IMG/VR virus record: IMGVR_UViG_3300030329_003230
Span: 23,401-87,400 of that record
Length of the DNA: 64,000 nucleotides
Origin: a virus
Strand: one strand, 5' to 3'
In this document: one piece after another, positions 1-64,000 of the stretch
Layout of the letters: each line of letters opens with the position of its first letter
Numbering within the stretch: position 1 is the stretch's first letter
Notes under the pieces: generated by a model
The model's input: the letters and a program-made list of their open reading frames with translations, nothing else
Told to the model about the DNA's origin: nothing
The model's database searches: none
Program-made: the position numbers and the translations under genes

Positions 1-1
1 C

Positions 2-370
2 AAGATTAATTGGGGAAGTCCTGACAAGTTACTAGATGTTTCAGAAAAGCCGACTATTATGTACATTAATGGTAAAGTTGCTGATTGGAAATTAACAGAC
101 CGAGGATTAAAATCCCAAGGACAACAAAATGTTTCAACATACGTTTGGGTGGAGAAAGAAGGGATAGAAAAGGGAACTTGGAGTGGTCCTATTTGTGTGG
201 ATAACCTCGATAATAAATCCCCAACAGGCGACCAGTTCGTAACAAGAGCGCTGGGATTACTGAATGATGACTTGTTAATTCAAAGAGTATCAACCATCAA
301 AGGAAGATTAAATAGCGGCCATAAAGTGGGACAAACTGACCAAAGAATTTCGCTGTTCCAAAAGGAATAG
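2..370 (+). CDS. 3' end of a larger protein truncated by the window edge; resembles the C-terminal domain of DUF4132-type proteins, with weaker E2-like similarity
   Basis: Frame is open from base 2 (KINWGSPDKLLDVSEKPTIM...). Motif 'YINGK..WKL...PICVD...GDQ...RALGLLND'. Confidence 0.45.
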   Translation, partial: KINWGSPDKLLDVSEKPTIMYINGKVADWKLTDRGLKSQGQQNVSTYVWVEKEGIEKGTWSGPICVDNLDNKSPTGDQFVTRALGLLNDDLLIQRVSTIKGRLNSGHKVGQTDQRISLFQKE

Positions 371-395
371 AGAAAAGAAACGGTCATCCTTCGGG

Positions 396-1259
396 GTGGC
401 AAAAATGAAATGCGACGAATGTAAAGGCGATATTGTAGAGATAAATGGAGAATGGTCTTGTAATATCTGTGGGTTAATCACAGGTAGTATAATGGATTCC
501 TCCCTTTTCAAAAACCAAGAATTAGTTAAACATCGAGATGGGAACTCTACTAGATTAGGGAGTCACATTGGTAAAGAAAAGATAAAGGGAGCAGCCAGAC
601 TCAGGAGATTGGCAGTTATGCATAGTTTATCTAAAGAGCAGAGATTAATGAAAAAAGCTGAGTTTTACATGAATATGGTTCTCAGTGAATTTCAATTGTC
701 AGATTGTGCTAAAAAGGACATAATGATTTATGATTCCACTTTAAGAAGAAAAGGTGTGTTTACTTCTAAAATGACATTAGAAGAAAGAGCAGGTGCTTTA
801 GGGTATATAATTTTGAAAGAATATGGAAGAGAATATACTCTACAAGAAGTATCTCAAATATTAGAACTATCACCTAAAAGGTTGAGTAAATTAGCTAAAT
901 TGTATGCAAGGCATTTGAATAAATCATACGTGTTTTCTAACATTAACGTGCCTTCATTGTTGGAGAAATTTTGTCTGAAATTAAATAAAGATAGAGCTTT
1001 CATTAATGATTGCGTAAGTCTGTATTATTACTTAGATAAGATAGAACCTAAACAGCCTAATTCAGCACATCTATCTGGCATTGTTTATTTTGTAGAGACA
1101 ACTAATACTAAACTAACTATGAGTCAGAGTGAAATAGCAAAGGAATTCAAAATTGGTTTGACTTCATTAAAAAATAATTACAAAAGAATATTGTCAATAT
1201 TGAAGATTGATAACGCATTTAATTTAACAGTGAGTGATATAATAGAGGGAATAAGATGA
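396..1259 (+). CDS. tfb: Transcription initiation factor TFB/TFIIB homolog
   Basis: N-terminal Zn ribbon CDEC...GEWSCNICGL followed by two cyclin-like repeats with HTH ends (TLQEVSQIL; SQSEIAKEF). The true start may be the ATG at 405. Confidence 0.85.
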   Translation: MAKMKCDECKGDIVEINGEWSCNICGLITGSIMDSSLFKNQELVKHRDGNSTRLGSHIGKEKIKGAARLRRLAVMHSLSKEQRLMKKAEFYMNMVLSEFQLSDCAKKDIMIYDSTLRRKGVFTSKMTLEERAGALGYIILKEYGREYTLQEVSQILELSPKRLSKLAKLYARHLNKSYVFSNINVPSLLEKFCLKLNKDRAFINDCVSLYYYLDKIEPKQPNSAHLSGIVYFVETTNTKLTMSQSEIAKEFKIGLTSLKNNYKRILSILKIDNAFNLTVSDIIEGIR

Positions 1260-1504
1260 GAGCAAAAACAGTGATACATGTAGAATATGAGATATTAAAA
1301 AATATATTACAATCGAAAGAAATAGGAATGGTAATTGAAAGAGTGAAAGCCAATATGGTTCCTCCTAATGACCCAGCCGCTGAGAAAAGATTCAATGCAG
1401 GAGTGACTTCTTCAGCCCAATTGATTCGCAATATAGTAGATAGAAGAACACACAGAATTCCTCAAAACCATCCCGACTTTAAGGTGAAGTCTAATGATGA
1501 CTGA
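1256..1504 (+). CDS. Hypothetical protein
   Basis: ORF coupled by start/stop overlaps to both neighbours. Confidence 0.6.
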   Translation: MRAKTVIHVEYEILKNILQSKEIGMVIERVKANMVPPNDPAAEKRFNAGVTSSAQLIRNIVDRRTHRIPQNHPDFKVKSNDD

Positions 1505-1850
1505 TGAATTGAAAGAAGAAATAAATTCCTTGATAGAACAATTAGATGAAGAGAAACCCCCTTCATCAATTAAAGAAGCAGATAAGGCGATTAAAACTAA
1601 TCTGCTTGTTTATCTAAGAGGATATGTTGCTGATGATTTTTGGTATAACGGCTGGAAAGATGGGCCTAAGAATAAATTTGATTCTGCAAGAGTAAAACTC
1701 ATGGAAAGATTAGTGAGTGAAATAAAAGAAACACCATTTATACCTTTAATGGTGGAAGAAAGTGAATCTAATTCTGCATTTGAATTTGATGTAAAGGAAA
1801 TAAGAGAAGACGTATTAACGTTACAAGATTATTTGGAGATGAATGAATGA
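1494..1850 (+). CDS. Hypothetical acidic protein
   Basis: ORF preceded by a GGTGA SD; overlaps the ThiF start (ATGA). Confidence 0.6.
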   Translation: MMTDELKEEINSLIEQLDEEKPPSSIKEADKAIKTNLLVYLRGYVADDFWYNGWKDGPKNKFDSARVKLMERLVSEIKETPFIPLMVEESESNSAFEFDVKEIREDVLTLQDYLEMNE

Positions 1851-2410
1851 AAAGAAAGATATTGATTATAGGAACTGGAGGTATAGGAAGTTTTCTTATT
1901 CCTCTTTTAGATAAGACTGAGTTATACAATATTACAGCCCATGACCCTGATATTATAGAAAAGAAGAATATCTCTTATCAGAATTTTAATACTGGTGAAA
2001 TAGATAAGAAGAAAGTCATGGTTATGAAAAACAGATATAGTTCAATAAAGAAGGCAGAACCATTTCTTGTTCTTACAGAAAAACAGATTCAGGGATATGA
2101 TTTAGTCGTTTGTTGTGCAGATAATCTTGATGTTCGTAGACTCCTTTATAGGTCATCAACTCGATGGCTGGATTTGAGAGCACAAGGAAGGAATGGGGCA
2201 TTGATTAGTTATAAGACCCCTAAAGATATGTTTGATGTTGTCCTTGCAGGACCAGATGGTAGTTTCTCTTGTCAAGGAACAGATTGGGCGGGAGATAATT
2301 CTGGATTACATTTTACTCATGTAGCAATTGCAGGTATGGCAGCGGAATGGATTCAAAGGTGGTTTATCAGCGATAGTGATGTTTGTGATTATAAGGTTGT
2401 GAATATTTGA
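1847..2410 (+). CDS. ThiF/MoeB/E1-like adenylyltransferase
   Basis: ILIIGTGGIGS Rossmann loop, DPDIIEKKNISYQ (DxDx[VI]xxxNxxxQ), DLVVCCADN, and a candidate catalytic Cys in FSCQ. Confidence 0.85.
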   Translation: MKRKILIIGTGGIGSFLIPLLDKTELYNITAHDPDIIEKKNISYQNFNTGEIDKKKVMVMKNRYSSIKKAEPFLVLTEKQIQGYDLVVCCADNLDVRRLLYRSSTRWLDLRAQGRNGALISYKTPKDMFDVVLAGPDGSFSCQGTDWAGDNSGLHFTHVAIAGMAAEWIQRWFISDSDVCDYKVVNI

Positions 2411-2637
2411 AAGAGAAAAAGGAATTTCGACGAGAAGTTGGCGACGTTGTAGATGTCTTAGAAACAGATAATGGAACGTATTTTGATTGTGAAATAGTAT
2501 CTGTTACTTGCCCTGCCTGTGGAGAATCCTTTACTGGAATTATTAGAGAAGCAGGTGGTTTTATTGCTGGGCATCAAACATATCACGAATTCACAAATGC
2601 TCAAGACGTTATGATAAATGCTATGGGTGGTGCTTGA
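2407..2637 (+). CDS. Small C2H2-type Zn-finger protein
   Basis: CPACG...HQTYH. Confidence 0.6.
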   Translation: MKEKKEFRREVGDVVDVLETDNGTYFDCEIVSVTCPACGESFTGIIREAGGFIAGHQTYHEFTNAQDVMINAMGGA

Positions 2638-3141
2638 ATGGAAGCTTGGATGAAAGATATACAGTCTAGTTTTAACGATGGAAATGGACTTAAGAGTATA
2701 TTCCATAATGAAAGAAATACATTTCTCCATGAAATCTGGAATCAAAGTATGAATGGATTTGATATCCCAAGGGAAATCCAAGTAGTTATAGATTCTAATA
2801 ATGAATTATTTATGAGTGTAGGAAGTCCTTCTTTTGTATCATTTAATGGACAAGATGAATCCCTTTATGGTAAGAATAATGAAAAGAAGATGAAACTACC
2901 AATCAAGTGTTGGATACATACTCACCCTTTTGGTAAAGCATATTTCAGCGGTACGGACATTTCAACAATCAATACTTGGAAACCACATATGATGTCAGCC
3001 ATAGTTTTAGGGGATAATGAACACCAAGTTTGGCAGAAGGTGAAACCGGATATTGCAAAACATGTTAGATATATTACTGAGACGATTATAGAATTAGGAA
3101 CTAAAAATAAGATAGATAAAATGGTAGAGGAATTGATATGA
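2638..3141 (+). CDS. JAB/MPN+ (JAMM) metalloprotease
   Basis: Upstream E (PREIQV) plus WIHTHPFGKAYFSGTD = HxH-x7-S-xx-D JAMM motif. Confidence 0.85.
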   Translation: MEAWMKDIQSSFNDGNGLKSIFHNERNTFLHEIWNQSMNGFDIPREIQVVIDSNNELFMSVGSPSFVSFNGQDESLYGKNNEKKMKLPIKCWIHTHPFGKAYFSGTDISTINTWKPHMMSAIVLGDNEHQVWQKVKPDIAKHVRYITETIIELGTKNKIDKMVEELI

Positions 3142-3365
3142 AATTAGAAGCATATGGTGAAACGATAGTTTGTAGAGAAGCAAAGACGAAAACAGGTCAT
3201 TTCGTAATGACTGAGAATAATAAAGCAGAAGTCATTTCAGTTGGTGATAAAGTTGAGAATTTGAATGTAGGAGAATTCATCTTCTATGAACCAAATAAGA
3301 AAGAAATTATTGGTGAATTTTTTGTTATTCATTTTCAAAGTGTGTTATGTAAGGTGATGGAATGA
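3138..3365 (+). CDS. groES: Co-chaperonin GroES-like
   Basis: MKLEAYGETIV...AEVISVGDKV...VGEFIFY; directly upstream of GroEL. Confidence 0.75.
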   Translation: MKLEAYGETIVCREAKTKTGHFVMTENNKAEVISVGDKVENLNVGEFIFYEPNKKEIIGEFFVIHFQSVLCKVME

Positions 3366-3438
3366 GTGAAGAAGATTATGAAGTTAGTAAACAAAGACAA
3401 GAAGACAAAGCAGCGAGTTATAATAAGGGGGAATAAGA

Positions 3439-5013
3439 GTGATAATAATAGGAAATGAAGCAAGAGAAAAAATGTTACAAGGAATAAATCTTACCGCCAA
3501 TGCGGTTAAGCCTACCCTTGGGCCTATGGCAAGAACAGTTGTTTTGAAAGAACGCTCTAAACCAATTATTGTTAATGATGGAGTAACTGTAGCAAAGGCA
3601 ATTCATCATGAAGATGAATTCGTAGATATGGGAGCTAAATTATTGATTGAAGTTGCAACTCAAGCCCAAAACTTAGCGGGTGATGGTACAACTACAGCCT
3701 GTGTTCTTGCCCAAGCCTTCTGTCAAGAAGGAATGAAATTAATAGAAGAAGGTAGTAATCCTGTAAAGATTGCAGAATCTTTGAAGGAAATAGTACATGA
3801 AATATCTGATTCTCTTTTAACGAAATCTCATCTTATTGAGAACTCTGATGAAATAAAACACGTAGCAACAATTGCTGCTAATAATGATAATTATATCGGA
3901 GGACTTATCGCTGAAGCAATAGAAACAGTTGGTAAAGATGGAGTAATTACTGTTAATGAATCTAAAGATATGAACACTACAATTGAGGTAGTTCAAGGAT
4001 TAGAAATAGATAGAGGTTATAGAACCCATCACTTAGCAACAGATAAAGAAAAGAATCAAACTGTTATGGAGAACCCTTTAATTCTGGTATCTAATTTTAA
4101 CATTATACGATTTCAAGAGATAATTCCAATCCTTGAGAAAGTTTCTGCAACTAAGCGCCCACTGTTACTTATTTCAAGAGGACTTGAGCAACACGCTATC
4201 AGTAATTTGATTGTCAACGTTATGGGTGGAGTAGTACAATGCTGTGCAATTGAATCGCCAGATTATGGTTTTGTATCTGATACACTTCTAGAGGATATCT
4301 CTATTGTTGTTGGGGCTAAATTCCTTGATTATCAGACCAATATCAAAATGGAAGAAGTACAAATCGAAGACTTAGGGGAAGCAGAAAAAGTGGTAGTAGG
4401 TGAACTAAGAACTACTATCATTAATGGTTCTGGAGATGAAGAGAAAGTAACAGAAAGAGCAACTATGATTACTAATCACATCAAAGACGCTGATAATGAA
4501 TTTATGGCTGATAAAATGAGAACAAGGGTAGCTAAACTGTTAGGCGGAGTAGCAGTCCTAAATGTAGGTGCAGCCTCTGAAGTAGAGATGAGGGATAAGA
4601 TGGAAAGAATAGATGATGCCCTTAATGCTACTAGAGCAGCAATAGAAATGGGAGTTATTTCTGGAGGAGGAACAGCTCTTGCGGAACTTTCTATGGCAAT
4701 GTCAGATAAGACTGAAGAAGTAGAAAAGGCAGTATTACTGGAGTGTCTATTAACTCCCTACGAACAAATATTGACTAATGCTGGTATTGATTACACTGAA
4801 AAGAAATATCAGAAAAAGAAAGTAAAATTACCACACATTAATGCTAAAAATGGAGAACTTGGAGATATGTATTCACTGGGAATTATAGACCCAGTTAAGG
4901 TTACTATTTCTTCTCTTAATAGTGCTGCTTCAGTAGCGGCTCTAGTATTAACATCAGAAGTATTAGTTGGAGAGGAAGAAAATGAGACTATGCAATCACA
5001 GGGCATGTTTTAA
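3439..5013 (+). CDS. groEL: Group I chaperonin GroEL
   Basis: TLGP, NDGVTVAK, AGDGTTTA, VGKDGVITV, ERIDDALNATRAA, GIIDPVKV; lacks the GGM tail. Confidence 0.95.
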   Translation: MIIIGNEAREKMLQGINLTANAVKPTLGPMARTVVLKERSKPIIVNDGVTVAKAIHHEDEFVDMGAKLLIEVATQAQNLAGDGTTTACVLAQAFCQEGMKLIEEGSNPVKIAESLKEIVHEISDSLLTKSHLIENSDEIKHVATIAANNDNYIGGLIAEAIETVGKDGVITVNESKDMNTTIEVVQGLEIDRGYRTHHLATDKEKNQTVMENPLILVSNFNIIRFQEIIPILEKVSATKRPLLLISRGLEQHAISNLIVNVMGGVVQCCAIESPDYGFVSDTLLEDISIVVGAKFLDYQTNIKMEEVQIEDLGEAEKVVVGELRTTIINGSGDEEKVTERATMITNHIKDADNEFMADKMRTRVAKLLGGVAVLNVGAASEVEMRDKMERIDDALNATRAAIEMGVISGGGTALAELSMAMSDKTEEVEKAVLLECLLTPYEQILTNAGIDYTEKKYQKKKVKLPHINAKNGELGDMYSLGIIDPVKVTISSLNSAASVAALVLTSEVLVGEEENETMQSQGMF

Positions 5014-5110
5014 TCTCGCTCACAGGGGGTTTAGAAAATGCTTATCCTGTTTGAAAGGAAACACACCAGAACAAAAAGAAAAGGATAGAAAAAGGTTGGA
5101 AGAAGAATGA
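4982..5110 (+). CDS. Unannotated 42-aa Cys-rich (Zn-finger) microprotein
   Basis: MRLCNHRACFNLAHRGFRKCLSCLKG...; preceded by GGAGAGG; ATGA overlap with the next gene. Confidence 0.55.
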   Translation: MRLCNHRACFNLAHRGFRKCLSCLKGNTPEQKEKDRKRLEEE

Positions 5111-5370
5111 GGAATGAATTAATAACAAGAGAAGATGGGCTATACATTAACGAAAAGAAAGTAATCAAAGGTTGGGAATCAATGTCGGGTTGGTATTGGT
5201 TTGCCACAGAAATAGAAATGGAAGACTATCATGGATACCCCATATGGTTTGGTTTAGTTCAAGGTATTGAAGAAGAATGGGGAAGTTTTACTCAAATAGA
5301 ATTAGAGAATCAATCTTCTATTTGGGAAATAAAAGAAGGCGATTTACCTCATGCTGGGAGGAGAAGATAA
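5107..5370 (+). CDS. DUF2958-like protein
   Basis: WYWFATE...FGLVQG.EEEWGSF..EL pattern. Confidence 0.6.
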   Translation: MRNELITREDGLYINEKKVIKGWESMSGWYWFATEIEMEDYHGYPIWFGLVQGIEEEWGSFTQIELENQSSIWEIKEGDLPHAGRRR

Positions 5371-5512
5371 TGGATAGATGGGAAAGGTCAGCCAAGAAAA
5401 ATAGAAGAAAATTCTTGAGATTATGTTGTCATGGAAATTATAGTACATGTGAAAATTGCCCAACCGCTGCAAAGAGCGAACATTGGGTAGACTTACCGGA
5501 AGGTGGGACTAA

Positions 5513-5731
5513 ATGACTGAAGAATTGAAGTTCCCTACAGTAGCAATACAGCTAACTACAGATGCTGGGATTCCTATAGATATGCCAGATGATTGGTTAG
5601 ATGCTGTCATATATATTGCAAGTATGATTAACAAAAAATATTCATGCGGTGTAGATATAGTGTATGGTTTAGCAAGTAAAAAGGGATTTAATATTTTAGA
5701 TAAAGAAGTAAGGAGGAATGAATATGAGTAA
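5513..5731 (+). CDS. Hypothetical protein
   Basis: ORF in a tightly packed + strand operon. Confidence 0.5.
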   Translation: MTEELKFPTVAIQLTTDAGIPIDMPDDWLDAVIYIASMINKKYSCGVDIVYGLASKKGFNILDKEVRRNEYE

Positions 5732-6230
5732 AGAAGAAAAAATAGGTGTTATTTTGAAGAAAGGAGAAGAGGATATGAGTAAGATGGAACAATGCGTTTC
5801 ATTTATTCTTTCAATGCGGGGTCAACTAATTATTGGACAAGCCCTTGCTAATTCAATTAAAGCAATGGAAAATAGATTGCCTGAAATGTGGAGAGAACCA
5901 AGTAATATTAAAGATATGAAATATATCTTGAAAAACTTCGGTATAGCAAAAGCAGTAACTGACTCTAAAAATAAAGACACAAGATATTTCGTCAAGAAGA
6001 ATGGAGAAATTATTGCAACTTATGATGATGCTGTTTACAATGGTGTTTTGGCTGTAGAAGTAGCAAAGAATATGCATTCTGTTGATACGTCCAATTATTA
6101 TGCAGCAAGTGTTGAGGTAACATTCAGTCCTGTGTTGATTGATGGTGGAGATAAAGAACCCACCGAGATTGCTATCTGGAGTTCTGATTCAGTAGCAACA
6201 GACGATGAGTTCGATTTTGATGGGGCCTGA
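5718..6230 (+). CDS. Hypothetical protein
   Basis: ORF with an AGGAGG SD. Confidence 0.55.
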   Translation: MNMSKEEKIGVILKKGEEDMSKMEQCVSFILSMRGQLIIGQALANSIKAMENRLPEMWREPSNIKDMKYILKNFGIAKAVTDSKNKDTRYFVKKNGEIIATYDDAVYNGVLAVEVAKNMHSVDTSNYYAASVEVTFSPVLIDGGDKEPTEIAIWSSDSVATDDEFDFDGA

Positions 6231-6232
6231 AG

Positions 6233-6451
6233 ATGAATGATGATGATGAATTATTAGGTCGTATTCCTAGAGACGCAAAGAAAGAATGGAAAGTAGTTAG
6301 AGGTAAATATTGGAATACTGAATACGTTGATATTCGTCTTTATGAAAATAATAAACCTACTAAGAAAGGAGCAAGATTGAATTTAGAAGAGATAGTATAT
6401 CTTAAACAAATACTAACTAAAATAAATATATTTAACGAGGAGGAAGAATAA
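6233..6451 (+). CDS. PC4-like ssDNA-binding protein
   Basis: YVDIRLYENNKPTKKGARL matches the PC4 pattern 'vDIR.yy....PtkKGi.L'. Confidence 0.75.
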   Translation: MNDDDELLGRIPRDAKKEWKVVRGKYWNTEYVDIRLYENNKPTKKGARLNLEEIVYLKQILTKINIFNEEEE

Positions 6452-6844
6452 ATGGAAACTGGATTATTTTGGAAATATAGTGATGATGCTTATAATGACT
6501 GGGTAGAAGAACACATGAATTGGATGGCGAATAATGTTCCTTCCCAAGTATGTGAGGCCTTTGAAAATGAAATAGAATCTCTAATTAATGATACAGATAG
6601 ACACGCCTTTATGTTGTATCATCTTTTACACATGTCAACTCTAGAAAATGATGATATGTACAAATTTAAAGAAGATGCTTCTGACATATGGAATTTAACA
6701 ATACCACTAATGCAGGCCTTTAACACCCTAATGTTAGGATTAGCAGCATCTGCTGGTGATGAAGATACAGTAAATGCTATTGGTTTATCTAACGCATTAA
6801 TGTTGAGAATGTTCGTCCCTAAAATCGGTGATAATGATGAGTAA
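6452..6844 (+). CDS. Hypothetical protein
   Basis: ORF with a GAGGAGG SD. Confidence 0.55.
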   Translation: METGLFWKYSDDAYNDWVEEHMNWMANNVPSQVCEAFENEIESLINDTDRHAFMLYHLLHMSTLENDDMYKFKEDASDIWNLTIPLMQAFNTLMLGLAASAGDEDTVNAIGLSNALMLRMFVPKIGDNDE

Positions 6845-7049
6845 TTTTAGTTACAATAGAGACTGGGAAGAGATAGAAATCATGCTAGATTTTGCAGAAA
6901 GAAAACAAAATAAACATTATTCTGAAATGCAAAATTGTAACAAAGGAGAACGAATGTACCATATGAGAAATTACAAAGCATTAGAAGGAGTAATTAAATC
7001 TCTTAGGTGGGTTTTAGGGGATAAAAATATAGAACACCCTTTAGAATAG
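6828..7049 (+). CDS. Hypothetical helical protein
   Basis: ORF ending LEGVIKSLRWVLG...HPLE. Confidence 0.55.
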   Translation: MIMMSNFSYNRDWEEIEIMLDFAERKQNKHYSEMQNCNKGERMYHMRNYKALEGVIKSLRWVLGDKNIEHPLE

Positions 7050-7057
7050 GTGAATAG

Positions 7058-7165
7058 ATGAAAAGGTGTGCTCATAAATATAAGTGCCACTTGAGGGGGA
7101 TGTCTTGGTGTACCGTCTGTGGATTAACTTTGTTAGAGAGTGAAAAAGATGAAAAAAAAATATGA
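7058..7165 (+). CDS. Unannotated 35-aa Zn-finger microprotein
   Basis: GGTGA SD; MKRCAHKYKCHLRGMSWCTVCGL... Confidence 0.5.
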   Translation: MKRCAHKYKCHLRGMSWCTVCGLTLLESEKDEKKI

Positions 7166-7379
7166 AACTATACTAAATAGAGTCAAAGAATATATTTCTG
7201 AATATGGCCCAGTTACTTCTGCTCAAATTAGTGATTGGTATGCGGAAAAGTTCGGGGTAAAACAAGCACCTGCTCCCGGACTTATTTCTTCTATACTTAG
7301 AATATATGGGGAAACAATAGACATAATGGGTTTTAAGAAAAACGTTTCTGGAGTCTATTTATGGAGGGATAAATTATGA
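7140..7379 (+). CDS. Probable winged-HTH DNA-binding protein
   Basis: VKEYISEYGPVTSAQISDW...LISSILR...GVYLW. Confidence 0.5.
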   Translation: MKKMKKKYETILNRVKEYISEYGPVTSAQISDWYAEKFGVKQAPAPGLISSILRIYGETIDIMGFKKNVSGVYLWRDKL

Positions 7380-7462
7380 GTTGGTTAATTATGATAATTA
7401 TAATTTTAACTTACGGAACAACTTTAGCATGGTCTTTGATAAAACACAGGAGTTTTGATTAA

Positions 7463-7744
7463 ATGTCTTTAATGTATCATTATGTAACTATTGCAATTGA
7501 ACATGTAGATAAAGCACTCGTTCTATGTGAAGAGTTAAGAAAAAGAGGAGTAACTTTTGACACTGGTTATAGCACAGAAGGAATGAATTGGGAATTAGAT
7601 TGGTCGATACAAGGTTATATGTCTGCCCAAGATATTCTTTTAGAGTTAGAGGAATTAAAGATTAATTATACCGTAAAAATGATTCCAGATAAAAAGAATT
7701 CTGCTTGGTTGAATAGGAGGAGTTTACATAAGAAAGAAAATTAA
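7463..7744 (+). CDS. Hypothetical protein
   Basis: ORF in the operon. Confidence 0.5.
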   Translation: MSLMYHYVTIAIEHVDKALVLCEELRKRGVTFDTGYSTEGMNWELDWSIQGYMSAQDILLELEELKINYTVKMIPDKKNSAWLNRRSLHKKEN

Positions 7745-7848
7745 AGGATGTTGGTGTCACGGTAATTCGGTTACTTGTTTTGAGTGTATGAAGAACTGTA
7801 CTTGTTATAAACCAACTGAAAGGGAAGATTACTATCAAAAGGGATAAT

Positions 7849-8106
7849 ATGTTGGAAAAACAAAAAGAAAATAATATGAAACATACAGTAAGTCTTAGAT
7901 GTGAAATATGCAACGGTGTTAGAGGAAGTCAAAAAAAGAGCCGCAAAGTGAAGAATAAATGGTTTATGTGTTCAGAGTGTATGAACAGTACACCTCCAGA
8001 TGAACATAGATGTAATGGCCAGACTGTGAATAAGCAAAGATGTAAAAGATGGACTTTAGGAAGAAAATATACACGTTGCTCTATACATGAGGATAAGGAA
8101 TGTTAG
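7849..8106 (+). CDS. Double Zn-finger protein
   Basis: CEIC...CSEC and RCNGQT...RCKR...RCSIH. Confidence 0.6.
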   Translation: MLEKQKENNMKHTVSLRCEICNGVRGSQKKSRKVKNKWFMCSECMNSTPPDEHRCNGQTVNKQRCKRWTLGRKYTRCSIHEDKEC

Positions 8107-8220
8107 GCGTTATTGTTTTTATGACGTGTTTTGGTTTTTCTTACTTCATCATACCACTATCTGTTTGGTGGGCTAAAAAAATAGAACAGAAGAATATTCA
8201 AGAATTATGGAGAGAAAAAA

Positions 8221-9738
8221 ATGAAATGGGTAGAATTCAGCAGATTAAATCAAGCAATAGAAATGTTAACGCCGACAAAAACAATTAGAATGTTATCAAA
8301 GGATTATCCAGAAGAGTATTTATCATTCATTAAAATATTATCTTTAGAACTACCCGCAAATAATTTAGCCAGCAAGAAGGCTATGAAATGGATAACTAAT
8401 GCTTTAGAAGTGTTTGATGATGAAATAGAATCTGCTATCTATATTCATGGAGATATAGGGGAAGCAATGTATCATTTTACTGAAGATGCACAAGACTCTA
8501 ATTTTAGCCTTGAAAGAGTTATAGATTTTTTATCTATGGATTGTAGCAAAGGTGATGGTGAGTCTTTTTCAACATTTAAGAATGTCTTTTCTTCTATGTC
8601 AGCATTAGAAAAGAAATGGTTTCTAAGGTACTGGTTAAGAACACCAAGGAATGGAATTAACTCTGGATTAGTGAAGAAGTTATTAGCCAAGGTGTATGGT
8701 AAGAAAGTAGGAGATATTACTAATCATCACCAACTACATTCTTTATCTGATATTGCTATGTATTACAATAAAGGACAAGAACCACCTAATGATTTGGAAA
8801 TTGGTAGATTTATTTCTCCAATGTTAGCTAAGGTAGTTCCTAAAGAAAAATGGCCTATGTTATTCATTATTGAATACAAGTACGATGGGGCAAGATATCA
8901 AATCCACAAAGGAGATGCAGTCATCATTTTCAATCGTAAAGGGAAAGTAGTTACAGAAAAATTCCCTGATATAGTAGAACAGGTTATTGGTTGGAATATA
9001 CCTGAGTCTTTCATTATTGATACTGAAATTTATCCGGTTGAGGATAATGGACGGCCAGCCCCTTTCAAGAAAATGGGAACTCGTATTCATTCTAAGAATG
9101 TGCAAGAGGCTATTGAAAAATGCCCAGTAAAATTAGCAGTGTTTGACTGTATGATGTTTAATGATGAAAATCTAATGGGTTTACCTTTAGAAAAGCGGCT
9201 TAAAATAATAGATAAATTTCCAGACTTAACGGAAAGAACTCCTCAAATGAAACATGATATATTCTATAATTTAGCAATTAATGATGGTTATGAAGGAATA
9301 ATGATTAAAGATTTGAATGCTCCATATGAAAGTGGTAAGCGTTCAATTGCTTGGGCTAAACATAAACCACCTAGATTCGAATTAGACGTGGTAGTTACTG
9401 GAGTTAGATACGGAGAAGGAAAAAGGGCAACAGTGTTTAGTTCATACGATATTGCTGTTAAAGATAAAAATGATTTCATTTCCATAGGAAGCATAGGTAC
9501 GGGTTTTTCAGAAATAGATTTAATCTATTTAACCAATGAAGCAAAGAAGATAATTCTATCAGTTGAGAATGGAACTTATACCCTCTCACCAAGAATAGTT
9601 TTAGAAGTAACTTGTGATTTAATAACTCAAGATAATGAAGGTAATTTAGGGTTAAGATTCCCTAGATTACTTAGAATAAGAAATGATAAACCTGTATCTG
9701 ATATTAATACAATTGAAGATATTGAAAATATGGTGTAG
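8221..9738 (+). CDS. lig: ATP-dependent DNA ligase (archaeal type, replication arm)
   Basis: PMLA, EYKYDG (motif I), IIDTE, FDCM, EGIMIK, WAKHK, LRFPR. Confidence 0.95.
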   Translation: MKWVEFSRLNQAIEMLTPTKTIRMLSKDYPEEYLSFIKILSLELPANNLASKKAMKWITNALEVFDDEIESAIYIHGDIGEAMYHFTEDAQDSNFSLERVIDFLSMDCSKGDGESFSTFKNVFSSMSALEKKWFLRYWLRTPRNGINSGLVKKLLAKVYGKKVGDITNHHQLHSLSDIAMYYNKGQEPPNDLEIGRFISPMLAKVVPKEKWPMLFIIEYKYDGARYQIHKGDAVIIFNRKGKVVTEKFPDIVEQVIGWNIPESFIIDTEIYPVEDNGRPAPFKKMGTRIHSKNVQEAIEKCPVKLAVFDCMMFNDENLMGLPLEKRLKIIDKFPDLTERTPQMKHDIFYNLAINDGYEGIMIKDLNAPYESGKRSIAWAKHKPPRFELDVVVTGVRYGEGKRATVFSSYDIAVKDKNDFISIGSIGTGFSEIDLIYLTNEAKKIILSVENGTYTLSPRIVLEVTCDLITQDNEGNLGLRFPRLLRIRNDKPVSDINTIEDIENMV

Positions 9739-9740
9739 AA

Positions 9741-10238
9741 ATGAGATTTGCTGCAAACACAATATGTTATTATTCAGGAACTGTTAGGAACGGACATATC
9801 CTCTGTGATAAATTTCTAACAGATACTAGAATTACTCCTGATAAAGACATAGTTAATTGTCCAGATTGTTTACGTATATTAGGAACTAAAGTTAAACAGA
9901 AATATCATATTCATTTAAATTATAATTTTCTTAAAGAGGGCAAACTGAACCAAGATAATATTCTAGAATTTTCTGAGTATGAATCTAATCCTGATGATAA
10001 ACTAATATGTAATATACCTAAAAATAAAACTCATTATGTTACTAATGACCCAAGAGAAGCGACTTGTTCCCATTGTAGAAGTTATAAGTGGGGAAAGAAA
10101 GGTAATAGAATTTTCATTTTAACAGGGCTTCTGATAGAAAGTGGTTTAGAGTTAAGTAGACTCAATAAACTTTCTGAGTTTAGCACCAAAGAATTGGAGA
10201 AGATGCTAGATGTTTATCTTCACGGTGGCAAGGTATAA
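9741..10238 (+). CDS. Cys/His-rich hypothetical protein
   Basis: Two repeats of H..C...T...vnCxxC. Confidence 0.55.
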   Translation: MRFAANTICYYSGTVRNGHILCDKFLTDTRITPDKDIVNCPDCLRILGTKVKQKYHIHLNYNFLKEGKLNQDNILEFSEYESNPDDKLICNIPKNKTHYVTNDPREATCSHCRSYKWGKKGNRIFILTGLLIESGLELSRLNKLSEFSTKELEKMLDVYLHGGKV

Positions 10239-10269
10239 GGGGTGAGATTATTACTACCATAAGACGGCG

Positions 10270-10650
10270 GTGACTAGTTGGATGGTGGTGAATTTGGAGA
10301 TTCATGAGAGTAATAGGATAAAGCAAAGATGGACTGATATTTACGGAAAAATCACCGTCATTAATTACATGGTTTATGGTGATATAGGACAAAGAGATAT
10401 GTCCGTCATTAATTATGCTCTAAAAAAAACTTTTAATTTACATAAAACAGTTCAAATTGTGGAGCATATTGATTTCGAAATGGCAGAATTATTTGACATA
10501 TATCAAGGTACACATGTACAATGGATATTTCCAGATGAAATAAAAAATAAAGATAAAGTTATCCATCTAATAAAAGAAGGGTTAGAATTTCAAAGAATAA
10601 AAAGTGAATTTATGGGGGCTACAGTAGATGTTTACCAAAGAACAACTTGA
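10270..10650 (+). CDS. Hypothetical protein
   Basis: ORF in the operon; start uncertain. Confidence 0.5.
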   Translation: MTSWMVVNLEIHESNRIKQRWTDIYGKITVINYMVYGDIGQRDMSVINYALKKTFNLHKTVQIVEHIDFEMAELFDIYQGTHVQWIFPDEIKNKDKVIHLIKEGLEFQRIKSEFMGATVDVYQRTT

Positions 10651-11071
10651 AGGGATTATTGTTGCGTTAGCAAATCCTGAGATATCAATAGAGAAAGATG
10701 ACAAACAATCTATCGGTTATAGAATACGATTGAGAATTCATTTTAGGGCTATGAATGAAGATTTCATTTTAATACTAAAAGAAACATTAGAAGAACACGG
10801 TATAGATACTTATTATAGAAATAGAGAAAAAGAAACTAGACCTTACCCTTTACTTAGAATAACTAAGGTAGATAACATGTTTAATTTATTGAAGTTAATT
10901 CCTAAGAACTTAGAGTGGAATAGAAACTTTTCAAGTTTTTTAGAAGTATTAACCATAGTATCAAACAAGCACCATTTGGTGCAAAAAGGATTCGATAGAA
11001 TAGTAGAAATTAAAGAGGAGGCGAGCGGTTGGCGTTGGTGTCGATGGGAAATAAAGAAAGACCTATATTGA
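10628..11071 (+). CDS. Degenerate single-domain LAGLIDADG-fold protein
   Basis: QLEGIIVALAN helix, then ISIEK...GYRIRLRIHF and C-terminal HLVQKGFDRIVEIK, typical of I-CreI-like enzymes; no catalytic acidic residue in the helix. Confidence 0.55.
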   Translation: MFTKEQLEGIIVALANPEISIEKDDKQSIGYRIRLRIHFRAMNEDFILILKETLEEHGIDTYYRNREKETRPYPLLRITKVDNMFNLLKLIPKNLEWNRNFSSFLEVLTIVSNKHHLVQKGFDRIVEIKEEASGWRWCRWEIKKDLY

Positions 11072-11880
11072 TAACTGGAAAAACCGGCACAGGTAAAACC
11101 ACTATGGCTAAATCTTTAGTTAATGATAATCATATTATGTATTATGCTAATGAAATAGAAGATAGAGATTGGAAATCCATAGAGCAAGATATCGTTATTG
11201 AGGAAGTACATTACAAGCCTAAAAAAGATATTATCATGAACATAATACGTCACTGTAAAACTACTATTGTATTAACTTCTAATAATGAAAAGGACGTACC
11301 TGCTGACATTAAGAATTCATGTAAATTAAGAAGGGCAGGAACTGTCCCTCATTCTTTAGAAGAGATTAAGAAAATAGCACCAAGGAGTCAAAATCCTAAA
11401 AATAAAGATATGAGTGTATTTGAGTTAGTTCAAGATTATTTGAAGAACACTAATAGAGATGAAGTTGCTAGTAATCTGAAAGAAAACAAACCAGCAGATG
11501 TTCAGATAATGACTTGGTTAGGTATGAATCTTAATCCAAATAAATTAGCATTCGTTGATGGTAGAGTCAAAAGAAGATGGTCACAGAATTACTTCTATGA
11601 ATTATTATCTTACTGCCATGATGGTAGAATGCATTCTAAAATTAATTATCCGAAAAGAGGAGCATATTCCAAAGTACCAACTATATTGAGGAAATTGAAA
11701 ATAAAACCAAACCAAGGTTATTTGTTACCTCAGTTATTACAAGACGAAGATTTTGAGGGATGGGCAAAGAAGAGACTAAGAAGCGATGAAAGTAGAGTGA
11801 TAGGTATGAAAGATAGAAAGAAGAAAAGAAACGCACCAATTACACCAGATAGAACTTTGAAATTAGAAGGATGGTTTTAG
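11029..11880 (+). CDS. Clamp loader large-subunit-like AAA+ protein
   Basis: Walker A GKTGTGKT, IVIEEV Walker B, VLTSN; adjacent to RFC small; C-terminal LEGWF is PIP-like. Confidence 0.7.
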   Translation: MALVSMGNKERPILITGKTGTGKTTMAKSLVNDNHIMYYANEIEDRDWKSIEQDIVIEEVHYKPKKDIIMNIIRHCKTTIVLTSNNEKDVPADIKNSCKLRRAGTVPHSLEEIKKIAPRSQNPKNKDMSVFELVQDYLKNTNRDEVASNLKENKPADVQIMTWLGMNLNPNKLAFVDGRVKRRWSQNYFYELLSYCHDGRMHSKINYPKRGAYSKVPTILRKLKIKPNQGYLLPQLLQDEDFEGWAKKRLRSDESRVIGMKDRKKKRNAPITPDRTLKLEGWF

Positions 11881-12794
11881 ATATGTTATGGACAGAGAAG
11901 TATAGACCCAAGAGTATTCATCAATTGATTGGACAAGAGGGTTTCAAGTTAGATGCTGAACATTGGATTGAGAACAAAGATATGCCAAATGTATTGTTAC
12001 ATGGCCCTGCTGGAGTAGGAAAAACTGCCGCAGCCGGTATTCTCGCATTAGAGATATTGAAACAAGAAATAGATTCTAATTTCTTTGAGATTAATGCAAG
12101 TGATGATAGGAGACTAGAAGTTGTAAGGACTACTATCAAAGATGTAGCACAACAACAAGCAATAGGTAATGTTCCTTTCAAGATTATTCATCTTGACGAA
12201 TTAGATGGTATGACTCCTGATGCTCAAAATGCATTAAAGAGAATTATGGAAAGGTATGCACATAACGTGAGATTCATCATAACTGCTAACGATAGAAGTA
12301 AGATAATTTATCCACTACAATCTCGTTGTGCTAACTATTATTTTTCAATATTAGATAACGATACAATTTCAACATTATTGATGACAATTATTCAAAATGA
12401 AGAATTATCACAACCATCAGAGACAGACTTAGCCACTTTTATAAGTCACTATAATGGTGATGTCCGTAGAACAATAACGGAGTTGCAAGCCGCATTTGCA
12501 AGTGGAATAAGCCTAAGAAAACAGACCGACAAAAGTTTGGAGCGTTACGACGAAATATTGAACTTATTAGTGGAGGAAAAATATAATCAAGCATTAATAA
12601 GATTACACGATGCTATTTATTCTGGAAAAACTGTGAAAGATATTTGTTATGGATTACACGAAGTTATTGTTAAAAGTGATATGACTGATAATCTAAAATT
12701 CAAATATCTAAGAGCGGTTGGTGAAGCAGAATGGAGAGGAAATTCAATGACCCCAAGAGTATTAATTTCTTGGGTAGTATCTCAATTGAGGTAA
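11871..12794 (+). CDS. rfcS: Replication factor C small subunit
   Basis: WTEKYRP, GPAGVGKT, EINASD, LDELD, AQNALKR, LQSRC, GDVR. Confidence 0.95.
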   Translation: MVLDMLWTEKYRPKSIHQLIGQEGFKLDAEHWIENKDMPNVLLHGPAGVGKTAAAGILALEILKQEIDSNFFEINASDDRRLEVVRTTIKDVAQQQAIGNVPFKIIHLDELDGMTPDAQNALKRIMERYAHNVRFIITANDRSKIIYPLQSRCANYYFSILDNDTISTLLMTIIQNEELSQPSETDLATFISHYNGDVRRTITELQAAFASGISLRKQTDKSLERYDEILNLLVEEKYNQALIRLHDAIYSGKTVKDICYGLHEVIVKSDMTDNLKFKYLRAVGEAEWRGNSMTPRVLISWVVSQLR

Positions 12795-12841
12795 GTAAAG
12801 AGTAAAAAAAAAAGAATAGAAAAAAAAAGGAGAATGATAAA

Positions 12842-14068
12842 ATGGAAGAACAAATGAAAGAAGAAATAGAAAAATATGCTGAAGTTATTGGCATTACGGT
12901 TGAGGATGCTTCAAGCATCTTTGATGGTATTGTCAAAGATAATAGTTTGGACGTAAGCACTGAAGAGGGACTCTTAGTAGCCCGAAGTGTCTTTAGGTCT
13001 AAATTTGCACAAACTAGAGCACGACTGAAGAAAGAAGAAGGTGGAGAAGAACAAACAACAACTGAATACACTGGCCCTACCTATACTCAAAAGGCAAAAG
13101 GATTCTTTTGGGCTGTAGAAAATGCTACTGATTGGGAAGAAAGAAACAGAAATAGTATTATGGCCGAATACCAAAGAGATGCTGATTCAGTTTTACAGAC
13201 TGGAAAAGCAGCGATAGCAGTTCAGCTATCTGATGGTAGGTATGAAGTTACTCTTGTATTAGATGGAGAAACCAATACTAAAGTTATGGAAAAACTACCA
13301 GAAGTAAGCCCAATGCAAGTTGATGATGACCGCTGGATTATACCAGTCGATAATCGTAAAGCTTGGGGAAGTGGTCAATCAAATCCATCTTATGGTAAAC
13401 CTCTACCCGCTAACCGATGGCAAAGAACTCTAATGTTTATTGGTAGTGTTGGTGATGGAGAACCTCAGAAATACCAGTTACGAGTTAATGGAGAACAAGC
13501 AATAGATTTCCATCCAAGGACTTTTGCTCTGTGTGAATTTGACTGTGTTCCTAATTCTAACAACCCTTCTAACCTTAGTGCAAGAAAGGATGGAAGTACA
13601 GTTAATTCCCTATCTTATTTAGATGAAGAAGTGGATATATTGAACATAGTTCAGGAACTATTAGGAGATAAGATTTCAGCATTAATTGCTCTAGACTCTT
13701 ATCATTCTGATAATTCACATAAGAATTATTCTGAGAGAATTGTAGTTACAGATGGTAATGTTGCTAATATGAATCTACAACCTTATGATAATGGGAACCG
13801 AGTTATCTATCTAAGTGACTTGAATGCAGACTTCGATTATGAAGGAGAAGGTTTCTCTTCAACTGCATGTTGGGTTCCTTCTACTATTGAAATCGATTTT
13901 GGAATCGGCAGCAACATTATTGTTGTTGGTCGTACCTCCCAAAGAGAAGTTGATGGCGAACTATCAAATGTTAGTATCAACGTTCTAGGGTTATATGTTG
14001 TGGATAGACATGGTAGTGCAGATGTTCCTGTACAACCAGAGGAGGACGACGATTACAGTTGGTTCTGA
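12842..14068 (+). CDS. RPA/SSB-like OB-fold protein
   Basis: Position in the replisome cluster, beta-rich C-terminal OB-like segment (FGIGSNIIVVGRT...SINVLG) and an acidic-aromatic tail (EEDDDYSWF). Confidence 0.6.
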   Translation: MEEQMKEEIEKYAEVIGITVEDASSIFDGIVKDNSLDVSTEEGLLVARSVFRSKFAQTRARLKKEEGGEEQTTTEYTGPTYTQKAKGFFWAVENATDWEERNRNSIMAEYQRDADSVLQTGKAAIAVQLSDGRYEVTLVLDGETNTKVMEKLPEVSPMQVDDDRWIIPVDNRKAWGSGQSNPSYGKPLPANRWQRTLMFIGSVGDGEPQKYQLRVNGEQAIDFHPRTFALCEFDCVPNSNNPSNLSARKDGSTVNSLSYLDEEVDILNIVQELLGDKISALIALDSYHSDNSHKNYSERIVVTDGNVANMNLQPYDNGNRVIYLSDLNADFDYEGEGFSSTACWVPSTIEIDFGIGSNIIVVGRTSQREVDGELSNVSINVLGLYVVDRHGSADVPVQPEEDDDYSWF

Positions 14069-14069
14069 A

Positions 14070-14187
14070 TAAGATAATTTAGGGGGTTTTGCCCAGTAAT
14101 AAGTAGGGGCCATCATCACCATGTCAGGGCATTACGGTCACTTTATCGGTTTTTGTGACTGTATTCTACTTCCCCCCACTTATCTTA
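14070..14187 (+). ncRNA. Putative structured cis-RNA with pseudoknot, copy 1
   Basis: Nested stems TAAGATAA/TTATCTTA, GGGGG/CCCCC, AAGTAGGG/TTCTACTT and TACGGTCAC/GTGACTGTA; pseudoknot TGCCC/GGGCA; ends at the AAGGAG SD. Confidence 0.6.
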
Positions 14188-14200
14188 AGGAGAGATAATT

Positions 14201-15085
14201 ATGGGATTAACATCAATGAGTAAACCAAAACAAAAACAAGCAGTCGATTCTGAACTACAAAAAGAACTACAATATCAGAATTGGAAAAAATTAACTGCGG
14301 AAGCAAGGAAAGAACAACTATCAAGGAAACATTCTTTCATGGTTCTATCAATAGAAGGACAAGCAAAGAAAGGAAAATCTGGATTAGGTCTTGATATTAG
14401 AACAGAAAAAGAAATAGAAGAAGGACATCTTATTCGTTTCTTAGATTTTGATGACGGAGCAGAAGCGACTTGGAAAACCTGTTGGGATTCCGATGAGAAT
14501 ATTTTCGTTTATTGCCCTAATCATTACAATAGCGACGGAACAGAGAACTATTCTTTAACAATGCAAAACGCCATGAATTTCATTAGAGAAACAGAAGAAA
14601 TGATTGCAGATGAAGAAACTAATGTTAGAGCAATTATTGTTGATGGAATGGATAAATGGAATGATTGCGTTACTAATAAATTACGATATGAAAGAGTAAA
14701 AGGTGATAGAAAGAAAATGCAAGAACCAATCCCTCCAACAGCATATGGAGCTAGGAATATTGACCATAATGAGTTGTTTATTAGTGTCTTGAAATTGAAT
14801 TGTGATAAAGTATTCATAACTCATTTGAAGCCTACATTTGGCGACCATATGAACCCTACACCAACAGGTTATGTTGCTTCTTGGAATAAAGACGTTCCAG
14901 ATAAGATGCTTCAAATGATTAGTATTAGAGATGACAGTGTAGGTAACAATATCAAGTATGTTGCTAGATTGAAGGCAAGTAAAACCAATCCACACATGAT
15001 TGGTAAAACTTGGACTATCTTTGAATCTAAAGGGAATAAAGCCACATGGAATGGTATCCCTGAAATGCAAACGAGGGAGATTTAA
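14201..15085 (+). CDS. RecA-fold ATPase (Sak4/RadB/AAA_24-like recombinase)
   Basis: GQAKKGKS Walker A, LDFDDG, IIVDG Walker B, VFITH. Confidence 0.7.
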   Translation: MGLTSMSKPKQKQAVDSELQKELQYQNWKKLTAEARKEQLSRKHSFMVLSIEGQAKKGKSGLGLDIRTEKEIEEGHLIRFLDFDDGAEATWKTCWDSDENIFVYCPNHYNSDGTENYSLTMQNAMNFIRETEEMIADEETNVRAIIVDGMDKWNDCVTNKLRYERVKGDRKKMQEPIPPTAYGARNIDHNELFISVLKLNCDKVFITHLKPTFGDHMNPTPTGYVASWNKDVPDKMLQMISIRDDSVGNNIKYVARLKASKTNPHMIGKTWTIFESKGNKATWNGIPEMQTREI

Positions 15086-15087
15086 TT

Positions 15088-15204
15088 CACTAATTAGGGG
15101 TTTGCCAAATAAAAACAACAGAGTTCGTCTACCCGTCACGTCACTTAATAAGTGTAAGGGCTCGGCAAGGGAGGATGGCTTCTTCCTGTTGTTCCCCATT
15201 AGTG
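15088..15204 (+). ncRNA. Putative structured cis-RNA with pseudoknot, copy 2
   Basis: CACTAAT/ATTAGTG, GGGG/CCCC, AACAACA/TGTTGTT, GAGTTC/GGGCTC, GGGAGG/TCTTCC; pseudoknot TTGCC/GGCAA; lies just before the AAGGTGA SD. Confidence 0.6.
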
Positions 15205-15220
15205 TAAACAAGGTGATAAT

Positions 15221-16000
15221 ATGGAAATAGAAGTAAATAAAAAACAAATAGTTGAAGCATTGAAAAATGTAGAAATGAGAGGAAAGTGGGCATCGTCCAG
15301 TGGTTTATCTTCAAAGTCTTTAGGAAATTATATTTATTTTAAATTAGAAGATAATCATTTATTGTTGATTAATTCTGATGAATCTACAACTGTTATAGAA
15401 TCACTATCTGTTGATTCTGAAGATGAAGGTTCTTTCGTTTTAGATATTGAAACTTTAAAGAAGTATTTGACTAAAATGAATGATACGATTACATTTGAAA
15501 TTGGCGATACAATCGTAATGAAATCAGATGGTAAAAGAGCAACAATGCCTATTGTTATTGAACACCCGTATCACGGTAGAATTGGTAGATTTGTTTCACA
15601 GTGGCCAAACCTTTCCTTTGAAGAGGAGTTAGAAAATATACCTAATGTTGGTTCAATGAATCTAACTTGTGCTATACAGATGACAGGAGAACAACTGTTT
15701 GATGCACTTGACGCTTGTGAAATTGTTAACAATGGAGTCTACAAAATTGATTATGTAGAAGAAGATGAGTTAAGTGAATCTAAGTGTGTTATATCCTCTG
15801 AAGAAATCATCTCATCTTATCGGGAAGAGATTGAATATTTATCCTCAATTGGGGAATCTTCCACGGTTCTTTTCAGTGGACCATTACACCGATTCTTCAG
15901 TAAGAAAGACACTATCAATGTCTTCATTGGAGATGACCAACCAATAATTATGATTAGTAATAATAGCGCATTGATACGTGCTCCAAGATTGAATATTTAA
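15221..16000 (+). CDS. pcn: DNA sliding clamp (PCNA-like)
   Basis: 259 aa acidic, two-domain clamp pattern (EGSFVLDIETLKKYL; INVFIGDDQPIIM...IRAPR); context of RFC and PolB. Confidence 0.75.
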   Translation: MEIEVNKKQIVEALKNVEMRGKWASSSGLSSKSLGNYIYFKLEDNHLLLINSDESTTVIESLSVDSEDEGSFVLDIETLKKYLTKMNDTITFEIGDTIVMKSDGKRATMPIVIEHPYHGRIGRFVSQWPNLSFEEELENIPNVGSMNLTCAIQMTGEQLFDALDACEIVNNGVYKIDYVEEDELSESKCVISSEEIISSYREEIEYLSSIGESSTVLFSGPLHRFFSKKDTINVFIGDDQPIIMISNNSALIRAPRLNI

Positions 16001-16009
16001 GGTGAAGGA

Positions 16010-17164
16010 ATGAGACAAACCTATCGTAATATGCCCTCTATGAGAGAGACACATCCTCATCTTGCTGAGGAATTTCATCCAACTAAGAATGGTGATTTAA
16101 CTCCTGATAATTTAATAGCAGGGACTAGTAAGAAAATCTGGTGGACATGTTCTACTTGTGAAAATGAATGGAAGACTAGGGGTGCTGACCGGACTTCAAG
16201 GGGACGAAAATGCCCACATTGTAGTCTTGGTAGATTACATTCAGATGGTAGAAACTCAATGGCTAACACCCACCCTGAATTAGCCAAAGAATATCAAGGA
16301 GATGCTACAAAAATAATAGCAGGAACGCATAAAAAGTTAGATTGGAAATGCTCTACTTGTGAACATAAATGGAAGACAAAAGGAAACAGTAGACAACAAG
16401 GAAGTGGTTGTGGTTATTGTGCCGGTCAATGTCTACATTCAGATGGAAGAAATTCTATGGCTAATACTCATCCTCATTTAGCACTTGAATACCAAGGAGA
16501 CGCTACAAAAATAATAGCAGGTACAATGAAGAAACTTCCTTGGAAGTGTTCCACTTGTGACCATGAATGGATAGCAGCAAGTTCTAGTAGAAGACATGCA
16601 AATCAGGGGTGTCCATGTTGTTCAGGAAGAGCGGTACATTCAGATGGTCGTAATTCAATGGCTAATACTCATCCACATTTGGCCAAAGAATATCAAGGAG
16701 ATGCTACAAAAATAACAGCAGGTACAGACAAACACCTTCTTTGGAAATGTTCCACTTGTGAATATAAGTGGTTAACTAAAGGTAAAGTTAGGGGTGGTAA
16801 ACAAGGCAGTGGATGTCCTTCTTGTGCAAAAAGGGCCTTCCGACCTAATGAAGCAGGTCATGTATATCTTATGAAATATGAAGGAGCAAATGAGAAAGTC
16901 ATTTACAAAATTGGAATATCTCATGATGTGGAGGAAAGGAGGAAAAAACTTCTTTCTAAGTATCTACAGAAAACACACTCTGAAATAAATATAGACATCA
17001 TTGACACAATGTACTTTGATACTGGTAAAGATGCAATGGAAATGGAAAAAACATTTCACGCAATGGAAGAACACCGTTTTACACCGAAAAAGAAATTCGA
17101 TGGTTGGACTGAGATGTTCAAAGCCTCGATTGTAGATGTATGGAATAGGATGGTAAAAACATGA
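16010..17164 (+). CDS. Zn-ribbon repeat (DUF4379/treble-clef) protein with C-terminal GIY-YIG-like (T5orf172) nuclease; probable homing endonuclease
   Basis: Four W.CSTC.H.W...GCP.C units with THP.LA.E, then VYLM...YKIGIS..VEERR and GWTEMF. Confidence 0.75.
   Translation: MRQTYRNMPSMRETHPHLAEEFHPTKNGDLTPDNLIAGTSKKIWWTCSTCENEWKTRGADRTSRGRKCPHCSLGRLHSDGRNSMANTHPELAKEYQGDATKIIAGTHKKLDWKCSTCEHKWKTKGNSRQQGSGCGYCAGQCLHSDGRNSMANTHPHLALEYQGDATKIIAGTMKKLPWKCSTCDHEWIAASSSRRHANQGCPCCSGRAVHSDGRNSMANTHPHLAKEYQGDATKITAGTDKHLLWKCSTCEYKWLTKGKVRGGKQGSGCPSCAKRAFRPNEAGHVYLMKYEGANEKVIYKIGISHDVEERRKKLLSKYLQKTHSEINIDIIDTMYFDTGKDAMEMEKTFHAMEEHRFTPKKKFDGWTEMFKASIVDVWNRMVKT
16238..16825 (+). repeat. Three tandem ~200-bp coding repeats
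   Basis: CATTCAGATGG... begins at 16238, 16436 and 16637 (periods 198 and 201); encodes HSDGRNSMANTHPxLAxEYQGDATKI. Confidence 0.9.
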
Positions 17165-17264
17165 GAAGAAAAACATTCGCACGTTGGTCATTGAAAAATC
17201 TACGTCAATTCTATCTTTCTAAATTGAAAGTAAAAGTTGTCACTGATGAATATGAATATGAGGA

Positions 17265-18932
17265 ATGGGAATATCAATGATTATATCTTGGATAGATAAA
17301 GACAAATCCATCAAAATAAGATGGAGAGATGAAGATAATAATCGTAAAGAGAAGAGTATAAACGATTTTGAACCATACTTTTTTATCCGTTCTATTGATA
17401 AAAGGCCAGAAACTTACAAGACTAAACATTACATTGGTCAAGGTAAATCAGTAAAACAGACGGGTTTTTTCAAATATAAAACTGGAAAGTATTACAATTT
17501 GAATAAAGAATCATTAACTAAAGTGTTCTACTCTCATCCTAAAGATGCAAAGAGTGCAAGAAATAACTTTTCTGCTACTTGGGAAGGAGATGTTCCTATT
17601 CTCCGTAGATATTGTGTTGACGAATTAAAGGCGGTTCCTGAATATGAATTGCGTAAATGGTATTGGGATATGGAATGGCTACCGGATGAACATGAACACG
17701 GTGGAGCAATTACTGCCATTAGTGTATATGATAACTATACTAATAAAATCAAATTATATTGGTGGAGCCATTGGCACGATAAGTCAAACACAATTATGAG
17801 AAGATTTAATTCAGAAAAAACAATGCTTGAGTCCTTCGTAAAAGATATGCAAAAGCAAGACCCTGATATGTTAATTGCTTGGTGGGGATTACAGTCTGAC
17901 GTTCCTAAATTAATTCAAAGATTATTTGATAATGGTATTGACCCAAGAGGACTTTCTCCCTATAAAGAAGTGAAGGGTGTAGGTTTTAACCATGTTAGTA
18001 AGTTAGATTACAGCGGAATTGAACAACCCATAAAAGGTAGATTATGTCTTAACTTAGATTTAGCATTTGAAAGACAATGGATGGATGCTCAAAGGGGAAC
18101 TCTACCTTCAACATCATTAGAATACTGTGCAAGTGTTTCTGTAGGTGAAGGTAAAAAGAAAGAGTCTAAATTTAAAGATAGAAATGAATTCTTTATGAAA
18201 GCGTGGGAAGAAGATACAACTAATTATCTTGAATACTGTATGCAAGATTCAGAATTACTTTATCGAATAGATGAGGAAATGGGATTAAGTGAAGGAGTAT
18301 TAGCAATTCAGAAACTAGTTAAAACACCCTTTGAAGATTGTTTCTTTGTTAGTCACATGGGAAGTACATATTTCATGAGAAACGCATGGTGGAAAGCCCC
18401 AACTGGGAAACATGCTGAAAAGAAAGAATATGATGGAGCATTAATCTATAATCCTCTTGACGAGGGAACTAATGGGTTACATACTAATGTAGCCGCTTTT
18501 GATTTCGCTTCTCTTTACCCATCGTGTATTCTTGCAAGGAATATATCTTGGGAAACTAAGAGTGAAACAGAAACAGAATTTGCTGTTAACATAAGAACAC
18601 CTAGAGACTTTTCAGATGTCACCCAAGAAGATTGGAAATACTATAAGACGGATGAGTTAGGTCTTTTACCAAATGCTATAGCTACTTTAAAGCCATTAAG
18701 GAAAGAATATAAAATTAAAATGTTAGAGGCTCTAAAATCAGATAATAAGAAAGACTACATTAAATGGAATTCAATGCAAATGGCAACAAAGCGACTATTA
18801 GCTTCTTTTTATGGAGTAGTTGCTTTACAGGGTTTTGGATGGTATGACGTGGATTTGGCTGCAAGTATAACAGCAAGTGCGAGAGAAGCAATTAGAGAAG
18901 CCGCATTTAAAGTGAGGGAGTTATCAGTATGA
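17265..18932 (+). CDS. polB: Split family-B DNA polymerase, N-terminal part (3'-5' exonuclease, motifs A and B)
   Basis: ExoI WDMEW, ExoIII YCMQD, DFASLYPS, KRLLASFYG; ends before motif C. Probable start at 17277. Confidence 0.9.
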   Translation: MGISMIISWIDKDKSIKIRWRDEDNNRKEKSINDFEPYFFIRSIDKRPETYKTKHYIGQGKSVKQTGFFKYKTGKYYNLNKESLTKVFYSHPKDAKSARNNFSATWEGDVPILRRYCVDELKAVPEYELRKWYWDMEWLPDEHEHGGAITAISVYDNYTNKIKLYWWSHWHDKSNTIMRRFNSEKTMLESFVKDMQKQDPDMLIAWWGLQSDVPKLIQRLFDNGIDPRGLSPYKEVKGVGFNHVSKLDYSGIEQPIKGRLCLNLDLAFERQWMDAQRGTLPSTSLEYCASVSVGEGKKKESKFKDRNEFFMKAWEEDTTNYLEYCMQDSELLYRIDEEMGLSEGVLAIQKLVKTPFEDCFFVSHMGSTYFMRNAWWKAPTGKHAEKKEYDGALIYNPLDEGTNGLHTNVAAFDFASLYPSCILARNISWETKSETETEFAVNIRTPRDFSDVTQEDWKYYKTDELGLLPNAIATLKPLRKEYKIKMLEALKSDNKKDYIKWNSMQMATKRLLASFYGVVALQGFGWYDVDLAASITASAREAIREAAFKVRELSV

Positions 18933-19054
18933 AAAGAGGCGAAAGAAAAGACGGTAGCGTTGAAAAACACTGCGGAATTCGTATAGCGTCTAAGTGGAAT
19001 TACTGCCCGATGTGTGGTAAGAAAAAAGAAAAAGAGGTGATTAAATGGGTATAA
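18929..19054 (+). CDS. 41-aa Zn-finger microprotein inside the polB split
   Basis: MKRGERKDGSVEKHCGIRIASKWNYCPMCGKK...; ATGA overlap with the polB-N stop. Confidence 0.55.
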   Translation: MKRGERKDGSVEKHCGIRIASKWNYCPMCGKKKEKEVIKWV

Positions 19055-19085
19055 AATATAAAATAATTACAAAGGTGATAGCATA

Positions 19086-19175
19086 ATGAAATTTCATATT
19101 GTTAGTTTGTTAATTATAATAATTAGTGCTATATCTATTCTTTGGGCTTGGTGGAAAGGGAGAATGGGGGATTAA
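19086..19175 (+). CDS. 29-aa membrane peptide inside the polB split
   Basis: GGTGA SD; MKFHIVSLLIIIISAISILWAWWKGRMGD. Confidence 0.5.
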   Translation: MKFHIVSLLIIIISAISILWAWWKGRMGD

Positions 19176-19319
19176 ATGTTAGTTAAATGTCAAGAGTGTT
19201 CAACTCAATTTAGTATTAATATGTGGTCAACTATGAAACATCTATGTGGTAAGTGTTACCTTGAATATAAAAAGGAAATAAGAGAAGGCAAAAGGAATAG
19301 ATTAGGGAAGATGATATAA
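19176..19319 (+). CDS. 47-aa Zn-finger microprotein inside the polB split
   Basis: MLVKCQECSTQF...LCGKCY...; its TAA overlaps the ATG of polB-C (TAATG). Confidence 0.55.
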   Translation: MLVKCQECSTQFSINMWSTMKHLCGKCYLEYKKEIREGKRNRLGKMI

Positions 19320-20245
19320 TGGACGTAGTTTATGCACATACAGATTCCCTTTATGTCCCTATACCATCAATAGAAGTTGCTCAAGATGTTCAAAAAATAT
19401 TGAATAAACACATACAAGAAGTAGTGTTTCCTAATATTATGAATTTAGAATCTCATCCTATGGATTTAGAATTCGAAAAATACTATTCTGTATTAGGAGT
19501 AGGAGCAACAAGAAATAGAAATGCTGGTTACATTAATTGGAAAGATGGAGTATATCTTGCTGAACCTGAGTTCTTCGCTACAGGGTTCTCCGTTAAGAGA
19601 ATAGCTGAATCCAAATTAGCGAAAGAGGTACAGAAGAAAACCTTGGAGATGTGGATTAATCAAAAAACAGAACAAGAGATTGTTACCTTTGTTAAGAAAA
19701 AATATAATGATGTTCTTAAAGGTAGAATAGATAAATTAAACTTAGTTAAAAGAAGTAGAGTTAAAGAAAATAGAATGACTCTAAAATGCAGGTGTAGAAA
19801 GAAATACAATGTAGATTATGTTAGAAAATTGTTGAGTGTATTACCTGAATCCTTATGTGAAAAGGATAATTGTAATAGTAAATTAATCTCTTGTACCACT
19901 GTAGAAGATAAAAGACCCTCTTTCGGTGGAGGGTTTGCTGGTATGTTATATTATAATGAGCACATTAATCCTCAACAAAAATTAGATGATTCGTTTTACC
20001 ACATTAAGTGTAAATTTGGTATTAACCAAAAACAGACTTTTACTAATTGGAATGGTAAAGAGAATAAAGCTGGATATATAGCGGTTAGAAATTTAGAAGA
20101 ATTAGAACCATTTGAGCCAGATTGGCCATTCTTAGCAGAAGCAGAGGTTCTTAAAAAAGTGAAACCTATATTCGAAGCGATGGAATGGGATATATCTCAA
20201 ATAAAAATAGATGAGAGTCAAACAAGTTTAGGAGATTGGTTTTAA
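19319..20245 (+). CDS. polB: Split family-B DNA polymerase, C-terminal part (motif C, thumb, PIP box)
   Basis: Starts MDVVYAHTDSLYV (motif C variant), LEFEK, Cys cluster in the thumb, C-terminal QTSLGDWF PIP box. Confidence 0.88.
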   Translation: MDVVYAHTDSLYVPIPSIEVAQDVQKILNKHIQEVVFPNIMNLESHPMDLEFEKYYSVLGVGATRNRNAGYINWKDGVYLAEPEFFATGFSVKRIAESKLAKEVQKKTLEMWINQKTEQEIVTFVKKKYNDVLKGRIDKLNLVKRSRVKENRMTLKCRCRKKYNVDYVRKLLSVLPESLCEKDNCNSKLISCTTVEDKRPSFGGGFAGMLYYNEHINPQQKLDDSFYHIKCKFGINQKQTFTNWNGKENKAGYIAVRNLEELEPFEPDWPFLAEAEVLKKVKPIFEAMEWDISQIKIDESQTSLGDWF

Positions 20246-21090
20246 TGGAATTTACATATCAATGGAACCCTGAATGGGAAGAAGACCCATCAATGCCTCA
20301 ATTAAAGGTTACAAAATCATCTTTGAATACGTTTGAATTCTGTAGAAAACAATATCAATTTAGCTACATAGAACGTATGAAGAGTGAACCTAACGCTGCA
20401 ATGGCAAGAGGTTCAGCAGTTCACGATTCCTATGAAAACTTCTACAATGAGTTTGACCTTAGAAAAGCAGAAAACTTAGACCAAAATAGCCTTTTTCAAT
20501 ATTGTATAGGTCTATTTCCCATAGATGATTACGGTGAAGTTTACCAGACTATGGCAGCGTTTGAAACTGAGAGGTTCTTCTCTTCAAAGGTAGAGAAATC
20601 TTTAGACAATTATCTACCAGTTGGTAATGAGGTAGCGTGCAATGCTAAACTCTTAATTAAGAAAGACATAAATCCGAAATTCGAATTAAAAAGAGATTAT
20701 ACAGTTCATATTCAAGGAATAATAGATAGAATTTTTAGAGAAGGTGATGGATACATCCCTGTAGAATTAAAGACAGGAGTTTGGAAAGATAGAAAACAAA
20801 CTCATATGAGAAATGAAATGGCTTTTTACAAAGTTTTGATGGATGCAGACCCTGATTGTAATTTTGACCCAGTAACTCATTGGGCTTGGTATTATCCAGA
20901 TTCAAATTATTTTCAAGTAGAAGAAGTGAAGAAAAGAAACCAAACTAATATTCCTAAGAGAATTTCTAAGTTGATTTATGCTTATGAACAAGGAATATTT
21001 CCAGCTTCTTACTTCCCAAATAAGTGTCAATTTTGTTCCTTCATAGGAATATGCGACTCTGCTCAACAAGCGGAACTTTGGTCGTGGTAA
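20236..21090 (+). CDS. Cas4/RecB-like PD-(D/E)xK exonuclease
   Basis: N-terminal FC, RGSAVH, GIIDRI...VELKTG, C-terminal CQFC...IC Fe-S ligands. Confidence 0.85.
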   Translation: MVLMEFTYQWNPEWEEDPSMPQLKVTKSSLNTFEFCRKQYQFSYIERMKSEPNAAMARGSAVHDSYENFYNEFDLRKAENLDQNSLFQYCIGLFPIDDYGEVYQTMAAFETERFFSSKVEKSLDNYLPVGNEVACNAKLLIKKDINPKFELKRDYTVHIQGIIDRIFREGDGYIPVELKTGVWKDRKQTHMRNEMAFYKVLMDADPDCNFDPVTHWAWYYPDSNYFQVEEVKKRNQTNIPKRISKLIYAYEQGIFPASYFPNKCQFCSFIGICDSAQQAELWSW

Positions 21091-21091
21091 G

Positions 21092-21259
21092 ATGTCCTGC
21101 AAAAATTGTAGAAAACCACTCGAAGAAATTCTAATAGAAAGTAAAACTGACACATGTTTGATTTGTGGAAAAGAGATAGCTCACTATAATAGAGAGTTGA
21201 ATTTTTGGGATAAAATAAAAATTAAAATTAATACTTGGAGGAATAAAAATGAAAGATAA
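21092..21259 (+). CDS. Unannotated 55-aa Zn-finger microprotein
   Basis: MSCKNCRKPL...TCLICGKEI; fills the gap exactly. Confidence 0.55.
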   Translation: MSCKNCRKPLEEILIESKTDTCLICGKEIAHYNRELNFWDKIKIKINTWRNKNER

Positions 21260-21713
21260 AATATTAGAAAAAATAAATAGTAAAGATTGGAAATTCCATG
21301 AACTTCTTAAGTTAAGAGAAGCAGCGCAAGGAGTCGCTAAAGAATTGTATCATGAATTAGAAGTAACTTCCCTATTAGAGATGATGTGGGAGAAGAAAAT
21401 AGGTAGTGAAACATGGGGTTTTGTATTCAAAAAACACGCTATTGAAGAACTGGAAGAAGAAGTAATGAAAATTTTTCAAAAAAAGTTTGAATCAGCCACA
21501 GTTAATTTCGATGAAGGTAAAGTGGAACCAGTAGTAGAAATAACTGCTGAAAAACCAGCTTCATTAACAGAAAAATACACTAAAAGTGATGACCCGATGA
21601 AAGATTTAATCGAAGGTAAAGATGTTATTCCTGAGAAGAAAGAAATAAAGTTAGAAGAAAAAGATGGAATGGTTAAGACTAGAGCAGGCAATGTAAAGGT
21701 AAAGAGGGTATAG
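21249..21713 (+). CDS. Hypothetical protein
   Basis: ORF with a GGAGG SD. Confidence 0.6.
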   Translation: MKDKILEKINSKDWKFHELLKLREAAQGVAKELYHELEVTSLLEMMWEKKIGSETWGFVFKKHAIEELEEEVMKIFQKKFESATVNFDEGKVEPVVEITAEKPASLTEKYTKSDDPMKDLIEGKDVIPEKKEIKLEEKDGMVKTRAGNVKVKRV

Positions 21714-21714
21714 A

Positions 21715-21870
21715 ATGGTATTTGATGAACTATTAGACGGACAAAGAAAACTAACAGAAACAATGGAACAAATACATACCACTTTAAAATTCAGTAACCG
21801 AATAATCATGATGGTAAATGTAGTTAATATTGCAACTATTATTGTAGTGGGTTTGGTGTTATTGAAATGA
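21715..21870 (+). CDS. Unannotated 51-aa protein with a C-terminal TM helix
   Basis: MVFDELLDGQRK...IIMMVNVVNIATIIVVGLVLLK. Confidence 0.5.
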   Translation: MVFDELLDGQRKLTETMEQIHTTLKFSNRIIMMVNVVNIATIIVVGLVLLK

Positions 21871-22013
21871 CCCTTGCTAGATTAGCAATTAAATGTACTA
21901 TTTGTTCAAACATATTTCCTATAATGAAAGTTTACAGGGAAAAAGTAGGAATTGATGGACACTTCTGTTCAAAAGAATGCTGGGATGAAGGTGTTAAAAA
22001 TGAAATTCCCTAG
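21867..22013 (+). CDS. Unannotated 48-aa TRASH/FCS-type Zn finger
   Basis: CTIC...HFCSKECW; ATGA-coupled to the previous ORF. Confidence 0.55.
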   Translation: MTLARLAIKCTICSNIFPIMKVYREKVGIDGHFCSKECWDEGVKNEIP

Positions 22014-23082
22014 AGAGGTTTGGCCAAGCGCAAACAAACAAACTAATTCCTTTGCAAGTAAAAGAAAATTAGTTAAGAGCCAGAAAGAGTTCAATGATTT
22101 CGTTAAATTATATAATGGAAAAATGAACTGTTTTACATCAGTATATGATTACAAAACTTATACTGAAAAACAAGCTATAGTTAACACAGTTATTCTAGAT
22201 AGAGTATTTTTAGATTTTGATGCTCATCACGGAGAAGTAAACAAAGCAACTGGAGCCCAATTAATTAACCCTGAAGAAATAGGAAAATGTTTAGAAGATT
22301 TATTTTTAGTTTTAGATTATTTACATTCTAAGGATTATAAATACGATATGTCATTTTCAGGTAGAGGGTTTCACCTATATGTTTACGGAGAACCAATAAA
22401 GGATATTCGTAGATTAACAGCCTTTTTTAATCAAATAAAGAAATATACTGTTAATGGTACATTAGATAGTTCTGCTATTTCCAGTAGAAGATTAAGACGT
22501 ATTCGTAACACTATGAATATGAAAGCATCATATGGAAAGGGATGTTATTATTGCATACCTCTATCTTATTCTGATTTAGAAGAGAAAACATTCATTGATG
22601 ATTTATTGGATATGGCTAAAAAACCTAACTTTACTTCTATTAATTATAGAGGGAACAAGTTAGTATCTTGGCCAGAAGTACCACCTATTGAAGAATCTGA
22701 AATAGAAGCCGAAGTAATAAATGTAGGAAACTTACCTATGCCACCTTGTATGCATAGTGCTATAATGATTGAAAACCCAACGGACCAATCAAGAGCATAC
22801 TTAGTTAGTTGGTATAAGGATTTATTATTATGGACTGACCCAAATGTGGGATTTATGGATAGTAAAGCTACACCTAGTTTTGATTCCCGCAATAAAATTA
22901 CAAATAAAATAGTAGCAGAGATTAAACACTTACACGAAGAACATGATGTTTGGTTAGATTTTAAAGAAGAAGTCACTAAATACCGAGTTAAATATATTGT
23001 AGATGGGAACTATAGTTTCCCTAATTGTGATAAACTGATATCTAACGGATATTGTATAGGAAAATGTTGGAGGATGAAATAA
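22000..23082 (+). CDS. priS: Archaeo-eukaryotic primase, PriS fused to a PriL-like Fe-S C-terminal domain
   Basis: FLDFDAH, FSGRGFH; C-terminal PPCM...FPNC...YCIGKC. Start set to the ATG at 22000 (MKFPRE). Confidence 0.85.
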   Translation: MKFPREVWPSANKQTNSFASKRKLVKSQKEFNDFVKLYNGKMNCFTSVYDYKTYTEKQAIVNTVILDRVFLDFDAHHGEVNKATGAQLINPEEIGKCLEDLFLVLDYLHSKDYKYDMSFSGRGFHLYVYGEPIKDIRRLTAFFNQIKKYTVNGTLDSSAISSRRLRRIRNTMNMKASYGKGCYYCIPLSYSDLEEKTFIDDLLDMAKKPNFTSINYRGNKLVSWPEVPPIEESEIEAEVINVGNLPMPPCMHSAIMIENPTDQSRAYLVSWYKDLLLWTDPNVGFMDSKATPSFDSRNKITNKIVAEIKHLHEEHDVWLDFKEEVTKYRVKYIVDGNYSFPNCDKLISNGYCIGKCWRMK

Positions 23083-23184
23083 ATGAAAGAAGGAAGACAA
23101 ATGACGTTATATGAATTTGGATTAAAAATGAAAGGACAAACTAGCTTATTGGATTATGGATTAAAGTTGGATGAAGAAGAATGA
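23083..23184 (+). CDS. Unannotated 33-aa microprotein with two tandem PIP-like boxes
   Basis: MKEGRQMTLYEFGLKMKGQTSLLDYGLKLDEEE; GGAGG upstream; ATGA overlap with the XPF gene. Confidence 0.6.
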   Translation: MKEGRQMTLYEFGLKMKGQTSLLDYGLKLDEEE

Positions 23185-23876
23185 CTCTAATAATAGATAG
23201 TAGAGAATCCTCTGATTTATCTGAAGAAGTAGAAGATAAAGCCAGAAAGATGAATATTATCACCAAAAAACAATGGATAGAAGTAGGAGACTATGTTATT
23301 GGTAATGTCTGTTTTGAGGCAAAATCTACTCATGATTTCTTATCTTCTATAGTAAGTAAAAGATTGTGGACTCAATTAGATAACATGGATAGGTGTTATG
23401 AAAATAACATAGTAATAATTTATGGTAGTCTACAGCACGCACTTACTTACACCAAATATTCTGCTAAATACAATAACATGCCAAGAGAAAGAAAAATACA
23501 ACTACTAACAAACAATTTCTATGGTGGTATTAGTAGAATAATTTTAGATTCAGATATTAAACCAGTTTGGGTTAAAGACGCATATGCAGCAGCATCAATT
23601 ATTTGCAGCGTTGCTAAAATGCAACCTGTAGATAGACCACCAATTAAGCCTCATATTTTCAAGAGGCAAACCACTGATGACATCAGAATAAACATGTTAA
23701 CGAGCATAAAAAGTGTTAGTGAAAAGAAAGCAAAGACACTTTTAAAACACTACGGGTCACTTATGGAAATAGGTGATTGCGACAAAAGGGAACTATGTTC
23801 TTTAGAGGGCATAGGAGACACAACAGCAGATAGAATATTATCTGTTTTCAATTCCGAAAAGGAGGTTAAACAATGA
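23181..23876 (+). CDS. ERCC4/XPF (Hef-like) structure-specific nuclease
   Basis: IIDSRE, VGDY, EAKSTHD, and C-terminal tandem HhH (LEGIGDTTA). Confidence 0.88.
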   Translation: MTLIIDSRESSDLSEEVEDKARKMNIITKKQWIEVGDYVIGNVCFEAKSTHDFLSSIVSKRLWTQLDNMDRCYENNIVIIYGSLQHALTYTKYSAKYNNMPRERKIQLLTNNFYGGISRIILDSDIKPVWVKDAYAAASIICSVAKMQPVDRPPIKPHIFKRQTTDDIRINMLTSIKSVSEKKAKTLLKHYGSLMEIGDCDKRELCSLEGIGDTTADRILSVFNSEKEVKQ

Positions 23877-25432
23877 ATTATGATGAAGAATATGGCTACA
23901 ATGAAGAAGTATTAGATGAAGAACAAGAGTTAGTTAGGGAAATTGATTTACCAGCTATTGTAAGAAACTGGGAAAAGGTAGCTACTTCTTATTCTAGAAA
24001 TAATAACATACCCGCAATAATAGGTTTCTATTCTTTATTGGGTGATATGGTAAAGAATATGGTAGAGATACCTTTTAAGGATACAACAATAGATACAAGA
24101 ATACATTTTTGTTGGATTCAAACAGCAAGGACTGGTAAAACCACTCTACTATCTTATGTTCTTAGCCCTGTAGCTAAAGAAATATATGAAAAATTAGCAG
24201 ATGATAAATATGTTAATTCTAAAGTAGTTAATTTTGCAGACTATACTACCGCCGCATTAATTGGTAGTCATACTGAAAATAAGAAATTCAACGAAGATGC
24301 TGAGGAATTATGCCAACAGGAATTGGACGCAATAGATAATAATGAAATGTTAGATGTTGATGAAAGAACAAATAGAATTAATGCTGCCATTAAGAAAAGA
24401 GATAGAACCAAAGATAATTGGCATATACATTTAGGCCCCATTCACGGAGAAGGGATATGGATAGCTGATGAATTTGAAGGTAGTGGTATTTTCAAAGAGA
24501 AAAGTCACAAAGAGAATATGAATATTGTATTTCAAACTTTAATGAATAATTTCCATAGTGGTGGAAATGTATATGAAAAAATATTGACTGGAAAACCAAC
24601 TATTACTCTTGATTCTAGATATACTATTATTGCTAGTACTTTTACTCCCGAACATTTATTAAAAACAGTAGCACAAAAAGGAACTCTTCAAAGATTTTTA
24701 CCTTTTGTATGGGATGTTCCTGACGATATCATTACTACAATGAGAAAGAAAGTTATCAGTGGGTTTGGAATAATACCTGAAAGAAGAGGACCGCCTCTAC
24801 AATTAACTGAAGGTTTATTGAATATATACAAATTAATGAAAGAGAGGTTTATTTCTGTAGACAAAGATATGTTCCGAACTATAACCTACGATGAAACAGT
24901 TGGAGATAGTTTAGATTTAGAACATAGTAATTTACTTAGATATATTAAAGATGTTAATCCTAAAATAAGAAGTATAATTAGATTATTTGAGCAAAATCTA
25001 GTAGAATATATTGCTAAATTAGCTGTATTGAATTGTATAGCTATGGCAAGGGGAATCAGTAATGAAAATCAAAGATTTATTGTTATGCCACAAAATGTAA
25101 GACAAGGAGCATATATTGTAAGGAAATGCTACATGGCTTTAGTCGATTGGTTAGAGAATGCTATTAAAATCGATAGACGTAACTTAATTACAAAAAGTAA
25201 CTGGCCAGAATTTGAAAAGGCATATGGCATAGCTAAGAAAAATGCGAAATCTGCGGAAACTTTAGATGGAGGTTATGTCTCGAAAACATTAGTACTGTTT
25301 GAAGCAGGTAAAATAATCCAAAGAGCCCCCGCACAAGTGTATAGGAATTTTGATAAAGTAAGTGAAATGTTTGAGAGTAAAAAGACAGGAAGAATAGTGT
25401 ATATTAGGCCGAAAATGGAGGAAGAGAAATGA
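23873..25432 (+). CDS. MCM-like AAA+ replicative helicase (divergent)
   Basis: TARTGKT Walker A, TTAALIG, IADEFE Walker B, LQRF arginine finger, C-terminal wHTH-like segment. Confidence 0.7.
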   Translation: MNYDEEYGYNEEVLDEEQELVREIDLPAIVRNWEKVATSYSRNNNIPAIIGFYSLLGDMVKNMVEIPFKDTTIDTRIHFCWIQTARTGKTTLLSYVLSPVAKEIYEKLADDKYVNSKVVNFADYTTAALIGSHTENKKFNEDAEELCQQELDAIDNNEMLDVDERTNRINAAIKKRDRTKDNWHIHLGPIHGEGIWIADEFEGSGIFKEKSHKENMNIVFQTLMNNFHSGGNVYEKILTGKPTITLDSRYTIIASTFTPEHLLKTVAQKGTLQRFLPFVWDVPDDIITTMRKKVISGFGIIPERRGPPLQLTEGLLNIYKLMKERFISVDKDMFRTITYDETVGDSLDLEHSNLLRYIKDVNPKIRSIIRLFEQNLVEYIAKLAVLNCIAMARGISNENQRFIVMPQNVRQGAYIVRKCYMALVDWLENAIKIDRRNLITKSNWPEFEKAYGIAKKNAKSAETLDGGYVSKTLVLFEAGKIIQRAPAQVYRNFDKVSEMFESKKTGRIVYIRPKMEEEK

Positions 25433-25656
25433 ACGTGACTTGGGAAAATAAATATGTGGTATTCGATGTACAGGATGGCCCTAAAACTATGATAGAATCA
25501 TTAAACACTGAAGGTATTGACGGTTGGGAAGTAGCATCAATCGTTAGTGTAGCAGGGAATAAATTATGTGCTTTTCTAAAACGTGGAGAATACACTGTAG
25601 AACCTACTGCTGAAGAAGAAAAGAAAGAAGAGATTATGTCATTATGGGGTAAGTAA
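25429..25656 (+). CDS. DUF4177-like protein
   Basis: WENKYV...LNTEGIDGWEVASI...FLKR. Confidence 0.7.
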   Translation: MNVTWENKYVVFDVQDGPKTMIESLNTEGIDGWEVASIVSVAGNKLCAFLKRGEYTVEPTAEEEKKEEIMSLWGK

Positions 25657-26256
25657 ATGCCAAATGTTATGGCGATTGACTTAGAAACTAAGAATTTATC
25701 ATCAGATATTGGTGGTTGGGGTAATACCCATATGTTTCTAGTTTCTACAGTAACAACTTGGAACGGTAATACTGGTACTATTTATGTTGATGAACCAGTA
25801 TCTGATTCTTTTGTTAAGTCAGGGGTCCAGACTAAAACTCTTAACGAATTAAAATTTGATTTAGATGAACACTTCAAAAAAGGCGGATTACTATTAGGTC
25901 ATAACATTATATCTTTTGATTTACCAGTACTAAGAGATGCTATGGATATTTATTGTATTAGAAAATATATGACCCATAAACAATATATCGACACTAGCCA
26001 ATATTTACTAAAAGAAAGGGGAGAAAGATACGCACTAAACAATTTAGTTGACCATACTTTAGGAAGACAAAAGACTCTACACAGTATGGACGCACCCCGA
26101 TTATGGAAAGACGGAGACTATGATGCTGTAGTGGACTATTGTTTAAAAGACTCCCAATTAGTATATGATTTATGGAAATATGGTCAGCAAGAGGGAACAG
26201 TAAAGGCTTTTAATATAGACCAAGAGGAGGAAATAGAGATGGAGGTGAATTGGTGA
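25657..26256 (+). CDS. DEDD 3'-5' exonuclease (RNase H-like)
   Basis: AIDLET, GHNIISFD, YCLKD. Confidence 0.85.
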   Translation: MPNVMAIDLETKNLSSDIGGWGNTHMFLVSTVTTWNGNTGTIYVDEPVSDSFVKSGVQTKTLNELKFDLDEHFKKGGLLLGHNIISFDLPVLRDAMDIYCIRKYMTHKQYIDTSQYLLKERGERYALNNLVDHTLGRQKTLHSMDAPRLWKDGDYDAVVDYCLKDSQLVYDLWKYGQQEGTVKAFNIDQEEEIEMEVNW

Positions 26257-26411
26257 TGAGTACTGGAGAAGTTTTTGGCTGGATTATGTTCATCATTTTC
26301 ATTAGCATTTTGTTCTTTGCTGCCTTCGGTAGCACTTCCATAACGGAAGAAACTGTTGAAGAATACATCGGTAATCTCATGAGAGATGATGATACGGTTA
26401 TTAAGAGATAA
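26256..26411 (+). CDS. Unannotated 51-aa single-pass membrane protein
   Basis: MSTGEVFGWIMFIIFISILFFAAFG...; GGAGGTGA SD. Confidence 0.55.
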   Translation: MSTGEVFGWIMFIIFISILFFAAFGSTSITEETVEEYIGNLMRDDDTVIKR

Positions 26412-26413
26412 AT

Positions 26414-26545
26414 ATGGTTTTGAAAAAGAAATGTATAGCATGTGGAAAATATAGCATACCGAGAAGAATAAAAGGGGCCTACATAGGTTCAAATGATATT
26501 ATCAAAATTTGGGAATGCCGTTCTTGTCTTCATTTATGGAGATAG
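26414..26545 (+). CDS. Unannotated 43-aa TFS/TFIIS-type Zn ribbon
   Basis: MVLKKKCIACGK...IWECRSCLHLWR. Confidence 0.5.
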   Translation: MVLKKKCIACGKYSIPRRIKGAYIGSNDIIKIWECRSCLHLWR

Positions 26546-26580
26546 GAAAAAGATTATACAATTAATCCCCCTGTAAATTC

Positions 26581-26748
26581 ATGATAACCTTGCTAGTCGA
26601 ATTGGCCCTTTTCATGATATTTTTATTTGGATTATATTTCACAATAATGGTACAAATAAACAAGGTATTCGATGAAGCATTAACTGAGTTATTCCAAGAA
26701 GGCGAACTACAAGAGTTAGCTTGGTCAGGACTCCACGATAAAAAGTAG
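26581..26748 (+). CDS. Unannotated 55-aa membrane protein
   Basis: MITLLVELALFMIFLFGLYFTIMV...; its stop abuts the terminator hairpin. Confidence 0.45.
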   Translation: MITLLVELALFMIFLFGLYFTIMVQINKVFDEALTELFQEGELQELAWSGLHDKK

Positions 26749-26782
26749 GGCGAGGGGCTTCGGCTCCTTGCTCTTTTTTTTT
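26748..26782 (+). terminator. Hairpin plus U-tract terminator ending the replication arm
   Basis: GGGCGAGGGGC-TTCG-GCTCCTTGCTC followed by T9. Confidence 0.8.
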
Positions 26783-26855
26783 AATTTTATTTTTATTGGG
26801 GTAGATTATTCTTCCCTATTTTATCTTTATTTAAAAGTAAACAGAAATGAAAGAA

Positions 26856-26930
26856 GACTTTTTTCAATAGAATTTCAACATTGTACTTTTTTTTCTTACG
26901 GCTTATAACGTATGCCGACTTTTTTCAATA
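26856..26930. repeat. 14-bp direct repeat in the convergent intergenic region
   Basis: GACTTTTTTCAATA at 26856-26869 and 26917-26930. Confidence 0.6.
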
Positions 26931-27048
26931 AATACCCTATAAATTAAGGTATTTTATAGAGAATTTCTAGTAAATGGCGAAATGCGCTTCCTAATGTGTA
27001 ACCAATGAGTAAAGAAAATATTGAACCCATAACCAAAGACATATTTCC

Positions 27049-29427
27049 TCAAGCAGACGGTAAAGTTATCCAACCTTCAGTTCCGTTTAATCCGTGAGAA
27101 CCACTTGCAGCACCAAATTGCCCATCAGTATAAGCCATTAGAGTTATTGATTGCATAGTAGTTAATGTAATTACATTTGGAGCAGTAACTAATGGATGGG
27201 CAGTACTAGAACCTCCATCTAATACATCTGAACCAGAACCACCAGTACCACTATTATTAGGTATAATTGTAACAGTTCCATCACTAATATTTTTGAATAT
27301 GAAAAACATTTGTGCTACCCCACTTGCAGCAGGTAAACGATAATTATGAGCCGTAGAACTAGCGTGATTTAGACAAACTATTGTTTTACTTAAACTTAAA
27401 CTATCTACTCCACCAGCACCAGCACCTGAATTATTAACTTCTACTGGTTCTAAAGAAGTATAACCATTAGTGATTAATCCAGTAGTAGCAGTAACAGTAG
27501 TACCAGCAGTTATACCACCCGCAACAGATACATTATCTGAAGTATCCATCGTAATTGTGGCTCCTCCATCAGATGCTTGAATTACGTTTCCTGCAACTCT
27601 TAATTTACCATCAGAAGTTATTCTAATTGCTTCCGTTAATGTGCCATTTAAACTAGTTGAAAAAACCATAGCTGAATCTTGAGTACTTCCAGTAGCAGTA
27701 AATGATTGTTCTTTCAAAACTTGTATTTTACCAGAATCAACAGCGTTACCACCAGTATCTTCTAAATCAAACTGTATTGATACTTTACCAGCAGTACTTG
27801 CTGCGTCACTTTGATTGGTTAATTTTAGAGCAATTAATTCAGCATCTGTATCTTTACTTATTTCTAACATGCTGTCAGGGGCTCTTGTCCCAATACCAAC
27901 TAAACCTGTTTTAGTTATAGTAAAATCAGAATCAGTATAAGCACCGGCATCATCTGTAGCAGTGTTATAACCTATATGTAAAATATTATCTTGTGCAGTA
28001 GTTGCAGTACCTATAGCCCAATTATGATGAGTGGACCCATCTATATTTGTCATAATTATATTTGTACCATTATTACCAACATTGTTAGATACTAACTGCA
28101 TTCTTGCATCATCGTCTTCTATGATTAAATTTACATAATCATCAGGGTCATAATTTGATACTGCTGTTTCTTTAATATGTAATTGTGCTGATGGATTAGA
28201 TGCTCCAATACCTACTCTACCAGTTCTAATATGCATTGTGTCATTATCTGCACCAGCAACTTTAGTTCTAAATATAAAACCGCCATCTTCAGTACTATCA
28301 CTTTTATCGAATATTCTACAATAGATGTGAGCATAATCAATTTCTTCAGGCGTACCTGCATCATTCATTCCAGCAAAAATAATTTGACCTACATAATCAT
28401 CATCTGCTGGACTTGAACTTGTTCTTAGGAATTTAATATCGGGAGAACTGTTAGTACCAGCATCTGTGCTTTCTACTATTAACGCTGGTGTAGTGTCAGC
28501 ATTTAATGCATATTTAATGTGTAAAGGAGCATCAGGTGTGGTTTCTCCAATACCTACATGTCCACCATTAAATAGAGCAGCATAATTAGTATCACCACCT
28601 GAAACTGTAACATCAAGACCAGTAACGGTTTGAGTTCCACTACCTGCCCCTACAACATCAACATCCATACCTATTGCAGTTGAAGTTCCTTTACTCGATG
28701 AAGTAACATCTAAATCAATTCCTATATCGTTATGAGCAGCAGTTCCACTATCTTGGGTTGCTCTATCAAAATCAATTTTTAATGTGGTAATATCTTCAGC
28801 ACTAACAACAGTTGCTGCTCTATCTTTATCAATTATAACTCCACCAAGAGTTGGAGTAACTGTAATTCCAGAACCATCACCAGTAATATTACCCGATTCT
28901 GCATAATAACTACCAGCATCATACCCTATAGATACAGAATTCTTTTGTTTATCTAATGTGAATAATTGGAAATCATAATCAGCCTTATCATCATTTGTAC
29001 CTGCGGTAATTTTTACTAAAGCAATAGGAATATATCCTGCTGTGATGTCTGCCACTAAAGGTGTAGCAGCCGCAGTTCCTTGAACAATACTTAGGGATGG
29101 ATTTCCTCCAATATTGGGATTTAATAGAACCCAATCGTATCTAGTATGAGAAGCATGTTGAACGGTTGATGAATATGCCTCATCTAAATTGGTTCCATAA
29201 GTAGCATATTGTCCCTTTGAAGTAAAATGAATAGGTTGGGCTAAGTTATATTGTGTGTATGTTCCACCATCAGTAATTGTGAATCCTGCATGTCCTATAC
29301 ATATATCCCCTTCAGAATAAGCCTGTAATGCTTTAACTATTCCTGAATGAATATTATCTGTTCCGTCAATTAAACCCGCATTTGGTGTTGCTGCTAATTT
29401 AGTTATTTTTCCTTGATTTGCTACCAT
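27049..29427 (-). CDS. Tail fibre / receptor-binding protein
   Basis: Repeated GxVGIG..P...L[HE]I fibre units, Gly/Thr-rich; last gene of the tail module. Confidence 0.75.
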   Translation of the reverse strand: MVANQGKITKLAATPNAGLIDGTDNIHSGIVKALQAYSEGDICIGHAGFTITDGGTYTQYNLAQPIHFTSKGQYATYGTNLDEAYSSTVQHASHTRYDWVLLNPNIGGNPSLSIVQGTAAATPLVADITAGYIPIALVKITAGTNDDKADYDFQLFTLDKQKNSVSIGYDAGSYYAESGNITGDGSGITVTPTLGGVIIDKDRAATVVSAEDITTLKIDFDRATQDSGTAAHNDIGIDLDVTSSSKGTSTAIGMDVDVVGAGSGTQTVTGLDVTVSGGDTNYAALFNGGHVGIGETTPDAPLHIKYALNADTTPALIVESTDAGTNSSPDIKFLRTSSSPADDDYVGQIIFAGMNDAGTPEEIDYAHIYCRIFDKSDSTEDGGFIFRTKVAGADNDTMHIRTGRVGIGASNPSAQLHIKETAVSNYDPDDYVNLIIEDDDARMQLVSNNVGNNGTNIIMTNIDGSTHHNWAIGTATTAQDNILHIGYNTATDDAGAYTDSDFTITKTGLVGIGTRAPDSMLEISKDTDAELIALKLTNQSDAASTAGKVSIQFDLEDTGGNAVDSGKIQVLKEQSFTATGSTQDSAMVFSTSLNGTLTEAIRITSDGKLRVAGNVIQASDGGATITMDTSDNVSVAGGITAGTTVTATTGLITNGYTSLEPVEVNNSGAGAGGVDSLSLSKTIVCLNHASSTAHNYRLPAASGVAQMFFIFKNISDGTVTIIPNNSGTGGSGSDVLDGGSSTAHPLVTAPNVITLTTMQSITLMAYTDGQFGAASGSHGLNGTEGWITLPSA

Positions 29428-29428
29428 C

Positions 29429-29791
29429 TTATTTCACCTGCACCACAATTGTAAATTCTAAAATATCAGTTGCCGTTATTGGCCCCACACCATCAAAATC
29501 AATTCTGTTTAACATATTACCACTACTATCAAAAATTCCTACTTCTGTTATTGTATATCCAGTTAACGCCGAAGCACTTCCTAAGAAACTCGCCTTGAAT
29601 TCCACTCCTGTATCATTTGCTAATGTTGATGAAATATTACTTGTTACCGTTGGTACTCCATTTGTTGTTCTTGGTGAATCTAATTCATTTGCGCTTGGAT
29701 TAGTACTATCTGTTCCTGTTCCTACATCCATACTGGCAAAATTAGTTTTAATTAACGTTGCTATCTGTTTCTTTCCTTCTTCTGTTATCAT
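29429..29791 (-). CDS. Small tail-tip/fibre-attachment protein
   Basis: MITEEGK...VGTG...ITEVGIFDSSGNMLNR pattern common in tail-collar/baseplate proteins. Confidence 0.6.
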   Translation of the reverse strand: MITEEGKKQIATLIKTNFASMDVGTGTDSTNPSANELDSPRTTNGVPTVTSNISSTLANDTGVEFKASFLGSASALTGYTITEVGIFDSSGNMLNRIDFDGVGPITATDILEFTIVVQVK

Positions 29792-32700
29792 TCAAACGCC
29801 TTCCCTTTAGTTAAATCTAAATCCAACATTAATGTCTTATTGGATAGTGTTGCTGTTCCTCCACTCAAAGTAAATCCTAATGTGGTACTGAATCCTAATA
29901 ATGCCCCCGAAGAGAAACCTAAATTTGTACTTGCGTCTGCTGGACAATACAATAAGTCTCCTTTAGTTAAAGTGACACTGAGAGGAGTAACAAGAGTAAT
30001 CTGAGTAGAACTTACTGATTCTATAACCCCTAAGTTAGTACCAGCGTTTGTGTAGAGGTTCGCTCCAGCAAGGAAAGTGCTACTAATATCAATAGTTGTT
30101 GAAATTTTATCACCACTAGATACAGTAGCAGCAACGCCGGTATAATTCATATCAGCACTAGTAGTTATTTTATGAACTTGTAATGTTACTTCTCCTATCT
30201 CTAATTCATCAAATAAATCGATATCTTGGTTAAGAGTTTCTGCTATATCTTCTTTGAAAGTTCTATCTAATCGTTTAATTTCAGTAATATTTTCAGCCAA
30301 CAATTGACCCAATCCCTTTGAATATTTACTCAAAGTTAATTTGACAACTCCATCTATAGAATAGTCAATTCCAGTTATCATATAATTCGAACGAGGAATA
30401 TTTTCAGATGGATAATGAACAACTACACTATCTGCAATTTTAACTAATTCAGTACCTCTTCGGTCAGTTTCTATTTTTAATTCTATATTTTCAGAAGAAT
30501 GTAATCTCAATAATTTTTGAGCCAATTGTTCTGCTTGAACTTTATCAGAAATTGTTCTATCTATTCTTTCTAATGTCCTTTTACCTTTTAATTTGATACT
30601 TTCTAAATCTCTTTTTCTGACTTTCAAATCTTTACCATATACCACTACGTCATTGTATAACTCAAAGGTGTTTTTATTTTTGGAAGCCAACATAATATTT
30701 TGAGTATCTTTATTCATTTCATCTATTTCGATAGATGTATTACGTTCAAAATCTTTAGAAGAAGATACTTCTATAGTGTTATTATCAACATATAATTCTA
30801 AGTCTTTGTTACCCAATATAGAACTACAGGCTGAAAATAAGTTAGATTCTCCACCAAGGAATTCAGGAGCCATAAAATAACTTTTAGGGGTTTCTGTCAC
30901 TGAAGTTATATCAGACCTTTTAGTATAATCTATTTCTTCTTTCTTTAAAATATTATTAACTATATCTTCTATCTCTGGAGCAACTGTTACTCCTACTCCT
31001 ATTGATGCGCTTTTTATATCACTCAGAGTAATTCTATCTTTAGTTGTAATTTCAAATATTTCCCCAATAGACAATATCCCTGCCGCCTCTTGCATATTAG
31101 TGAAAGATAATTCTGTACTGTTAGTGGACGCTTTAACTAACATAGTATCTTCCACTCTTATTTCACCATCTGTTTTTAACACATTATACTGAGTATTATT
31201 AGTAAATGGTTTACCAGAACCAAATAAGTTTCCTTTATCTCTACAAACAACATAATCGGAATTATCTGTATCTACATCTAAAGTAACATACATTGATAAT
31301 AACCCTTCATTGAATGGACTATCAATAGAATTATTTGTATTATTAGAATTAAACGAATTATTTATTTGTCCATACATCTCATTAGAGTATGGTTTTTTAC
31401 TCGTTTTTCTACTCATTACATATGTTTCAATATTATTAGGAGTAAAATTATATGTGCAAATTTCAGCGGGTTTCATTATTCTAAAGTGAGTATTTTTAGG
31501 AATATTAACATCATCAGTTAGACTAGAATCATATGCGCCATCAATATAAATTATATGTCGAATAATGTTATCTCTACCTTGAGTACCAGAACCAGTGGGT
31601 TCTTCAGCCTGACTTTTAACCTGAGTTTCGTGAGATACAACATAATATATTTTATCTGGAGTTATTCCTTCTACATTCCTAAAGAAATTACTACTAACAT
31701 CAGTTCCTATGTTCTGTGATATTGTTTCTTTAGTAGAAATTTTAGCAACTGTGGTATCATTCGCATTATTAGAAAAAGCAACATCTACAGTCAAAGCAGT
31801 ATCACTTGTTATACCTGTAATAATTCTAGTTTCTCCACTAACAGTTATTGAATCCCCTACAGATAATTCTGTTAAAAATTGTGTTCCTACTCCAGTTACT
31901 GAAGTAGAAGCAGCAGGGTCTATACTTCCAGTTAATGAATCTGAAGTAGTTCCGCTTAAATTTTTATCAAATAATGCTTCACTAGACTTACTTTCTCCAC
32001 TGTAAGAACCTGCTTCTGATACTAAATACATTCCAGTTAAATCTACAAAATTTAAGAAACCGTTACCTGCGGCTTGCGGTGGTTCACTAGTGTCAAAGGT
32101 ATCAATTTCTATTCTAACTAATTTCTTACCATCTGGAGAATTTTTCCATTCTACATCGGTAATATTTCCAGTAGAATAATTCTTAGAAATGTAATCATAT
32201 AAGAAATTAAATTTTATTTTATTTATGGCTGTGTAAGATTTTTGAGTAATAGTAGAATCATTAGCAGTAGTTGCGGAATAAGAATCATTGTATTTCCCTA
32301 ATGTTAAGGGAGTAGTTAACGTAGAAAATTCAGTGGAAAAGAATCCCATATCTAACATAGAAATATTACTCATTCTAAGTGGATAATATGGGAATTTATT
32401 ACTTGCGAATGTATTAAAATCAGTACCTTCTCTAAATCTATTACCTGATTTTGGATTATAATAATAAAAACTGTAACAAGGCATTACACTACCACTTAAC
32501 ATATTAGGGGTAGGATTAACAGCGGGCAAGTCATTATCAGTTACACTTGTATCTAAAGATAATACAAATACTGGACAGGCAACATATGTTAATGAACTAC
32601 CAGAGTAACCAGTACCTCCATCAGTGGCAAAATTACTAACGCCACTATAAATAGCATTATTAATTGGGTCTAATCTAGTAATGGCTCCACCGGATGCAGT

Positions 32701-35700
32701 AACTCTATACACAGCATTGAATTTAGCATTATTAGTTCTACCACCACTACCAGTAAAATCACTTTCTAAAATTAAAGCAACAACATCATTAGTAACATAA
32801 CCAGTACCACCCGCAGTTATACTAGTAATAGCACTACCCATAGCACTAGAAGTAGTAGTAATCCTTGCCATCTTACCGTATTGGGGGATAGTTCCACCAC
32901 TTGCGCTTCTTGTTGATTGAGTAGGAGTGGCATCACAAGTTTTTATTCCTGTAATAGAATGCCAAACTTGAGAATTATCAGTACCTGCACCAGTTGAAAT
33001 AGGATACAAGAAATTTATTTTCATTCCGTCGATTAAAGGAATATAATCGCTACCTGAATATCCGTTCTGTCTAGGTAAAAATATGAAATCATTACCAGTT
33101 ATTCTAATCATAGTATGAGTTAAATCCTGTGCGTTTGCAGATAAGTTAGGATAAGCCTGACCCTCTATGCCAGTTATGTAATCATTTTGTGCTCCGGTAA
33201 CTGTCGCTACAATTTTACTCATATTAGTTATAGGTAAAGTAGAACCTTGCATTAGTGTAAAGAAATTATTACTTAAATTTCTATAAATTGATTGGTTAGT
33301 TCCTAAATCTTCTAAAATTAATTGAATAGTTCCATCATAAGGTCTAGTGGGTATCATCGGTAAACCGTTAGTTGTACTTGCTCTAGTTGAGAAATCTGGA
33401 TGTTGAAAACTGTGAGAAATTAAACCCTTTCTAATTAAAGATGGTTCTTGTAATCTTCTTATTTCTTCATAAATACTGTAAGGCTTACTTAATGCCGCTA
33501 CTCCTATGTGATTATAATTTCTAAACCCAGTCTTTCCATGAAAGTAGTAATTATTGTAAGGAGAAGCAATCCATCTTTGGGTAGTAGTGCTACCAACGTG
33601 ACTATTACCACTTAATTCTACATATTGGTGTAATAATGGACTAAATTTATTAGATACTGCATCTAATTCTTTGTATTTATCATCTGAATTTAACCAACTG
33701 AAATCGTTTATTTTAGATGGGTCGCCGTTATCACCAAATAAAGAAAGGGCTAATGTAGCAGTATCAGTACTACTTGTAGCAGCATCTAAATCTGGATACA
33801 CTGGAGATTGTGGATTTTTAAGAGCGTTAGTATTTCTAGTGATTAATTTAGTACTAACCCTACTGCCGCCACTTGAGGCTAAAGATGCCATATATACTGG
33901 CCCAATGTAACTAGTAGCGTGGAAAGTTCCAGAAGCCCCACCCTCATGTAATTCTATAAAATGCCCCGAAGCACCAGAAATAGGGTGAGTAGTAACATAA
34001 TTATTCGCTTTACCAATTAATTCTCCAAATCTAGTAAATAAATAATGCCCATCAATACTACCACTCGCTTCAGGGTCTGCATCTAAAGTAAGATATCCCA
34101 TCCTTGTGCCTGAAACGCTATTTGTATAAGCAGTAATTTGGAAATTATTCAAATTAGTACCATCAATATTATCAGGTAAATCTATTGGTTGATTCAAATA
34201 ATAATGTTTGATATCGCTATTATAGAGGCTTTCCTTTACAGTTGGTGGGTTTTCACCATCAATTGGGTTAAATGTAAAATCATAAGTTGCTTCTATTAAT
34301 CTCATTAATCCGAATCTTTTTATTTGGTTTGGGGTTATAGATGCCGAATTAATATCTAGGGTTTGTTGAGAAGTATCCAAATATTCATCTCTTGGGATTG
34401 TTCCTAAATATTTATCTTGTTTTAATTCACCTACTTTTTCTGGACTATGTGATTTTAAAATCAAAGAGTAATCAGTAAATACACTATCAGATAAAAACCC
34501 GATGTGATTATCTCTTCTCATAGATTCAGGTAAAATATCAGAAATTGAAAATAAGAAATAAGTTGGTGATTTTGGGTCAGATACTTGTAGCATATCTCTT
34601 ATTTCTAATATAGAATTGTATCCGTGTCTTGGTAGATGGGGGCTTGCATCACCACTAGTTTCATCATAATGGAAAGAACCAACAGAAAAAGTATTGCTAC
34701 CGGGTATTCCCGCTTTAGGTATCATATAGATTGGAGCCATTAAATCATCATCTTGTAAAAGAGAATTAGAACCTGTAGTAGCAGTATTTGTTTCAGCATA
34801 GAATTTCTCATAATCTCCGAAATTACTACCTAAAATACCAAAAGTTCCTCTTTCGTAGGGGGCTGGATATAAATTTTTAATCATTAAAGAGTTATGAACG
34901 TAATTTTTTGTATAATCTGTTCTTAATTCTTTAGTTAAAGACTCTTCAATAGTAATTCCACCCCTATTTCCGGGGTAAAATTTTACTAATTGGGCTACAC
35001 CTTTAACTTTAGAAGAAGTATTTGAGTAATTTAAATTATGAGAACTTTCAATATAATTTATTTTTTTAATCGGATTTCTATTGAGCGTTCCAGATTTAAA
35101 TCTATTTAAATTAGTATATTTGAAATATAACCCACCATAGGGAAAAAAGGTAAGAGGTACTGGAATTTTATAAGCATTAGAAATATTAGAGCCTTTTATT
35201 GAATCAATAGGAGCGATTATACCCCCAACAGGTAAACCTTGAGTGTTAATTAAATATAAGTGGTCTGTATTATTTTCACCTAACACCTGAATACTAGTGA
35301 CTCCTGACATTGAATCTTGGATATTCCTATCCATTTCTATTACATAATAAACTACAGAAGTATCGGCTGTAGCATCTAAAATGTGAGTCTCAAAAAATCT
35401 TTTTCCTGTACCTAAATACACTCCAGAAGTATTGTAAATTGGACCTAATAACCTCTTTAAAGTGGCATCACTCATAGCAGAAGGTAAAAAACCAGTGATT
35501 CTATTACCTTTACAATAAGCATGAATTGTAGTTAAACTATCATCAGCAAAAACAGAATTACTAGTTTCATTAGGGTTTTGGTCTACTCTTCCTAAAATGA
35601 CGGGGAAAGTTGGGGCTACTCTAATTGTAGTGCTAGCATCAGAATTAGGATTAAATGATACTATAGTATATTCTGATAAACTATTAGGGGAATAAGAGTT

Positions 35701-38700
35701 TACACCATCAAAGGAAGCACCACTTTCATCTCCCAATTTACAATAATATTTGGTTTCATTTTTATGAATAGAAGAAACATCATTTATGTAAAATCCTCTA
35801 GTTTTAGTATCTAACGATTTAAGTGAAGTGGAATTATTATTATATGATGTTCCTACTAAATCTTCACCAATAGCAGTATTTGCTGAACTAGTTCCATGTA
35901 TTCCCATAGTTATACTATTACCAGAAGTAAATACTACTCCCTTACCCGATGCTCCTCTTAAATTACTAAATGTATTTTCAGCACCAACATCTGATGAAAG
36001 TGCTTTACCTAAAAACCAATTATTAGGATAACTTTCAGTACTAGTATTATCATAAGGTTTGATGTATAAAACAGGACCAGATTCAACATTGATTGTTATT
36101 TCAGCAGAAGCAGTTGCTGCTTGAGAAATAGTAATAGTATTAGCATCTGTTATACCTGTAATAGTAGTTCCTGAAGGTATTCCACTTCCACTAATATTCA
36201 TTCCTACTTTTAATTCAGTAGTCGCATTTATTGCGATGCTATCTATAGTAGTATTACTATTAGTATCCGCTATAAAGGAACCCATTACTGTTAATGCGCC
36301 GGTTTTTAATTCTAAATTAGCAAGATTTTGCTTCGCACATTCCCCAAGGAATTTATTATCTGAAGTGAATAACCACCCATAATGAGTAGCTGTTCCTCCT
36401 CCAGTTGCAAACTCAAATTGTTTATCTCCAATATTAATAACTACATTTGGTGCTAATTTTGAGCCGCACTCTACTAAATTCATTACAGGACCTTGATTTG
36501 AATAAATATAATCTTCAGAATGAAGATAATTCTTGTTGACAACTGGACCTAATAATTTAGCCATTTTATCCATTCCTAAGAAAGTTAAAATTGGCTGTCT
36601 GTCTTGTGTTTCCGTATGAATTTCCTCTACTTCTCCTTCATGAACCGCCCTCTGAATTTTACATTGTCCTGAGAAGAAATCAAGATAATTACCAGCACCA
36701 GTAAACTGAGAATAAAGAACTTTATTTTCGTTCTGGAAATACACTACCCCGTTAGCCCTATCACCATAATCAATTAATAGTCTATCACCGGAATATTCTG
36801 CATCTCGTAATACCATCTCTAAATTATATATCCTCGCTCTAGTTTTAGATGTAGTAGTGTCATTTACTTTGTAAGTTGTAACAGCATGACTGACATCTAA
36901 ATCTGTATATGTTAAATCTGTATCAATTTCAAAATCTACTATTAAATTCTGACAAACACTAGACCATCTTCTTCTATATGCTGTAGCGGCAGTATAATTT
37001 GCCTGTAAATTACCTGAAGCATAAGCACCTAAAGCGTTAACTGCTCTATAAGAACCAACAGTGATAGTTTGGGAACCGCCTGAAGGCGCAGTAATAGCAG
37101 ATGGAATGTAAAAATAATCACCTAATTTGAATGATTCAAAAGTAGAACCATTCCTCAAAAGTGCTCTTAAATCTTGACCGTCTTTTAATTTAGTAACAGT
37201 TAGAGTACTACCACCACTACTACCCGCAAAACTTCCAAAAATAGCCGTGTCTTTTTCTTTAGTTATTTCAAGTTCAAATAAATCTTGATACACTTTGAAA
37301 GTGTCCTGTTCCTGAATTTTACTTGCTAAAATTTTCTTATGGTCTAACGCTTGAACTTTACATAAATTACCTACAGAGCCATACCCCTTTGATACACTTA
37401 TATCTAAAACTGTATTTACTATGTTAGTCTTAGTTGGTGAAATTTCATAATGTAGATAACGAGTAGGCCCATTGAAATTACCACTAGCGGCGGCACCACC
37501 AGAAGCATATAACCCATTACTACTTCTTTCACCATTAACCATAAAGGAGTGAGAAGAAGTTAAAGAACTAGTGTAAGAAGTAACTTTACCTCTTCCTCCC
37601 CCATCCATAATATTATTATTATATCTATCACTATCATATAATACATCAATTAACTGTGCTTGAGTATTATAAGGTCCAGTATCAACAATCTCTCTTTCGA
37701 AATCACGCCTTGTTCTAAATAACAAAGAAGAATGAGTAGGAGTTCCCCCTATTTCTTTAGATTGATTTAATTGGTATTTAGTTCCAGCATTTAATACATT
37801 CTTTTCATCTAATCTACTATTATAGAAATAAGTTGTGGGTCTAGAAAATTCTGTATATTTTAAATGTCTATTCTCAGAAGTATCTTGTATTAAACCATAA
37901 GCAACTGCTACTGTTTTCGTATCAGTGGTTAATGGACCTTTAAAAATTCTAAATTTAGTGTTAACTTCAATCTCATTTTCCATCGCTGGCTCAAATTCAA
38001 AGGCATCTCCACTATCATCAAAAGATAATAATTTAGTTATTTTAGCAAGATGATGTTTCTTAGCGTCATCGGAATGGACTAAAACAAAATAATCATTAGT
38101 AGTAATATCCATATTGCCATTATGTTCGTAGCCTGTCTCTATTGTGGTACTACCAGACCCTAATTTTATACCAATGTTAGCGGCGTTTTCCTGCCTATAA
38201 CAATGTATTCTATTTTCTCTTGTGGTACTAAGATTAGAAAAATGTAAAGTTATTGTATCTCCAGCGGTTGCATCATAAGGAGCATATACGTTCAATTGTT
38301 CATCTTCATCTTTAGTATTACTTACACCATTAACAGAAGCATCAGAAAGGTCAGCATCAAAAGTAAAGGTTTGATTAGCATTTGTGGCCGTTGTATCAGC
38401 ACTTAAAGTAAAACAAGTAGCGTTGTTAATAGAAGCAATGGTTGCTCCTGCCGGTACTCCTGTCCCTGTTACACTCATACCTACAGCCAATCTTGAAGTT
38501 GAACCCATTGTAATGTGACGTACATTATTAGTAGAACCATCAGATAATCCAGAGGTATGATTAGTATTACAAGTATCATCTGTAAATGAATTATCTATAC
38601 TTATTTCGTAGGAAGCAATACCTCCATTTGAAGGAGTAATTCCATTATCATAGAATACAGGATTTTTACTACTATTTGTATTACAATTAACTGGTGAAGA

Positions 38701-38766
38701 AGAAGCAAAGGTGTTAACTAATGTATCAGTTATTCTTACGCCAGAATTAAGAATATATTGCGTCAT
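29788..38766 (-). CDS. Giant (2992 aa) tail tip/central fibre protein
   Basis: Position after Dit/LamG; hub-like C-terminus (YNDVVVYG...SIKLKGKR...AEQLAQKLL); S/T/G-rich inserted modules. Confidence 0.7.
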   Translation of the reverse strand: MTQYILNSGVRITDTLVNTFASSSPVNCNTNSSKNPVFYDNGITPSNGGIASYEISIDNSFTDDTCNTNHTSGLSDGSTNNVRHITMGSTSRLAVGMSVTGTGVPAGATIASINNATCFTLSADTTATNANQTFTFDADLSDASVNGVSNTKDEDEQLNVYAPYDATAGDTITLHFSNLSTTRENRIHCYRQENAANIGIKLGSGSTTIETGYEHNGNMDITTNDYFVLVHSDDAKKHHLAKITKLLSFDDSGDAFEFEPAMENEIEVNTKFRIFKGPLTTDTKTVAVAYGLIQDTSENRHLKYTEFSRPTTYFYNSRLDEKNVLNAGTKYQLNQSKEIGGTPTHSSLLFRTRRDFEREIVDTGPYNTQAQLIDVLYDSDRYNNNIMDGGGRGKVTSYTSSLTSSHSFMVNGERSSNGLYASGGAAASGNFNGPTRYLHYEISPTKTNIVNTVLDISVSKGYGSVGNLCKVQALDHKKILASKIQEQDTFKVYQDLFELEITKEKDTAIFGSFAGSSGGSTLTVTKLKDGQDLRALLRNGSTFESFKLGDYFYIPSAITAPSGGSQTITVGSYRAVNALGAYASGNLQANYTAATAYRRRWSSVCQNLIVDFEIDTDLTYTDLDVSHAVTTYKVNDTTTSKTRARIYNLEMVLRDAEYSGDRLLIDYGDRANGVVYFQNENKVLYSQFTGAGNYLDFFSGQCKIQRAVHEGEVEEIHTETQDRQPILTFLGMDKMAKLLGPVVNKNYLHSEDYIYSNQGPVMNLVECGSKLAPNVVINIGDKQFEFATGGGTATHYGWLFTSDNKFLGECAKQNLANLELKTGALTVMGSFIADTNSNTTIDSIAINATTELKVGMNISGSGIPSGTTITGITDANTITISQAATASAEITINVESGPVLYIKPYDNTSTESYPNNWFLGKALSSDVGAENTFSNLRGASGKGVVFTSGNSITMGIHGTSSANTAIGEDLVGTSYNNNSTSLKSLDTKTRGFYINDVSSIHKNETKYYCKLGDESGASFDGVNSYSPNSLSEYTIVSFNPNSDASTTIRVAPTFPVILGRVDQNPNETSNSVFADDSLTTIHAYCKGNRITGFLPSAMSDATLKRLLGPIYNTSGVYLGTGKRFFETHILDATADTSVVYYVIEMDRNIQDSMSGVTSIQVLGENNTDHLYLINTQGLPVGGIIAPIDSIKGSNISNAYKIPVPLTFFPYGGLYFKYTNLNRFKSGTLNRNPIKKINYIESSHNLNYSNTSSKVKGVAQLVKFYPGNRGGITIEESLTKELRTDYTKNYVHNSLMIKNLYPAPYERGTFGILGSNFGDYEKFYAETNTATTGSNSLLQDDDLMAPIYMIPKAGIPGSNTFSVGSFHYDETSGDASPHLPRHGYNSILEIRDMLQVSDPKSPTYFLFSISDILPESMRRDNHIGFLSDSVFTDYSLILKSHSPEKVGELKQDKYLGTIPRDEYLDTSQQTLDINSASITPNQIKRFGLMRLIEATYDFTFNPIDGENPPTVKESLYNSDIKHYYLNQPIDLPDNIDGTNLNNFQITAYTNSVSGTRMGYLTLDADPEASGSIDGHYLFTRFGELIGKANNYVTTHPISGASGHFIELHEGGASGTFHATSYIGPVYMASLASSGGSRVSTKLITRNTNALKNPQSPVYPDLDAATSSTDTATLALSLFGDNGDPSKINDFSWLNSDDKYKELDAVSNKFSPLLHQYVELSGNSHVGSTTTQRWIASPYNNYYFHGKTGFRNYNHIGVAALSKPYSIYEEIRRLQEPSLIRKGLISHSFQHPDFSTRASTTNGLPMIPTRPYDGTIQLILEDLGTNQSIYRNLSNNFFTLMQGSTLPITNMSKIVATVTGAQNDYITGIEGQAYPNLSANAQDLTHTMIRITGNDFIFLPRQNGYSGSDYIPLIDGMKINFLYPISTGAGTDNSQVWHSITGIKTCDATPTQSTRSASGGTIPQYGKMARITTTSSAMGSAITSITAGGTGYVTNDVVALILESDFTGSGGRTNNAKFNAVYRVTASGGAITRLDPINNAIYSGVSNFATDGGTGYSGSSLTYVACPVFVLSLDTSVTDNDLPAVNPTPNMLSGSVMPCYSFYYYNPKSGNRFREGTDFNTFASNKFPYYPLRMSNISMLDMGFFSTEFSTLTTPLTLGKYNDSYSATTANDSTITQKSYTAINKIKFNFLYDYISKNYSTGNITDVEWKNSPDGKKLVRIEIDTFDTSEPPQAAGNGFLNFVDLTGMYLVSEAGSYSGESKSSEALFDKNLSGTTSDSLTGSIDPAASTSVTGVGTQFLTELSVGDSITVSGETRIITGITSDTALTVDVAFSNNANDTTVAKISTKETISQNIGTDVSSNFFRNVEGITPDKIYYVVSHETQVKSQAEEPTGSGTQGRDNIIRHIIYIDGAYDSSLTDDVNIPKNTHFRIMKPAEICTYNFTPNNIETYVMSRKTSKKPYSNEMYGQINNSFNSNNTNNSIDSPFNEGLLSMYVTLDVDTDNSDYVVCRDKGNLFGSGKPFTNNTQYNVLKTDGEIRVEDTMLVKASTNSTELSFTNMQEAAGILSIGEIFEITTKDRITLSDIKSASIGVGVTVAPEIEDIVNNILKKEEIDYTKRSDITSVTETPKSYFMAPEFLGGESNLFSACSSILGNKDLELYVDNNTIEVSSSKDFERNTSIEIDEMNKDTQNIMLASKNKNTFELYNDVVVYGKDLKVRKRDLESIKLKGKRTLERIDRTISDKVQAEQLAQKLLRLHSSENIELKIETDRRGTELVKIADSVVVHYPSENIPRSNYMITGIDYSIDGVVKLTLSKYSKGLGQLLAENITEIKRLDRTFKEDIAETLNQDIDLFDELEIGEVTLQVHKITTSADMNYTGVAATVSSGDKISTTIDISSTFLAGANLYTNAGTNLGVIESVSSTQITLVTPLSVTLTKGDLLYCPADASTNLGFSSGALLGFSTTLGFTLSGGTATLSNKTLMLDLDLTKGKAFE

Positions 38767-40613
38767 TGATTTTTCACCTCTTCAAACCTATAATACAGTA
38801 ACGTGTCTCTCTTTCTTGGGGTTAAAGTGTAAAGAGTATCAAAGGTTTTTCTGGCTCCCTTTGTTATAGAAAAATCATGTAACTGGCCCATAAATTGAGT
38901 GTTTCTCGCTGTTAATCTATATGCATTTTCCCAAGGATTATGAGTAGATGGAATGTTATATTTATTCGCTAATTCCCCTTGAATAGTGTTCGCTTGAGTG
39001 TCAGTAAAATTAGCAGATTCTTTAATAATTATTACCGGCATATTAATTGTGGCCCCTGCTTCTGCTGATGGGTCATTAGTTTGACATCCAATTTGGTCCA
39101 TATTTAGAGTGCCTAAACCAGTAACATCTAATGTTTCGATTAAATTTCCATTATTATACAAATAAGCATCATTACCAGTTTTCTTTATTCTAATAATAAC
39201 ATAGTTAGAATCATCAGCAATTATTTCATTTGTACTTATTTTATTAGAACTATGAGGATGAGCGTATTCTCTAAAACCTATTTTTTTACCAGAAAATAAG
39301 ATTACATCATTCGCTGAACCAGATATATCACCACCTAATATAATCATATCAGAAGCAGTATATTTTGTAATGAGTATAATATCAAAATTAGTCCCTAAAT
39401 TAAATTGGGGATTACTACCATTAAAAACTAATAATCCAGCATCATTAAAATCAATAGTTGGATTACCATTTATTAAATTATTAAAATCTAATAATGGTAT
39501 ATCTGAACCATCTGAGGTTGCTTGTATAAGTGTGCCACCAGCACTACCTGAATTATTTATTCCTGCGAAAGTACCGTGAGCCTGTGTAAGTGGGCTTTCC
39601 CCTGAAGAATTATAACCGTCAGTATCAACCCACCAATCTGCATCTGTTTTTGTTACTGTTTGAGCAAGAGAAGCGTCTTGTCCAATATACGAATCAACTT
39701 GACCCCAATCAAATGTATCAGGATTAGCGTGAGTGTCTATTTGTGCTCTAATTCCATTAATGTAAATAGCCATATCACCAGTTGATTTATCAAAAGTAGC
39801 AGCGATGTGAAATATAGATTCAGCATATATTGCTTGTTTAGGTGCTTCAGTATAGACATTGCCAGAAACCCCACTATCAGGGATGTCCGCTGAAAAATTA
39901 ATCGTAGTTGATGATAAACTAGAAACAGTTCCAATTAACACTCCAGCACTTGTGTATAATTTTTGATTAACAGCAACATATTCTTCCGCAATATCACCAA
40001 CTGTAATTGCGGCATCAGCCGTACCACTTATGGCTAATTTAGTACTACCATCGTTAGTCACAGGAATATATTTCAATTCATCATTTGTAGCCGTATATAC
40101 CCCATCTGTTATGTTATAATATCCAGTAGTTCTTGGTGAAATTAAGGCAGAACTTTCTATTGTTTTTGTGCTACCAGTTGTTATTACTTTGAATACTATT
40201 TTGTAATCTGCTGGTTGATTATGATTAGTAGCAGCAGTAGTATTTTGTAAATATAACTGTACTTTAGAATTGGAGAATAACATCATTTTATGAGTACGCC
40301 TATCACTATAAGTAATGTAATTATAATCTTGATAGTTAGCAGGAGTACCGCTATCTTTAGTATATTGGTCTAAAGAAGGCATAACTTTCTTAGAAGAAAC
40401 AGCAGCAGCATAATTAGTAGTTAATGTAGATTTATTTCTTTCTTCCCCATATCCATTCACATCATATGGTGTAATTACAGTTTCAATAGTAAAGGAATCA
40501 TCGTGGTCCCAAAACCCTCTTACTTGAGAATCAAATGGAATTTTAATATAACCATTAGACATAACTGGAAACACAAGACCGTGTTTCTTTCCAACATAGG
40601 CTGTTAATGTCAT
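38763..40613 (-). CDS. LamG/ConA-like tail protein
   Basis: SFTIETVI...FHIAATFD...IYING...QFMGQLHDFSI...LLYYRFEE, with a second LamG-like insert. Confidence 0.7.
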   Translation of the reverse strand: MTLTAYVGKKHGLVFPVMSNGYIKIPFDSQVRGFWDHDDSFTIETVITPYDVNGYGEERNKSTLTTNYAAAVSSKKVMPSLDQYTKDSGTPANYQDYNYITYSDRRTHKMMLFSNSKVQLYLQNTTAATNHNQPADYKIVFKVITTGSTKTIESSALISPRTTGYYNITDGVYTATNDELKYIPVTNDGSTKLAISGTADAAITVGDIAEEYVAVNQKLYTSAGVLIGTVSSLSSTTINFSADIPDSGVSGNVYTEAPKQAIYAESIFHIAATFDKSTGDMAIYINGIRAQIDTHANPDTFDWGQVDSYIGQDASLAQTVTKTDADWWVDTDGYNSSGESPLTQAHGTFAGINNSGSAGGTLIQATSDGSDIPLLDFNNLINGNPTIDFNDAGLLVFNGSNPQFNLGTNFDIILITKYTASDMIILGGDISGSANDVILFSGKKIGFREYAHPHSSNKISTNEIIADDSNYVIIRIKKTGNDAYLYNNGNLIETLDVTGLGTLNMDQIGCQTNDPSAEAGATINMPVIIIKESANFTDTQANTIQGELANKYNIPSTHNPWENAYRLTARNTQFMGQLHDFSITKGARKTFDTLYTLTPRKRDTLLYYRFEEVKNQ

Positions 40614-41251
40614 TAACCTACCACCGTTGCTATTTCAAATTCTAAACTAAATTCAACAAAAGGGCTACCCCCTACTATAGTTGTAGAAAATGATTTAACA
40701 ACTCCAGATAAACCACCACTGGTTGAATCTTCGGGAAATTGAGAACCCAGTGTTGCGTTTAACAAATTACCAGAATTATCTGCTTCTCTTGTTTTCCAAG
40801 TAAAAGGAATATCTACTTCATCAGGAGAACTTCTTTGCACATAAATAGCAGCAGCACCAGACGAGGTATCATTTTCAGAAACCTTTGAAGGATAAAGAAT
40901 AGTTAACTCATCTAAATTCTGGTCTTTTTGTAATGCTGAAGAATCAACAAAAGAATGAATTAATTGAGCAACTTCAATAGCACCCATAGTAACAGAAGCG
41001 GTATGGGTTTTATTGATTATCTGTTCTGTAATAACACCACTTAGAGAAACACTTTTTGTTGACATACCTAAATCAATTCCTATTACTTGAGATTCCCCAC
41101 TAATAAAACCTGAAGCGGGAATAGGAAATGTTGGGGCTACTTTATTCGTAGTTATTTGGATTTGTTCTGCCTGCAAAGCAATGGTATCTGTCATATTATT
41201 AGCGTTAGTTCTTCGACCAAGACTAAGAAAAACATCATGCGTTATTGCCAT
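40613..41251 (-). CDS. Probable distal tail (Dit-like) protein
   Basis: Position directly after the tape measure; IDLG...VSLSGVI. Confidence 0.5.
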   Translation of the reverse strand: MAITHDVFLSLGRRTNANNMTDTIALQAEQIQITTNKVAPTFPIPASGFISGESQVIGIDLGMSTKSVSLSGVITEQIINKTHTASVTMGAIEVAQLIHSFVDSSALQKDQNLDELTILYPSKVSENDTSSGAAAIYVQRSSPDEVDIPFTWKTREADNSGNLLNATLGSQFPEDSTSGGLSGVVKSFSTTIVGGSPFVEFSLEFEIATVVG

Positions 41252-41253
41252 AT

Positions 41254-42882
41254 TCAGAACCTCACTGGAGTAGATGTACTTCTGCTAATATTCTTTAATA
41301 CTTTATTTCCAATCTTCTTAGCAATTTCATCTAATTCTCTATCTGATGCACCAACCCTACCTTGAACATTAACTGTAATATTATTTCCACCCCTTGGCCC
41401 ATTAATATTAGGAGAAGATAATGGAGTAACTTGAACAAGTTCTTTTCCGCCGGGGTTATCTCCAACCAAAAGAGGAGTAGGACCACTGGTAATGAAATTA
41501 GCACCAGTTGCTGCTCTATTAGAGAAGAAACCAGAGACTGTTCCAATTAATCCCTTTCCAGTGATAATTTTTAATAGTCTATCTATAGCAATACCTATTG
41601 CAACAGAAGCAGCAACAAATGGACCAAATATTGGAGCAAGGGCTGTTGCTAATCCCACAACAGCAAAGCTAAGAAGGACCGATTTAATTACTCTACCTAA
41701 ACCTTTAGTTTGTTGAGTTAATAAATTGTCCATTCCTTTAATTATATTTTCAGGTAGTTCTTTAATAAGTGTACTAACAAAAGAACCTACATTTTCAGCA
41801 AGCATTGGTAAAAATACCTTTACTAATAAACTCATTAAACCCCCCACTATAGTACCTAATAATTGTAAAACTGCCCCTAATGAATAACCCACAATATTAA
41901 CTAAACCACTATAAATTCGCTCCGCTGCTCTTTCGGCTCTATCTGAATTACCTTGAAATAAACCAATAACTAAATCTACCATACTGAATAAAGTAGCAGC
42001 AGCCCAATACAGTGTTTTACCTAATGAAACTACAACTGAAAAGAGATTAGAACCTAACCATTTAACAGCGGAAAATATTGCATCTACAGTCTCCTTAAAC
42101 GCCCCTCCTGATTTGTATAATTGTCTTAAAGTAAAGACGGCTAAACCTAGGAGGGTTCCCCAAAATATTACTTTAGCAAATATTTCTAATCCTTTCTTTA
42201 AGTAACCCATCAATAATTTACCCATCGCTTGAGTATCTTGAAATTTACTTCTAAATCCTTCAATAGATTCATCTATTTTGTCCTTTTCTTCCTTATACAT
42301 TTCTAGTGCTTTAGCAACTCCATCCTTTCCTTGTAATAATACTAAAGACTCCGCTAAATCCATTCCAGCAACTGCTTCTTGAAGTTGTTTTTTACTCATG
42401 CCCTCTACATTAATACCCTTTAATTTTTTAGTTATTTCATCATATTCTTCCTGAGCACTCGCTAATTTACTCAAATTTTCTGCTTGCTCGATTAATCCTT
42501 TCTTATTTTTATCTTGAACCTTGTAAAAAACAGCAAACCCATCTGCGACTGCTCTAATTTTATTTTGAACTTTCCATAAAGGGCTACCAGAAATTAAACG
42601 ACTAACAGCCGTCCAAGCTTTACTTTCTGAAGATGCTTTTGCTAAACTTCTTCCCCAACCATCCATACTTTGGGAAGAAACATCAACTAAACTGGAGAAT
42701 TTAGAATATACTTTTATCTGTTTTTCCGCTTCTTTTACCTGCTCTTTTACTTCTTCAGTAACACTTTCTTGTGCTTTTTTCTGTACTGATAATGCTTCTG
42801 TTAATGCGGGGAATATGGTATATACTAAATGGTTCATATCTCGACCTAATTGTTCTATACTCCCCGCAGCCAGCCCAATCAC
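41254..42882 (-). CDS. Tape measure protein
   Basis: Helical N-terminus, hydrophobic central segments, C-terminal A.G......P.LVG...G.E.V.PL...NITVNV; follows the frameshifted chaperone. Start uncertain. Confidence 0.8.
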   Translation of the reverse strand: MIGLAAGSIEQLGRDMNHLVYTIFPALTEALSVQKKAQESVTEEVKEQVKEAEKQIKVYSKFSSLVDVSSQSMDGWGRSLAKASSESKAWTAVSRLISGSPLWKVQNKIRAVADGFAVFYKVQDKNKKGLIEQAENLSKLASAQEEYDEITKKLKGINVEGMSKKQLQEAVAGMDLAESLVLLQGKDGVAKALEMYKEEKDKIDESIEGFRSKFQDTQAMGKLLMGYLKKGLEIFAKVIFWGTLLGLAVFTLRQLYKSGGAFKETVDAIFSAVKWLGSNLFSVVVSLGKTLYWAAATLFSMVDLVIGLFQGNSDRAERAAERIYSGLVNIVGYSLGAVLQLLGTIVGGLMSLLVKVFLPMLAENVGSFVSTLIKELPENIIKGMDNLLTQQTKGLGRVIKSVLLSFAVVGLATALAPIFGPFVAASVAIGIAIDRLLKIITGKGLIGTVSGFFSNRAATGANFITSGPTPLLVGDNPGGKELVQVTPLSSPNINGPRGGNNITVNVQGRVGASDRELDEIAKKIGNKVLKNISRSTSTPVRF

Positions 42883-43090
42883 CCCTTCATTTTCTTCTGT
42901 ATCTCCTCAGCTTCTAACTCTTTCATTGTAATATGTATAAATAATAACTCCTTAAACATTGAATATGGTAATTGATAAAGTTCTAATGGGCTCACTCCTA
43001 ATCCTTTTGATAGTGTATATAATGCAACTTTGGATGTAATACTAAAGTCTTTTTTTCTACCTCTAATTACATCCGTTATTCTTTTTTTTC
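42879..43090 (-). CDS. -1 frameshift extension of the tail assembly chaperone (gpGT-like)
   Basis: Slippery GAA AAA AAA GAA TAA; the -1 frame is open: RITDVIRGRKK...YTLSKGLGVSPLELYQLP...EAEEIQKKMKG*, ending at the TMP start. Confidence 0.75.
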
Positions 43091-43441
43091 TTCTTCTTCG
43101 TTTCCACCCATAACGTTTGGTAAGATTTCTTTAATTTGATTACCAACATATGGGGTTAATCTAAGTAAATCTACTGCACTAAGATTTGGTTCAGTCTTTT
43201 CAATAAAAGTTTCAAATAAATATCGAGTGGCTTCAGCCATATTAATATCTACTTCTTGAGTTCTTGGGTTAACTTTTACTAATTTCATTTGTGCTTTTTC
43301 TACTTCCAAAAAAGTGGGTTCTTTAACCCAAACTTTCAGGTATTCATCCGAATCAGGTTCTACCCTGATATAATGCACTTCTGTTTCTTGTTTTGCAAAC
43401 AAGTTCGCTTTATTACTAACAATTTTCTTTTCTTCTAACAT
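43076..43441 (-). CDS. Tail assembly chaperone (gpG-like)
   Basis: Between tail tube and TMP; start ATG at 43441 after a GGTGGAG SD. Confidence 0.75.
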   Translation of the reverse strand: MLEEKKIVSNKANLFAKQETEVHYIRVEPDSDEYLKVWVKEPTFLEVEKAQMKLVKVNPRTQEVDINMAEATRYLFETFIEKTEPNLSAVDLLRLTPYVGNQIKEILPNVMGGNEEEEKKE

Positions 43442-43501
43442 TTTTTCTCCACCTTTTTTTACCAACAAACAAACAAACGGTGTTGGTGGAACGCAATATT
43501 A

Positions 43502-43660
43502 TCAAGCGGATTTGGAATTCTCTTCCTTAACCTCCGCTTTAGCCGCTTTCTTCTCTGCGGCTTTCTTAGCCCTTTCAGCCTTAGCCGCTGCTTTTGCGGC
43601 TTTAACATCATTTTCTATTTTTAATTTTAATTTATCAGTATAAGAATAACCTTGTCCCAT
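43502..43660 (-). CDS. Unannotated 52-aa Lys/Ala-rich basic protein
   Basis: GGTGA SD; MGQGYSYTDKLKLKIENDVKAAKAAAKAERAKKAAEKKAAKAEVKEENSKSA. Confidence 0.6.
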   Translation of the reverse strand: MGQGYSYTDKLKLKIENDVKAAKAAAKAERAKKAAEKKAAKAEVKEENSKSA

Positions 43661-43664
43661 TTAA

Positions 43665-45236
43665 TCACCCCATTAAAGCGGCATGAGTAATAATAGTGCA
43701 GCCATTCGTTTTTAATCCTCTTGGCATTACAGTTGCCTCAACAGTTACTGGCCCTTTATCCTCAGGGATAGTCCAATTAGCAGCATTTGTAAAATAATTT
43801 TCAAATTCTAATTTAATTTGCTCACCATTTGATTTATCAAATTGTAAAGTGATATCATATGTTGTTTCTTCATCTGAACGAATAAATTCTCTAAATAATT
43901 TATCGTCTGTCACTAATGCTGTAAATGATAATTCATATGTTCTTTGAGCAGGTATTCCTTGTTTAATCCCTCTATCTTGCATTCCTACAAATCTTTTATC
44001 TTGTATATTATTATTGATAGTTAAAGTAAGATTAGTTATTTTTAATAATTGTTGATTATAGATAGTAATTGTTCCATCAGTAAAGAAGAAAGGCTCAAGA
44101 TGTCCTGATTGAGCACCCTTTCTATTAGAAAAGTTTTCAACTTCTTGATTTCTACGTGCATACATCTCTTCATCAATATCTAATTCAGTAACTGCTGAAG
44201 TGTTTAAATCCATAGTCATTTTAACTTCTTCATTTTCATTAGCAGTTAATGTTAGAGTATTAATTCTATTACCCCTCGCTACCCTGACAAAAGTATGACT
44301 TTCTGTTGCCGCTGAATCAATATCAGTTTTGTAAGTATTAGTGCTCTCTAATTTAGAAATAGATTGTTCTAAAGCAAAAGAAGGGAGTTTAGCCGTATCT
44401 TGTTCATTGATAATATAGGTAATAAAATTACTTTCAAAATTACTTACGGATAATGCAGACAAAGAAATTAATTGACCTACTGTTGTATCCGTTGGCATTA
44501 AAGGAGGAACTATTTCTGTTCCTATTGTTCTGTAAAAGATTGGCCCATCTTCAATATGTGCAGTATCATTATGTAAGAAAGTTGCTTGGTCTGCTGACGC
44601 CACATCAAAGGGAGCAGAAAAACCACTTGAAGTAGCGGCTGAACGAATACCCGCAGGAACCGTTGTTGTGCTACATTTACCTAAAGCATAGTAAAGCCAA
44701 TGTCCTTGATTGGCAATTAAATTAATATTCCCACCAGAAGCAGTTTCAATCCCTTTGAACTGATGAGTAAAGTTTCTTGTGCCACCAAGAGCCAAATTTA
44801 ACTGCCTCATTTCTACATCTATATTAGGAAAAGTTGCACTCTCTACTAAACCTAAAGAATTATCAGCGTTTAAAGTCGCTATACTAGTATCTTGAGCAGG
44901 TGCAGGGCAAGGTGCTGCATATCCTCTAATAACATAATAGTCATTAGTAGCAGTTGATTTTGCTACAGGAGTAAAAGTTATTGTTGCAGCAGCAGTACTA
45001 TTACCTGAATTACCAGTGATAGTGTGAGTTGATTCTAATACATCAGAATTATTATATCTATCAATAGTGCAGCCAACATATAAATCCTTAATTAAACGGA
45101 AATGAGTTTGGTCGGCATGAAAGGTAATTGTTGATTCATTACCACTAACTGCTGTCTTTTGAACATAAAAATCAACTTCAGGAACAAAACTTAGTGTTGC
45201 TCCGCTTCCTAAAAATATTTCTTCGTTTTTTGCCAT
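43665..45236 (-). CDS. Major tail tube protein
   Basis: ASGGNINL...WLYYALG, LPSFALE, PFFFTDG, TLTINNN...R.YELSF; position before the chaperone. Confidence 0.75.
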   Translation of the reverse strand: MAKNEEIFLGSGATLSFVPEVDFYVQKTAVSGNESTITFHADQTHFRLIKDLYVGCTIDRYNNSDVLESTHTITGNSGNSTAAATITFTPVAKSTATNDYYVIRGYAAPCPAPAQDTSIATLNADNSLGLVESATFPNIDVEMRQLNLALGGTRNFTHQFKGIETASGGNINLIANQGHWLYYALGKCSTTTVPAGIRSAATSSGFSAPFDVASADQATFLHNDTAHIEDGPIFYRTIGTEIVPPLMPTDTTVGQLISLSALSVSNFESNFITYIINEQDTAKLPSFALEQSISKLESTNTYKTDIDSAATESHTFVRVARGNRINTLTLTANENEEVKMTMDLNTSAVTELDIDEEMYARRNQEVENFSNRKGAQSGHLEPFFFTDGTITIYNQQLLKITNLTLTINNNIQDKRFVGMQDRGIKQGIPAQRTYELSFTALVTDDKLFREFIRSDEETTYDITLQFDKSNGEQIKLEFENYFTNAANWTIPEDKGPVTVEATVMPRGLKTNGCTIITHAALMG

Positions 45237-45265
45237 TTATTCTTCACCTTCTTTTACTTACGTAC

Positions 45266-45853
45266 CTACACGGCTACGGCGAATTTTTTCATTGTAACAT
45301 TAACCTTGTAACCCAATAACCTTTTCGCCTTATTATTGGATTCCGTTCTTCCTCCTACTATTATGTGGTTCATTTTCAAGGAATCGCTACCAATTGTTAC
45401 TGTTTCTCCTTTCCTTTTTGATTCTAATGTGTATCTAAGAGATTTATACAAGCTTTCCAATCTATGATGTGCATACATGTTATCGGCTGCCCTTGTATCT
45501 CCTCCGCTAATTGTCCGTATATGACACGTTATATTATATGTTTCATTCCTAACATCCCAATGTATAGTAGGATATTCTATATTTTGTCCATCTTCAAACA
45601 CCACAATTAGGTCAGAAGAAGTAGCAGAACCTATTACTGGACTAGTCTGATTTAACAGACTATATTGCCTAGCTTGACCTCTACTTATTTTACCAGATGT
45701 TCCATCAGTAGAGCCACCAGAAGATAAATTCCTAATATCCAAAATTGTAGGTTTAACCCTATGAGCAGTAGCAATTCCTAATGTATTCTGCATAACGCTA
45801 GTACTAGGCCAATGAGTCCTTATGAGATTGACCGCATAAGTTACTTCATCCAT
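45266..45853 (-). CDS. Probable tail terminator/completion protein
   Basis: Position between the head-tail adaptor and the tail tube. Confidence 0.5.
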   Translation of the reverse strand: MDEVTYAVNLIRTHWPSTSVMQNTLGIATAHRVKPTILDIRNLSSGGSTDGTSGKISRGQARQYSLLNQTSPVIGSATSSDLIVVFEDGQNIEYPTIHWDVRNETYNITCHIRTISGGDTRAADNMYAHHRLESLYKSLRYTLESKRKGETVTIGSDSLKMNHIIVGGRTESNNKAKRLLGYKVNVTMKKFAVAV

Positions 45854-46041
45854 TATATTCCACTTTCCTTCATTGATTTATCAATCATATTAACGAGTTC
45901 TTTTTCGATTCCCTCAACTATAAATGCCATTATTTCTTCATCAGAATAAGTAAATGCTCCTAAACCTGTATCTTGAAATAATCTATTTCTTTCTTCGTAC
46001 ATTTCCTGTATTCTTTTAGTGATACGTATAATATCACTCAA
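45853..46041 (-). CDS. Small neck-region protein
   Basis: Coupled to both neighbours. Confidence 0.45.
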   Translation of the reverse strand: MSDIIRITKRIQEMYEERNRLFQDTGLGAFTYSDEEIMAFIVEGIEKELVNMIDKSMKESGI

Positions 46042-47152
46042 TCAAGAACACCCCTTCTTGTTTACCGTTAATTATTTCCATAGCTTCTGTTCTTAAAATA
46101 TCATATTTTTCTTTAACAGATATTTGATTTCCAGACTCAGTAATAAGTACAGTTGCATCATCTGAGCGTAATATTTCACAAGCAACTAATTTAGTTGCAG
46201 CATCAGTAATTACTGCTGGGACTGTGCCACTACCAGCAAAATAAGTAGCCCTAACAGAATTAAGATGAATATATGGATATTTATCTCTAAAGAAAATCCT
46301 ACCTTCTCTACCTATTTTCCACCACTCCTCTTTTCTACCACTATCTTCTTTATCAGTAAATGCGCTAACTTCTATACCCTGAACAGAAGTAGTGGCTGCA
46401 TTCCCATTCATGTATATGGTACAGTTAGCACCATCATCACTTGGTAATAATGATGAAATTAGAACTTTATTGGAATTTTCTGAATCAAGACAAGCATAGA
46501 AAAAATCTGAAACTTGTTTAGCACCAGTAGAATCCGTCTGCCCTTTTGCCTGAGTCGCTCCTGTTAATGCAGCAGTTTGAGAAGGATACTTTTCATTAAT
46601 GAGTGAAACAAGTTCCCTAGCGGCAGTTTTATTTCCATAAGTAGTATCGAATCTTGAATTTGTAGTGCCGGCAAGTAAATTGAAAACTAAACCACTATTA
46701 GGTAAACGAAGATTAATTGTGGTTGTTCCACTAACCATTGAAGTATAATCATTCATTGTTACAGACGCTTCTGCACCACAAATATTAGTCCATTGGGTTC
46801 CTTCCCAAATGTCTAATCTAATCATTTTAGAAATACTATGTCTGTCTAATTGAACAAAACCAAGATAATCTCTCCATCTTCCAGCAGGGTAATGTCCTAT
46901 TCCCGTTGTGAAATTATGGTGTTCATCTTGATAAAGCAGCCTTCTCCAAGAAGTCTTAGTTTTACTATCAATGAAATCTTCAATCCTTTTTATGAATTCT
47001 CCAACTTCAGAATGCATAGGTGTTGTATTAGCAGTAAAGTTAGGAATCTGTAGAAGTTCTGCTACTTTAGAAGAAGTAGTATAATATCCATTACCTGTGG
47101 AATAATTAGCATTAATAACTGTTGTATCTGAAGGAGACTTATACTGTGCCAT
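46034..47152 (-). CDS. Head-tail adaptor (SPP1 gp15/HK97 gp6-like) with insertion
   Basis: YTTSSKVAELL...IEDFIDSKT and VRATYFAG...VPAVITDAATKLVA. Confidence 0.65.
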   Translation of the reverse strand: MAQYKSPSDTTVINANYSTGNGYYTTSSKVAELLQIPNFTANTTPMHSEVGEFIKRIEDFIDSKTKTSWRRLLYQDEHHNFTTGIGHYPAGRWRDYLGFVQLDRHSISKMIRLDIWEGTQWTNICGAEASVTMNDYTSMVSGTTTINLRLPNSGLVFNLLAGTTNSRFDTTYGNKTAARELVSLINEKYPSQTAALTGATQAKGQTDSTGAKQVSDFFYACLDSENSNKVLISSLLPSDDGANCTIYMNGNAATTSVQGIEVSAFTDKEDSGRKEEWWKIGREGRIFFRDKYPYIHLNSVRATYFAGSGTVPAVITDAATKLVACEILRSDDATVLITESGNQISVKEKYDILRTEAMEIINGKQEGVFLIE

Positions 47153-47154
47153 AA

Positions 47155-48213
47155 CTAATTCTCCGAACCTTCTGGAATATTATTTACTGCTCTTTCTAGT
47201 TTGTTTAATTTACCTCTAATGAATTTGAAATAATTACTCAACTGAAGGTTAGCAGTTTCTTCTGGTTTAACTTCTAAAAGATTTTTAGGGTCAACTTCTT
47301 CCCCCTCAAGGAAAACTCTACCTTTAAATTCTGATAAATTTATAACTTTAATAGACACTTTATCTACAGTTTCTCTAAAAGTAACTATAAATTCTAATTT
47401 TATATCATATATATGACGTGGATTAATTGGGAATCTTATATCTTCTAATATTAGCTGTTTATTATCGAATATAAAATCCTTAATTATTTTAGGGGATTCT
47501 CCAACATAATCATACAATACTGATATTCCGCCTTTCTTTCGACCAGATAACATATTTTTTAGGTTCTTATCTTTAAATTCTAAATCATCAGTATCTATAC
47601 TTACATTGATTTTTTCATTTATATTAAGGCCTGAAGAAACAGTTTCTTCTATACCTTGTATTGTTTCCCCTTTCAAATTTTTAATTTTTAAATTTTTATC
47701 AGAAAACTCTAACTTTAGTGAAAAACTATTCTTATCAGACTTAGTTTCAGTGATGTATTTTTTAAAAATATTCTTAATAAAATCATCATCAGATAATGTT
47801 TCAAGTATTGAAATTTCAGAAGTTTCTGTTTCTTTCTTTGCTTTATCAGAAGAAACGTCCTCTATTTTGAAATTAACATCTAACTCTTCGATTTTTAACA
47901 TTTCTTTTGTTTTATTATCTATGTAAATGTCTGAGTCTTCAATCTCTTGTCTTAATTTTGAAGCTCTTAATTTATCTAATGTTTGTTCACTTAAGTTTTT
48001 TAGATAGTCTTCATGCTCTTTAGTATAATTAAGAGCCATTTCTTCATCCATTTCTTCTAAAAACTGAACCATCCATTCAAATTCTCTTGGTCCTCTTGGG
48101 TATTTTAATACATATTTTTTAAAACTGGGTAATAATACCTCTGTTAAATCTGTATTTTTTAATCTACCAGCATCGTTAAACCAAGGAAAATCCATACTAA
48201 TCAAGCCAACCAT
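47155..48213 (-). CDS. Hypothetical charged protein
   Basis: Long ORF in the late operon. Confidence 0.55.
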   Translation of the reverse strand: MVGLISMDFPWFNDAGRLKNTDLTEVLLPSFKKYVLKYPRGPREFEWMVQFLEEMDEEMALNYTKEHEDYLKNLSEQTLDKLRASKLRQEIEDSDIYIDNKTKEMLKIEELDVNFKIEDVSSDKAKKETETSEISILETLSDDDFIKNIFKKYITETKSDKNSFSLKLEFSDKNLKIKNLKGETIQGIEETVSSGLNINEKINVSIDTDDLEFKDKNLKNMLSGRKKGGISVLYDYVGESPKIIKDFIFDNKQLILEDIRFPINPRHIYDIKLEFIVTFRETVDKVSIKVINLSEFKGRVFLEGEEVDPKNLLEVKPEETANLQLSNYFKFIRGKLNKLERAVNNIPEGSEN

Positions 48214-48944
48214 TTAGCCCAAGCAGCGCCCTTGGAAATCATTTTACTTAATCCTAATCCGCTATTTGGTGGGCTATAGGTCGCTTGACCAGTAGCAGGG
48301 TCAATCCAATATGGATTATTGTAATTATCATAACCCGCTGGAGGAACAGGATATCCTGATTGATTATTAAATGCCTGTTGTTGATTCATCATTTGTTGAT
48401 TCATTCCACCTTGAGGGGGAGCACCTTGAATGGGCATACCATTTGGACCAACTCCTGCGCCCTGCATTCCCATTGCTGCTCCACCAACCATAGCTCCACC
48501 AGCCGCCGCAGCCGCTCCTGCCATTTGTGGATTAGCACCATCACCAAAACCTTGAGCCTCTAAATATTGACTCTTAGCCATCTGTCTTTGATAGACAACT
48601 TCAGAGTTAACAGAAGCAGTCAAAATTTTCTGTATATCTAATTCTATATTTTCTTCTGTAATTTGTTGGTATTTGGTTAAACAAGTCTTTTCTAAAGTTA
48701 TATCTCCTTGAGTTGGTTCTAATTTAAAATGTAAATCAGCAAGCATTGCACTCACTACTCTTTGTACTACATCTTCTAATAATTTCTCAAATGTAGTCAA
48801 AAAAGCTTCACCATGATAAAGTAAAAATTCTTCAACATGATTATCTTGTAAAGTCAAAAGATTATTCATTGCTTTGAAATTACTCTGATTATTATTCTGC
48901 ATCTGTGTCGCTAATGCGCCATTACTTGTTCCGAAAAGTCCCAT
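48201..48944 (-). CDS. Low-complexity Q/G/P/M-rich protein of the GTPase operon
   Basis: MGLFG N-terminus, helical core, GYPVPPAGYD...PYW, amphipathic C-terminus. Confidence 0.65.
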   Translation of the reverse strand: MGLFGTSNGALATQMQNNNQSNFKAMNNLLTLQDNHVEEFLLYHGEAFLTTFEKLLEDVVQRVVSAMLADLHFKLEPTQGDITLEKTCLTKYQQITEENIELDIQKILTASVNSEVVYQRQMAKSQYLEAQGFGDGANPQMAGAAAAAGGAMVGGAAMGMQGAGVGPNGMPIQGAPPQGGMNQQMMNQQQAFNNQSGYPVPPAGYDNYNNPYWIDPATGQATYSPPNSGLGLSKMISKGAAWAKWLA

Positions 48945-48946
48945 AT

Positions 48947-49585
48947 TTATTCACCTACTAATTCATCTATTTGTCCTATTTTACCCTTGAGCTCTGTTAA
49001 TAATATGAATAGTTTTTCCTCGGCAGTCGTAGTATCAGCGCTTGGGGGCGTTATCTCCCAACCTTTAGAGGTTAATGAAATTATATCTTTTTCACTCAAT
49101 GTTACTAAAGGTCCACTTCTCATCATACTAGGAACTCTTGGTTTAGGTATGTATTTTTTAAATTCTAAACCATGTTTTTCAGCAATAACTTGTTGCTCTA
49201 ACATTTCCATTTGTTTGAATAAAGAAGAGTGCCTTGGGCAATAAGTCCCTCTCAGCGGCCTACCTTTATTAACGTGAGATAAAGGAATAGGGGGCCTTAG
49301 ATTATCGCCGGGTTCCCAAACATGATGAACTCCACAAACAACGCATCTATCTCTAATGTTAAATCTAAATCCATATTTCTTGAATAAGAACTTCTTTTTC
49401 TCAGGAAGTAACACTTTCTTGAGTTCTTTCATTTGTTTTTTAACATCAAGCGATTTGAACTCATAAACAAAAATAGGGCCAGCGAGCCGAGCGTTATGGC
49501 TTACTCTAGCAGAATTAATCATTTTATCCATAGAACTATCGTTCATACCTATAATATTAGGTGTAAATACCATTTGTTGCGTCAT
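48947..49585 (-). CDS. Zn-binding protein of the GTPase operon
   Basis: CVVCGVHH...YCPRH, C-terminal helix. Confidence 0.6.
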   Translation of the reverse strand: MTQQMVFTPNIIGMNDSSMDKMINSARVSHNARLAGPIFVYEFKSLDVKKQMKELKKVLLPEKKKFLFKKYGFRFNIRDRCVVCGVHHVWEPGDNLRPPIPLSHVNKGRPLRGTYCPRHSSLFKQMEMLEQQVIAEKHGLEFKKYIPKPRVPSMMRSGPLVTLSEKDIISLTSKGWEITPPSADTTTAEEKLFILLTELKGKIGQIDELVGE

Positions 49586-49586
49586 A

Positions 49587-50264
49587 TTAATACTCCTTAA
49601 CCATTGTCATTATTCCTCTGTAGACCATTTCGGGGTCCGACTTGGCAGATACGATGTATTTGAAACAAGGTATCCCTTTATCCTGTAAACGTTGCATACC
49701 GAGCCTGAATGGTTCAAAGATGGGGTGTTTATCGATGGACCCGTCGAATTCATAATTATCTTTCCATAAATCGTACTTATTAGCCCATATGCCTACGGCT
49801 ATTGGGAAGTCCTTTTCCTTCTTCTTTTTAGATTTATTCTTATTTAATCTCCAATACTCATCACAAATTGTATCGACCATAAATTGCCACCCTAATTGAT
49901 TCTCCAAATTATATGCTTCTCTTAAGTGCCTATCATCAATCATGAATATGATATATTTGACATGTCTATTACGCATATCTTTTTGCCAAGCATCCCAATA
50001 GTAAGACTGCCCCCCTACATCTGCGGTTTTTATTGTTCTAGAATCTTTATCTATTTTCACTACTTTTCTAGTGGTTCTGTTTAGCCCAACTGTTCTTTCA
50101 GCAATATTAGGTACTTCCCCTCTTGTTCTTAGTTGATGATGTAATGTTGTTTTTCCAACTTTAGAAGCACCATATACTCCAAAATTTAATGCGTGTAATC
50201 TTTGATATAATTTAGCGGCGGCTTCTGCTAAAAGAATAGAAAAGCCTGTTAATAAAGTAGCCAT
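49587..50264 (-). CDS. Arf/Sar-like small GTPase
   Basis: G1 GASKVGKT, G2 RTVG, G3 DVGGQ, IIFMIDD, G4 ANKYD, G5 SAK; hydrophobic/amphipathic N-terminal helix. Confidence 0.88.
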   Translation of the reverse strand: MATLLTGFSILLAEAAAKLYQRLHALNFGVYGASKVGKTTLHHQLRTRGEVPNIAERTVGLNRTTRKVVKIDKDSRTIKTADVGGQSYYWDAWQKDMRNRHVKYIIFMIDDRHLREAYNLENQLGWQFMVDTICDEYWRLNKNKSKKKKEKDFPIAVGIWANKYDLWKDNYEFDGSIDKHPIFEPFRLGMQRLQDKGIPCFKYIVSAKSDPEMVYRGIMTMVKEY

Positions 50265-50495
50265 TTAACCCCATCCGAATAGCCCCTTAACCCTATCAAC
50301 AAACATACCTAAGAAATCAATTCCATTAGCACCCATTATATTTCCTATAATGAAAAAAGCAGTAGAAGCAAGAACACCCCAAAGTAATGCTCTTATTTTA
50401 ATGAAAAAAACATCAGCAGAGTGGGCTCTTGATAAGTCGTAAGCTAGAGATTGCTCATCTACGCCTAATAATCGGTCTAACATTTTTATCACCAA
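50265..50495 (-). CDS. Small membrane protein
   Basis: ALLWGVLASTAFFIIGNIMG TM segment plus an amphipathic tail. Confidence 0.65.
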   Translation of the reverse strand: MVIKMLDRLLGVDEQSLAYDLSRAHSADVFFIKIRALLWGVLASTAFFIIGNIMGANGIDFLGMFVDRVKGLFGWG

Positions 50496-50505
50496 TCATG
50501 AATTA

Positions 50506-50892
50506 TCATTCCATTGCCTTTAGAAATTGTTCAGAGACTTCATCATAAGGTCCACCATCCCCTGAAGCCCTATAATAATTTAAATTTCTAGAATTCATCG
50601 TTTCACGAATCTTTTGCCTCTGAGAATCATCTCTATTTCTTTTCTGCCAATATAATTCTATTTTTCTATTCAATAACCACGTCTCTAATCTTTCGTTTAC
50701 CGCTAAATCGAATAGAGCTTTTTGTAGCATAATTACACCTACCGTAACTAACGCAAATAGTATAGCGTGAGATATCGGTGGGAAAGGTAACGCTGCTCCA
50801 TATACCGAGTAGAAGTAAACATTCAGTCCAGAAACTGCTCCTACATACATTATCGTCATTATCAGTCTTGTGTCTTTATCTATTGCTGCCAT
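50506..50892 (-). CDS. Two-TM membrane protein (holin-like topology)
   Basis: TM1 LIMTIMYVGAVSGLNVYF, TM2 AILFALVTVGVIML, charged C-terminus. Confidence 0.65.
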   Translation of the reverse strand: MAAIDKDTRLIMTIMYVGAVSGLNVYFYSVYGAALPFPPISHAILFALVTVGVIMLQKALFDLAVNERLETWLLNRKIELYWQKRNRDDSQRQKIRETMNSRNLNYYRASGDGGPYDEVSEQFLKAME

Positions 50893-50915
50893 TCATATTC
50901 CTCATATTTTATCCC

Positions 50916-51233
50916 TTAATTAAATTCAACAGTAAAGGTTGTTCCTGTTCCGCTAACATCTGTTACGTCTGCGAATAATCCAGTAGTGAATCTTACTCCA
51001 TGCATATCTGCTTCGTTATACGAGTCTCCTTCAGAAGCTAAACCAACATATAACATACCTAACATGTTAGCATCACTACATGCTCCTTGAGTTAAACAAT
51101 CATGAATAGTTACATATCCGGTGTCCGTTCCAGTTGCATAACCGTGAATACTGATTAATTTCCCACCACCAGTATAAATGAGAGTATCAGCACTAATTGC
51201 ACCACTACTTCTACATCCACCTATACCCGACAT
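50916..51233 (-). CDS. Small virion protein, paralog B
   Basis: MSGIGGCRSSG...EADMHGVRF; tandem paralog of 51254-51586. Confidence 0.65.
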   Translation of the reverse strand: MSGIGGCRSSGAISADTLIYTGGGKLISIHGYATGTDTGYVTIHDCLTQGACSDANMLGMLYVGLASEGDSYNEADMHGVRFTTGLFADVTDVSGTGTTFTVEFN

Positions 51234-51253
51234 ATTCTCTCCTCCTTTCAATA

Positions 51254-51586
51254 TTAATTAAATGTCACTAAAAATTTAGTTGCAGTGCCTGCCACATGGG
51301 TAACTTCCGCAAATATACCATTTTTGAACGTGACACCATGCATATCTGCTTCAACAAAATTACCAGCCGTCGCTGTGGTTCCAACATATAATACTCCAAT
51401 AGTATTAGCAGCATTTGCAGCACCAGCAGTTAAACAGTCATGTAAAACAACATATGCTGAATTATCAACTGGTCCACCAGTAACAAAAGACATACCAGTA
51501 ATACTGATTAATTTGCCAGAACCAGTGAATAGTAATGAATCACCCGAAAAGGCTCCAGTACTTCTACAGCCTCCTATACCAGTCAT
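51254..51586 (-). CDS. Small virion protein, paralog A
   Basis: MTGIGGCRSTG...EADMHGVTF. Confidence 0.65.
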   Translation of the reverse strand: MTGIGGCRSTGAFSGDSLLFTGSGKLISITGMSFVTGGPVDNSAYVVLHDCLTAGAANAANTIGVLYVGTTATAGNFVEADMHGVTFKNGIFAEVTHVAGTATKFLVTFN

Positions 51587-51632
51587 TTACAATACCTCAC
51601 TGTGGAAACCTAAAGAACGATATCGTATAAGT

Positions 51633-52037
51633 CTACTTATCGCTCTTTTCTTCTTCAGAAGCAGTTTCTTTTTCTTCTTTAGCAGGCTTTTCTTGCTTTT
51701 TAGGTGCTGGTTTTTTGGCCTTACCTGAGCCTGTTAATGTTGCTTTTGCTTTTGAAGCTACAGTTTTTTTCTTTGGTGGGAATAAATGGTCCACAACTTT
51801 ATCCGCTGATACGTTTAATTTAATTCCAATGTTTTCTAAAACACTTTCAGAAACATCCTTGAAATCAGATTTCAGAAACTCAACAGTAATGTTGTGGGAA
51901 TCCATATACAACATTCCTGATTTAACAGAAATATCAGTTTTAACATCAACTTCTAGAAGAACCCCACAAAGGGTGATGAAACCACCACCACTTTGTTGAG
52001 TTGCTTCAGTTAAAGTAGCCTTAGCCACTTTAATCAC
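51633..52037 (-). CDS. Hypothetical protein with a Lys/Glu-rich tail
   Basis: ORF downstream of the capsid genes. Confidence 0.55.
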   Translation of the reverse strand: MIKVAKATLTEATQQSGGGFITLCGVLLEVDVKTDISVKSGMLYMDSHNITVEFLKSDFKDVSESVLENIGIKLNVSADKVVDHLFPPKKKTVASKAKATLTGSGKAKKPAPKKQEKPAKEEKETASEEEKSDK

Positions 52038-52038
52038 C

Positions 52039-52620
52039 TCAAATTAATCCAGTTACTTTTAGCGTAACAACGCCAATATCACCGGATTGTAGAGATGCAG
52101 CCAAAAGAGCGGCTGAACCAGTTGTATATGCATAGATGTAAAAAGACGTTTTATCAGCACTGATATCTCCAATTACGAAATTACAGTCGTGATTTTCCTG
52201 TCCAACTACTTCTACACTACTAACACTGCTAAGTCCAAAGCTTGAAGCCAATACTTTTTCTCCAGCGTGAACGATTTGTTCATCTCCTCCACCACTGTTA
52301 TCTGCTACTGCTTGGGGAGTTGTTAGTACTGTAGCGGTTAAAACTGAAACTTTAATCACGTCATCATTGTTGTTAGAATGTGAACCAGATATAACTACAT
52401 GGTCGCCCACAACGAAACCGTCATTAATATAACTTCCAGCAGTCCTTGTATATGTTTTACCAGAAGACGCTGCGTTAATTGTTTGACTAGCATCAGTTGT
52501 AGTTGTTCCAGTTCTATAACTGGTGATATTACATTCACCGACAACCGAGTATTCATCTCCAATAACTGATGGCCTAGAATTTCCTTTATGGTCGCTTTTT
52601 AGTGTAACTGTATTTGTCAT
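52039..52620 (-). CDS. Probable capsid decoration/minor capsid protein
   Basis: Immediately after the MCP; beta-rich with a GFVVGDHVVISG insert. Confidence 0.5.
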   Translation of the reverse strand: MTNTVTLKSDHKGNSRPSVIGDEYSVVGECNITSYRTGTTTTDASQTINAASSGKTYTRTAGSYINDGFVVGDHVVISGSHSNNNDDVIKVSVLTATVLTTPQAVADNSGGGDEQIVHAGEKVLASSFGLSSVSSVEVVGQENHDCNFVIGDISADKTSFYIYAYTTGSAALLAASLQSGDIGVVTLKVTGLI

Positions 52621-52656
52621 ATTTTTTCCTCCTTTAATGTCTCCTAAAGATAAGGC

Positions 52657-54033
52657 TCAGAAAAGGTTAGTAATCTTGCCTTGTCCCTTGAAGAAGGTAC
52701 ATCCAGTCTCACCCATTGTTCGGTAAAGTCCTCGGTTTCCGAGTACTCCAACACCGAATGGATTTCCGTGGCTGATACCGTCCTCGAAATACTGAGTTGG
52801 TTTTAGCGTAGCGAACCAAAGGTGGTCAGTGTCAAGCAGAAGAATGTCAGAAATCTTCGTACCTGTGTAAGCACCAGTTGTTGGCATATCTTTAGCTGGA
52901 ATTAGAGGGATATCGTAGTATGTTGCAACACGGAATCCAACTTCTGCACCTTTTACACCTTTTACACCGTTATGGCTAGGCATTACTTCTTTAGAGTCCA
53001 TGAATCTCTCTTGGCTCTGAAGTAGGTCAGAAATTGCCTGAATTGTGTCGTATCCTGTAAGCATAACTTTAGGAGCTCCACCGTTCAATCGCACATTCTG
53101 AATGACTGTGTTCATGATGCTTAGGGTGAATTGTCGGCCAGCAGTTGCATAGCTTCCACCAAAGTTTACTTCAGCATCCAAGTAAGATGCAGCACTTCGG
53201 GTTGCGCCGTAAATGATTTTTGCATCATCGTCAGTGGTTGCGTAGTTGGTTGTTCCACCAATGTTGGAAAGGTTGTGAATACCAACAGTGTCTGCCAATT
53301 CTCCGAAAGAGCTGCAAATCTTCATCAAAGATGTGTATTGTTCACGGATTCTTCCATTTGTTACGGAAACATCAGCACCGAAGTCATCGTACATTTCTAA
53401 TGGCATGACGAGCATCTTCGATTGAGATTCAGCGTGGAATTTACCCATATCTTCACGGATAAGTTTCCTAAGGTCGCCTACTCCATCGTCAATCTTTGCC
53501 ATTTCAGCAGCTAATTCGCTGTAATCGAACATATGTGCAACGATTTTCGGATTCATGTATAGGTTAGCATATTCTGGAGCCATTGCAAGAAGAGATGATG
53601 AACCGAGAGCCTCGTTTTCACCAACTCCACCAATGATATCTGCATCAGGTGCAGCAGTTCCTTGAGCGGCAGTTCCAGCAGTTGTGGAAATTCCGAATGC
53701 AGCAGCGCTTCCACCCTGCGGCCTGTTCGTCATTACTCTCCATCCACTTGCTGTGTATGGCCTCTTTGGTAGAATTGAAAGTGGGTTGATTTCTTGGTTA
53801 ATCATTGACCAAACTTTCTGTCCGTAAATAACGTTGTAAAGGTTTGCAGCACCAGTTGTTGCTGTACCGTTAAGGTTAATTGCGTCACCAGAGGAACCGG
53901 GGAAACCGCTTCCAATAGAACCGACAACTCCAGCAGCCTTCAATAGATTGTTTCCTGCCAATCCACCAAAGCTACCGTAAGTTGCGGCTTCCAAATCTTT
54001 CATTGTGTTAATGTACTTTGTCATCTTTTTCAT
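52657..54033 (-). CDS. Major capsid protein (HK97 fold)
   Basis: Follows the protease/scaffold; distinct highly-expressed codon usage; YGQKVW...LPK...GWR, PKIVAH, YDIPLIP, LDTDHL, TMGE...F..QGKI. Confidence 0.85.
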   Translation of the reverse strand: MKKMTKYINTMKDLEAATYGSFGGLAGNNLLKAAGVVGSIGSGFPGSSGDAINLNGTATTGAANLYNVIYGQKVWSMINQEINPLSILPKRPYTASGWRVMTNRPQGGSAAAFGISTTAGTAAQGTAAPDADIIGGVGENEALGSSSLLAMAPEYANLYMNPKIVAHMFDYSELAAEMAKIDDGVGDLRKLIREDMGKFHAESQSKMLVMPLEMYDDFGADVSVTNGRIREQYTSLMKICSSFGELADTVGIHNLSNIGGTTNYATTDDDAKIIYGATRSAASYLDAEVNFGGSYATAGRQFTLSIMNTVIQNVRLNGGAPKVMLTGYDTIQAISDLLQSQERFMDSKEVMPSHNGVKGVKGAEVGFRVATYYDIPLIPAKDMPTTGAYTGTKISDILLLDTDHLWFATLKPTQYFEDGISHGNPFGVGVLGNRGLYRTMGETGCTFFKGQGKITNLF

Positions 54034-54063
54034 CTCCTTATTTTTATTTTTGTTTTATCTAGC

Positions 54064-55356
54064 TTAGAGTTGAGCCTCCAATCTCTCAACTAGAGCGTTA
54101 ATGTCATTCCAATCCATTTTTGCTATTTCATCGCTGTCTGGAAGGTTAAGTTCTGATACCGCTTCTTCTTGTTTGCGGATAACTTCTTCTTTGTTCTCAT
54201 TAAGAGTAGATAGAAGGTCAGTGAATTGTTTCCTTAATTCTGCTACTTCTGCTTTAGCATCGTAGTTTGCTTTCTCGATTTCATCTTGCTTAGCAACCAT
54301 TTCAGAATCGAATCGGGCTTGGAAATTATCTTTAATTGCATCATAAGCAGCCTTTTCTAGTTGTTCTGCTTTAAACTCTGCATAAGCTTTCTCAAGGTTT
54401 TCTGGAGAAAGGTCCAGAGTAGATTGGTTATCGAACTTAGCCATAAAGTCGCTATCCAATTGGTCGTGCTCAGAGCTTGGGGTTTCCCCTGCTCCTCCAC
54501 CTTCAATTTCTCCAGCATCTAAACTAGGTTTGGCTTTAACCTCAGCATCTTGATACTCCATCATTTTCTCTTCTTCTGATGGAACCTCTTCTTCAGTTGC
54601 GGTATCCATCAGTTCTTCTTCTTCTTTTACTACTTCCTCGGTCATATTATTTGCCTCGTTGGATGATTCTTGGTTTTTATTCAAGTTCTTATTAAAGCTT
54701 TCCTCTAATTCTATTGAATTTGAAGAAATATCTTCTTCTTTATTAAGTTCCGAATCATTATTCTTCTCTAATAGTTCGTTTAATGCGTTTAATGCCTTTT
54801 CTATTTCAGTCATGTCTTTTTCTCCTTTTTCCATTTTTAATATGTCAAACTTCGCTTCAGGATTAATTCCTTTTTCACAAATTGTAACTTCATGGAGTTC
54901 TAGTTTGGAGATTTCATTATAATCTCCGTATTCTTTATGAGATTTCTTTTTCTTTTCTAACGCTTGGCCACCAATACTAAAAGAACGAAGAGTACCATCT
55001 CTTATTTCTCGACCAACTTCTTTTGCTTTCTCAATGTCTTCTCTCATTTTAATAACAACGAAAAACCCAACATCATCTACTTCGGTTTTCCAAAGTTTAC
55101 CGGATTTATCTCTATATTGAGGAATAACTTCCCCAACCTGAACATTAGAATGATTAGTCATAACATTTCTAAATTTGGTAATTTCCATATATTTACCAAC
55201 GGCTTCATCTAAAGCATCTAAAGTAATCAAATCGTTTTGTTTATCTACCATTTCAATAGAAGCATAACCACCTATTACCAAATCATCAGATTTTAGAATA
55301 CTAAAAGGGTCATGTCTAACTGGGTTAATTGACCTCATAATAGCAGCAGAACTCAT
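54064..55356 (-). CDS. Prohead protease with C-terminal acidic scaffold domain
   Basis: IGGYAS...VDKQND, H..VQVG, SFSIGG, LHEVTIC..GINPEA; coiled acidic C-terminal half. Confidence 0.88.
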   Translation of the reverse strand: MSSAAIMRSINPVRHDPFSILKSDDLVIGGYASIEMVDKQNDLITLDALDEAVGKYMEITKFRNVMTNHSNVQVGEVIPQYRDKSGKLWKTEVDDVGFFVVIKMREDIEKAKEVGREIRDGTLRSFSIGGQALEKKKKSHKEYGDYNEISKLELHEVTICEKGINPEAKFDILKMEKGEKDMTEIEKALNALNELLEKNNDSELNKEEDISSNSIELEESFNKNLNKNQESSNEANNMTEEVVKEEEELMDTATEEEVPSEEEKMMEYQDAEVKAKPSLDAGEIEGGGAGETPSSEHDQLDSDFMAKFDNQSTLDLSPENLEKAYAEFKAEQLEKAAYDAIKDNFQARFDSEMVAKQDEIEKANYDAKAEVAELRKQFTDLLSTLNENKEEVIRKQEEAVSELNLPDSDEIAKMDWNDINALVERLEAQL

Positions 55357-55383
55357 GAATGAGGTTTTCTAGCGTTTACTATA

Positions 55384-57867
55384 TTAATTGTTCCTGAATT
55401 TTAATTTAGAAAACTTATCTTTACTAATATCCCAAACCCCTTCATCAGTATCAGAGTCAACAGGTTCAGTTTCTAAACCAGTCCAAGCTAACCAAATATC
55501 TTCACCGTCAACGGGAATAACCCTAACATGAAATTTAGTATCAAATTTATTTCCTTCTAACATATATTCATGATAACCGTCTCTTTGAACTCCTAATTCT
55601 ACTTTACCGGAATCAACTAATTTGCCCTTTCCATATTTGTCTTCCACTTGAGCAGGGAATTTACCTGATTTACCAAAAAGAGAAAATATATCTTCATCAT
55701 CTTCTATATCTATTTCCCATCCAAATAATTTATCACTCACTTTGAAAAAGATACATAGGTTATCATTATCCTTTCTATAAATTTTAAATTCTCCTTTTCT
55801 ATATTCATCAGGAGTTTTGTAATCTTTCTCTATCATATCATCAGCAGCAGAAAACACTCCTTCTTGTTCATCATAAGTTATATCTTCTAGTTGTTTCATC
55901 CAATCTTTTAATTTTTTACTATCAGACTCAAAAAGATTACTAAAATAATTCATATGTTTTTCTCTTACAAAATCTTCTATTTTATCAAAAGAAACTCTAC
56001 CAGTTTCCATTAAGAAATTTTTAACAGCCAGTCTGAACTTTGCTTTTTGTGTTTTCAACATATCTTCTATCTGAGTTTTCCAAACATCAATATCTAGTAT
56101 AGCATTTTTAGACATCAAATTATTTTCTTCAAACCCATAAAACGTAAACCCATCTAAATCTGATTTAATTATGGCAGTGGCTTCACCGTGTATAATATCT
56201 GAAATTTTATATCCTTTCTCTAAAGCTTCTACATTATAGTTAAGAGATTTCTTAGTATCTTGAGATAATAATTCAAGAGTGATGAGTTTTTCAGGTAATT
56301 CAACTTCAGGTATCTCAATAGGTTTAGCAGAGAATAACTTGTAGCCTCCGTTTTTATCTTTCTTTACTTCATCTATTTTAACTCGGATAATAGTACCTAC
56401 ATCAACATCTATTTTTGTATTCAGGGCTTTACCTACTTCCAAATATTTCCTATCATTAATCATTTTAGTATTTTTAAAATCATCATTATCCGATAATGGC
56501 CCAGCACCTAAAGTATAAGTGAACATATTAGATTTAGTAGTCTTTTTATCTAATACCATCATATCTAAATCAACGAATTTCTTCCACTTAATCCATTTAG
56601 GGTTCTTCTTAGTTCCAACAAAATAAGTAGATGTTAGGTCTTTTATTACTACCCCCTCAGCAGTTGGTATTTGCATAATTTCTTCTGAATATTCTTCTAC
56701 TTCCTTAATAGAATCAGCATAACGTGTATCTTTTTTAGAAGGGAAAGCTAGTTTCTCATCTGAATGAGTAGAATAATTATTGAAAAGTATAGTTAACCTT
56801 TCAGATAATTCTTCTTCATGTAACTCTCTATCTTCATGCCTCATAATATCGAATACATGTACTCTTAATTCTGAATCTTCCGCTTCCTTTCCTTTGAATA
56901 TTCTGGCCACAACTTCTGCTCTATGTAATGGTTCTTCCTTTTGGAAAAGCATTAATTCTGCATCAAGGATACAATCCCCAAAGTGTTTAGCAGCCATTAT
57001 TTTCTTTTGTTCTGGACATTTATCGGTGATGTCTTTACCATTGAATGAATAAATCTTAATTTGTTCATCTATCTTATGAATCTGAATTCTCATTCCATCA
57101 TATTTTTCTTGAACAACCCATTTTCCTGTAAATCCCTTTAATTCTTTCAAATCATCTATCTCAAAAATCCTATACATTGGTTTGTTAGGTATTAAAAAAT
57201 GAATATCAGATTTCTGAGCTTTTTCTAAACTAACCGTTTTATTCCATTTAGATTTCCCATGATGAGACACAAATATATCTTCTAATAATTTAGCAGCAGC
57301 CTTGTATTTACCTTTAATTCTCTTAGTATCTTTACCATCCCCATAGTGTTCTACAATAAAATCAATGACATCTTTTTTAGATAAATTAAGACCTTTATAT
57401 CCTTCAGTAATATTATCTGGTTCTAAATCATTTTTTTCCCAAGCGCCGTCACTTAACGATTTATCATGATTTCTTATAGCCCAATGAATAAATTTAGCAA
57501 ATAAAGAGGGATTAGACATTAATTGGTCTAATACTTCTTCTCCGTATTTAATACTGAAAGGGTCTTTAACAATTCCAGAGGAGTACCTTAATTCTTTAAC
57601 TTGAGAATAAATATCCCTTGCAATGTCTGTTTCTACATTTTCAGCTTCGTCAGAAAATAAATTATCTTCATTAATTACTTTTTTAATTTCTTTACTGAAA
57701 TCATCTATGTCATCCCACTGTTCACGTAATATTTTAATCTCACTTATCCATTTCTTGCCATATTGTTTAGGGTCTGATAAAGCAGAAAGATATGACATTC
57801 GCATTTTTTCAAAAAATTGAATGACCCTTAGAGTTATTGGGGTATCTTTCGTAATAGAAACAGGCAC
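55384..57867 (-). CDS. Second ATP-dependent DNA ligase in the head module, with N-terminal extension and a LigD-phosphoesterase-like C-terminal domain
   Basis: QEKYDGMR, ILDAEL, FDIM, EGVVIK, WIKWK; C-terminal DSGKVELG...HEYMLEGNKF...W. Confidence 0.85.
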   Translation of the reverse strand: MPVSITKDTPITLRVIQFFEKMRMSYLSALSDPKQYGKKWISEIKILREQWDDIDDFSKEIKKVINEDNLFSDEAENVETDIARDIYSQVKELRYSSGIVKDPFSIKYGEEVLDQLMSNPSLFAKFIHWAIRNHDKSLSDGAWEKNDLEPDNITEGYKGLNLSKKDVIDFIVEHYGDGKDTKRIKGKYKAAAKLLEDIFVSHHGKSKWNKTVSLEKAQKSDIHFLIPNKPMYRIFEIDDLKELKGFTGKWVVQEKYDGMRIQIHKIDEQIKIYSFNGKDITDKCPEQKKIMAAKHFGDCILDAELMLFQKEEPLHRAEVVARIFKGKEAEDSELRVHVFDIMRHEDRELHEEELSERLTILFNNYSTHSDEKLAFPSKKDTRYADSIKEVEEYSEEIMQIPTAEGVVIKDLTSTYFVGTKKNPKWIKWKKFVDLDMMVLDKKTTKSNMFTYTLGAGPLSDNDDFKNTKMINDRKYLEVGKALNTKIDVDVGTIIRVKIDEVKKDKNGGYKLFSAKPIEIPEVELPEKLITLELLSQDTKKSLNYNVEALEKGYKISDIIHGEATAIIKSDLDGFTFYGFEENNLMSKNAILDIDVWKTQIEDMLKTQKAKFRLAVKNFLMETGRVSFDKIEDFVREKHMNYFSNLFESDSKKLKDWMKQLEDITYDEQEGVFSAADDMIEKDYKTPDEYRKGEFKIYRKDNDNLCIFFKVSDKLFGWEIDIEDDEDIFSLFGKSGKFPAQVEDKYGKGKLVDSGKVELGVQRDGYHEYMLEGNKFDTKFHVRVIPVDGEDIWLAWTGLETEPVDSDTDEGVWDISKDKFSKLKFRNN

Positions 57868-57877
57868 ACGAAATCAC

Positions 57878-58294
57878 CTAATCTTCTTGAATTCTTTTAG
57901 CGTCTGGTATAGATGCCTGTCTTCTTTGTCTCTCTTCATCAGATTCTGACCATCGCTCCCACCGAGCAGTAGCGGGGTGGGGGTAATGGGGAGTTGCTTT
58001 CATTCTATCCATTAATTTATTATATTCTCTTAAAAAATCAGGGTCAAATTTGTCTTTATATTTCTCCATTAAAGCGTCTAATTTATCTAAATCTCGTTTA
58101 ACTGATTTAGAAATATTACCACTTGCGTATTCTCTCTTTCCTTCCTTAACGGTAGTACCTTTACCATCAGCAAGATGTCCAGTTCCTAATACGGGAGTTG
58201 TGTCTTTCTGACCTTTTGTTCTTTCAGCCTTTACTTCTTCACCAATTACGAATTGCATCAATTTTTCTACATACTCTGTTCTTTCATTTGTCAT
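57878..58294 (-). CDS. Hypothetical head-region protein
   Basis: ORF in the late operon. Confidence 0.55.
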   Translation of the reverse strand: MTNERTEYVEKLMQFVIGEEVKAERTKGQKDTTPVLGTGHLADGKGTTVKEGKREYASGNISKSVKRDLDKLDALMEKYKDKFDPDFLREYNKLMDRMKATPHYPHPATARWERWSESDEERQRRQASIPDAKRIQED

Positions 58295-58295
58295 T

Positions 58296-58541
58296 TCAAT
58301 CTCCTCCTAATCTACTAACTAAATCGTTAATCTCATCCCAACTCATTTTAGCAATAGTATCTGAATCTGGAACATCGGACTTCTGACCCATTGCAGGAAC
58401 AGGAGAATCAATAGTAACAATACCTGATTTCATCAAGATATTATCATTATCAAATACAGTCTTCTCTATTTTCTTTATCCTTCCTACTAACTCTTTTAGT
58501 AGGTCTATCATTTCATTATTTTCTTCTGTCATATTATTCAC
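58296..58541 (-). CDS. Small protein sharing the scaffold C-terminal motif
   Basis: PDSDTIAKMSWDEINDLVSRL vs scaffold PDSDEIAKMDWNDINALVERL. Confidence 0.7.
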   Translation of the reverse strand: MNNMTEENNEMIDLLKELVGRIKKIEKTVFDNDNILMKSGIVTIDSPVPAMGQKSDVPDSDTIAKMSWDEINDLVSRLGGD

Positions 58542-58839
58542 CTAATCCATTAGAGAGTGTTAGTAAATTAAGTTCGATTTCACCTAGAAGATTTATCTTA
58601 CTTATGATATCATTGGGTATGCTTCCGTCAGCTACATCCCTGCCCTCGTATTTATCTAAATCCTTGAGTAGTGCAGAAACTTTTTTCTCAATCTTAGTAA
58701 TATATTCCTCGATGTTTTGTCCTTGCTTCTCTTTATTGAGGAATACTGTTGCCCGACCAACTTTGTTCTTTGATGAGGTGTACTCATCATATTCACCATC
58801 TTTTTGTTCTTTCTTTTTTATCTCATCTTTCCAGCTCAT
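58534..58839 (-). CDS. Head-region protein with MSWKDEIKK N-terminus
   Basis: Coupled ORF carrying the shared N-terminal motif. Confidence 0.6.
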   Translation of the reverse strand: MSWKDEIKKKEQKDGEYDEYTSSKNKVGRATVFLNKEKQGQNIEEYITKIEKKVSALLKDLDKYEGRDVADGSIPNDIISKINLLGEIELNLLTLSNGLGE

Positions 58840-59177
58840 TTTTCTTCCTCTCCTAAACTACCTGAACTCTTTGGATATACTACTTTCCTAACCTGCCTAT
58901 ACAACTGCTCATACTGCTTTCGTAATTTGCTCGCCGTGGCAACCATATCAACGTTCTGTTCACTGATAGATTTCATCTTCTTATTTAATTTAGAATCATC
59001 TTTAACTAAATCAAGACCTTCCATCATCTCAATAAGTTCCCCTAATTTAGTAAAATCTTGACCGAAATATTCTGAAGGTTCAGCAGCTTGCAGTGTTTTC
59101 TTTAGTTTCTTTTTCTCTTTAGAGTCAAGAGCATTTAAAATATCACTCTTAGCTTTTAGAACATTTTCCCAAGTCAT
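58836..59177 (-). CDS. Head-region protein with MTWENVLKA N-terminus
   Basis: Coupled ORF carrying the shared N-terminal motif. Confidence 0.65.
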   Translation of the reverse strand: MTWENVLKAKSDILNALDSKEKKKLKKTLQAAEPSEYFGQDFTKLGELIEMMEGLDLVKDDSKLNKKMKSISEQNVDMVATASKLRKQYEQLYRQVRKVVYPKSSGSLGEEEK

Positions 59178-60407
59178 TTAATTCACTTCCCAAGTAACAT
59201 TTTCTCCTTCTTCTAACCGTTGCATTATATCAGAAACAGTAAGGTCAGCCCTCATACGATTTTTTATATCAGGGTTATTTAGTAAATTTGGTATCGTATA
59301 TAGAGTACCACCTTTAATATATTCTTTGTAAAGGTCTTTGAGTCTATCATTAATATTTCTATGTTCAGCAATATCCTTTACAATTTTAACAGTATTACTA
59401 TATTGATAAACATTAGAAATTATTTCATGTAGGGGCTCCTTAACCTTAACAAGTTTAGAATCTTCAAAAGTTTCATATTCTATTTCTTGATTTAATTTAT
59501 CATTTATTTTCTCTAAAAGACCCAACCTTTCTCTGAAATACCTTTGTTCTTCTTTACTTAATTGTAAAGTCTCTATAACTTCAATGTGTTTTTCATCTCT
59601 TACATTTTTAATTGATTCTAAATCATCATTACTAAGGTTATACATTTCTTTTATTTTTTCAACTTCTTTATTCTCAACGTGTTTCATTAAATTAATGTAA
59701 CTTTTAGGGTTCTTCATTAAACTATTAACTGCCTTTTCTATTTTAGGACCATAAATTGTTTCTCCTTCTAAATCAACAATATCATCTTCAGTTATTTCTA
59801 TGGCAAATGTTTCTATATTTTCTAAAAGTTTTAATCCGTCTTCTAATAATTGTTTATGGGTCTTGCCTTTAATTTTACCAGTATCAATATCCTTTACAGG
59901 AACTTTTTGTTTAGGTACAGTTTGTTTTTCTAATAACATAGCTCTTAGATTATCAATTATAGGTTTCAAAACAGTAGCCTCTTTTTCATAAGCTGGAGAT
60001 TTTTCTAAAGCTGAAATAAGAGTCCTAATATTCTGTTCCATAACTTCTGGATGCATGGGGTCATTACCAGTTACTGTTTTAGTTCGTAACTTTCCATCTG
60101 AATCTTCAAATTTTTCATATTTTCTTCCAGATAATTTAGGTGGTTTTATACCTTCAGTTGTATCTGTTTTTTCACGAAAATTCCCAACTGGATACTTCTC
60201 AAGTATGTCTTTTAAAATTTCTACTGTTTTAGGAGATATAGGTAATCGACTGTATAATGCTTTACTTTTTTTACTTTCTCTCTCAATAGCATCAATTAGG
60301 TTCTCCCAAGTAATACCTTGTTCTTTTAGAATTTCTTCTAAATAACACTTCAACATAATGAACGGATTATCCGTTTTTAGAAGGTGGGCTTTTAGAAGAG
60401 TTGACAT
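59178..60407 (-). CDS. Large charged head-region protein
   Basis: MSTLLKAHLLKT...ITWENLI. Confidence 0.6.
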   Translation of the reverse strand: MSTLLKAHLLKTDNPFIMLKCYLEEILKEQGITWENLIDAIERESKKSKALYSRLPISPKTVEILKDILEKYPVGNFREKTDTTEGIKPPKLSGRKYEKFEDSDGKLRTKTVTGNDPMHPEVMEQNIRTLISALEKSPAYEKEATVLKPIIDNLRAMLLEKQTVPKQKVPVKDIDTGKIKGKTHKQLLEDGLKLLENIETFAIEITEDDIVDLEGETIYGPKIEKAVNSLMKNPKSYINLMKHVENKEVEKIKEMYNLSNDDLESIKNVRDEKHIEVIETLQLSKEEQRYFRERLGLLEKINDKLNQEIEYETFEDSKLVKVKEPLHEIISNVYQYSNTVKIVKDIAEHRNINDRLKDLYKEYIKGGTLYTIPNLLNNPDIKNRMRADLTVSDIMQRLEEGENVTWEVN

Positions 60408-60416
60408 TTATTTCCC

Positions 60417-60641
60417 TCAATAATATGGTTTGTTTTCATGATTTTGTTTTCTTTTCTTAGGTATGTGAATATAGTTAGGCATATCTGAATTAGATTGGGG
60501 CTCAGGTCTAACTTTATTATTACCTAAAGACATAGGAGTTAAATCTTTATTTTTAGTTACTATTTTTTCTTTTTGTGCTAATATTCTTTCAGCCGTCATT
60601 AATTCTTTTCTCATTTTAGCTGCTTCTTCTCTTGTTGTCAT
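60417..60641 (-). CDS. Small basic protein
   Basis: ORF with a GGGGAG SD. Confidence 0.55.
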   Translation of the reverse strand: MTTREEAAKMRKELMTAERILAQKEKIVTKNKDLTPMSLGNNKVRPEPQSNSDMPNYIHIPKKRKQNHENKPYY

Positions 60642-60643
60642 TT

Positions 60644-61060
60644 TTAATCTCCCCTCATATTTTGGATAATATCATTAGCCATATCTTTATTTTCCTTAGT
60701 GGGTTTTACCCGTTCTGAACGACTAACTTTTGCATGGGGGTCATCCATTGTAAAACCATCTTCATGTATCATATTCTTAAAACAAACATCACATTCTTGG
60801 TAAATGTTTATTTTGTCTTCAATGGGTTCTCCACTATCCCAATGTTCTAATAGAAACCTTTTCATTTTAGGACTTCCAAAATGGTCTTGAATTACACCAC
60901 AGTAATCACAAGTATTTACTTTGTTTATGTATTTATCTAAGTTTTTCAGATAATATTCTTTCATTTCTTTTTGAAAGGGACTAAGGGTTCTTTTCTTAGG
61001 GGTTGTAGGTTTTCTTTCTTCTTTGGTCTTCAATATATCTTCCCAACTCATATTAACCAA
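60644..61060 (-). CDS. Zn-finger protein with MSWEDILKT N-terminal motif
   Basis: CDYC...CDVC. Confidence 0.6.
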   Translation of the reverse strand: MVNMSWEDILKTKEERKPTTPKKRTLSPFQKEMKEYYLKNLDKYINKVNTCDYCGVIQDHFGSPKMKRFLLEHWDSGEPIEDKINIYQECDVCFKNMIHEDGFTMDDPHAKVSRSERVKPTKENKDMANDIIQNMRGD

Positions 61061-62711
61061 CCCTCCTTTCTGTTCTTCTATCTACATTATTATTAGCTGC
61101 TTCCTCTGGTAAACCTGAATTCCGCTTAGGTGGTCCTACACTCATCTTTGGTTTAGGACTTTCTCCCTTTACTTCCGCAGGCTTACCTGCTTCAGCCAAT
61201 GTTGGTTTATTTCCTTCAGCCACCATTTGACCAATGTATCTCTGGTCTACATCAGTTCCAGCATAAGGGTCTGATTCAAATGCTTCTTCTTCCTTAGATT
61301 CTCCACTTCCACCTTCGGGTTGAGGTTTTGGTTTAGAATAGATGAATTTACCATCTTCATCCATATCCACTTCAAATCCAAGATTCTTAATTTGCCCTGC
61401 AATATTAACTTCAATTTCTCTTTTTCTCATTTTAGCAATTTCATCTTCCTCTTCAGATGGTGGTAAAACTAATTCCCAATCAGTTATACCAAACTGCTTA
61501 ACCATGAATGGGAATACATATTTATTCCAAACATTTTGTGCCATTTCTACTGCTCGGTTAGTGACAAGAATCTGCATACCTTCGTTATTTAACCCTCCAC
61601 TGGTAGAGTTATCAGCCATGAAAATTTTACTTACACCATAAAAGGCAGAGACTCTATCCCTCAAATCTTCTTTAACAGAAATATAATCCATTTCTTTAAG
61701 TGAATCCATGAATTTAACCCACTCTACAGAACCTCTACCATTCTCGGCCTCTATACCCATAACAGGAATAAAGTGAGCGTCTTGTTCCATCTTTTCTTTA
61801 ACTCCCCTCCAAAAAGTCCTCATAGATTCAATGTTTCTTGTTTGAACAGCAAGAAGACCTTTTGGCATTCTACTCTTAGTATAAGCTTGATTGATGTAAT
61901 TCTCCATAGCAAGTAAAGTGGTTAAATGATTCCACATAGTTACTACAGGGCTCGTTCCATAAAGTCTACTTGGGGAATATTTACTGAAATGAAGAACTTC
62001 CCCTTTAATGAAATTCTGCTCATAACCGTGTGCTCTATTAACATAATGAACTGGATAAACATCACCATTACATTCTCCACATTTCTCATACATATTATCA
62101 ACAGAAAGATGCCTATGGTGAATACAAGTAAAAGAATTCCCACCTTTATTGCCATCTTCATCACAAACAATTGCCATAGATACTGGGTCAGCACGATACA
62201 TCTGTTTAATTCGATGAGCTCTAATGTTTCCATTACCATCAACAAAGTATTCTTTTACAAGAACCAAATAAGCATCATCCATAATATTGAGGTCATCTTC
62301 TAATTCCTTTAGAACATCAATAAGCATCTGTTCTGCATCATTGACATAACCTGAACCCATAAATTTCTCAGCATATGTTTTTTGATTTTTATCTGGTTTT
62401 TTCAGATTAGTAGATTCACATTCAGCACACTCTAATACTGTTTCTTCATGTTCCTTACCACAATCTTCACATTTAACAGAAAATCTTGGACTCCATTGGT
62501 ATCCTCTCCTGAAAATTTCATTCTTCAATTGAGTAATACAAGTTCTTAAGATAACTGAACTTTCAGCAATATGATAGACTAAAGGCCCTGTCATCGTTAA
62601 AGGATGATGACGTTCCTGTATCCCCATCTGGTAAACTTCTCTATCAGCAGGAACAGGAGTAGATTTCCTGAAAAAATTAGTTAAGGAAAATCTTCTTTTT
62701 TCTTCAGTCAT
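61053..62711 (-). CDS. Portal protein with Zn-ribbon insertions
   Basis: DDAYLV, EVLHF..PS.LYGTSPV, PKGLL, RVSAFYGVS, GGLNNEG; inserts CEDC..CAEC and CIHH..CGEC. Confidence 0.85.
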   Translation of the reverse strand: MTEEKRRFSLTNFFRKSTPVPADREVYQMGIQERHHPLTMTGPLVYHIAESSVILRTCITQLKNEIFRRGYQWSPRFSVKCEDCGKEHEETVLECAECESTNLKKPDKNQKTYAEKFMGSGYVNDAEQMLIDVLKELEDDLNIMDDAYLVLVKEYFVDGNGNIRAHRIKQMYRADPVSMAIVCDEDGNKGGNSFTCIHHRHLSVDNMYEKCGECNGDVYPVHYVNRAHGYEQNFIKGEVLHFSKYSPSRLYGTSPVVTMWNHLTTLLAMENYINQAYTKSRMPKGLLAVQTRNIESMRTFWRGVKEKMEQDAHFIPVMGIEAENGRGSVEWVKFMDSLKEMDYISVKEDLRDRVSAFYGVSKIFMADNSTSGGLNNEGMQILVTNRAVEMAQNVWNKYVFPFMVKQFGITDWELVLPPSEEEDEIAKMRKREIEVNIAGQIKNLGFEVDMDEDGKFIYSKPKPQPEGGSGESKEEEAFESDPYAGTDVDQRYIGQMVAEGNKPTLAEAGKPAEVKGESPKPKMSVGPPKRNSGLPEEAANNNVDRRTERRVG

Positions 62712-64000
62712 TCTTCCTCAGCCCCCTGTGGACCTACGTGTTCAAATAAGTAATCAGAAGCGTCATCAATACTTGACCACTCATCTTCTGAAAACTCATA
62801 GTCTTCAATAATTCCTTCTAAGTCATCGATAGCATCATCAACATCTTCTTTGACAATGTTACCTACTTTTTCTAATTCGTCCATAACCCTCATTTTATTA
62901 TTCTCCTTATATTTACTGATGTTCTCTACATCTATATCGTCTTTCAAAAAATTATAATTAACGTGGTCTGCATGATTAGCCCACTTCATTAATTTGAATA
63001 GTTCTTTCATTCTTTCTTTAGCCCACGGTTGTTTTTTATGGAACTTTTTAATCCTAATTAATTCTGAAAGAATATCAGCATTATCACCTTTCATTCTGAA
63101 ATATGGTCTAGTTTTCTCTAACAACTTAATGATATCATCTTGCGAATAAAAGTTTAATCTTTGGACGGCTCTCGTTGCTTGAGGGGATTTCTGGTCTAGG
63201 TGTAATTTACCAATACCTAACTCCTTGTGTAATTCAGTCACGAATGCTTTACCTCTATTACCTGTTGCTATAATACCTATTCTTGGATTATGGTTTCTAT
63301 CCATTGTGATATACCCATCAGAATCAATAAAGGCAGCAGTATAAGCATACAAGTCCTTTTTTATTTCCATTGGTAATTTATAATATTCACCTTCAACATT
63401 ACTGATATTCAATTTATCAGCGACTTTACAAATTATCTGTGGAGAAGCACGTCTATGTAATTTAGCAGGTAATCGGTCATATATCTGACGAGCAGATATT
63501 CCTTGATTCTCACATACACTCTTCAATACAAAATCATCTAATTGTTTAGAAATATTATTTTTTATCACTTGATTAGAGATACCAGTTATTATCTTTCTAA
63601 ATTCTCTTTTAGAATTAGTCATAGTCTTTGTCAATGATGAATAATCAGAATTATAATTATCCCCTCGATGTAATTCAGCCTCCCAAAATTTACACAAAGC
63701 GTCTATTACTTGTCTTCTAGTTTCTCCATCTTTAATAGAATGTAATTTCTTCAAATCAGATTCTGTATATCTCATCTGACGAAGAGGGGTTTCATAAGGA
63801 GCAAGCCAATAAATGGATTTGATACAATCACCGAGATGATTAGAATAAGCAGAAATCAAATTCTCTATTGCTTTCGTAAAGATTAATTTCTCTTCTCCTT
63901 TCAAGGTCCGTCTATGTTTCTTCAAATCTTTAATAATAGCAGGGATTGTTTTGTCATTAATACGATATTCTTTAGGGAAAATATCTAACTGTGATTTTGC
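62708..64000 (-). CDS. LAGLIDADG-domain protein with upstream wHTH; 5' end beyond the window
   Basis: YTAAFIDSDGYI motif; GISARQIYDRL HTH; frame is open to base 64000. Confidence 0.75.
   Translation of the reverse strand, partial: AKSQLDIFPKEYRINDKTIPAIIKDLKKHRRTLKGEEKLIFTKAIENLISAYSNHLGDCIKSIYWLAPYETPLRQMRYTESDLKKLHSIKDGETRRQVIDALCKFWEAELHRGDNYNSDYSSLTKTMTNSKREFRKIITGISNQVIKNNISKQLDDFVLKSVCENQGISARQIYDRLPAKLHRRASPQIICKVADKLNISNVEGEYYKLPMEIKKDLYAYTAAFIDSDGYITMDRNHNPRIGIIATGNRGKAFVTELHKELGIGKLHLDQKSPQATRAVQRLNFYSQDDIIKLLEKTRPYFRMKGDNADILSELIRIKKFHKKQPWAKERMKELFKLMKWANHADHVNYNFLKDDIDVENISKYKENNKMRVMDELEKVGNIVKEDVDDAIDDLEGIIEDYEFSEDEWSSIDDASDYLFEHVGPQGAEEE

Follow-up and report, generated by a model that had tools for sequence, protein, structure and literature searches.

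Within the window, by which we mean the whole 64,000-nucleotide stretch of viral DNA analysed here, two non-coding spacers interrupt the replisome operon. The first lies between the stop codon of a 408-aa ORF (TGA, 14066-14068) and the SD of a 294-aa P-loop (Sak4-like) ORF, which reads AAGGAG at 14187-14192 and is followed by an ATG at 14201. The second lies between the stop codon of the Sak4-like ORF (TAA, 15083-15085) and the SD of a 259-aa PCNA-like ORF (AAGGTGA at 15210-15216, then ATG at 15221). The initial annotation of this DNA had proposed that the two gaps fold in the same way, each element starting after a stop codon and ending at or just before the next SD. Our reading of the sequence agrees on both points: copies A and B have the described architecture at the coordinates given below, and in all copy-B orthologues the element is packed tightly between stop codon and SD. 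The parts of the two copies are as follows.

14071-14186, plus strand: copy A, whole element, read from the sequence and matched by covariance models (CMs) R1 and R2
14071-14077 (AAGATAA) with 14180-14186 (TTATCTT), plus strand: copy A outer helix P1, from sequence and folding
14082-14086 (GGGGG) with the run of five to six C at 14172-14177, plus strand: copy A closing G helix
14087-14102, plus strand: copy A linker TTTTGCCCAGTAATAA, the TGCCC pseudoknot strand and then an A-rich RUAAUAA stretch
14090-14094 (TGCCC) with 14127-14131 (GGGCA), plus strand: copy A pseudoknot, 5 bp, from complementarity
14103-14106 (GTAG) with 14166-14169 (CTAC), plus strand: copy A P2
14134-14162, plus strand: copy A P4 hairpin (ACGGTCAC ... 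GTGACTGT), in the MFE and centroid folds
15088-15204, plus strand: copy B, whole element, read from the sequence, 104 bits with R1
15088-15094 (CACTAAT) with 15198-15204 (ATTAGTG), plus strand: copy B P1 (helix 1), from sequence, folding and covariation
15095-15096, plus strand: copy B TA bulge
15097-15100 (GGGG) with 15194-15197 (CCCC), plus strand: copy B closing helix (helix 2), 94.2% paired
15101-15115, plus strand: copy B linker TTTGCCAAATAAAAA, TTGCC and then an A-rich AAAUAAAAA stretch
15102-15106 (TTGCC) with 15164-15168 (GGCAA), plus strand: copy B pseudoknot, from duplex search and swap test
15116-15120 (CAACA) with 15187-15191 (TGTTG), plus strand: copy B P2 (helix 3), changed on both sides in 5/5 pairs
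15169-15186, plus strand: copy B P4 hairpin (GGGAGGA TGGC TTCTTCC), located independently of the linker

Folding energies of the single sequences were ordinary (z = -0.80 for copy A and -1.66 for copy B), so that the two copies alone would prove nothing and the proof is comparative. Related marine viruses contain homologues with covariation, and covariance-model searches recovered copy B from 43 of 44 related sources. The MAFFT alignment of whole copy-B elements was of such low quality in its central part that RNAalifold predicted just two pairs, and it was replaced by covariance models and our own parsing. In the 30 distinct copy-B sequences, Infernal-fitted to the structure, P1, the G/C helix and P2 are kept with compensatory changes, and 10 of 18 pairs show double changes. 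The nested helices are paired in 83.4% of cells, against 38-52% when the partner strand is slid, and none of 500 shuffles matches this value. The closing helix appears as GGGG/CCCC, GAGG/CCUC or AGGG/CCCU, and the strands of P4 vary between lineages while their complementarity stays. In the family alignment of 48 distinct rows, likewise Infernal-fitted to the structure, helix 1 is 95.3% paired and P2 carries both-side changes in all five pairs.

The pseudoknot of copy B covaries as well. Its 3' strand GGCAA abuts the conserved GGG that opens P4, and an unbiased duplex search placed the partner of the linker directly 5' of a conserved (A)AGGG in 28 of the 30 sequences. When linkers were exchanged among the 11 linker haplotypes with the partner position restricted, own pairs reached 7.0 bp and -6.9 kcal against 5.1 bp and -2.9 kcal for swapped ones, and 0 of 50,000 permutations equalled the own pairing; the exceptions were L037, which fails with a mis-set P4 anchor, and L021, which has an A·C mismatch. 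The same test over the whole interior was weaker (149 of 20,000 permutations were as good, and own interiors often ranked second to eighth); this version is noisy, and the position-restricted one was used instead.

The initial annotation had placed a pseudoknot in both copies. This stands for copy B, whereas for copy A the support from single sequences is weak: the pseudoknot of copy A alone is insignificant (193 of 200 shuffles are equally good), and most copy-A single sequences pair no better than shuffled ones. Close orthologues lend it some backing, as L003 and L005 form 8-9 bp matched by 1-3 of 200 shuffles, and a compensatory change separates L006 from L024 (UUAUCU/AGAUAG to UUAUCC/GGAUAG). 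In about 7 of 18 distinct copy-A variants, P3, P4 and the pseudoknot are replaced by nothing more than a plain hairpin. The P1 of copy A is wholly changed in sequence in orthologues and retains its complementarity; a 4/2-nt internal loop separates it from the 5-6-bp G/C helix. Copy A scores 22.1 bits with R1, a model built from copy B, and 35.6 bits with the core model R2, in whose training set it is included.

In the helices G·U outnumbers A·C (34:12 and 29:9), and in the tRNA-Lys intron described below an A-U pair of the pseudoknot has become G·U (AAACAAA to GAACGAA); both observations favour an RNA read on the sense strand. Together with the covariation of the helices and of the copy-B pseudoknot, they uphold the proposal of a structured, pseudoknotted sense-strand RNA.

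The element had been described as unannotated and free of a hammerhead, twister, pistol or tRNA core, and database searches concur. Rfam 15 gave no match at the gathering threshold in the 64-kb window, nor in L274, L275 and L286; at E values up to 10, the region 13900-15400 gave six chance-level matches, mostly to snoRNAs, of 12-17 bits against thresholds of 40-298. ARAGORN returned no tRNA or tmRNA in the whole window. A candidate C/D-box sRNA opposite copy A (sR47, minus strand) reached 16 bits where the threshold is 40 and was dismissed as a chance match, the region being unconserved in orthologues. An archaeal promoter in the linker was also rejected, since the promoter-like boxes of this genome (AACCTTAATA-type, about 25-28 nt before starts) are unlike it. 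At the DNA level, positions 12800-17200 of the window have no match in the phage database, where PolB has distant protein matches only (under 30%). No description of the element was found in literature on archaeal-virus noncoding RNA pseudoknots or Poseidoniales riboswitches, and the parts of the magrovirus literature consulted describe neither the element nor an intron-bearing magrovirus tRNA, although supplements might list tRNAs or introns. On these searches the module is previously undescribed, and it recurs in marine archaeal viruses.

Copies A and B, the only two counted at first, are real, but the genome holds at least four: a third lies in the 3'UTR of the Ubl gene, with a hairpin, a T6 tract and a promoter-like box downstream of it, and in a fourth the same core forms the body of a 92-nt bulge-helix-bulge (BHB) intron in a viral tRNA-Lys(UUU). 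This tRNA scores 53.5 bits with the Rfam tRNA model, with the 92-nt insert after position 37. The borders GCGGG/CUUU/UAA/h' ... h'/GAAG/AUA/CCCGU are present in G000, G006/L257 and L258-L263; the hBHBh' motif is retained in three intron variants, in which h', P2 and the pseudoknot covary. Orthologous tRNA-Lys genes have near-identical exons and very different intron bodies. A DNA search of five related records for the tRNA-Lys gene found none; these records carry an intron-less tRNA-Arg(UCU) instead. The canonical BHB intron in a viral tRNA is independent, if indirect, evidence for an archaeal host.

Other magrovirus-like genomes carry tandem arrays of three to five modules beside unrelated genes, among them a UvrD-like helicase gene and a pyrimidine-dimer glycosylase (Pyr_excise) gene. 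The array units are 60-330 nt long, differ in length and sequence, and are not direct repeats. Array members beyond the CM matches were identified by eye and from weak CM scores (E 0.05-0.3), and they rest on these two sources because the descriptor search was unspecific: shuffled genomes gave 0-20 matches, counts similar to the real ones, and the core descriptor scans served to locate candidates only. A scan of genome contigs with the tRNA-Lys intron type of pattern matched at least 120 stretches; among the matches listed, the archaeal L143 and L145 are not tRNA genes. Elsewhere in the window, simple pattern matches occur at 7009 (within an ORF), 30884, 47489 and 60696. CM matches at 37698-37786 (minus strand) and 6994-7061 lie within ORFs and were discarded as noise. 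Pattern matches in G003 and G005 outside the known sites fall within coding sequence.

Models R2 and R3 detect members on which they were not trained: R2 finds copy A of L027 (53.5 bits), L258 (23.3), L263 (22.4) and the intron of G000 (16.7), and R3 finds G014 (31.7 bits), G011 (29.6), G007 (26.1) and the Ubl copy of G006 (22.7). Copies A and B are paralogues within a new family of RNA modules that fold autonomously and are specific to magrovirus-like viruses. From 5' to 3', the core consists of the first strand of a closing helix, UUU with a variable pseudoknot-forming stretch, an A-rich RUAAWA(A), P2, a variable interior that contains the pseudoknot partner and then GG(G), usually P4, the return strand of P2, U(U), and the closing helix again. 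The pattern common to all copies is UUU, three to eight nucleotides and RUAAWA. Across the family, the neighbours of the module are an RPA-like or unknown gene and genes for Sak4-like, PCNA-like and Ubl proteins, tRNA, UvrD-like helicase and Pyr_excise. Judging from these positions, its sites appear to be confined to the sense strand of transcribed non-coding sequence, namely spacers between cistrons, 3'UTR, the body of a BHB tRNA intron, and arrays.

With a canonical tRNA intron sharing their core, copies A and B could themselves be BHB introns, excised from mRNA by the archaeal splicing endonuclease, and the 4-bp G/C helix of copy B is indeed flanked by small unpaired stretches. The sequence largely refutes this explanation, which we consider scarcely credible. 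On inspection, neither copy shows the succession of helix, 3-nt bulge, 4-bp helix, 3-nt bulge and helix outside its closing helix. In copy B, an unbroken 7-bp P1 leads through a 2-nt bulge into a 4-bp helix, and the opposite strand lacks the second 3-nt bulge; the G/C helix of copy A has 5-6 bp. Excision of A or B would moreover leave the ancestral gene overlap, described below, unrestored.

The unpaired UUU, RUAAWAA, GG after the pseudoknot and junction U(U) persist while every helix changes sequence. Such conservation could reflect a candidate binding site for one viral or host RNA-binding protein, modules near an SD acting as operators, and arrays and the excised, probably circular intron acting as decoys. 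The same operator and decoy logic underlies CsrA sites and the CsrB-type sponge RNAs. Retention of the linker even in copy-A variants lacking an evident pseudoknot fits this explanation, as does the occurrence of one module both singly beside SDs and in units of three to five. Copies of one genome also tend towards a common pseudoknot 5' strand, which is UUGCC in A, B and C of this genome and UUUGUCCAG in both copy B and the intron of G006. Against it, the fold alone, with the A-rich strand in the pseudoknot groove, can also explain the conserved nucleotides, no candidate protein was identified, and the neighbour genes differ from site to site. A protein-binding role of this kind seems to us rather unlikely.

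The few invariant nucleotides lie at helix junctions, and the strands are connected as in the nested double pseudoknot of HDV. We considered a candidate new class of small self-cleaving ribozymes that would cut polycistronic and array transcripts into units. Multi-copy, intergenic, tandem and tRNA-associated occurrence, as seen for the module in these viral genomes, is typical of phage hammerhead, twister, pistol and HDV-like ribozymes. However, the ribozyme models of Rfam give no match even with E values of up to 10, P3 varies or is absent altogether, and hallmarks of HDV are missing: the pseudoknot starts with U, copy B is without a J4/2 strand, and in the copy-A subtype GAA is preceded by C or U. 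Self-cleavage inside a protein-spliced intron would also be without obvious use. Autocatalytic cleavage is a distinctly unlikely function for these sequences.

The distribution of the copies gives clues to their history. Using R1, copy A orthologues were found in 26 of 39 relatives with upstream sequence, and also in L042; copy A is missing in 10 relatives, whose junctions read TAATG, TGATG or short SD repeats. The genes on either side overlap as ATGA in relatives at 36-41% identity, and 18 of the 19 distinct outgroup junctions have no spacer, the 19th being cut off. R1 gave no match at the outgroup junctions, its best match elsewhere reaching 15.8 bits. Copies A and B are lineage-specific insertions between genes that overlap (ATGA or TAATG) in relatives. 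Pfam and PHROG scans of 36 ORFs revealed no transposase, and no target-site duplication pattern was seen at the elements. The genome encodes homing-endonuclease-like genes.

Presence/absence polymorphism between close relatives, insertion between formerly overlapping genes and several contexts in one genome are what a selfish DNA repeat would produce, whether of the MITE/REP type or a transposing intron core. Such a repeat would do nothing for the virus as RNA, and its fold would be selected merely to spare the host transcript or splice motif. The divergent intron bodies between near-identical tRNA-Lys exons and the homing-endonuclease-like genes point in the same direction, and tRNA introns of similar sequence at different sites have been reported in Thermoproteales and interpreted as intron transposition (Fujishima 2010, as cited in PMC4090602). 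Yet terminal sequences are unconserved, and the closing and outer helices keep complementarity alone, unlike ends recognised by a transposase; the terminal helices differ in sequence between all module copies, where MITE- or REP-type repeats would have sequence-conserved terminal repeats, target-site duplications and a cognate transposase. The missing target-site duplication pattern, the low copy number (just 2-5 per genome) and the fixation of copy B in all 43 sources of the clade, where its complex pseudoknot is under purifying selection, also speak against a purely selfish repeat, an origin that we hold to be quite improbable.

The initial annotation had inferred a cis-regulatory RNA (translational operator, riboswitch or processing site) or a ribozyme that sets recombinase and clamp levels. 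An operator or riboswitch specific to replication genes agrees badly with the distribution of the core, which is shared by an intron, a 3'UTR with its own T tract and arrays beside unrelated genes. The module is probably not a recombinase- or clamp-specific sensor or operator. A more general small-molecule aptamer, controlling downstream translation in mRNAs and splicing in the tRNA, could draw on the conserved nucleotides at a junction with a pseudoknot, as in many aptamers, and on the end of P1, which adjoins the SD. In copy A alone, TTATCT (14180-14185) can alternatively pair with AGATAA (14193-14198), leaving the SD in the loop of this hairpin, but the hairpin is not conserved among orthologues, and the conserved structure leaves the SD unsequestered, outside helices. 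Inconsistent gene association, the 3'UTR copy, arrays that reach five units, and the lack of Rfam riboswitch matches likewise make a riboswitch very improbable.

Our preferred reading, to which we would assign a probability of roughly 45%, is that of an evolutionarily mobile, autonomously folding module that may act in cis on its own transcript, affecting stability, processing or cistron coupling. The compact fold of the module would act upon the transcript that carries it. In copies A and B, an extra outer helix P1 would clamp the insert shut, isolating the fold from the coding RNA and bringing the upstream stop codon (1-3 nt before) near the downstream SD (0-5 nt after). The A-rich strand probably occupies the pseudoknot helix groove, like its counterpart in pseudoknots of the H type, an arrangement that would explain its conserved length and composition. 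The likely effect would be punctuation of the polycistronic replisome mRNA, the module serving as an exonuclease block or a processing landmark and setting, in the manner of REP elements of bacterial operons, how stable the cistrons on either side are relative to each other and how strongly they are translated. That the module is a cis-acting punctuation element of this particular type is a tentative proposal. Among the RNA datasets, none was found to contain positions 13600-15700 of the window, and three metatranscriptomes from the sample of one DNA source yielded nothing for the locus. A role in stability or coupling leaves two observations unexplained: the retention of the fold by the intron body, and the A-rich sequence in copy-A variants that seem to lack a pseudoknot. 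An A-rich sequence kept without an evident pseudoknot is at least equally compatible with a bound protein or an active site.

Another possibility is that the module forms the core of a mobile, intron-like RNA of archaea. Such an RNA would have moved among a tRNA anticodon loop, mRNA spacers, a 3'UTR and arrays, and it may carry its own catalytic or self-protecting activity, as a self-cleaving or self-ligating ribozyme or an exonuclease-resistant knot. We regard this as improbable, though it would have consequences beyond the present viruses: if true, no family of structured and evolutionarily mobile RNA elements would have been described for archaeal viruses before this one, and it would link protein-spliced introns with intergenic repeats. 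To our knowledge, structured non-coding RNAs of archaeal viruses are almost unexplored. Here, one well-supported fold occurs in four kinds of transcript context in viruses of an archaeal group that ranks among the most abundant in the surface ocean. The module is a small object (50-120 nt) with which to study the punctuation, stabilisation and coupling of archaeal operon mRNAs, and through it one can test whether the bodies of archaeal introns are able to spread beyond introns.

Several known systems resemble the module in part. The T4 gene 32 operator, a simple pseudoknot in the 5' leader, is the nucleation site for binding of its own gene product. Like it, copies A and B are non-coding pseudoknots near a ribosome binding site in a viral replication operon; unlike it, the module has outer helices that close it, is present in an intron, a 3'UTR and arrays as well, and represents an insertion that relatives lack. 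These contexts outside leaders argue against an autogenous operator of the T4 gene 32 type. With HDV-like ribozymes, the module shares, in copy B and the introns, the order of pseudoknot 5' strand, P2 5' strand, variable P3, pseudoknot 3' strand, GG, P4 and P2 3' strand. In HDV-like ribozymes, the helix at the cleavage site starts with a G in a G·U pair and the catalytic C lies in J4/2. By contrast, the pseudoknot 5' strand of the module starts with U in all copies, not G; the gap between P4 and the P2 3' strand in copy B is 0-1 nt, leaving no room for a J4/2 cytosine; P3 is variable; an extra closing helix joins both ends; and no model matches.

The arrays recall the antitoxin RNAs of type III toxin-antitoxin systems (ToxI/TenpI), which are tandem pseudoknot repeats (PMC12283969). 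Both have A-rich single strands, lie upstream of a gene and are found in viruses. The array units of the module are mutually dissimilar rather than near-identical direct repeats, and the genes downstream of the arrays gave no match to a toxin endoribonuclease family.

Archaeal BHB tRNA introns are represented directly in the family, one member being the canonical intron body at position 37/38 of the viral tRNA-Lys. Most members, including A and B, differ from them in being non-intronic and without a splice motif, and in sharing a pseudoknotted core at sites that include mRNA spacers and a 3'UTR. Some archaeal tRNA introns carry a functional RNA, such as the C/D-box sRNA in the tRNA-Trp intron. 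As with the transposing tRNA introns reported in Thermoproteales (Fujishima 2010, as cited in PMC4090602), related sequences occupy several unrelated sites of one genome.

REP/BIME elements differ from the module in being simple palindromes rather than a pseudoknotted junction; the module conserves only pairing in its stems, has a very low copy number and no transposase that we could see, and is carried by archaeal viruses. It nevertheless shares with REP/BIME and Correia-type bacterial repeats the character of short, multi-copy, structured and sense-oriented inserts placed after stop codons in operons and sometimes clustered, together with a plausible role in differential mRNA stability and processing.

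The viral record that contains the window is 87.4 kb long (the window covers bases 23401-87400), and every gene around copies A (14071-14186) and B (15088-15204) of the pseudoknotted RNA module lies on the + strand.

8221-9738, + strand: ATP-dependent DNA ligase
11871-12794, + strand: RFC-like clamp loader
12842-14068, + strand: 408-aa ORF without assigned family
14201-15085, + strand: 294-aa P-loop ORF, Sak4-like from its Walker motifs, without match in Pfam or PHROG
15221-16000, + strand: 259-aa PCNA-like ORF, weak match to a processivity factor
16010-17164, + strand: DUF4379/T5orf172 endonuclease-like ORF
17265-18932 and 19319-20245, + strand: family-B DNA polymerase in two pieces

Genes for ThiF (1847-2410), JAB (2638-3141) and the Cpn60 chaperonin (3439-5013) were confirmed, and the virus likewise encodes XPF/ERCC4 and an SU10-type capsid protein; the 287-aa ORF at 396-1259 had no Pfam match at E-values up to 0.001. 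According to Philosof et al. 2017 (PMC5434244), magroviruses have a chaperonin within the replicative cluster and also carry tRNAs. Because its gene set agrees with this description, we consider the virus magrovirus-like. The polymerase ORFs are 386 nt apart, and the Rfam scan of the window found no intron in this gap (18933-19318). The split polymerase, the DUF4379/T5orf172 gene just upstream of it and an HNH endonuclease gene in the same replication module (10628-11071) suggest mobile-element traffic in this module.

The initial annotation had proposed that both gaps fold alike, and direct reading of the sequence bore out this layout. RNAfold recovered the outer helix (P1), the G/C helix and the inner hairpins in both copies. 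Folding energies were ordinary relative to shuffled sequences (z = -0.80 for copy A and -1.66 for copy B), so the two copies alone are weak evidence. Rfam gave no match at either copy, and ARAGORN found no tRNA in the window. P1 is an extra helix that closes the insert in both window copies; its start lies 1-3 nt past the stop codon of the upstream gene (2 nt for copies A and B), and its end 0-5 nt before the Shine-Dalgarno sequence (SD). In copy A, the P1 3' strand TTATCT (14180-14185) could alternatively pair with AGATAA (14193-14198), between SD and ATG, forming a hairpin (14180-14198) with the SD AAGGAG in its loop; orthologues have a different P1 and do not conserve this pairing.

A search with the 294-aa protein gathered 43 viral loci with 71-95% identity. 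The copy B element was present in the spacer after the Sak4-like gene in every locus reaching that spacer, and R1, a covariance model built from 29 distinct copy B sequences, matched it in 43 of 44 sources with E-values below 1e-11. Upstream of the Sak4-like gene, R1 matched copy A, always on the sense strand, in 26 of the 39 loci with upstream sequence, as well as in locus L042 and the window. Ten loci lack copy A: the genes abut as TAATG or TGATG in six, and 7-42 nt separate them in the others, with short SD repeats making up three of the spacers. The spacers of L031 (1543-1574) and L033 (2962-3003) are built from two or three tandem copies of ATAAGGAGAA, a duplicated Shine-Dalgarno sequence. 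The copy A site holds a plain 70-nt GC hairpin in L037/L038 and an aberrant version in L035. A protein profile reached 24 further loci with 36-41% identity as a distant outgroup. R1 found nothing at their Sak4-like/PCNA-like junction (best score anywhere, 15.8 bits), and of 19 distinct sequences, 18 have the Sak4-like stop overlapping the PCNA-like start as ATGA, the 19th being incomplete at the junction. Since these relatives show the overlap and no R1 match there, copy B is an insertion that separated two genes coupled in translation, and it dates to the common ancestor of the clade with identities of 71% or more. Copy A was gained or lost inside that clade.

The nested helices covary. Among 30 distinct copy B rows, 83.4% of cells pair, versus 38-52% in controls with the 3' partner slid 1-3 columns away; both sides change in 10 of 18 pairs, and the covariation score is 0.398, versus 0.03-0.13 in slid controls (reached by 0/500 shuffles). 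A family-wide core alignment of 48 distinct rows (copies A and B, plus the Ubl and intron copies described below) gave 91.3% versus 57-69% (0/500 shuffles), with double changes at all five P2 pairs. Infernal built both alignments on the structure under test, which biases them in its favour; the comparison with slid partners and the range of pair types nevertheless make a pure alignment artefact unlikely. The helices contain more G·U than A·C pairs (34:12 and 29:9), as expected for an RNA read from the + strand.

The pseudoknot was sought by letting the first 11 linker bases form duplexes anywhere in the interior, without positional constraint; in 28 of 30 copy B sequences, the partner found adjoins the conserved (A)AGGG on its 5' side. 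When the target window was fixed by locating the P4 hairpin independently of the linker, each of 11 linker haplotypes fitted its own window better than swapped ones (mean helix 7.0 versus 5.1 bp; -6.9 versus -2.9 kcal/mol; 0/50,000 permutations as good). The pairs change between GCC/GGC, ACC/GGU, GCUA/UAGC, ACUA/UAGU, GUUG/CAAC, GUCUAA/UUAGAC, GUCC/GGAC and GCCCGAA/UUUGGGC. Support in copy A is mixed: L003/L005 form 8-9 bp (1-3/200 shuffles as good); at the same place, a group comprising L006/L010, L024, L022 and L041 has UUAUCU/AGAUAG, UUAUCC/GGAUAG and UUAUC/GAUAG; about seven variants of the L017 type have a hairpin only, and the 5-bp pairing of the window copy is not significant alone. The strand order is pseudoknot 5' strand, 6-9 A-rich bases, then P2. 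This is the order of an H-type pseudoknot whose A-rich strand turns back alongside the pseudoknot helix; such a course would explain why the A-rich strand of the module is conserved.

Elsewhere in the genome record of this virus (G000), a third copy follows the Ubl gene (21314-21364; L046:1414-1464), in the order GUGG, UUUGCCAGUAAUAA, hairpin GGGA...UCCC, CCAC. Its hairpin loop pairs with the linker over 10 bp (0/200 shuffles), and its orthologue in the related genome G006 has the same fold with another P2. Downstream of the G000 copy come a second hairpin, a T6 tract and a box resembling a promoter. At L045:11860-11925 and 14190-14250 of G000, outside the window, promoter-like sequences have a CCATATGG palindrome preceding a box of the AACCTTAATA type, which lies some 25-28 nt ahead of AAGGG-ATG starts, a distance compatible with TATA-type promoters of archaea whose leaders are very short.

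A core model restricted to the closing helix, linker and P2 (R2) was trained on copies A and B and the Ubl copy, among others, and scored them at 35.6, 61.3 and 22.4 bits, respectively. Its next match, to a sequence outside the training set (G000 18771-18846, 16.7 bits), sits within a tRNA gene (Rfam tRNA model, 53.5 bits over 18728-18892), a tRNA-Lys(UUU) which that model shows interrupted by 92 nt after position 37. This gene directly follows a tRNA-Leu(UAA), the pair lying outside the window (G000 18642-18892; L045:18642-18892; L264). Three related genomes (G001, G002 and G004) each have one intron-less 72-nt tRNA, that of G001 being tRNA-Arg(UCU). The exon-intron borders, GCGGG|CUUU|UAA|UGACG ... 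CGUCA|GAAG|AUA|CCCGU, form the textbook motif of helix, 4-bp helix and 3-nt bulges, that is, a canonical bulge-helix-bulge. Because such an intron needs the archaeal splicing endonuclease, an archaeal host is independently supported. The intron body reads UUU-GUUU-AAUAAAAA-P2 (GAAAAA/UUUUUC), with AAACAAA-GG as pseudoknot partner. Pattern scans yielded two more variants, in G006/L130/L257 and in L258-L263 (six of eight stretches in the latter scan were tRNA-Lys and two were unrelated). Exons and splice motif are almost constant across variants, and three helices covary.

Intron h': UGACG/CGUCA, UGGCA/UGCCA, UGACGG/CCGUCA
Intron P2: GAAAAA/UUUUUC, GGGAAU/AUUCCC, GAAGAA/UUCUUC
Intron pseudoknot: UUUGUUU/AAACAAA, UUGUCC/GGACGG, UUUGUUU/GAACGAA

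R2 matched two untrained intron variants at 23.3 and 22.4 bits and missed the G006-type intron. That copies A and B might themselves be spliced mRNA introns is largely excluded, as neither has the surrounding splice motif.

A refined model, R3, was run on 20 viral records and matched 13. In the distant group it scored 31.7 (G014), 29.6 (G011) and 26.1 bits (G007), away from the Sak4/PCNA junction; by reading, these regions are tandem modules in long non-coding stretches of 0.6-1 kb.

G011, L275:869-1877: array of about four modules
G007, L294:1556-2545: array of five modules, orthologous to the G011 region
G014, L274:1387-1995, minus strand: array of three modules

Two modules are 270-330 nt long. 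The closing helices are very unlike (UAGAG/CUCUA, GGGUAGAGG/CCCUCUACCC, GUUGGG/CCCAAC versus GUCGGG/CCCGAC, UUGGG/CCCAA, GUCGG/CCGAC), and each unit has, by reading, a fitting pseudoknot. Module counts are provisional, because one unit per array reaches an E-value below 1e-3 with R3 and the others have E-values of 0.05-0.3 or were identified by reading alone. The neighbours are unlike the window genes (UvrD-like helicase, pyrimidine-dimer glycosylase and unknowns), and no family matched L274 or L275 at the Rfam gathering threshold. The arrays may represent a large modular non-coding RNA.

All contexts of the module have in common only that they are sense-strand, non-coding and presumably transcribed. 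No RNA run was found to contain the locus, and three metatranscriptomes from the sample of one DNA source gave no match. So broad a range of contexts makes a sensor or operator that serves the recombinase and clamp genes in particular less likely; the control of their levels suggested by the initial annotation fits poorly with a module also found in other, unrelated settings. The contexts favour instead a self-contained RNA fold that would act generically on its own transcript, or that some shared factor would bind or process. We rank first a compact cis-acting punctuation element, affecting stability, processing or coupling, with a role probably like that of REP elements. Since the ancestral genes overlapped, P1 plausibly keeps stop and start close and shields the fold from coding RNA. 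Rival readings would make the module a protein-binding element, a novel ribozyme, a selfish repeat without function or a riboswitch.

No Rfam family matches the module in the window, L274 or L275, and no published description was found in the article texts searched, supplementary files aside. We group it with known kinds, structured viral cis-elements and repeats, and see a genuine possibility of something less ordinary. Its closest precedents are bacterial intergenic structured repeats and the archaeal tRNA introns of Thermoproteales, which reappear at several sites (as cited in PMC4090602).

Follow-up and report, generated by a model that had tools for sequence, protein, structure and literature searches.

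The gap between the genes for a primase and an XPF-type nuclease in a virus genome is filled exactly by an open reading frame of 33 codons, the product of which is little more than two copies of a motif resembling the PCNA-interacting peptide (PIP) box, and this raises the questions of whether the frame is a gene and, if so, what a protein of this kind would do. Our analysis used a window of 64,000 nucleotides, corresponding to bases 23401-87400 of an 87.4-kb virus genome. The + strand of the window encodes ThiF- and JAB-like proteins, a thermosome-type chaperonin, an ATP-dependent ligase, two RFC-like ATPases, a Cas4-like PD-(D/E)XK nuclease, the primase, the XPF-type nuclease and an RNase-H-superfamily protein (a weak Pfam match), and the - strand carries a caudoviral structural module with portal, prohead protease, major capsid protein and tail tube. 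Magroviruses are viruses of Marine Group II archaea, and a split polymerase is a trait of their group B (PMC5434244). The magrovirus gene set is present here, in the form of a split family-B polymerase (PolB), sliding clamp, RFC, primase, ATP-dependent ligase, chaperonin and caudoviral structural module, and by this predicted gene content the record is a magrovirus, that is, a head-tailed virus of Marine Group II archaea; an MCM helicase was not identified by Pfam in this genome. Other features of the window include a cluster of a ThiF-like E1, the JAB-like protein and the thermosome-type chaperonin at the start of the replication strand (1847..5013, +), three small ORFs of 41, 29 and 47 aa between the two PolB halves (18929..19319, +), two of them Cys-rich and Zn-ribbon-like, a 2,992-aa ORF in the tail region (29788..38766, -), and a second ATP-dependent ligase-like protein of 827 aa (55384..57867, -; DNA_ligase_A_M, 2e-28), which lies on the structural-module strand, apart from the first ligase (505 aa, 8221..9738).

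The features of the locus are listed in Table 1. As originally predicted, the micro-ORF occupies the whole space between its neighbours: the primase TAA (23080-23082) is followed without a gap by the micro-gene ATG, which is in frame with the primase, and at the other end the TGA shares bases with the XPF start codon (ATGA at 23181). A GGAGG or GGAGA sequence is found 6-9 nt 5' of the ATG in 10/10 versions of the micro-gene that were compared. The last codons of the micro-gene (GAGGAA) double, in relatives, as a purine-rich ribosome site for XPF, with the form TGAGGAATAA-n-ATG; the corresponding sequence in the window virus is GAAGAAGAATGA. We considered whether the frame could extend the primase by read-through or a frameshift, and rejected this because the frame relative to the primase stop varies among relatives, each of which has its own ATG and GGAGG/GGAGA. 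The best explanation of this arrangement is that the micro-protein would be translated from its own ribosome site inside a primase-XPF operon. The micro-protein itself, which is neutral to acidic in charge, matched nothing in Pfam or PHROGs; its exact sequence is present in a protein atlas, in which no usable match was obtained.

Table 1. Features of the replication module discussed in the text (window coordinates)
Feature	Position	Strand	Remarks
Viral sliding clamp, 259 aa, two-domain PCNA fold	15221..16000	+	Candidate viral target; PHROG processivity factor, 1.1e-6
Split family-B polymerase (PolB)	17265..18932 and 19319..20245	+	
PolB C-terminal PIP tail, QTSLGDWF	20219..20242	+	Sequence that the boxes mimic
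Primase, archaeo-eukaryotic, with Cys-rich C-terminal domain	21952..23082	+	PHROG primase, 1.8e-9; weak Pfam DNA_primase_lrg (PriL-like, C-terminal region)
Shine-Dalgarno-like site, GGAGG	23069..23073	+	9 nt 5' of micro-gene ATG; formed by Trp-Arg codons of the primase C-terminus
Micro-protein gene	23083..23184	+	33 codons and TGA; translation MKEGRQMTLYEFGLKMKGQTSLLDYGLKLDEEE
Box 1, QMTLYEFG	23098..23121	+	Family hallmark Q-x-T-L-x-[ED]-[FYW]-G, then L/M
Spacer, LKMKG	23122..23136	+	Five residues; pattern [LM]-x-[ILM]-x-G; length invariant wherever two boxes are adjacent
Box 2, QTSLLDYG	23137..23160	+	Canonical box in other lineages
Acidic tail, LKLDEEE	23161..23181	+	C-terminus of micro-protein
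XPF-type nuclease	23181..23876	+	ERCC4 and HhH2 domains

The motifs by themselves make a weak case for a gene, since, of 200 shuffled windows with preserved composition, 17% also contain a loose double motif (on average 0.20 per shuffle, compared with two loose and one strict in the real window), and the evidence beyond chance is conservation. We fetched related loci through XPF, and a homologous micro-ORF lies directly after the primase in 12 of the best 80 of 146 relatives. In one of them (L007) an extra gene separates the micro-gene from XPF, so the micro-gene travels with the end of the primase rather than with XPF; the product of the inserted gene (L007:2520..3000), of about 90 aa, is Cys-rich and Zn-ribbon-like and ends in …DYGLKPIEE. 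Nei-Gojobori counts give a dN/dS ratio (omega) of 0.35 in frame for nine distinct versions of the micro-gene, with 1.15 and 1.05 in the other two frames, and of 0.21 in frame for 22 distinct versions from three virus lineages, with 1.05 and 1.27 out of frame. Over the same eight loci, omega is 0.29 for the peptide core, 0.11 for the last 40 primase codons and 0.14 for the first 40 XPF codons. Within a 20-residue core, Q1, T3, L4, G8, Q14 and D19 are invariant among the 22 versions, in which L4 is encoded by five different Leu codons and L17 by four. Box 1 has invariant Q, T, L and G (22/22), the G being at position 8, and has E at position 6 in 21/22; box 2 has Q and, at position 6, D in 22/22, with L at position 4 in 21/22 and Ile in the remaining version. 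Position 7 is aromatic (F, Y or W) in both boxes of every version. We conclude that the micro-gene is under purifying selection and that 23083..23184 is a genuine gene.

The gene has a restricted distribution among the viruses with a related XPF. The 11 carriers in a tree of 59 distinct XPF rows all belong to a single clade of 14, which is supported at 97/93 and whose remaining three members have a hydrophobic mini-ORF at the same primase-XPF junction; a sister clade of 44 rows is without the PIP micro-gene. Thus, the gene is absent from 48/59 rows, and most related viruses do without it. Unrelated hydrophobic mini-ORFs of about 30-42 aa are found at the same junction in sister clades (L012:2892.., L014:2891.., L032:2901.. 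and L044:2883..); the mini-ORFs at this spot are of two types, …LLVIRLIIWWDSLVAKIRRE and …FYSRFCFYCLGSVAFIVNIF…. The primase-XPF junction looks like a hot spot of mini-gene turnover.

The micro-protein is not confined to this junction. A profile built from ten versions and searched against 1.84 billion representative proteins (E 1e-3 or better) gave 14 matches, 13 of which are stand-alone proteins of 27-52 aa with two or three boxes; the fourteenth, a protein of 585 aa (P0061), was rejected as an unrelated repeat protein, and a fused form of the boxes was not found among the 14. These relatives had already been predicted by several public gene callers, unnamed or as "hypothetical protein", and occur on up to 25 contigs per sequence (Tara, ENA, JGI, NCBI). 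A scan of metagenome loci found 21, of which we inspected 13. We rejected locus L116, whose only motif is partial and sits in an unrelated reading frame. The micro-gene belongs to three virus lineages and is in the replication module in all three. In lineage (i), that of the window (GC 0.31-0.36), the order is primase, micro-gene, XPF. In lineage (ii) (GC 0.37-0.38), an unsplit PolB ending …P[RK][DN]LFG[DS]EENV is followed by the micro-gene, a 122-aa ORF and a PD-(D/E)XK nuclease. In lineage (iii) (GC 0.44-0.45), an unsplit PolB ending …HQPKTYW is followed by a 73-aa Cys-rich ORF, the micro-gene and, further on, a Cas4-like nuclease. These three different contexts suggest that the micro-gene is an independent, movable gene of replication modules. 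The peptide core is recognisable between lineages, with 38% identity over 21 aa (E 4e-6) between the window and the lineage of locus L105, and the box 1 hallmark Q-x-T-L-x-[ED]-[FYW]-G-[LM] is kept in all three. Box 2 ends in [FY]-G in lineage (i), and in lineages (ii) and (iii) it conforms fully to the PIP consensus (QTQLTDFF, QTQLTDFY, QTTLLDFY, QSTIWDWL). We did not find a copy of the micro-protein when we scanned 185,579 species genomes with the peptide alignment. At loci L117 to L120 the micro-gene ATG overlaps the 3' end of the PolB gene, and the PolB C-terminus, …P[RK][DN]LFG[DS]EENV, resembles that of the micro-peptide, …P[DK]LF[GDE]..E; the peptide at these loci could have arisen from, or could mimic, a second, non-PIP motif of the polymerase tail.

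What, then, do the two boxes resemble? The PIP consensus is given as QXXhXXaa (PMC4929162) or Qxx-psi-xx-theta-theta (PMC10087552), with examples that include QTSMTDFY of p21, QVSITGFF of p66 and the archaeal consensus peptide KTTQSTLDSFFK (PMC4929162, PMC10087552). Both repeats of the micro-protein had been predicted to fit Q-x-x-L-x-x-[FY], and they do: Gln at position 1, Leu at position 4 and an aromatic residue at position 7 are present in each. Position 8, where the consensus has a second aromatic residue, is Gly in both, however, so the window's boxes are PIP-like rather than canonical. Compared with the PIP boxes of known clamp clients, they resemble p21 and the archaeal consensus peptide in their T/S at position 3 and acidic position 6, but differ in that the motif is the entire gene product and is duplicated in tandem, rather than being the tail of an enzyme, and in that Gly replaces the second aromatic residue in the window's lineage. 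The resemblance of box 2 to the PolB tail, which had been noticed earlier, holds up under a systematic comparison of the boxes: with a matrix built from 17 distinct 7-mers of the relatives' boxes, leaving out the window's own peptide, the PolB tail (QTSLGDW) ranks 1/41,626 among all 7-mers encoded across the genome in its 307 frames of at least 60 aa, scoring 15.4 bits against 7.2 for the runner-up. The tail of the Cas4-like nuclease (QAELWSW) ranks sixth. PolB tails of relatives have the form Q-[KTRMQ]-x-L-x-[DE]-W-F, mostly with T or S at position 3, and in the window's lineage they always end in WF. Inside the clade of carriers there is a hint, which we do not count as evidence, that the PolB tail co-varies with the boxes. 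Set against these WF-ending tails, the Gly at position 8 of both boxes suggests that the boxes may bind weakly or in some other way. Trp-containing tails that are conserved in relatives also occur on other proteins of the replication module (…LKLEGWF, …DDDYSWF, …QQAELWSW and …EMEVNW, on proteins at 11029..11880, 12842..14068, 20236..21090 and 25657..26256, all +), and these may be further clamp-binding tails in a "tool belt" of the virus.

A clamp to which such motifs might bind is encoded in the same module. The AlphaFold2 model of the predicted viral clamp, built from an alignment of 42 sequences, has a pLDDT of 90.5 and a pTM of 0.88, and its best Foldseek matches are archaeal PCNAs (Haloferax, Pyrococcus, Thermococcus; E about 1e-12, best 6e-13; TM 0.64-0.76). 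Pfam PCNA_N did not match this clamp, and a direct PHROG scan did (phrog_947); both models were blank on three related records (G001-G003), even where a clamp is known to be present, and these blanks are therefore uninformative. A scan of 185,579 species genomes with the clamp alignment found nothing. A virus of the L105 lineage has a clamp at the syntenic position, and a 97%-identical homologue of it (P0081) was modelled with a pLDDT of 88.2 and a clamp fold (TM about 0.7), although the clamps of the window and of the L105 lineage (G001) have no detectable sequence similarity to one another (hhalign probability 0.2; blastp E 3.5). The window clamp and L142:164-970 (-) are syntenic two-domain clamps of two magrovirus lineages, which share a fold without recognisable similarity in sequence. 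Structure models thus indicate that PCNA-fold viral clamps exist in two of the three lineages with the micro-gene.

At about even chances, we favour the reading in which the micro-protein, as a free PIP-box peptide, occupies the PIP pocket of a sliding clamp, the hydrophobic pocket beneath the interdomain connector loop, and competes there with enzymes that carry PIP tails. It would be a free-standing peptide of essentially nothing but two PIP boxes, each reproducing the Q-x-[T/S]-L-x-[D/E]-aromatic core found in the clamp-binding tail of the viral PolB, and by filling the pocket it would keep PIP-tailed enzymes out. We infer clamp binding, the choice of clamp and an inhibitory outcome. The original prediction was of a bivalent competitor that shuts down host replication, or of an adaptor or regulator for the viral clamp and XPF. 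What stands of this is a selected micro-protein with two PIP-like motifs that mimic the PolB tail, located in a replication module together with a viral clamp of predicted PCNA fold; the link to XPF is weak, as another gene can lie between the two (L007) and as two lineages have the micro-gene after PolB with neither XPF nor primase adjacent. Bivalence, in the sense of two pockets filled within one ring, also appears unlikely, given the geometry of the ring, because there are only five residues between the boxes. In the PolD-PCNA complex, the nearest free pocket is at 70 Å (PMC7101311). With a spacer of this length, the two boxes would more likely provide rebinding or two alternative registers on one pocket, or contact two different partners. 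Positive flanking charge raises the affinity of PIP peptides (PMC7101311), which counts against this neutral-to-acidic peptide as a strong binder.

If the micro-protein does bind a clamp, we lean slightly towards host (Poseidoniales) PCNA as the target, rather than the virus's own clamp. Host PCNA would then be taken from host polymerases and nucleases, and the virus would replicate with its own clamp, clamp loader and PolB. The lean towards a shared, conserved target rests on the peptide core being recognisable across lineages, with boxes that remain near-canonical, whereas viral clamps and PolB tails are divergent; indeed, the PolB tails of the three lineages are QTSLGDWF, HQPKTYW and PRDLFGDEENV. 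It is only a slight lean, since even clamps that have diverged strongly keep PIP pockets of conserved structure. Moreover, the peptide tail in lineage (ii), PDLFGGEE, resembles the PolB tail of the same viruses, PRDLFGDEENV, which points back to a viral partner.

Some of the same evidence could be read differently, with the micro-protein as a detachable PIP adaptor that would place one box in the clamp pocket and the other (or, in lineage (ii), the PDLF tail) on a viral enzyme that lacks a PIP box, tethering the enzyme to the clamp in trans. The enzyme might be primase or XPF in the window virus, and PolB in the lineages without a canonical PolB tail. We consider this unlikely, although it would account for several observations. 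The two boxes are differentiated and separately conserved (box 1 with [FYW]-G-[LM]; box 2 with D at position 6 and canonical in the other lineages), the spacer is probably too short for two pockets of one ring, and the micro-gene adjoins enzymes without a PIP box: no PIP-like tail was found on primase or XPF in any clade examined, and the neighbouring PolBs elsewhere end in HQPKTYW or PRDLFGDEENV. There is also precedent for a PIP box with two partners, since the cPIP of Pyrococcus abyssi DP2 binds both PCNA (Kd 49 uM) and primase (4 uM) (PMC7101311; see also PMC8096248). Nonetheless, sister clades that have this PIP-less primase and XPF are without the gene or have a hydrophobic mini-ORF in its place, implying that primase and XPF do not need it, and a PIP-binding site is not known on these viral enzymes.

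The preference of cPIP for primase over PCNA (PMC7101311) raises the alternative possibility that the target is not a clamp but another protein of the replisome, such as the PriL-like C-terminal domain of the adjacent primase, and that the peptide would regulate priming or hand-off, by analogy with the PolD cPIP and Pol-alpha tails that bind primase. The micro-gene is directly 3' of the primase gene in the window's lineage and stays with it in L007, and the primase has a weak PriL-like C-terminal region; but in the two other lineages the micro-gene follows PolB rather than primase, and among all 7-mers of the genome the boxes best match the clamp-binding tail of PolB, leaving this possibility with a small probability. 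It is more improbable still that the frame is a coupling cistron, serving only to deliver ribosomes from primase to XPF and encoding a peptide without function. Such a role would fit the tight packing of stops and starts (TAA-ATG, ATGA), the use of the terminal Glu-Glu codons as the XPF ribosome site, and the presence of other, unrelated mini-ORFs at the same junction in sister clades, but it would leave unexplained the invariant Q, T, L, G, Q and D with their varied codons, the omega of 0.21, the occurrence of the same peptide at other genomic positions, and the match to the PolB tail. Lastly, the idea of a chance ORF in an AT-rich spacer, which the frequency of loose double motifs in shuffled windows might have encouraged, can be dismissed almost outright, as it is refuted by conservation, selection and independent occurrence in three lineages.

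A competing free PIP-box peptide would have implications beyond this locus. PIP boxes are known as enzyme tails or internal motifs, and magroviruses are abundant in the ocean. A selected, movable gene that consists of two or three PIP boxes would show that viruses use the bare motif as a regulator. We suggest tentatively, as a generalisation that is itself rather doubtful, that magroviruses have a family of genes encoding a string of two or three PIP boxes, a minimal "free PIP" peptide that would take over the exchange of clamp clients. If that is true, either host PCNA would be saturated, leaving DNA replication to the viral clamp-polymerase pair alone, or the peptide would be a detachable PIP tail through which enzymes without one gain access to the clamp; it would also be the first natural protein made of tandem clamp-binding motifs only, and would serve directly as a peptide probe for a host that has not been cultivated. 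To our knowledge, Poseidoniales hosts and their viruses are uncultivated, and no protein interaction between virus and host is known for them; a peptide of 27-38 residues would be a directly testable handle on replication control in these viruses. More generally, this case shows how readily a functional gene of some 30 codons can escape notice in viral metagenomes: the relatives described here had been called as genes but never named.

Full-text literature searches on PIP boxes with archaeal virus or virus-encoded, and PCNA, returned no description of a tandem-PIP micro-protein, and those on "tandem PIP" with PCNA returned engineered repeats only. The magrovirus genomics papers that we searched make no mention, in their main texts, of PCNA, of PIP motifs or, where searched, of small proteins; the sliding clamp is mentioned once, as part of a gene set, in PMC5434244. 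None of the closest known systems is a bare tandem motif. One of them is TIP, a 64-aa protein of Thermococcales with a putative N-terminal PIP motif that inhibits the stimulation of PolB and Fen1 by PCNA in vitro (PMC4929162, PMC6204406). As far as those accounts describe it, TIP has in common with the micro-protein that it is a small, stand-alone protein of the archaeal world proposed to block contacts between PCNA and its clients through a PIP-like motif, but it is a cellular protein of twice the length, with a single non-canonical motif at its N-terminus and a further part, described as an amphipathic helix or PH-like, by which the trimer is broken, whereas the micro-protein has no domain beyond its boxes. 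We found no homology to TIP: the peptide-family profile, searched against all PDB chains, among which the TIP-PCNA entry 5da7 is listed, gave two unrelated matches (E 0.1). Two PIP boxes in one short stretch are also found in DP2 of PolD, as iPIP and cPIP, which have different roles and bind the same pocket in a mutually exclusive manner, one of them binding both PCNA and primase (PMC7101311, PMC8096248); in the PolD described there, the boxes are about 40 residues apart within a subunit of 1,270 residues, in contrast to the five residues and free peptide seen here. Viral precedents for engaging a clamp include gp1 of SIRV2, which engages Sulfolobus PCNA3 (PMC5537682), and phage Gp168, which has been captured with the beta-clamp (PDB 7evp). 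With its putative clamp binding, the micro-protein would join them in the class of small virus proteins that bind a host clamp, set apart, going by their descriptions, in that SIRV2 gp1 and Gp168 have folds or domains of their own rather than a bare tandem linear motif.

Follow-up and report, generated by a model that had tools for sequence, protein, structure and literature searches.

Genomic Context and Organization of the Five-Gene Block

The analyzed window, a 64,000-nucleotide stretch of a viral genome (IMGVR_UViG_3300030329_003230, bases 23401 to 87400), carries a block of five ORFs on the minus strand between window positions 48201 and 50892, and an ORF check found all five exactly where a preliminary description of this DNA had placed them. 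In gene order these encode a 128-aa protein with two hydrophobic peaks (2-TM protein, 50506 to 50892), a protein of 76 aa from a TTG start with one such peak (1-TM protein, 50265 to 50495), an Arf-like small GTPase of 225 aa (49587 to 50264) recognized by Pfam and by its predicted fold, a 212-aa protein with conserved Cys/His columns (Cys/His or "Zn" protein, 48947 to 49585), and a 247-aa Gln/Gly/Pro-rich protein with conserved ends (48201 to 48944). The intergenic gaps, counted from position 50892 downwards, are 10, 0, 1 and 2 nt, in line with the tight coupling at 0 to 10 nt described earlier. The Gln/Gly/Pro-rich ORF shares 13 nt with the next gene and the 2-TM ORF begins 23 nt after the preceding one, so the block is a piece of a longer close-packed late arm and spacing alone gives it no boundary.

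Upstream of the block lies the gene for the major capsid protein (52657 to 54033; Pfam SU10_MCP, 30.7 bits; PHROG major head, 1.1e-25), and downstream the tail-tube gene (43665 to 45236; Phage_tube_2, 5.4e-16). The block had been described as lying between capsid and neck genes; the capsid side of this description stands, with the tail-tube gene on the other side, for the present clade only, whereas neck genes were not identified and the block of a distant clade lies upstream of the portal gene. The complete genome (87,400 bases; 100% by CheckV) contains a structural module with portal, S78 protease, capsid and tail tube, two ATP-dependent ligases, one of which is inside the structural module (55384 to 57867), a Cpn60_TCP1 chaperonin, PolB, RFC and primase. 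Features described for magroviruses by Philosof et al. (PMC5434244) include a head-tail module, a near-complete archaeal-type replication module, a second ligase in the structural module and a chaperonin. The gene content agrees with these features, and by this measure the genome is of the magrovirus type (order Magrovirales), the setting assumed previously. The word "GTPase" was absent from the main text of the magrovirus and archaeal-virus papers searched.

Conservation and Movement of the Block

Related loci fall into a close group, clade 1, and a distant group, clade 2, in which the GTPase is about 30% identical; a locus was counted only if its contig left enough room, and the five genes were sought in order within 5 kb. 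All five genes occur in the same order in 30/30 clade-1 and 78/78 clade-2 loci with room, the outcome of the synteny test that had been proposed for them. Taken singly, the 2-TM gene is present in 44/44 and 78/78 loci with room in clades 1 and 2, respectively, the 1-TM gene in 44/44 and 80/80, the Cys/His gene in 33/34 and 80/80, always directly downstream of the GTPase gene, and the Gln/Gly/Pro-rich gene in 30/30 and 80/80. Median dN/dS is 0.11 for the 2-TM gene, 0.18 for the 1-TM gene, 0.12 for both the GTPase and the Cys/His gene, and 0.21 for the Gln/Gly/Pro-rich gene, with dS near saturation (1.3 to 2.0). By these comparisons all five genes are under purifying selection, and judged from gene order they form a conserved unit.

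JGI's automatic annotation labels some GTPase homologues "GTPase SAR1 family protein". This name could suggest a cellular origin, as would be expected if a host GTPase gene had come to lie, by chance or as a recently acquired moron, among unrelated small ORFs to which it is not coupled. That explanation is highly improbable: the order is kept in 108/108 loci with room, drawn from two clades that share only about 30% GTPase identity, all five genes are under purifying selection, and among the genomes of 185,579 species (one genome each) the GTPase was found on 2 contigs only, both in one bacterial MAG. Conserved order, selection and near-absence from cellular genomes thus contradict a chance neighbourhood or recent moron, and the recent host insertion that the preliminary description had allowed for is not what was found.

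In clade 2 the block is located 10.5 to 14.5 kb upstream of the portal gene in 4/4 genomes, compared with its place downstream of the capsid gene here, indicating that it moves as a unit. This bears on a possible role as a morphogenesis factor, such as a checkpoint or chaperone, possibly membrane-tethered, for head, neck or tail assembly or for DNA packaging, with the membrane itself not being the target. In favour of such a role, the block of this clade is packed almost without spacers between the capsid and tail-tube genes, that of the other clade lies upstream of the portal gene within the same arm, and the GTPase gene is strongly conserved. However, the block shifts relative to the head genes yet keeps its internal order, which argues against a function restricted to a single step of assembly. 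Integral membrane proteins, of which the block has two or three, would also be unexpected in tailed-virion assembly, and no PHROG structural family is matched by the block. We regard a morphogenetic function as unlikely. Position in the morphogenetic arm fits an assembly role just as well as it fits one in egress.

A Divergent, Arf-Like Small GTPase

The five G-boxes reported earlier for the GTPase proved intact, with columns invariant in 36 aligned clade-1 homologues. The G1 motif or P-loop, G32-x4-G37-K38-T39-T40 (50145 to 50171, minus strand, as are all features below), is invariant in 36/36 of these, and the GxxxxGK[ST] pattern is found in 30/30 unique clade-1 and 70/70 unique clade-2 sequences. 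The switch-I threonine, T58, is likewise invariant in the clade-1 alignment. In G3, D82-V-G-G85-Q86 (50007 to 50021), D82, G84 and G85 are invariant and the fifth residue is variable, being Q in 18 and E in 12 of the 30 unique clade-1 sequences, and Q in 32, E in 15, D in 9 and H in 3 of the 59/70 clade-2 sequences that yielded the pattern. G4, N162-K163-x-D165 (49770 to 49781), is invariant in clade 1, its pattern occurring in 30/30 clade-1 and 68/70 clade-2 sequences, and G5, S206-A207-K208 (49641 to 49649), is invariant in clade 1. Two further features are found in the GTPases of both clades. A loop rich in K/R lies between G3 and G4 at residues 142 to 151 (49812 to 49841), and the K/R count of the richest 12-residue stretch has a median of 7 for clade-1 and 6 for clade-2 sequences. 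A hydrophobic helix at residues 2 to 23 (50196 to 50261) is predicted by DSSP on the AlphaFold2 model, with G7, F8 and E14 invariant in the clade-1 alignment and a mean H of 0.68. An N-terminal amphipathic helix had been proposed; the predicted helix is hydrophobic, but its amphipathic character is not demonstrated, as its hydrophobic moment of 0.34 is reached by about 25% of shuffles.

In Pfam searches the GTPase scores above the cut-offs for Ras (25.0 bits; cut-off 21.6) and MMR_HSR1 (22.3; cut-off 21.9) and below those for Roc (24.4; cut-off 27) and Arf PF00025 (20.8; cut-off 22.3). By its motifs, Pfam Ras score and predicted fold it is a small GTPase of the Ras superfamily. At E <= 1e-3 the GTPase has 352 homologues. 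More members of the broad set match Arf than any other Pfam family (15/30 at E <= 0.01), and SRPRB is matched by 6/30. A PDB profile search with the broad alignment ranked the Asgard protein GerdArfR1 (8oun_A) highest at 7.6e-15, ahead of Arl3, Arf1 and Arl1. The same entry remained first with a virus-only profile (7.5e-7), in an alignment that extends through the N-terminal helix, and with a clade-1-only profile (0.006), for which Rab33B scores equal to GerdArfR1.

The AlphaFold2 model (pLDDT 69.3, pTM 0.72) gives a corresponding picture. The best 25 VIA-align matches listed are all of the Arf family at Z 15.2 to 13.9 (Arl6, Arf6, Arl2, Arf1, Arl1 and Arl3), where differences of up to 1 Z unit are treated as ties and three of the 25 chains were assigned by reading the entry title. 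These are followed by G-alpha, SR-beta, LokiRagO and Sar1 at Z 13.8 to 13.4, and no Ras, Rab or Rho entry is among the best 50 matches listed. Foldseek returned small GTPases or G-alpha only, and Arl6, Arf1 and Arl2 are the best structural matches of the GTPase. The GTPase is thus Arf-like by predicted fold and by profile, as its motifs had suggested, despite a Pfam Arf score below the cut-off.

This likeness has limits. With eukaryotic Arf-family GTPases (Arf1, Arf6, Arl1/2/3/6/8, Sar1) and Asgard ArfR (8OUN/8OUM) the viral protein shares a Ras-like G domain with G1 to G5, a D-x-G-G G3 motif and a helix before the first strand, however identity is only 14 to 21% at an rmsd of 2.7 to 3.3 over about 160 residues. 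The catalytic Gln of D-x-G-G-Q, present as Q86 in this virus, is not conserved across the family, a 20-residue insert with the polybasic loop separates G3 from G4, and the helix is more hydrophobic than amphipathic. Unlike Arf, the viral GTPase also belongs to a virus-only family with four orphan partner genes. SR-beta is anchored through an N-terminal hydrophobic segment. Entries for SR-beta (6frk_v) and Gi-alpha (2ode_C) reach Z 13.8, no more than about 1.4 below the top Arf-family match, but the viral GTPase lacks the SRP-receptor context of the former and the helical insertion domain of the latter. A preprint names a nucleotide-dependent interswitch toggle that releases the helix as the defining feature of the Arf family (bioRxiv 10.1101/2024.02.28.582541).

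Among 1.84 billion representative proteins, 83 match the GTPase profile at E <= 1e-3, mostly fragments or viral-type sequences, and no canonical Arf or Ras is among the matches at this threshold. In these searches the family is virus-only and very divergent. Viruses that infect eukaryotes often target small GTPases or put them to use, and a virus-only, divergent and strongly constrained family could be one that mimics or competes with a host small GTPase in division, shape or signalling, with the membrane proteins serving as anchors. Such host takeover appears improbable, more so than a morphogenetic role: the 83 matches offer no close cellular homologue to mimic, and a place in the late arm is unusual for takeover genes.

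Partner Proteins

No match to a Pfam, NCBIfam or PHROG family, including ArvB, ArvC, ArfGAP and holin families, was found for the four partners. The 2-TM protein, which neither Pfam nor NCBIfam recognized and for which PHROG gave only one row, at 0.092, has hydrophobic segments at about residues 10 to 28 and 43 to 61, followed by a 68-aa tail rich in K/R and D/E; two peaks are present in 29/29 clade-1 sequences, with a median tail of 68 aa holding 12 K/R and 12 D/E. One peak is present in 28/28 clade-1 sequences of the 1-TM protein, whose segment spans about residues 36 to 54, so that both membrane proteins of the earlier account are borne out. The commonest N-terminus among 1-TM relatives begins at an inner Met, suggesting that translation in fact begins from the ATG at 50483, four codons inside the TTG start, for a product of 72 aa. 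Likeness across clades is weak for both (hhalign 6.9% for the 2-TM and 4.3% for the 1-TM protein), and their cross-clade equivalence is accordingly drawn from position and topology. A scan of 77 non-overlapping ORFs found strong hydrophobic segments among late-arm products only in proteins of the block and in the tape-measure protein. Two further hydrophobic matches in the late arm are plus-strand ORFs over minus-strand genes and were read as antisense artefacts.

The Cys/His protein carries a putative metal site, C81-x2-C84 ... H88 ... C116-x2-H119 (49229 to 49345), defined by conserved columns. In clade 1, C81, C84, C116 and H119 are kept in 25/25 sequences and H88 in 24/25, which is compatible with the Zn-binding protein of the preliminary description. 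Clade-2 sequences retain the first Cys and the C-P-x-H knuckle (64/64), have another residue in place of the second Cys, and show two additional invariant His. The proteins of the two clades are homologous (hhalign 97.9%, E 4.9e-13, 86 columns), and all 386 relatives are unnamed. No Pfam family was found at E <= 1, zinc-ribbon, ArfGap and DUF2072 models match 0/42 family members, and no structure matching the AlphaFold2 model (pLDDT 61.7) was found (best Foldseek E 0.99, best Z 4.1). The Gln/Gly/Pro-rich protein consists of a conserved N-terminal domain at about residues 28 to 133 and a low-complexity C-terminal half, with conserved ends, M-G-[LI]-[LF]-G at the start and G-A-A-W-A-K-W-L-A at the end. 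Pfam, NCBIfam and PHROG gave it no family, only weak unrelated Pfam rows (DUF2884, 0.11; DUF4897, 0.57). Its hhalign score between clades, 75% with E 2.4e-5 over 100 columns, indicates that it is probably homologous between them; the best of 19 cross-position control pairs reached 19.5%, with E 1.2e-3 over 12 columns.

The holin cassettes of tailed bacteriophages, as described in a review (PMC10791045), resemble the block in that small late membrane proteins, each with one or two TM segments, end in a charged C-terminal tail, a trait typical of holins, and are encoded compactly within or next to the morphogenetic genes. The 2-TM protein fits the description of a holin (small, at least one TM segment, charged hydrophilic C-terminus), as do many membrane proteins, and no holin family in Pfam, NCBIfam or PHROG is matched by any partner. 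The block differs from these cassettes in lacking an endolysin or spanin gene, and its GTPase, Cys/His and low-complexity proteins are foreign to known lysis cassettes. No hydrolase and no S-layer- or envelope-degrading enzyme was recognized next to it.

Comparison with the ArvA Operon

In Haloferax, the small GTPase ArvA, which has an N-terminal helix, drives vesicle formation, and knockout of the Zn-ribbon gene in the arvA operon raises vesiculation (PMC10927574). As described there, the operon of Haloferax volcanii parallels the viral block in that its GTPase has an N-terminal helix, with Arf as best profile match and an otherwise generic label, and in that a Cys-containing Zn-type protein is encoded in the same operon, as is the viral Cys/His protein. 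ArvB (DUF2073) was not found by Pfam directly downstream of the viral GTPase, nor was ArvC (DUF2072 Zn-ribbon) within two genes downstream (0/42 Cys/His members at E <= 1); the place of ArvC is filled by the Cys/His protein, which is of no known family. The viral block further differs in adding two or three integral membrane proteins and the Gln/Gly-rich protein. A membrane role is proven for ArvA (PMC10927574).

Such likeness raises the alternative of ArvA-like membrane remodelling that does not lead to lysis, either as budding or shedding of vesicles, for superinfection decoys, receptor removal or export, or as an internal platform for replication or assembly. A small GTPase that bears an N-terminal helix and precedes a Cys/His protein is the gene logic common to both (PMC10927574); this, the Arf-like fold and the constant adjacency of membrane-protein genes to the GTPase speak for remodelling of this kind. 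The partners have no detectable homology to ArvB (DUF2073) or ArvC (DUF2072), however, tailed virions have no membrane, and the block is embedded among late structural genes, leaving this alternative about as doubtful as a morphogenetic role.

Proposed Function

The reading we prefer, with a probability of roughly 0.38, is that the five genes constitute one late-expressed viral module at the host cytoplasmic membrane, with the GTPase as its switch, that most likely times or carries out a membrane breach for progeny release. For this module we infer membrane docking, a division of roles and egress. In the GTP form, the hydrophobic N-terminal helix, aided by the polybasic loop, would hold the GTPase on the inner membrane face, and the 2-TM and 1-TM proteins would already be in the membrane where it docks. 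The 2-TM protein, which ends in a long charged stretch, may be a holin-like component, the Gln/Gly-rich protein may act as a scaffold or linker, and the Cys/His protein may be a regulator or effector of the GTPase. The last could be GAP-like, given that the catalytic Gln position is not conserved and by analogy to zinc-finger ArfGAPs and the Zn-ribbon ArvC. The module would then time or perform the breach and release progeny from a murein-free host.

One review calls the machinery by which tailed archaeal viruses exit the cell completely uncharacterised (PMC10791045). A bolder proposal, which we hold only tentatively and consider improbable as it stands, is that the block is a GTP-timed membrane-breaching egress machine of these viruses, in which a Cys/His-regulated, virus-only Arf-like switch triggers holin-like proteins. 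If true, the control of membrane rupture by a small GTPase would be an invention of prokaryotic viruses that arose separately from trafficking in eukaryotes. The block is a candidate for how tailed viruses of abundant ocean archaea act on, or exit through, the host membrane.

Genomic Setting of the Five-Gene Block

The window covers the right-hand 64 kb of a virus record of 87,400 bases that CheckV rates as 100% complete. Its plus-strand half carries genes for a Cpn60/TCP-1 chaperonin, an ATP-dependent ligase, an RFC-like clamp loader, pieces of a family-B polymerase and a primase subunit, and its minus-strand half encodes a portal protein, an S78 prohead protease, a second ligase, an SU10-type major capsid protein, a tail-tube protein and a tape-measure-like protein. 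The same gene set, including a ligase within the structural module, appears in the available text of Philosof et al. on magroviruses (PMC5434244). The ligase of the head module (55384-57867, minus strand, 827 aa) contains an ATP-dependent DNA ligase core (PF01068, 2e-28) and corresponds to the second, structural-module ligase of magroviruses, which that text notes for groups A and B (PMC5434244).

Between the genes for the SU10-type major capsid protein (52657-54033) and the tail-tube protein (43665-45236), both on the minus strand, lie five minus-strand genes that encode, in gene order, a protein with two transmembrane segments (2-TM, 50506-50892), a protein with one (1-TM, 50265-50495), a putative GTPase (49587-50264), a Cys/His protein (48947-49585) and a Gln-rich protein (48201-48944). 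The preliminary description reported these five ORFs with gaps of 0-10 nt; all are found exactly there, and the measured gaps are 10, 0, 1 and 2 nt. Its placement of the block between capsid and neck genes holds in the window, as an interval from capsid to tail-tube, but does not extend to a clade of distant loci (clade 2), in which the block sits upstream of the portal gene. The flanks are equally tight, with 23 nt on the upstream side and a 13-nt overlap on the downstream side. Since the neighbours are packed just as closely, spacing alone cannot delimit the five genes, and it is conservation that does so.

Immediately upstream are tandem paralogous genes (50916-51251 and 51254-51586, encoding 111 and 110 aa) with no family match, present in one or two copies in relatives, as the tblastn hits of both often coincide at one place. 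The downstream end adjoins a variable slot, occupied in the window by a gene for an acidic 352-aa protein (47155-48213) that just six of the 44 loci close to the window (clade 1) share, at 26-43% identity; the ORF in this slot ranges from 217 to 861 aa.

Conservation and Relocation of the Block

Searches of IMG/VR yielded 44 close loci, forming clade 1, with GTPases 59-95% identical to that of the window, and a two-clade alignment confirmed at least 536 viral stretches, of which the 80 kept as clade 2 encode GTPases of 27-34% identity to the window's. By tblastn, the order of capsid followed by 2-TM, 1-TM, GTPase, Cys/His and Gln-rich genes is kept in every clade-1 locus of sufficient reach. 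HMMs made from the ORFs at each block position and searched against all ORFs of all loci located all five genes, spanning no more than 5 kb and with their order unchanged, in 30/30 clade-1 and 78/78 clade-2 loci long enough to be scored, counts that gauge constancy of arrangement rather than independent detection because the profiles derive from the same loci. The synteny across related contigs that the preliminary description proposed as a check is thus present in both clades.

Profile alignment between the clades with hhalign gave 100% (E 1.5e-43) for the GTPase, 97.9% (E 4.9e-13, 86 columns) for the Cys/His protein, 75% (E 2.4e-5, 100 columns of the N-terminal domain) for the Gln-rich protein, 6.9% (E 5e-3, 81 columns) for the 2-TM protein and 4.3% (E 9e-3) for the 1-TM protein. 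The best of nineteen cross-position controls reached 19.5% (E 1.2e-3) over 12 columns, and the others had E values of at least 0.035. These scores indicate that the two soluble partners, the Cys/His and Gln-rich proteins, are homologous across the clades; the 2-TM and 1-TM proteins correspond only in position and topology.

In the window the capsid gene precedes the block by 1.8 kb. In four clade-2 genomes (90-95% complete) the block shares the strand of the portal match and is found 10.5-14.5 kb upstream of it and, in the three of these with a whole capsid match, 20-23 kb upstream of the capsid match. The block moves as a unit. When all window ORFs of at least 70 aa were compared by tblastn (E <= 1e-4) with the clade-2 loci, taken as the roughly 8 kb flanking the GTPase gene in either direction, only the GTPase (80/80) and the chaperonin (9/80) were matched, and the chaperonins of the two clades share only 22-30% identity. 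Comparison with clade-1 relatives gives median dN/dS values of 0.11 for 2-TM, 0.18 for 1-TM, 0.12 for the GTPase, 0.12 for Cys/His and 0.21 for Gln-rich, with dS near saturation. A chance neighbourhood of the five genes is excluded. Insertions of about 550 nt break the block in a few relatives, at the GTPase/Cys/His junction in L030 and L032 and at the 1-TM/GTPase junction in L014, indicating that it tolerates inserted ORFs.

Clade 2 carries additional genes. Encoded directly 3' of the Gln-rich gene, a third small membrane protein (74-100 aa; e.g., L047:10378-10638) is present in 80/80 clade-2 loci and in 0/26 clade-1 loci with room for it, and shows two hydrophobic peaks in 56/61 sequences. 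Among seven clade-2 loci inspected (L045, L047, L049, L052, L064, L073 and L111), five (L045, L047, L049, L052 and L073) have an ORF of 48-49 aa, or its frame, immediately upstream of the 2-TM gene and approximately 850-900 nt upstream of the GTPase gene (e.g., L047:7136-7282). Its N-terminal half is conserved, and in L052 the frame is called from a longer start, giving 67 aa. No Pfam family matches this short ORF, which we take to resemble a ribbon-helix-helix DNA-binding protein, and it may regulate the block.

The Virus-Encoded GTPase

The GTPase (225 aa) exceeds the Pfam cut-offs of Ras (25.0 bits; cut-off 21.6) and MMR_HSR1 (22.3; cut-off 21.9) and falls under those of Roc (24.4; 27) and Arf (20.8; 22.3), with all four matches confined to the G1-G3 half, and NCBIfam returns only the generic small_GTP domain, under its cut-off. 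An alignment of 36 homologues shows no variation in the P-loop, T58, D82/G84/G85, N162/K163/D165 and S206/A207/K208. The position following DxGG, where Ras and Arf have their catalytic Gln, does vary, with Q in 18/30 and E in 12/30 clade-1 sequences, and Q, E, D or H in clade 2.

In an AlphaFold2 model (pLDDT 69.3, pTM 0.72), a helix spanning residues 2-23 precedes a Ras-like core, and Foldseek matched this model to small GTPases and G-alpha, and nothing else. Upon re-ranking with VIA-align, in which matches no more than 1 Z unit apart are tied, the first 25 were Arf-family entries (Arl6, Arf6, Arl2, Arf1, Arl1 and Arl3; Z 15.2-13.9, rmsd 2.7-5.6), followed by G-alpha, an SR-beta entry, LokiRagO and Sar1 (Z 13.8-13.4); no Ras, Rab or Rho entry was among the best 50 matches listed. 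A single-sequence search of the PDB placed Arl8A at the top (5.8e-4). A profile of 30 diverse family members, which takes in distant non-viral ones, matched GerdArfR1 (8oun_A) at 7.6e-15 and then nearly all Arf/Arl, and these members match Arf more often (15/30) than any other Pfam family. Two virus-only profiles also had 8oun_A at the top, one at 7.5e-7, ahead of Arl8 (about 1e-4) and Ras/Rab33 (about 3e-4), and the other at 0.006, level with Rab33B. The Arf-type GTPase with its G-boxes claimed in the preliminary description therefore stands as to the conserved G motifs and the Arf-like fold and profile, but the protein falls short of the Pfam Arf threshold and its Gln is variable. In our reading, the protein is Arf-like while differing from the Arf family in two membership features, the curated cut-off (20.8 vs 22.3) and the conserved Gln; the trait that defines that family is the interswitch toggle. 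On present evidence, the putative GTPase would serve as an Arf-type switch.

The N-terminal helix, described earlier as amphipathic, is indeed predicted and has a high mean hydrophobicity (0.68, Fauchere-Pliska scale), however its hydrophobic moment is modest (0.34) and is equalled by about one quarter of same-residue shuffles in both clades. It is more safely termed hydrophobic and membrane-anchor-like. A polybasic loop between G3 and G4, with 6-7 Lys/Arg per 12 residues, is present in both clades and, together with the helix, is compatible with peripheral membrane binding rather than proof of it.

Distribution of the GTPase Family

A word-indexed search found 352 GTPase homologues, the best 120 of which are 59-94% identical, 193-236 aa long and all from marine metagenomes. 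A few homologues already bear a label assigned automatically by JGI, 'GTPase SAR1 family protein'. A profile search of all 1.84 billion representative proteins gave 83 matches at E <= 1e-3, consisting of one close-family cluster, many fragments, a second set of 240-264 aa and a handful of singletons, with no canonical Arf or Ras at this threshold. The distant relatives from this search (P0157, P0171, P0177, P0179 and others) are metagenome singletons, one of them a Heimdallarchaeaceae 'Rab family GTPase', and were not found in IMG/VR. No INPHARED phage record was matched by tblastn with the GTPase, and no fused GTPase form was found at E <= 0.001 among 699 candidates, which is weak evidence. 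No RNA run was listed as containing the sequence, and in three from the same sample almost none of its words occurred.

A scan of one genome per species across 185,579 prokaryotic species matched two contigs of a single 'Maricaulis sp.' MAG, NZMJ01000101.1 and NZMJ01000024.1, each with a distinct GTPase gene of magrovirus type (65% and 62% identity, respectively) and both probably viral contigs mis-binned into a bacterial MAG. Recent insertion from a host was named in the preliminary description as a refuting outcome; given its near-absence from these species, the GTPase gene is not a recent host insertion. As judged from these sequence searches, the GTPase family is virus-only.

Partner Proteins

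Two hydrophobic peaks are seen in 29/29 sequences of the 2-TM protein, whose tail of 68 aa carries about 12 basic and about 12 acidic residues, and the 1-TM protein has one peak in 28/28. Aside from these two and the tape-measure protein, no late-arm gene product has a strong hydrophobic segment. Two further late-arm hits were rejected as antisense artefacts, in our reading, being plus-strand ORFs that overlap minus-strand genes. No Pfam, NCBIfam or PHROG family accounts for any of the four partners.

The topologies previously given for the 2-TM and 1-TM proteins are borne out, while the partner called Zn-binding has a conserved Cys/His pattern in which a putative metal site is plausible, though unproven. 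Clade 1 keeps C-x2-C ... H ... C-x2-H; clade 2 keeps the first Cys and the C-P-x-H knuckle, has lost the second Cys and has two extra invariant His residues. All 386 members of this family are unnamed, and none of 42 members matched zinc-ribbon, ArfGap or DUF2072 models. The low-confidence model of the protein (pLDDT 61.7, pTM 0.44) matches no solved fold by Foldseek against the PDB (none at E <= 0.001; best a rabphilin-3A entry, E 0.99) or by a wide VIA-align search (best Z 4.1, no Z >= 5 among 48,161 chains), and matches in the ESM Atlas, at 0.82 or below, are to unnamed clusters only. Predicted complexes of the GTPase, GTP and Mg with the Cys/His protein scored 0.00 in both runs, which says nothing about binding either way.

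The Gln-rich protein combines a conserved domain at its N-terminal side with a half of low complexity, is conserved at both termini, and found no usable match in the ESM Atlas. It and the otherwise unrelated 1-TM protein share a short hydrophobic motif straight after the initial Met, of the form M-G-[RW]-[IL]-F or M-x-W-P-F in 1-TM (50483-50495) and M-G-[LI]-[LF]-G, M-G-W-F-S or M-V-W-P-F in Gln-rich (48930-48944), with M-x-W-P-F common to both in some clade-2 loci. The motif may act in docking or processing as a signal that both proteins share.

Proposed Function and Significance

Strict co-occurrence, fixed order and joint relocation suggest that the five proteins would act jointly, the best-supported step of the proposed working. 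Action at a membrane, the next step, is suggested by the two or three integral membrane proteins and, in the GTPase, by the hydrophobic helix and polybasic loop. The Cys/His protein may regulate the GTPase, as its gene is always directly downstream, the catalytic residue is variable and there is a precedent in ArvC, a Zn-ribbon protein encoded in the arvA operon. Deleting ArvC increases vesicle output, and its authors propose a GAP role for it (PMC10927574). The block resembles the archaeal arvABC operon in gene logic, with no detectable homology; ArvA-like vesiculation or the building of membrane platforms is a rival account of what a GTPase and its partners would do here. Taken together, these features give slightly better than even odds (about 0.55) that the block is a membrane-associated, GTPase-switched module.

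That this module would serve egress specifically is the weakest step and a tentative, rather doubtful one, suggested by placement in the late arm, the holin-like build of the 2-TM protein and the want of another candidate. Phage lysis cassettes are alike in placement and small membrane proteins, however the block differs from them in having no lysin. Rival explanations for the same genes are a checkpoint in morphogenesis and a role in host takeover.

The available text of a 2024 review calls the main players in tailed archaeal virus egress 'completely uncharacterized' (PMC10791045). The word 'GTPase' does not occur in the main texts of PMC5434244, PMC11706807, PMC10160649, PMC8651126, PMC10768690 and PMC5332604, and no description of the block was found in the literature on magroviruses, Caudoviricetes, Poseidoniales viruses (judged by title or abstract) or small GTPases of archaeal viruses, although supplementary gene tables may list the GTPase.

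For a prokaryotic virus, having an Arf-like small GTPase of its own would be a rarity. In the surface ocean, magroviruses rank with the most abundant viruses of archaea. The block, whose gene logic echoes the archaeal ArvA vesiculation operon, provides a concrete five-gene candidate for egress that is conserved across at least 536 viral contigs and open to test by expression and biochemistry.
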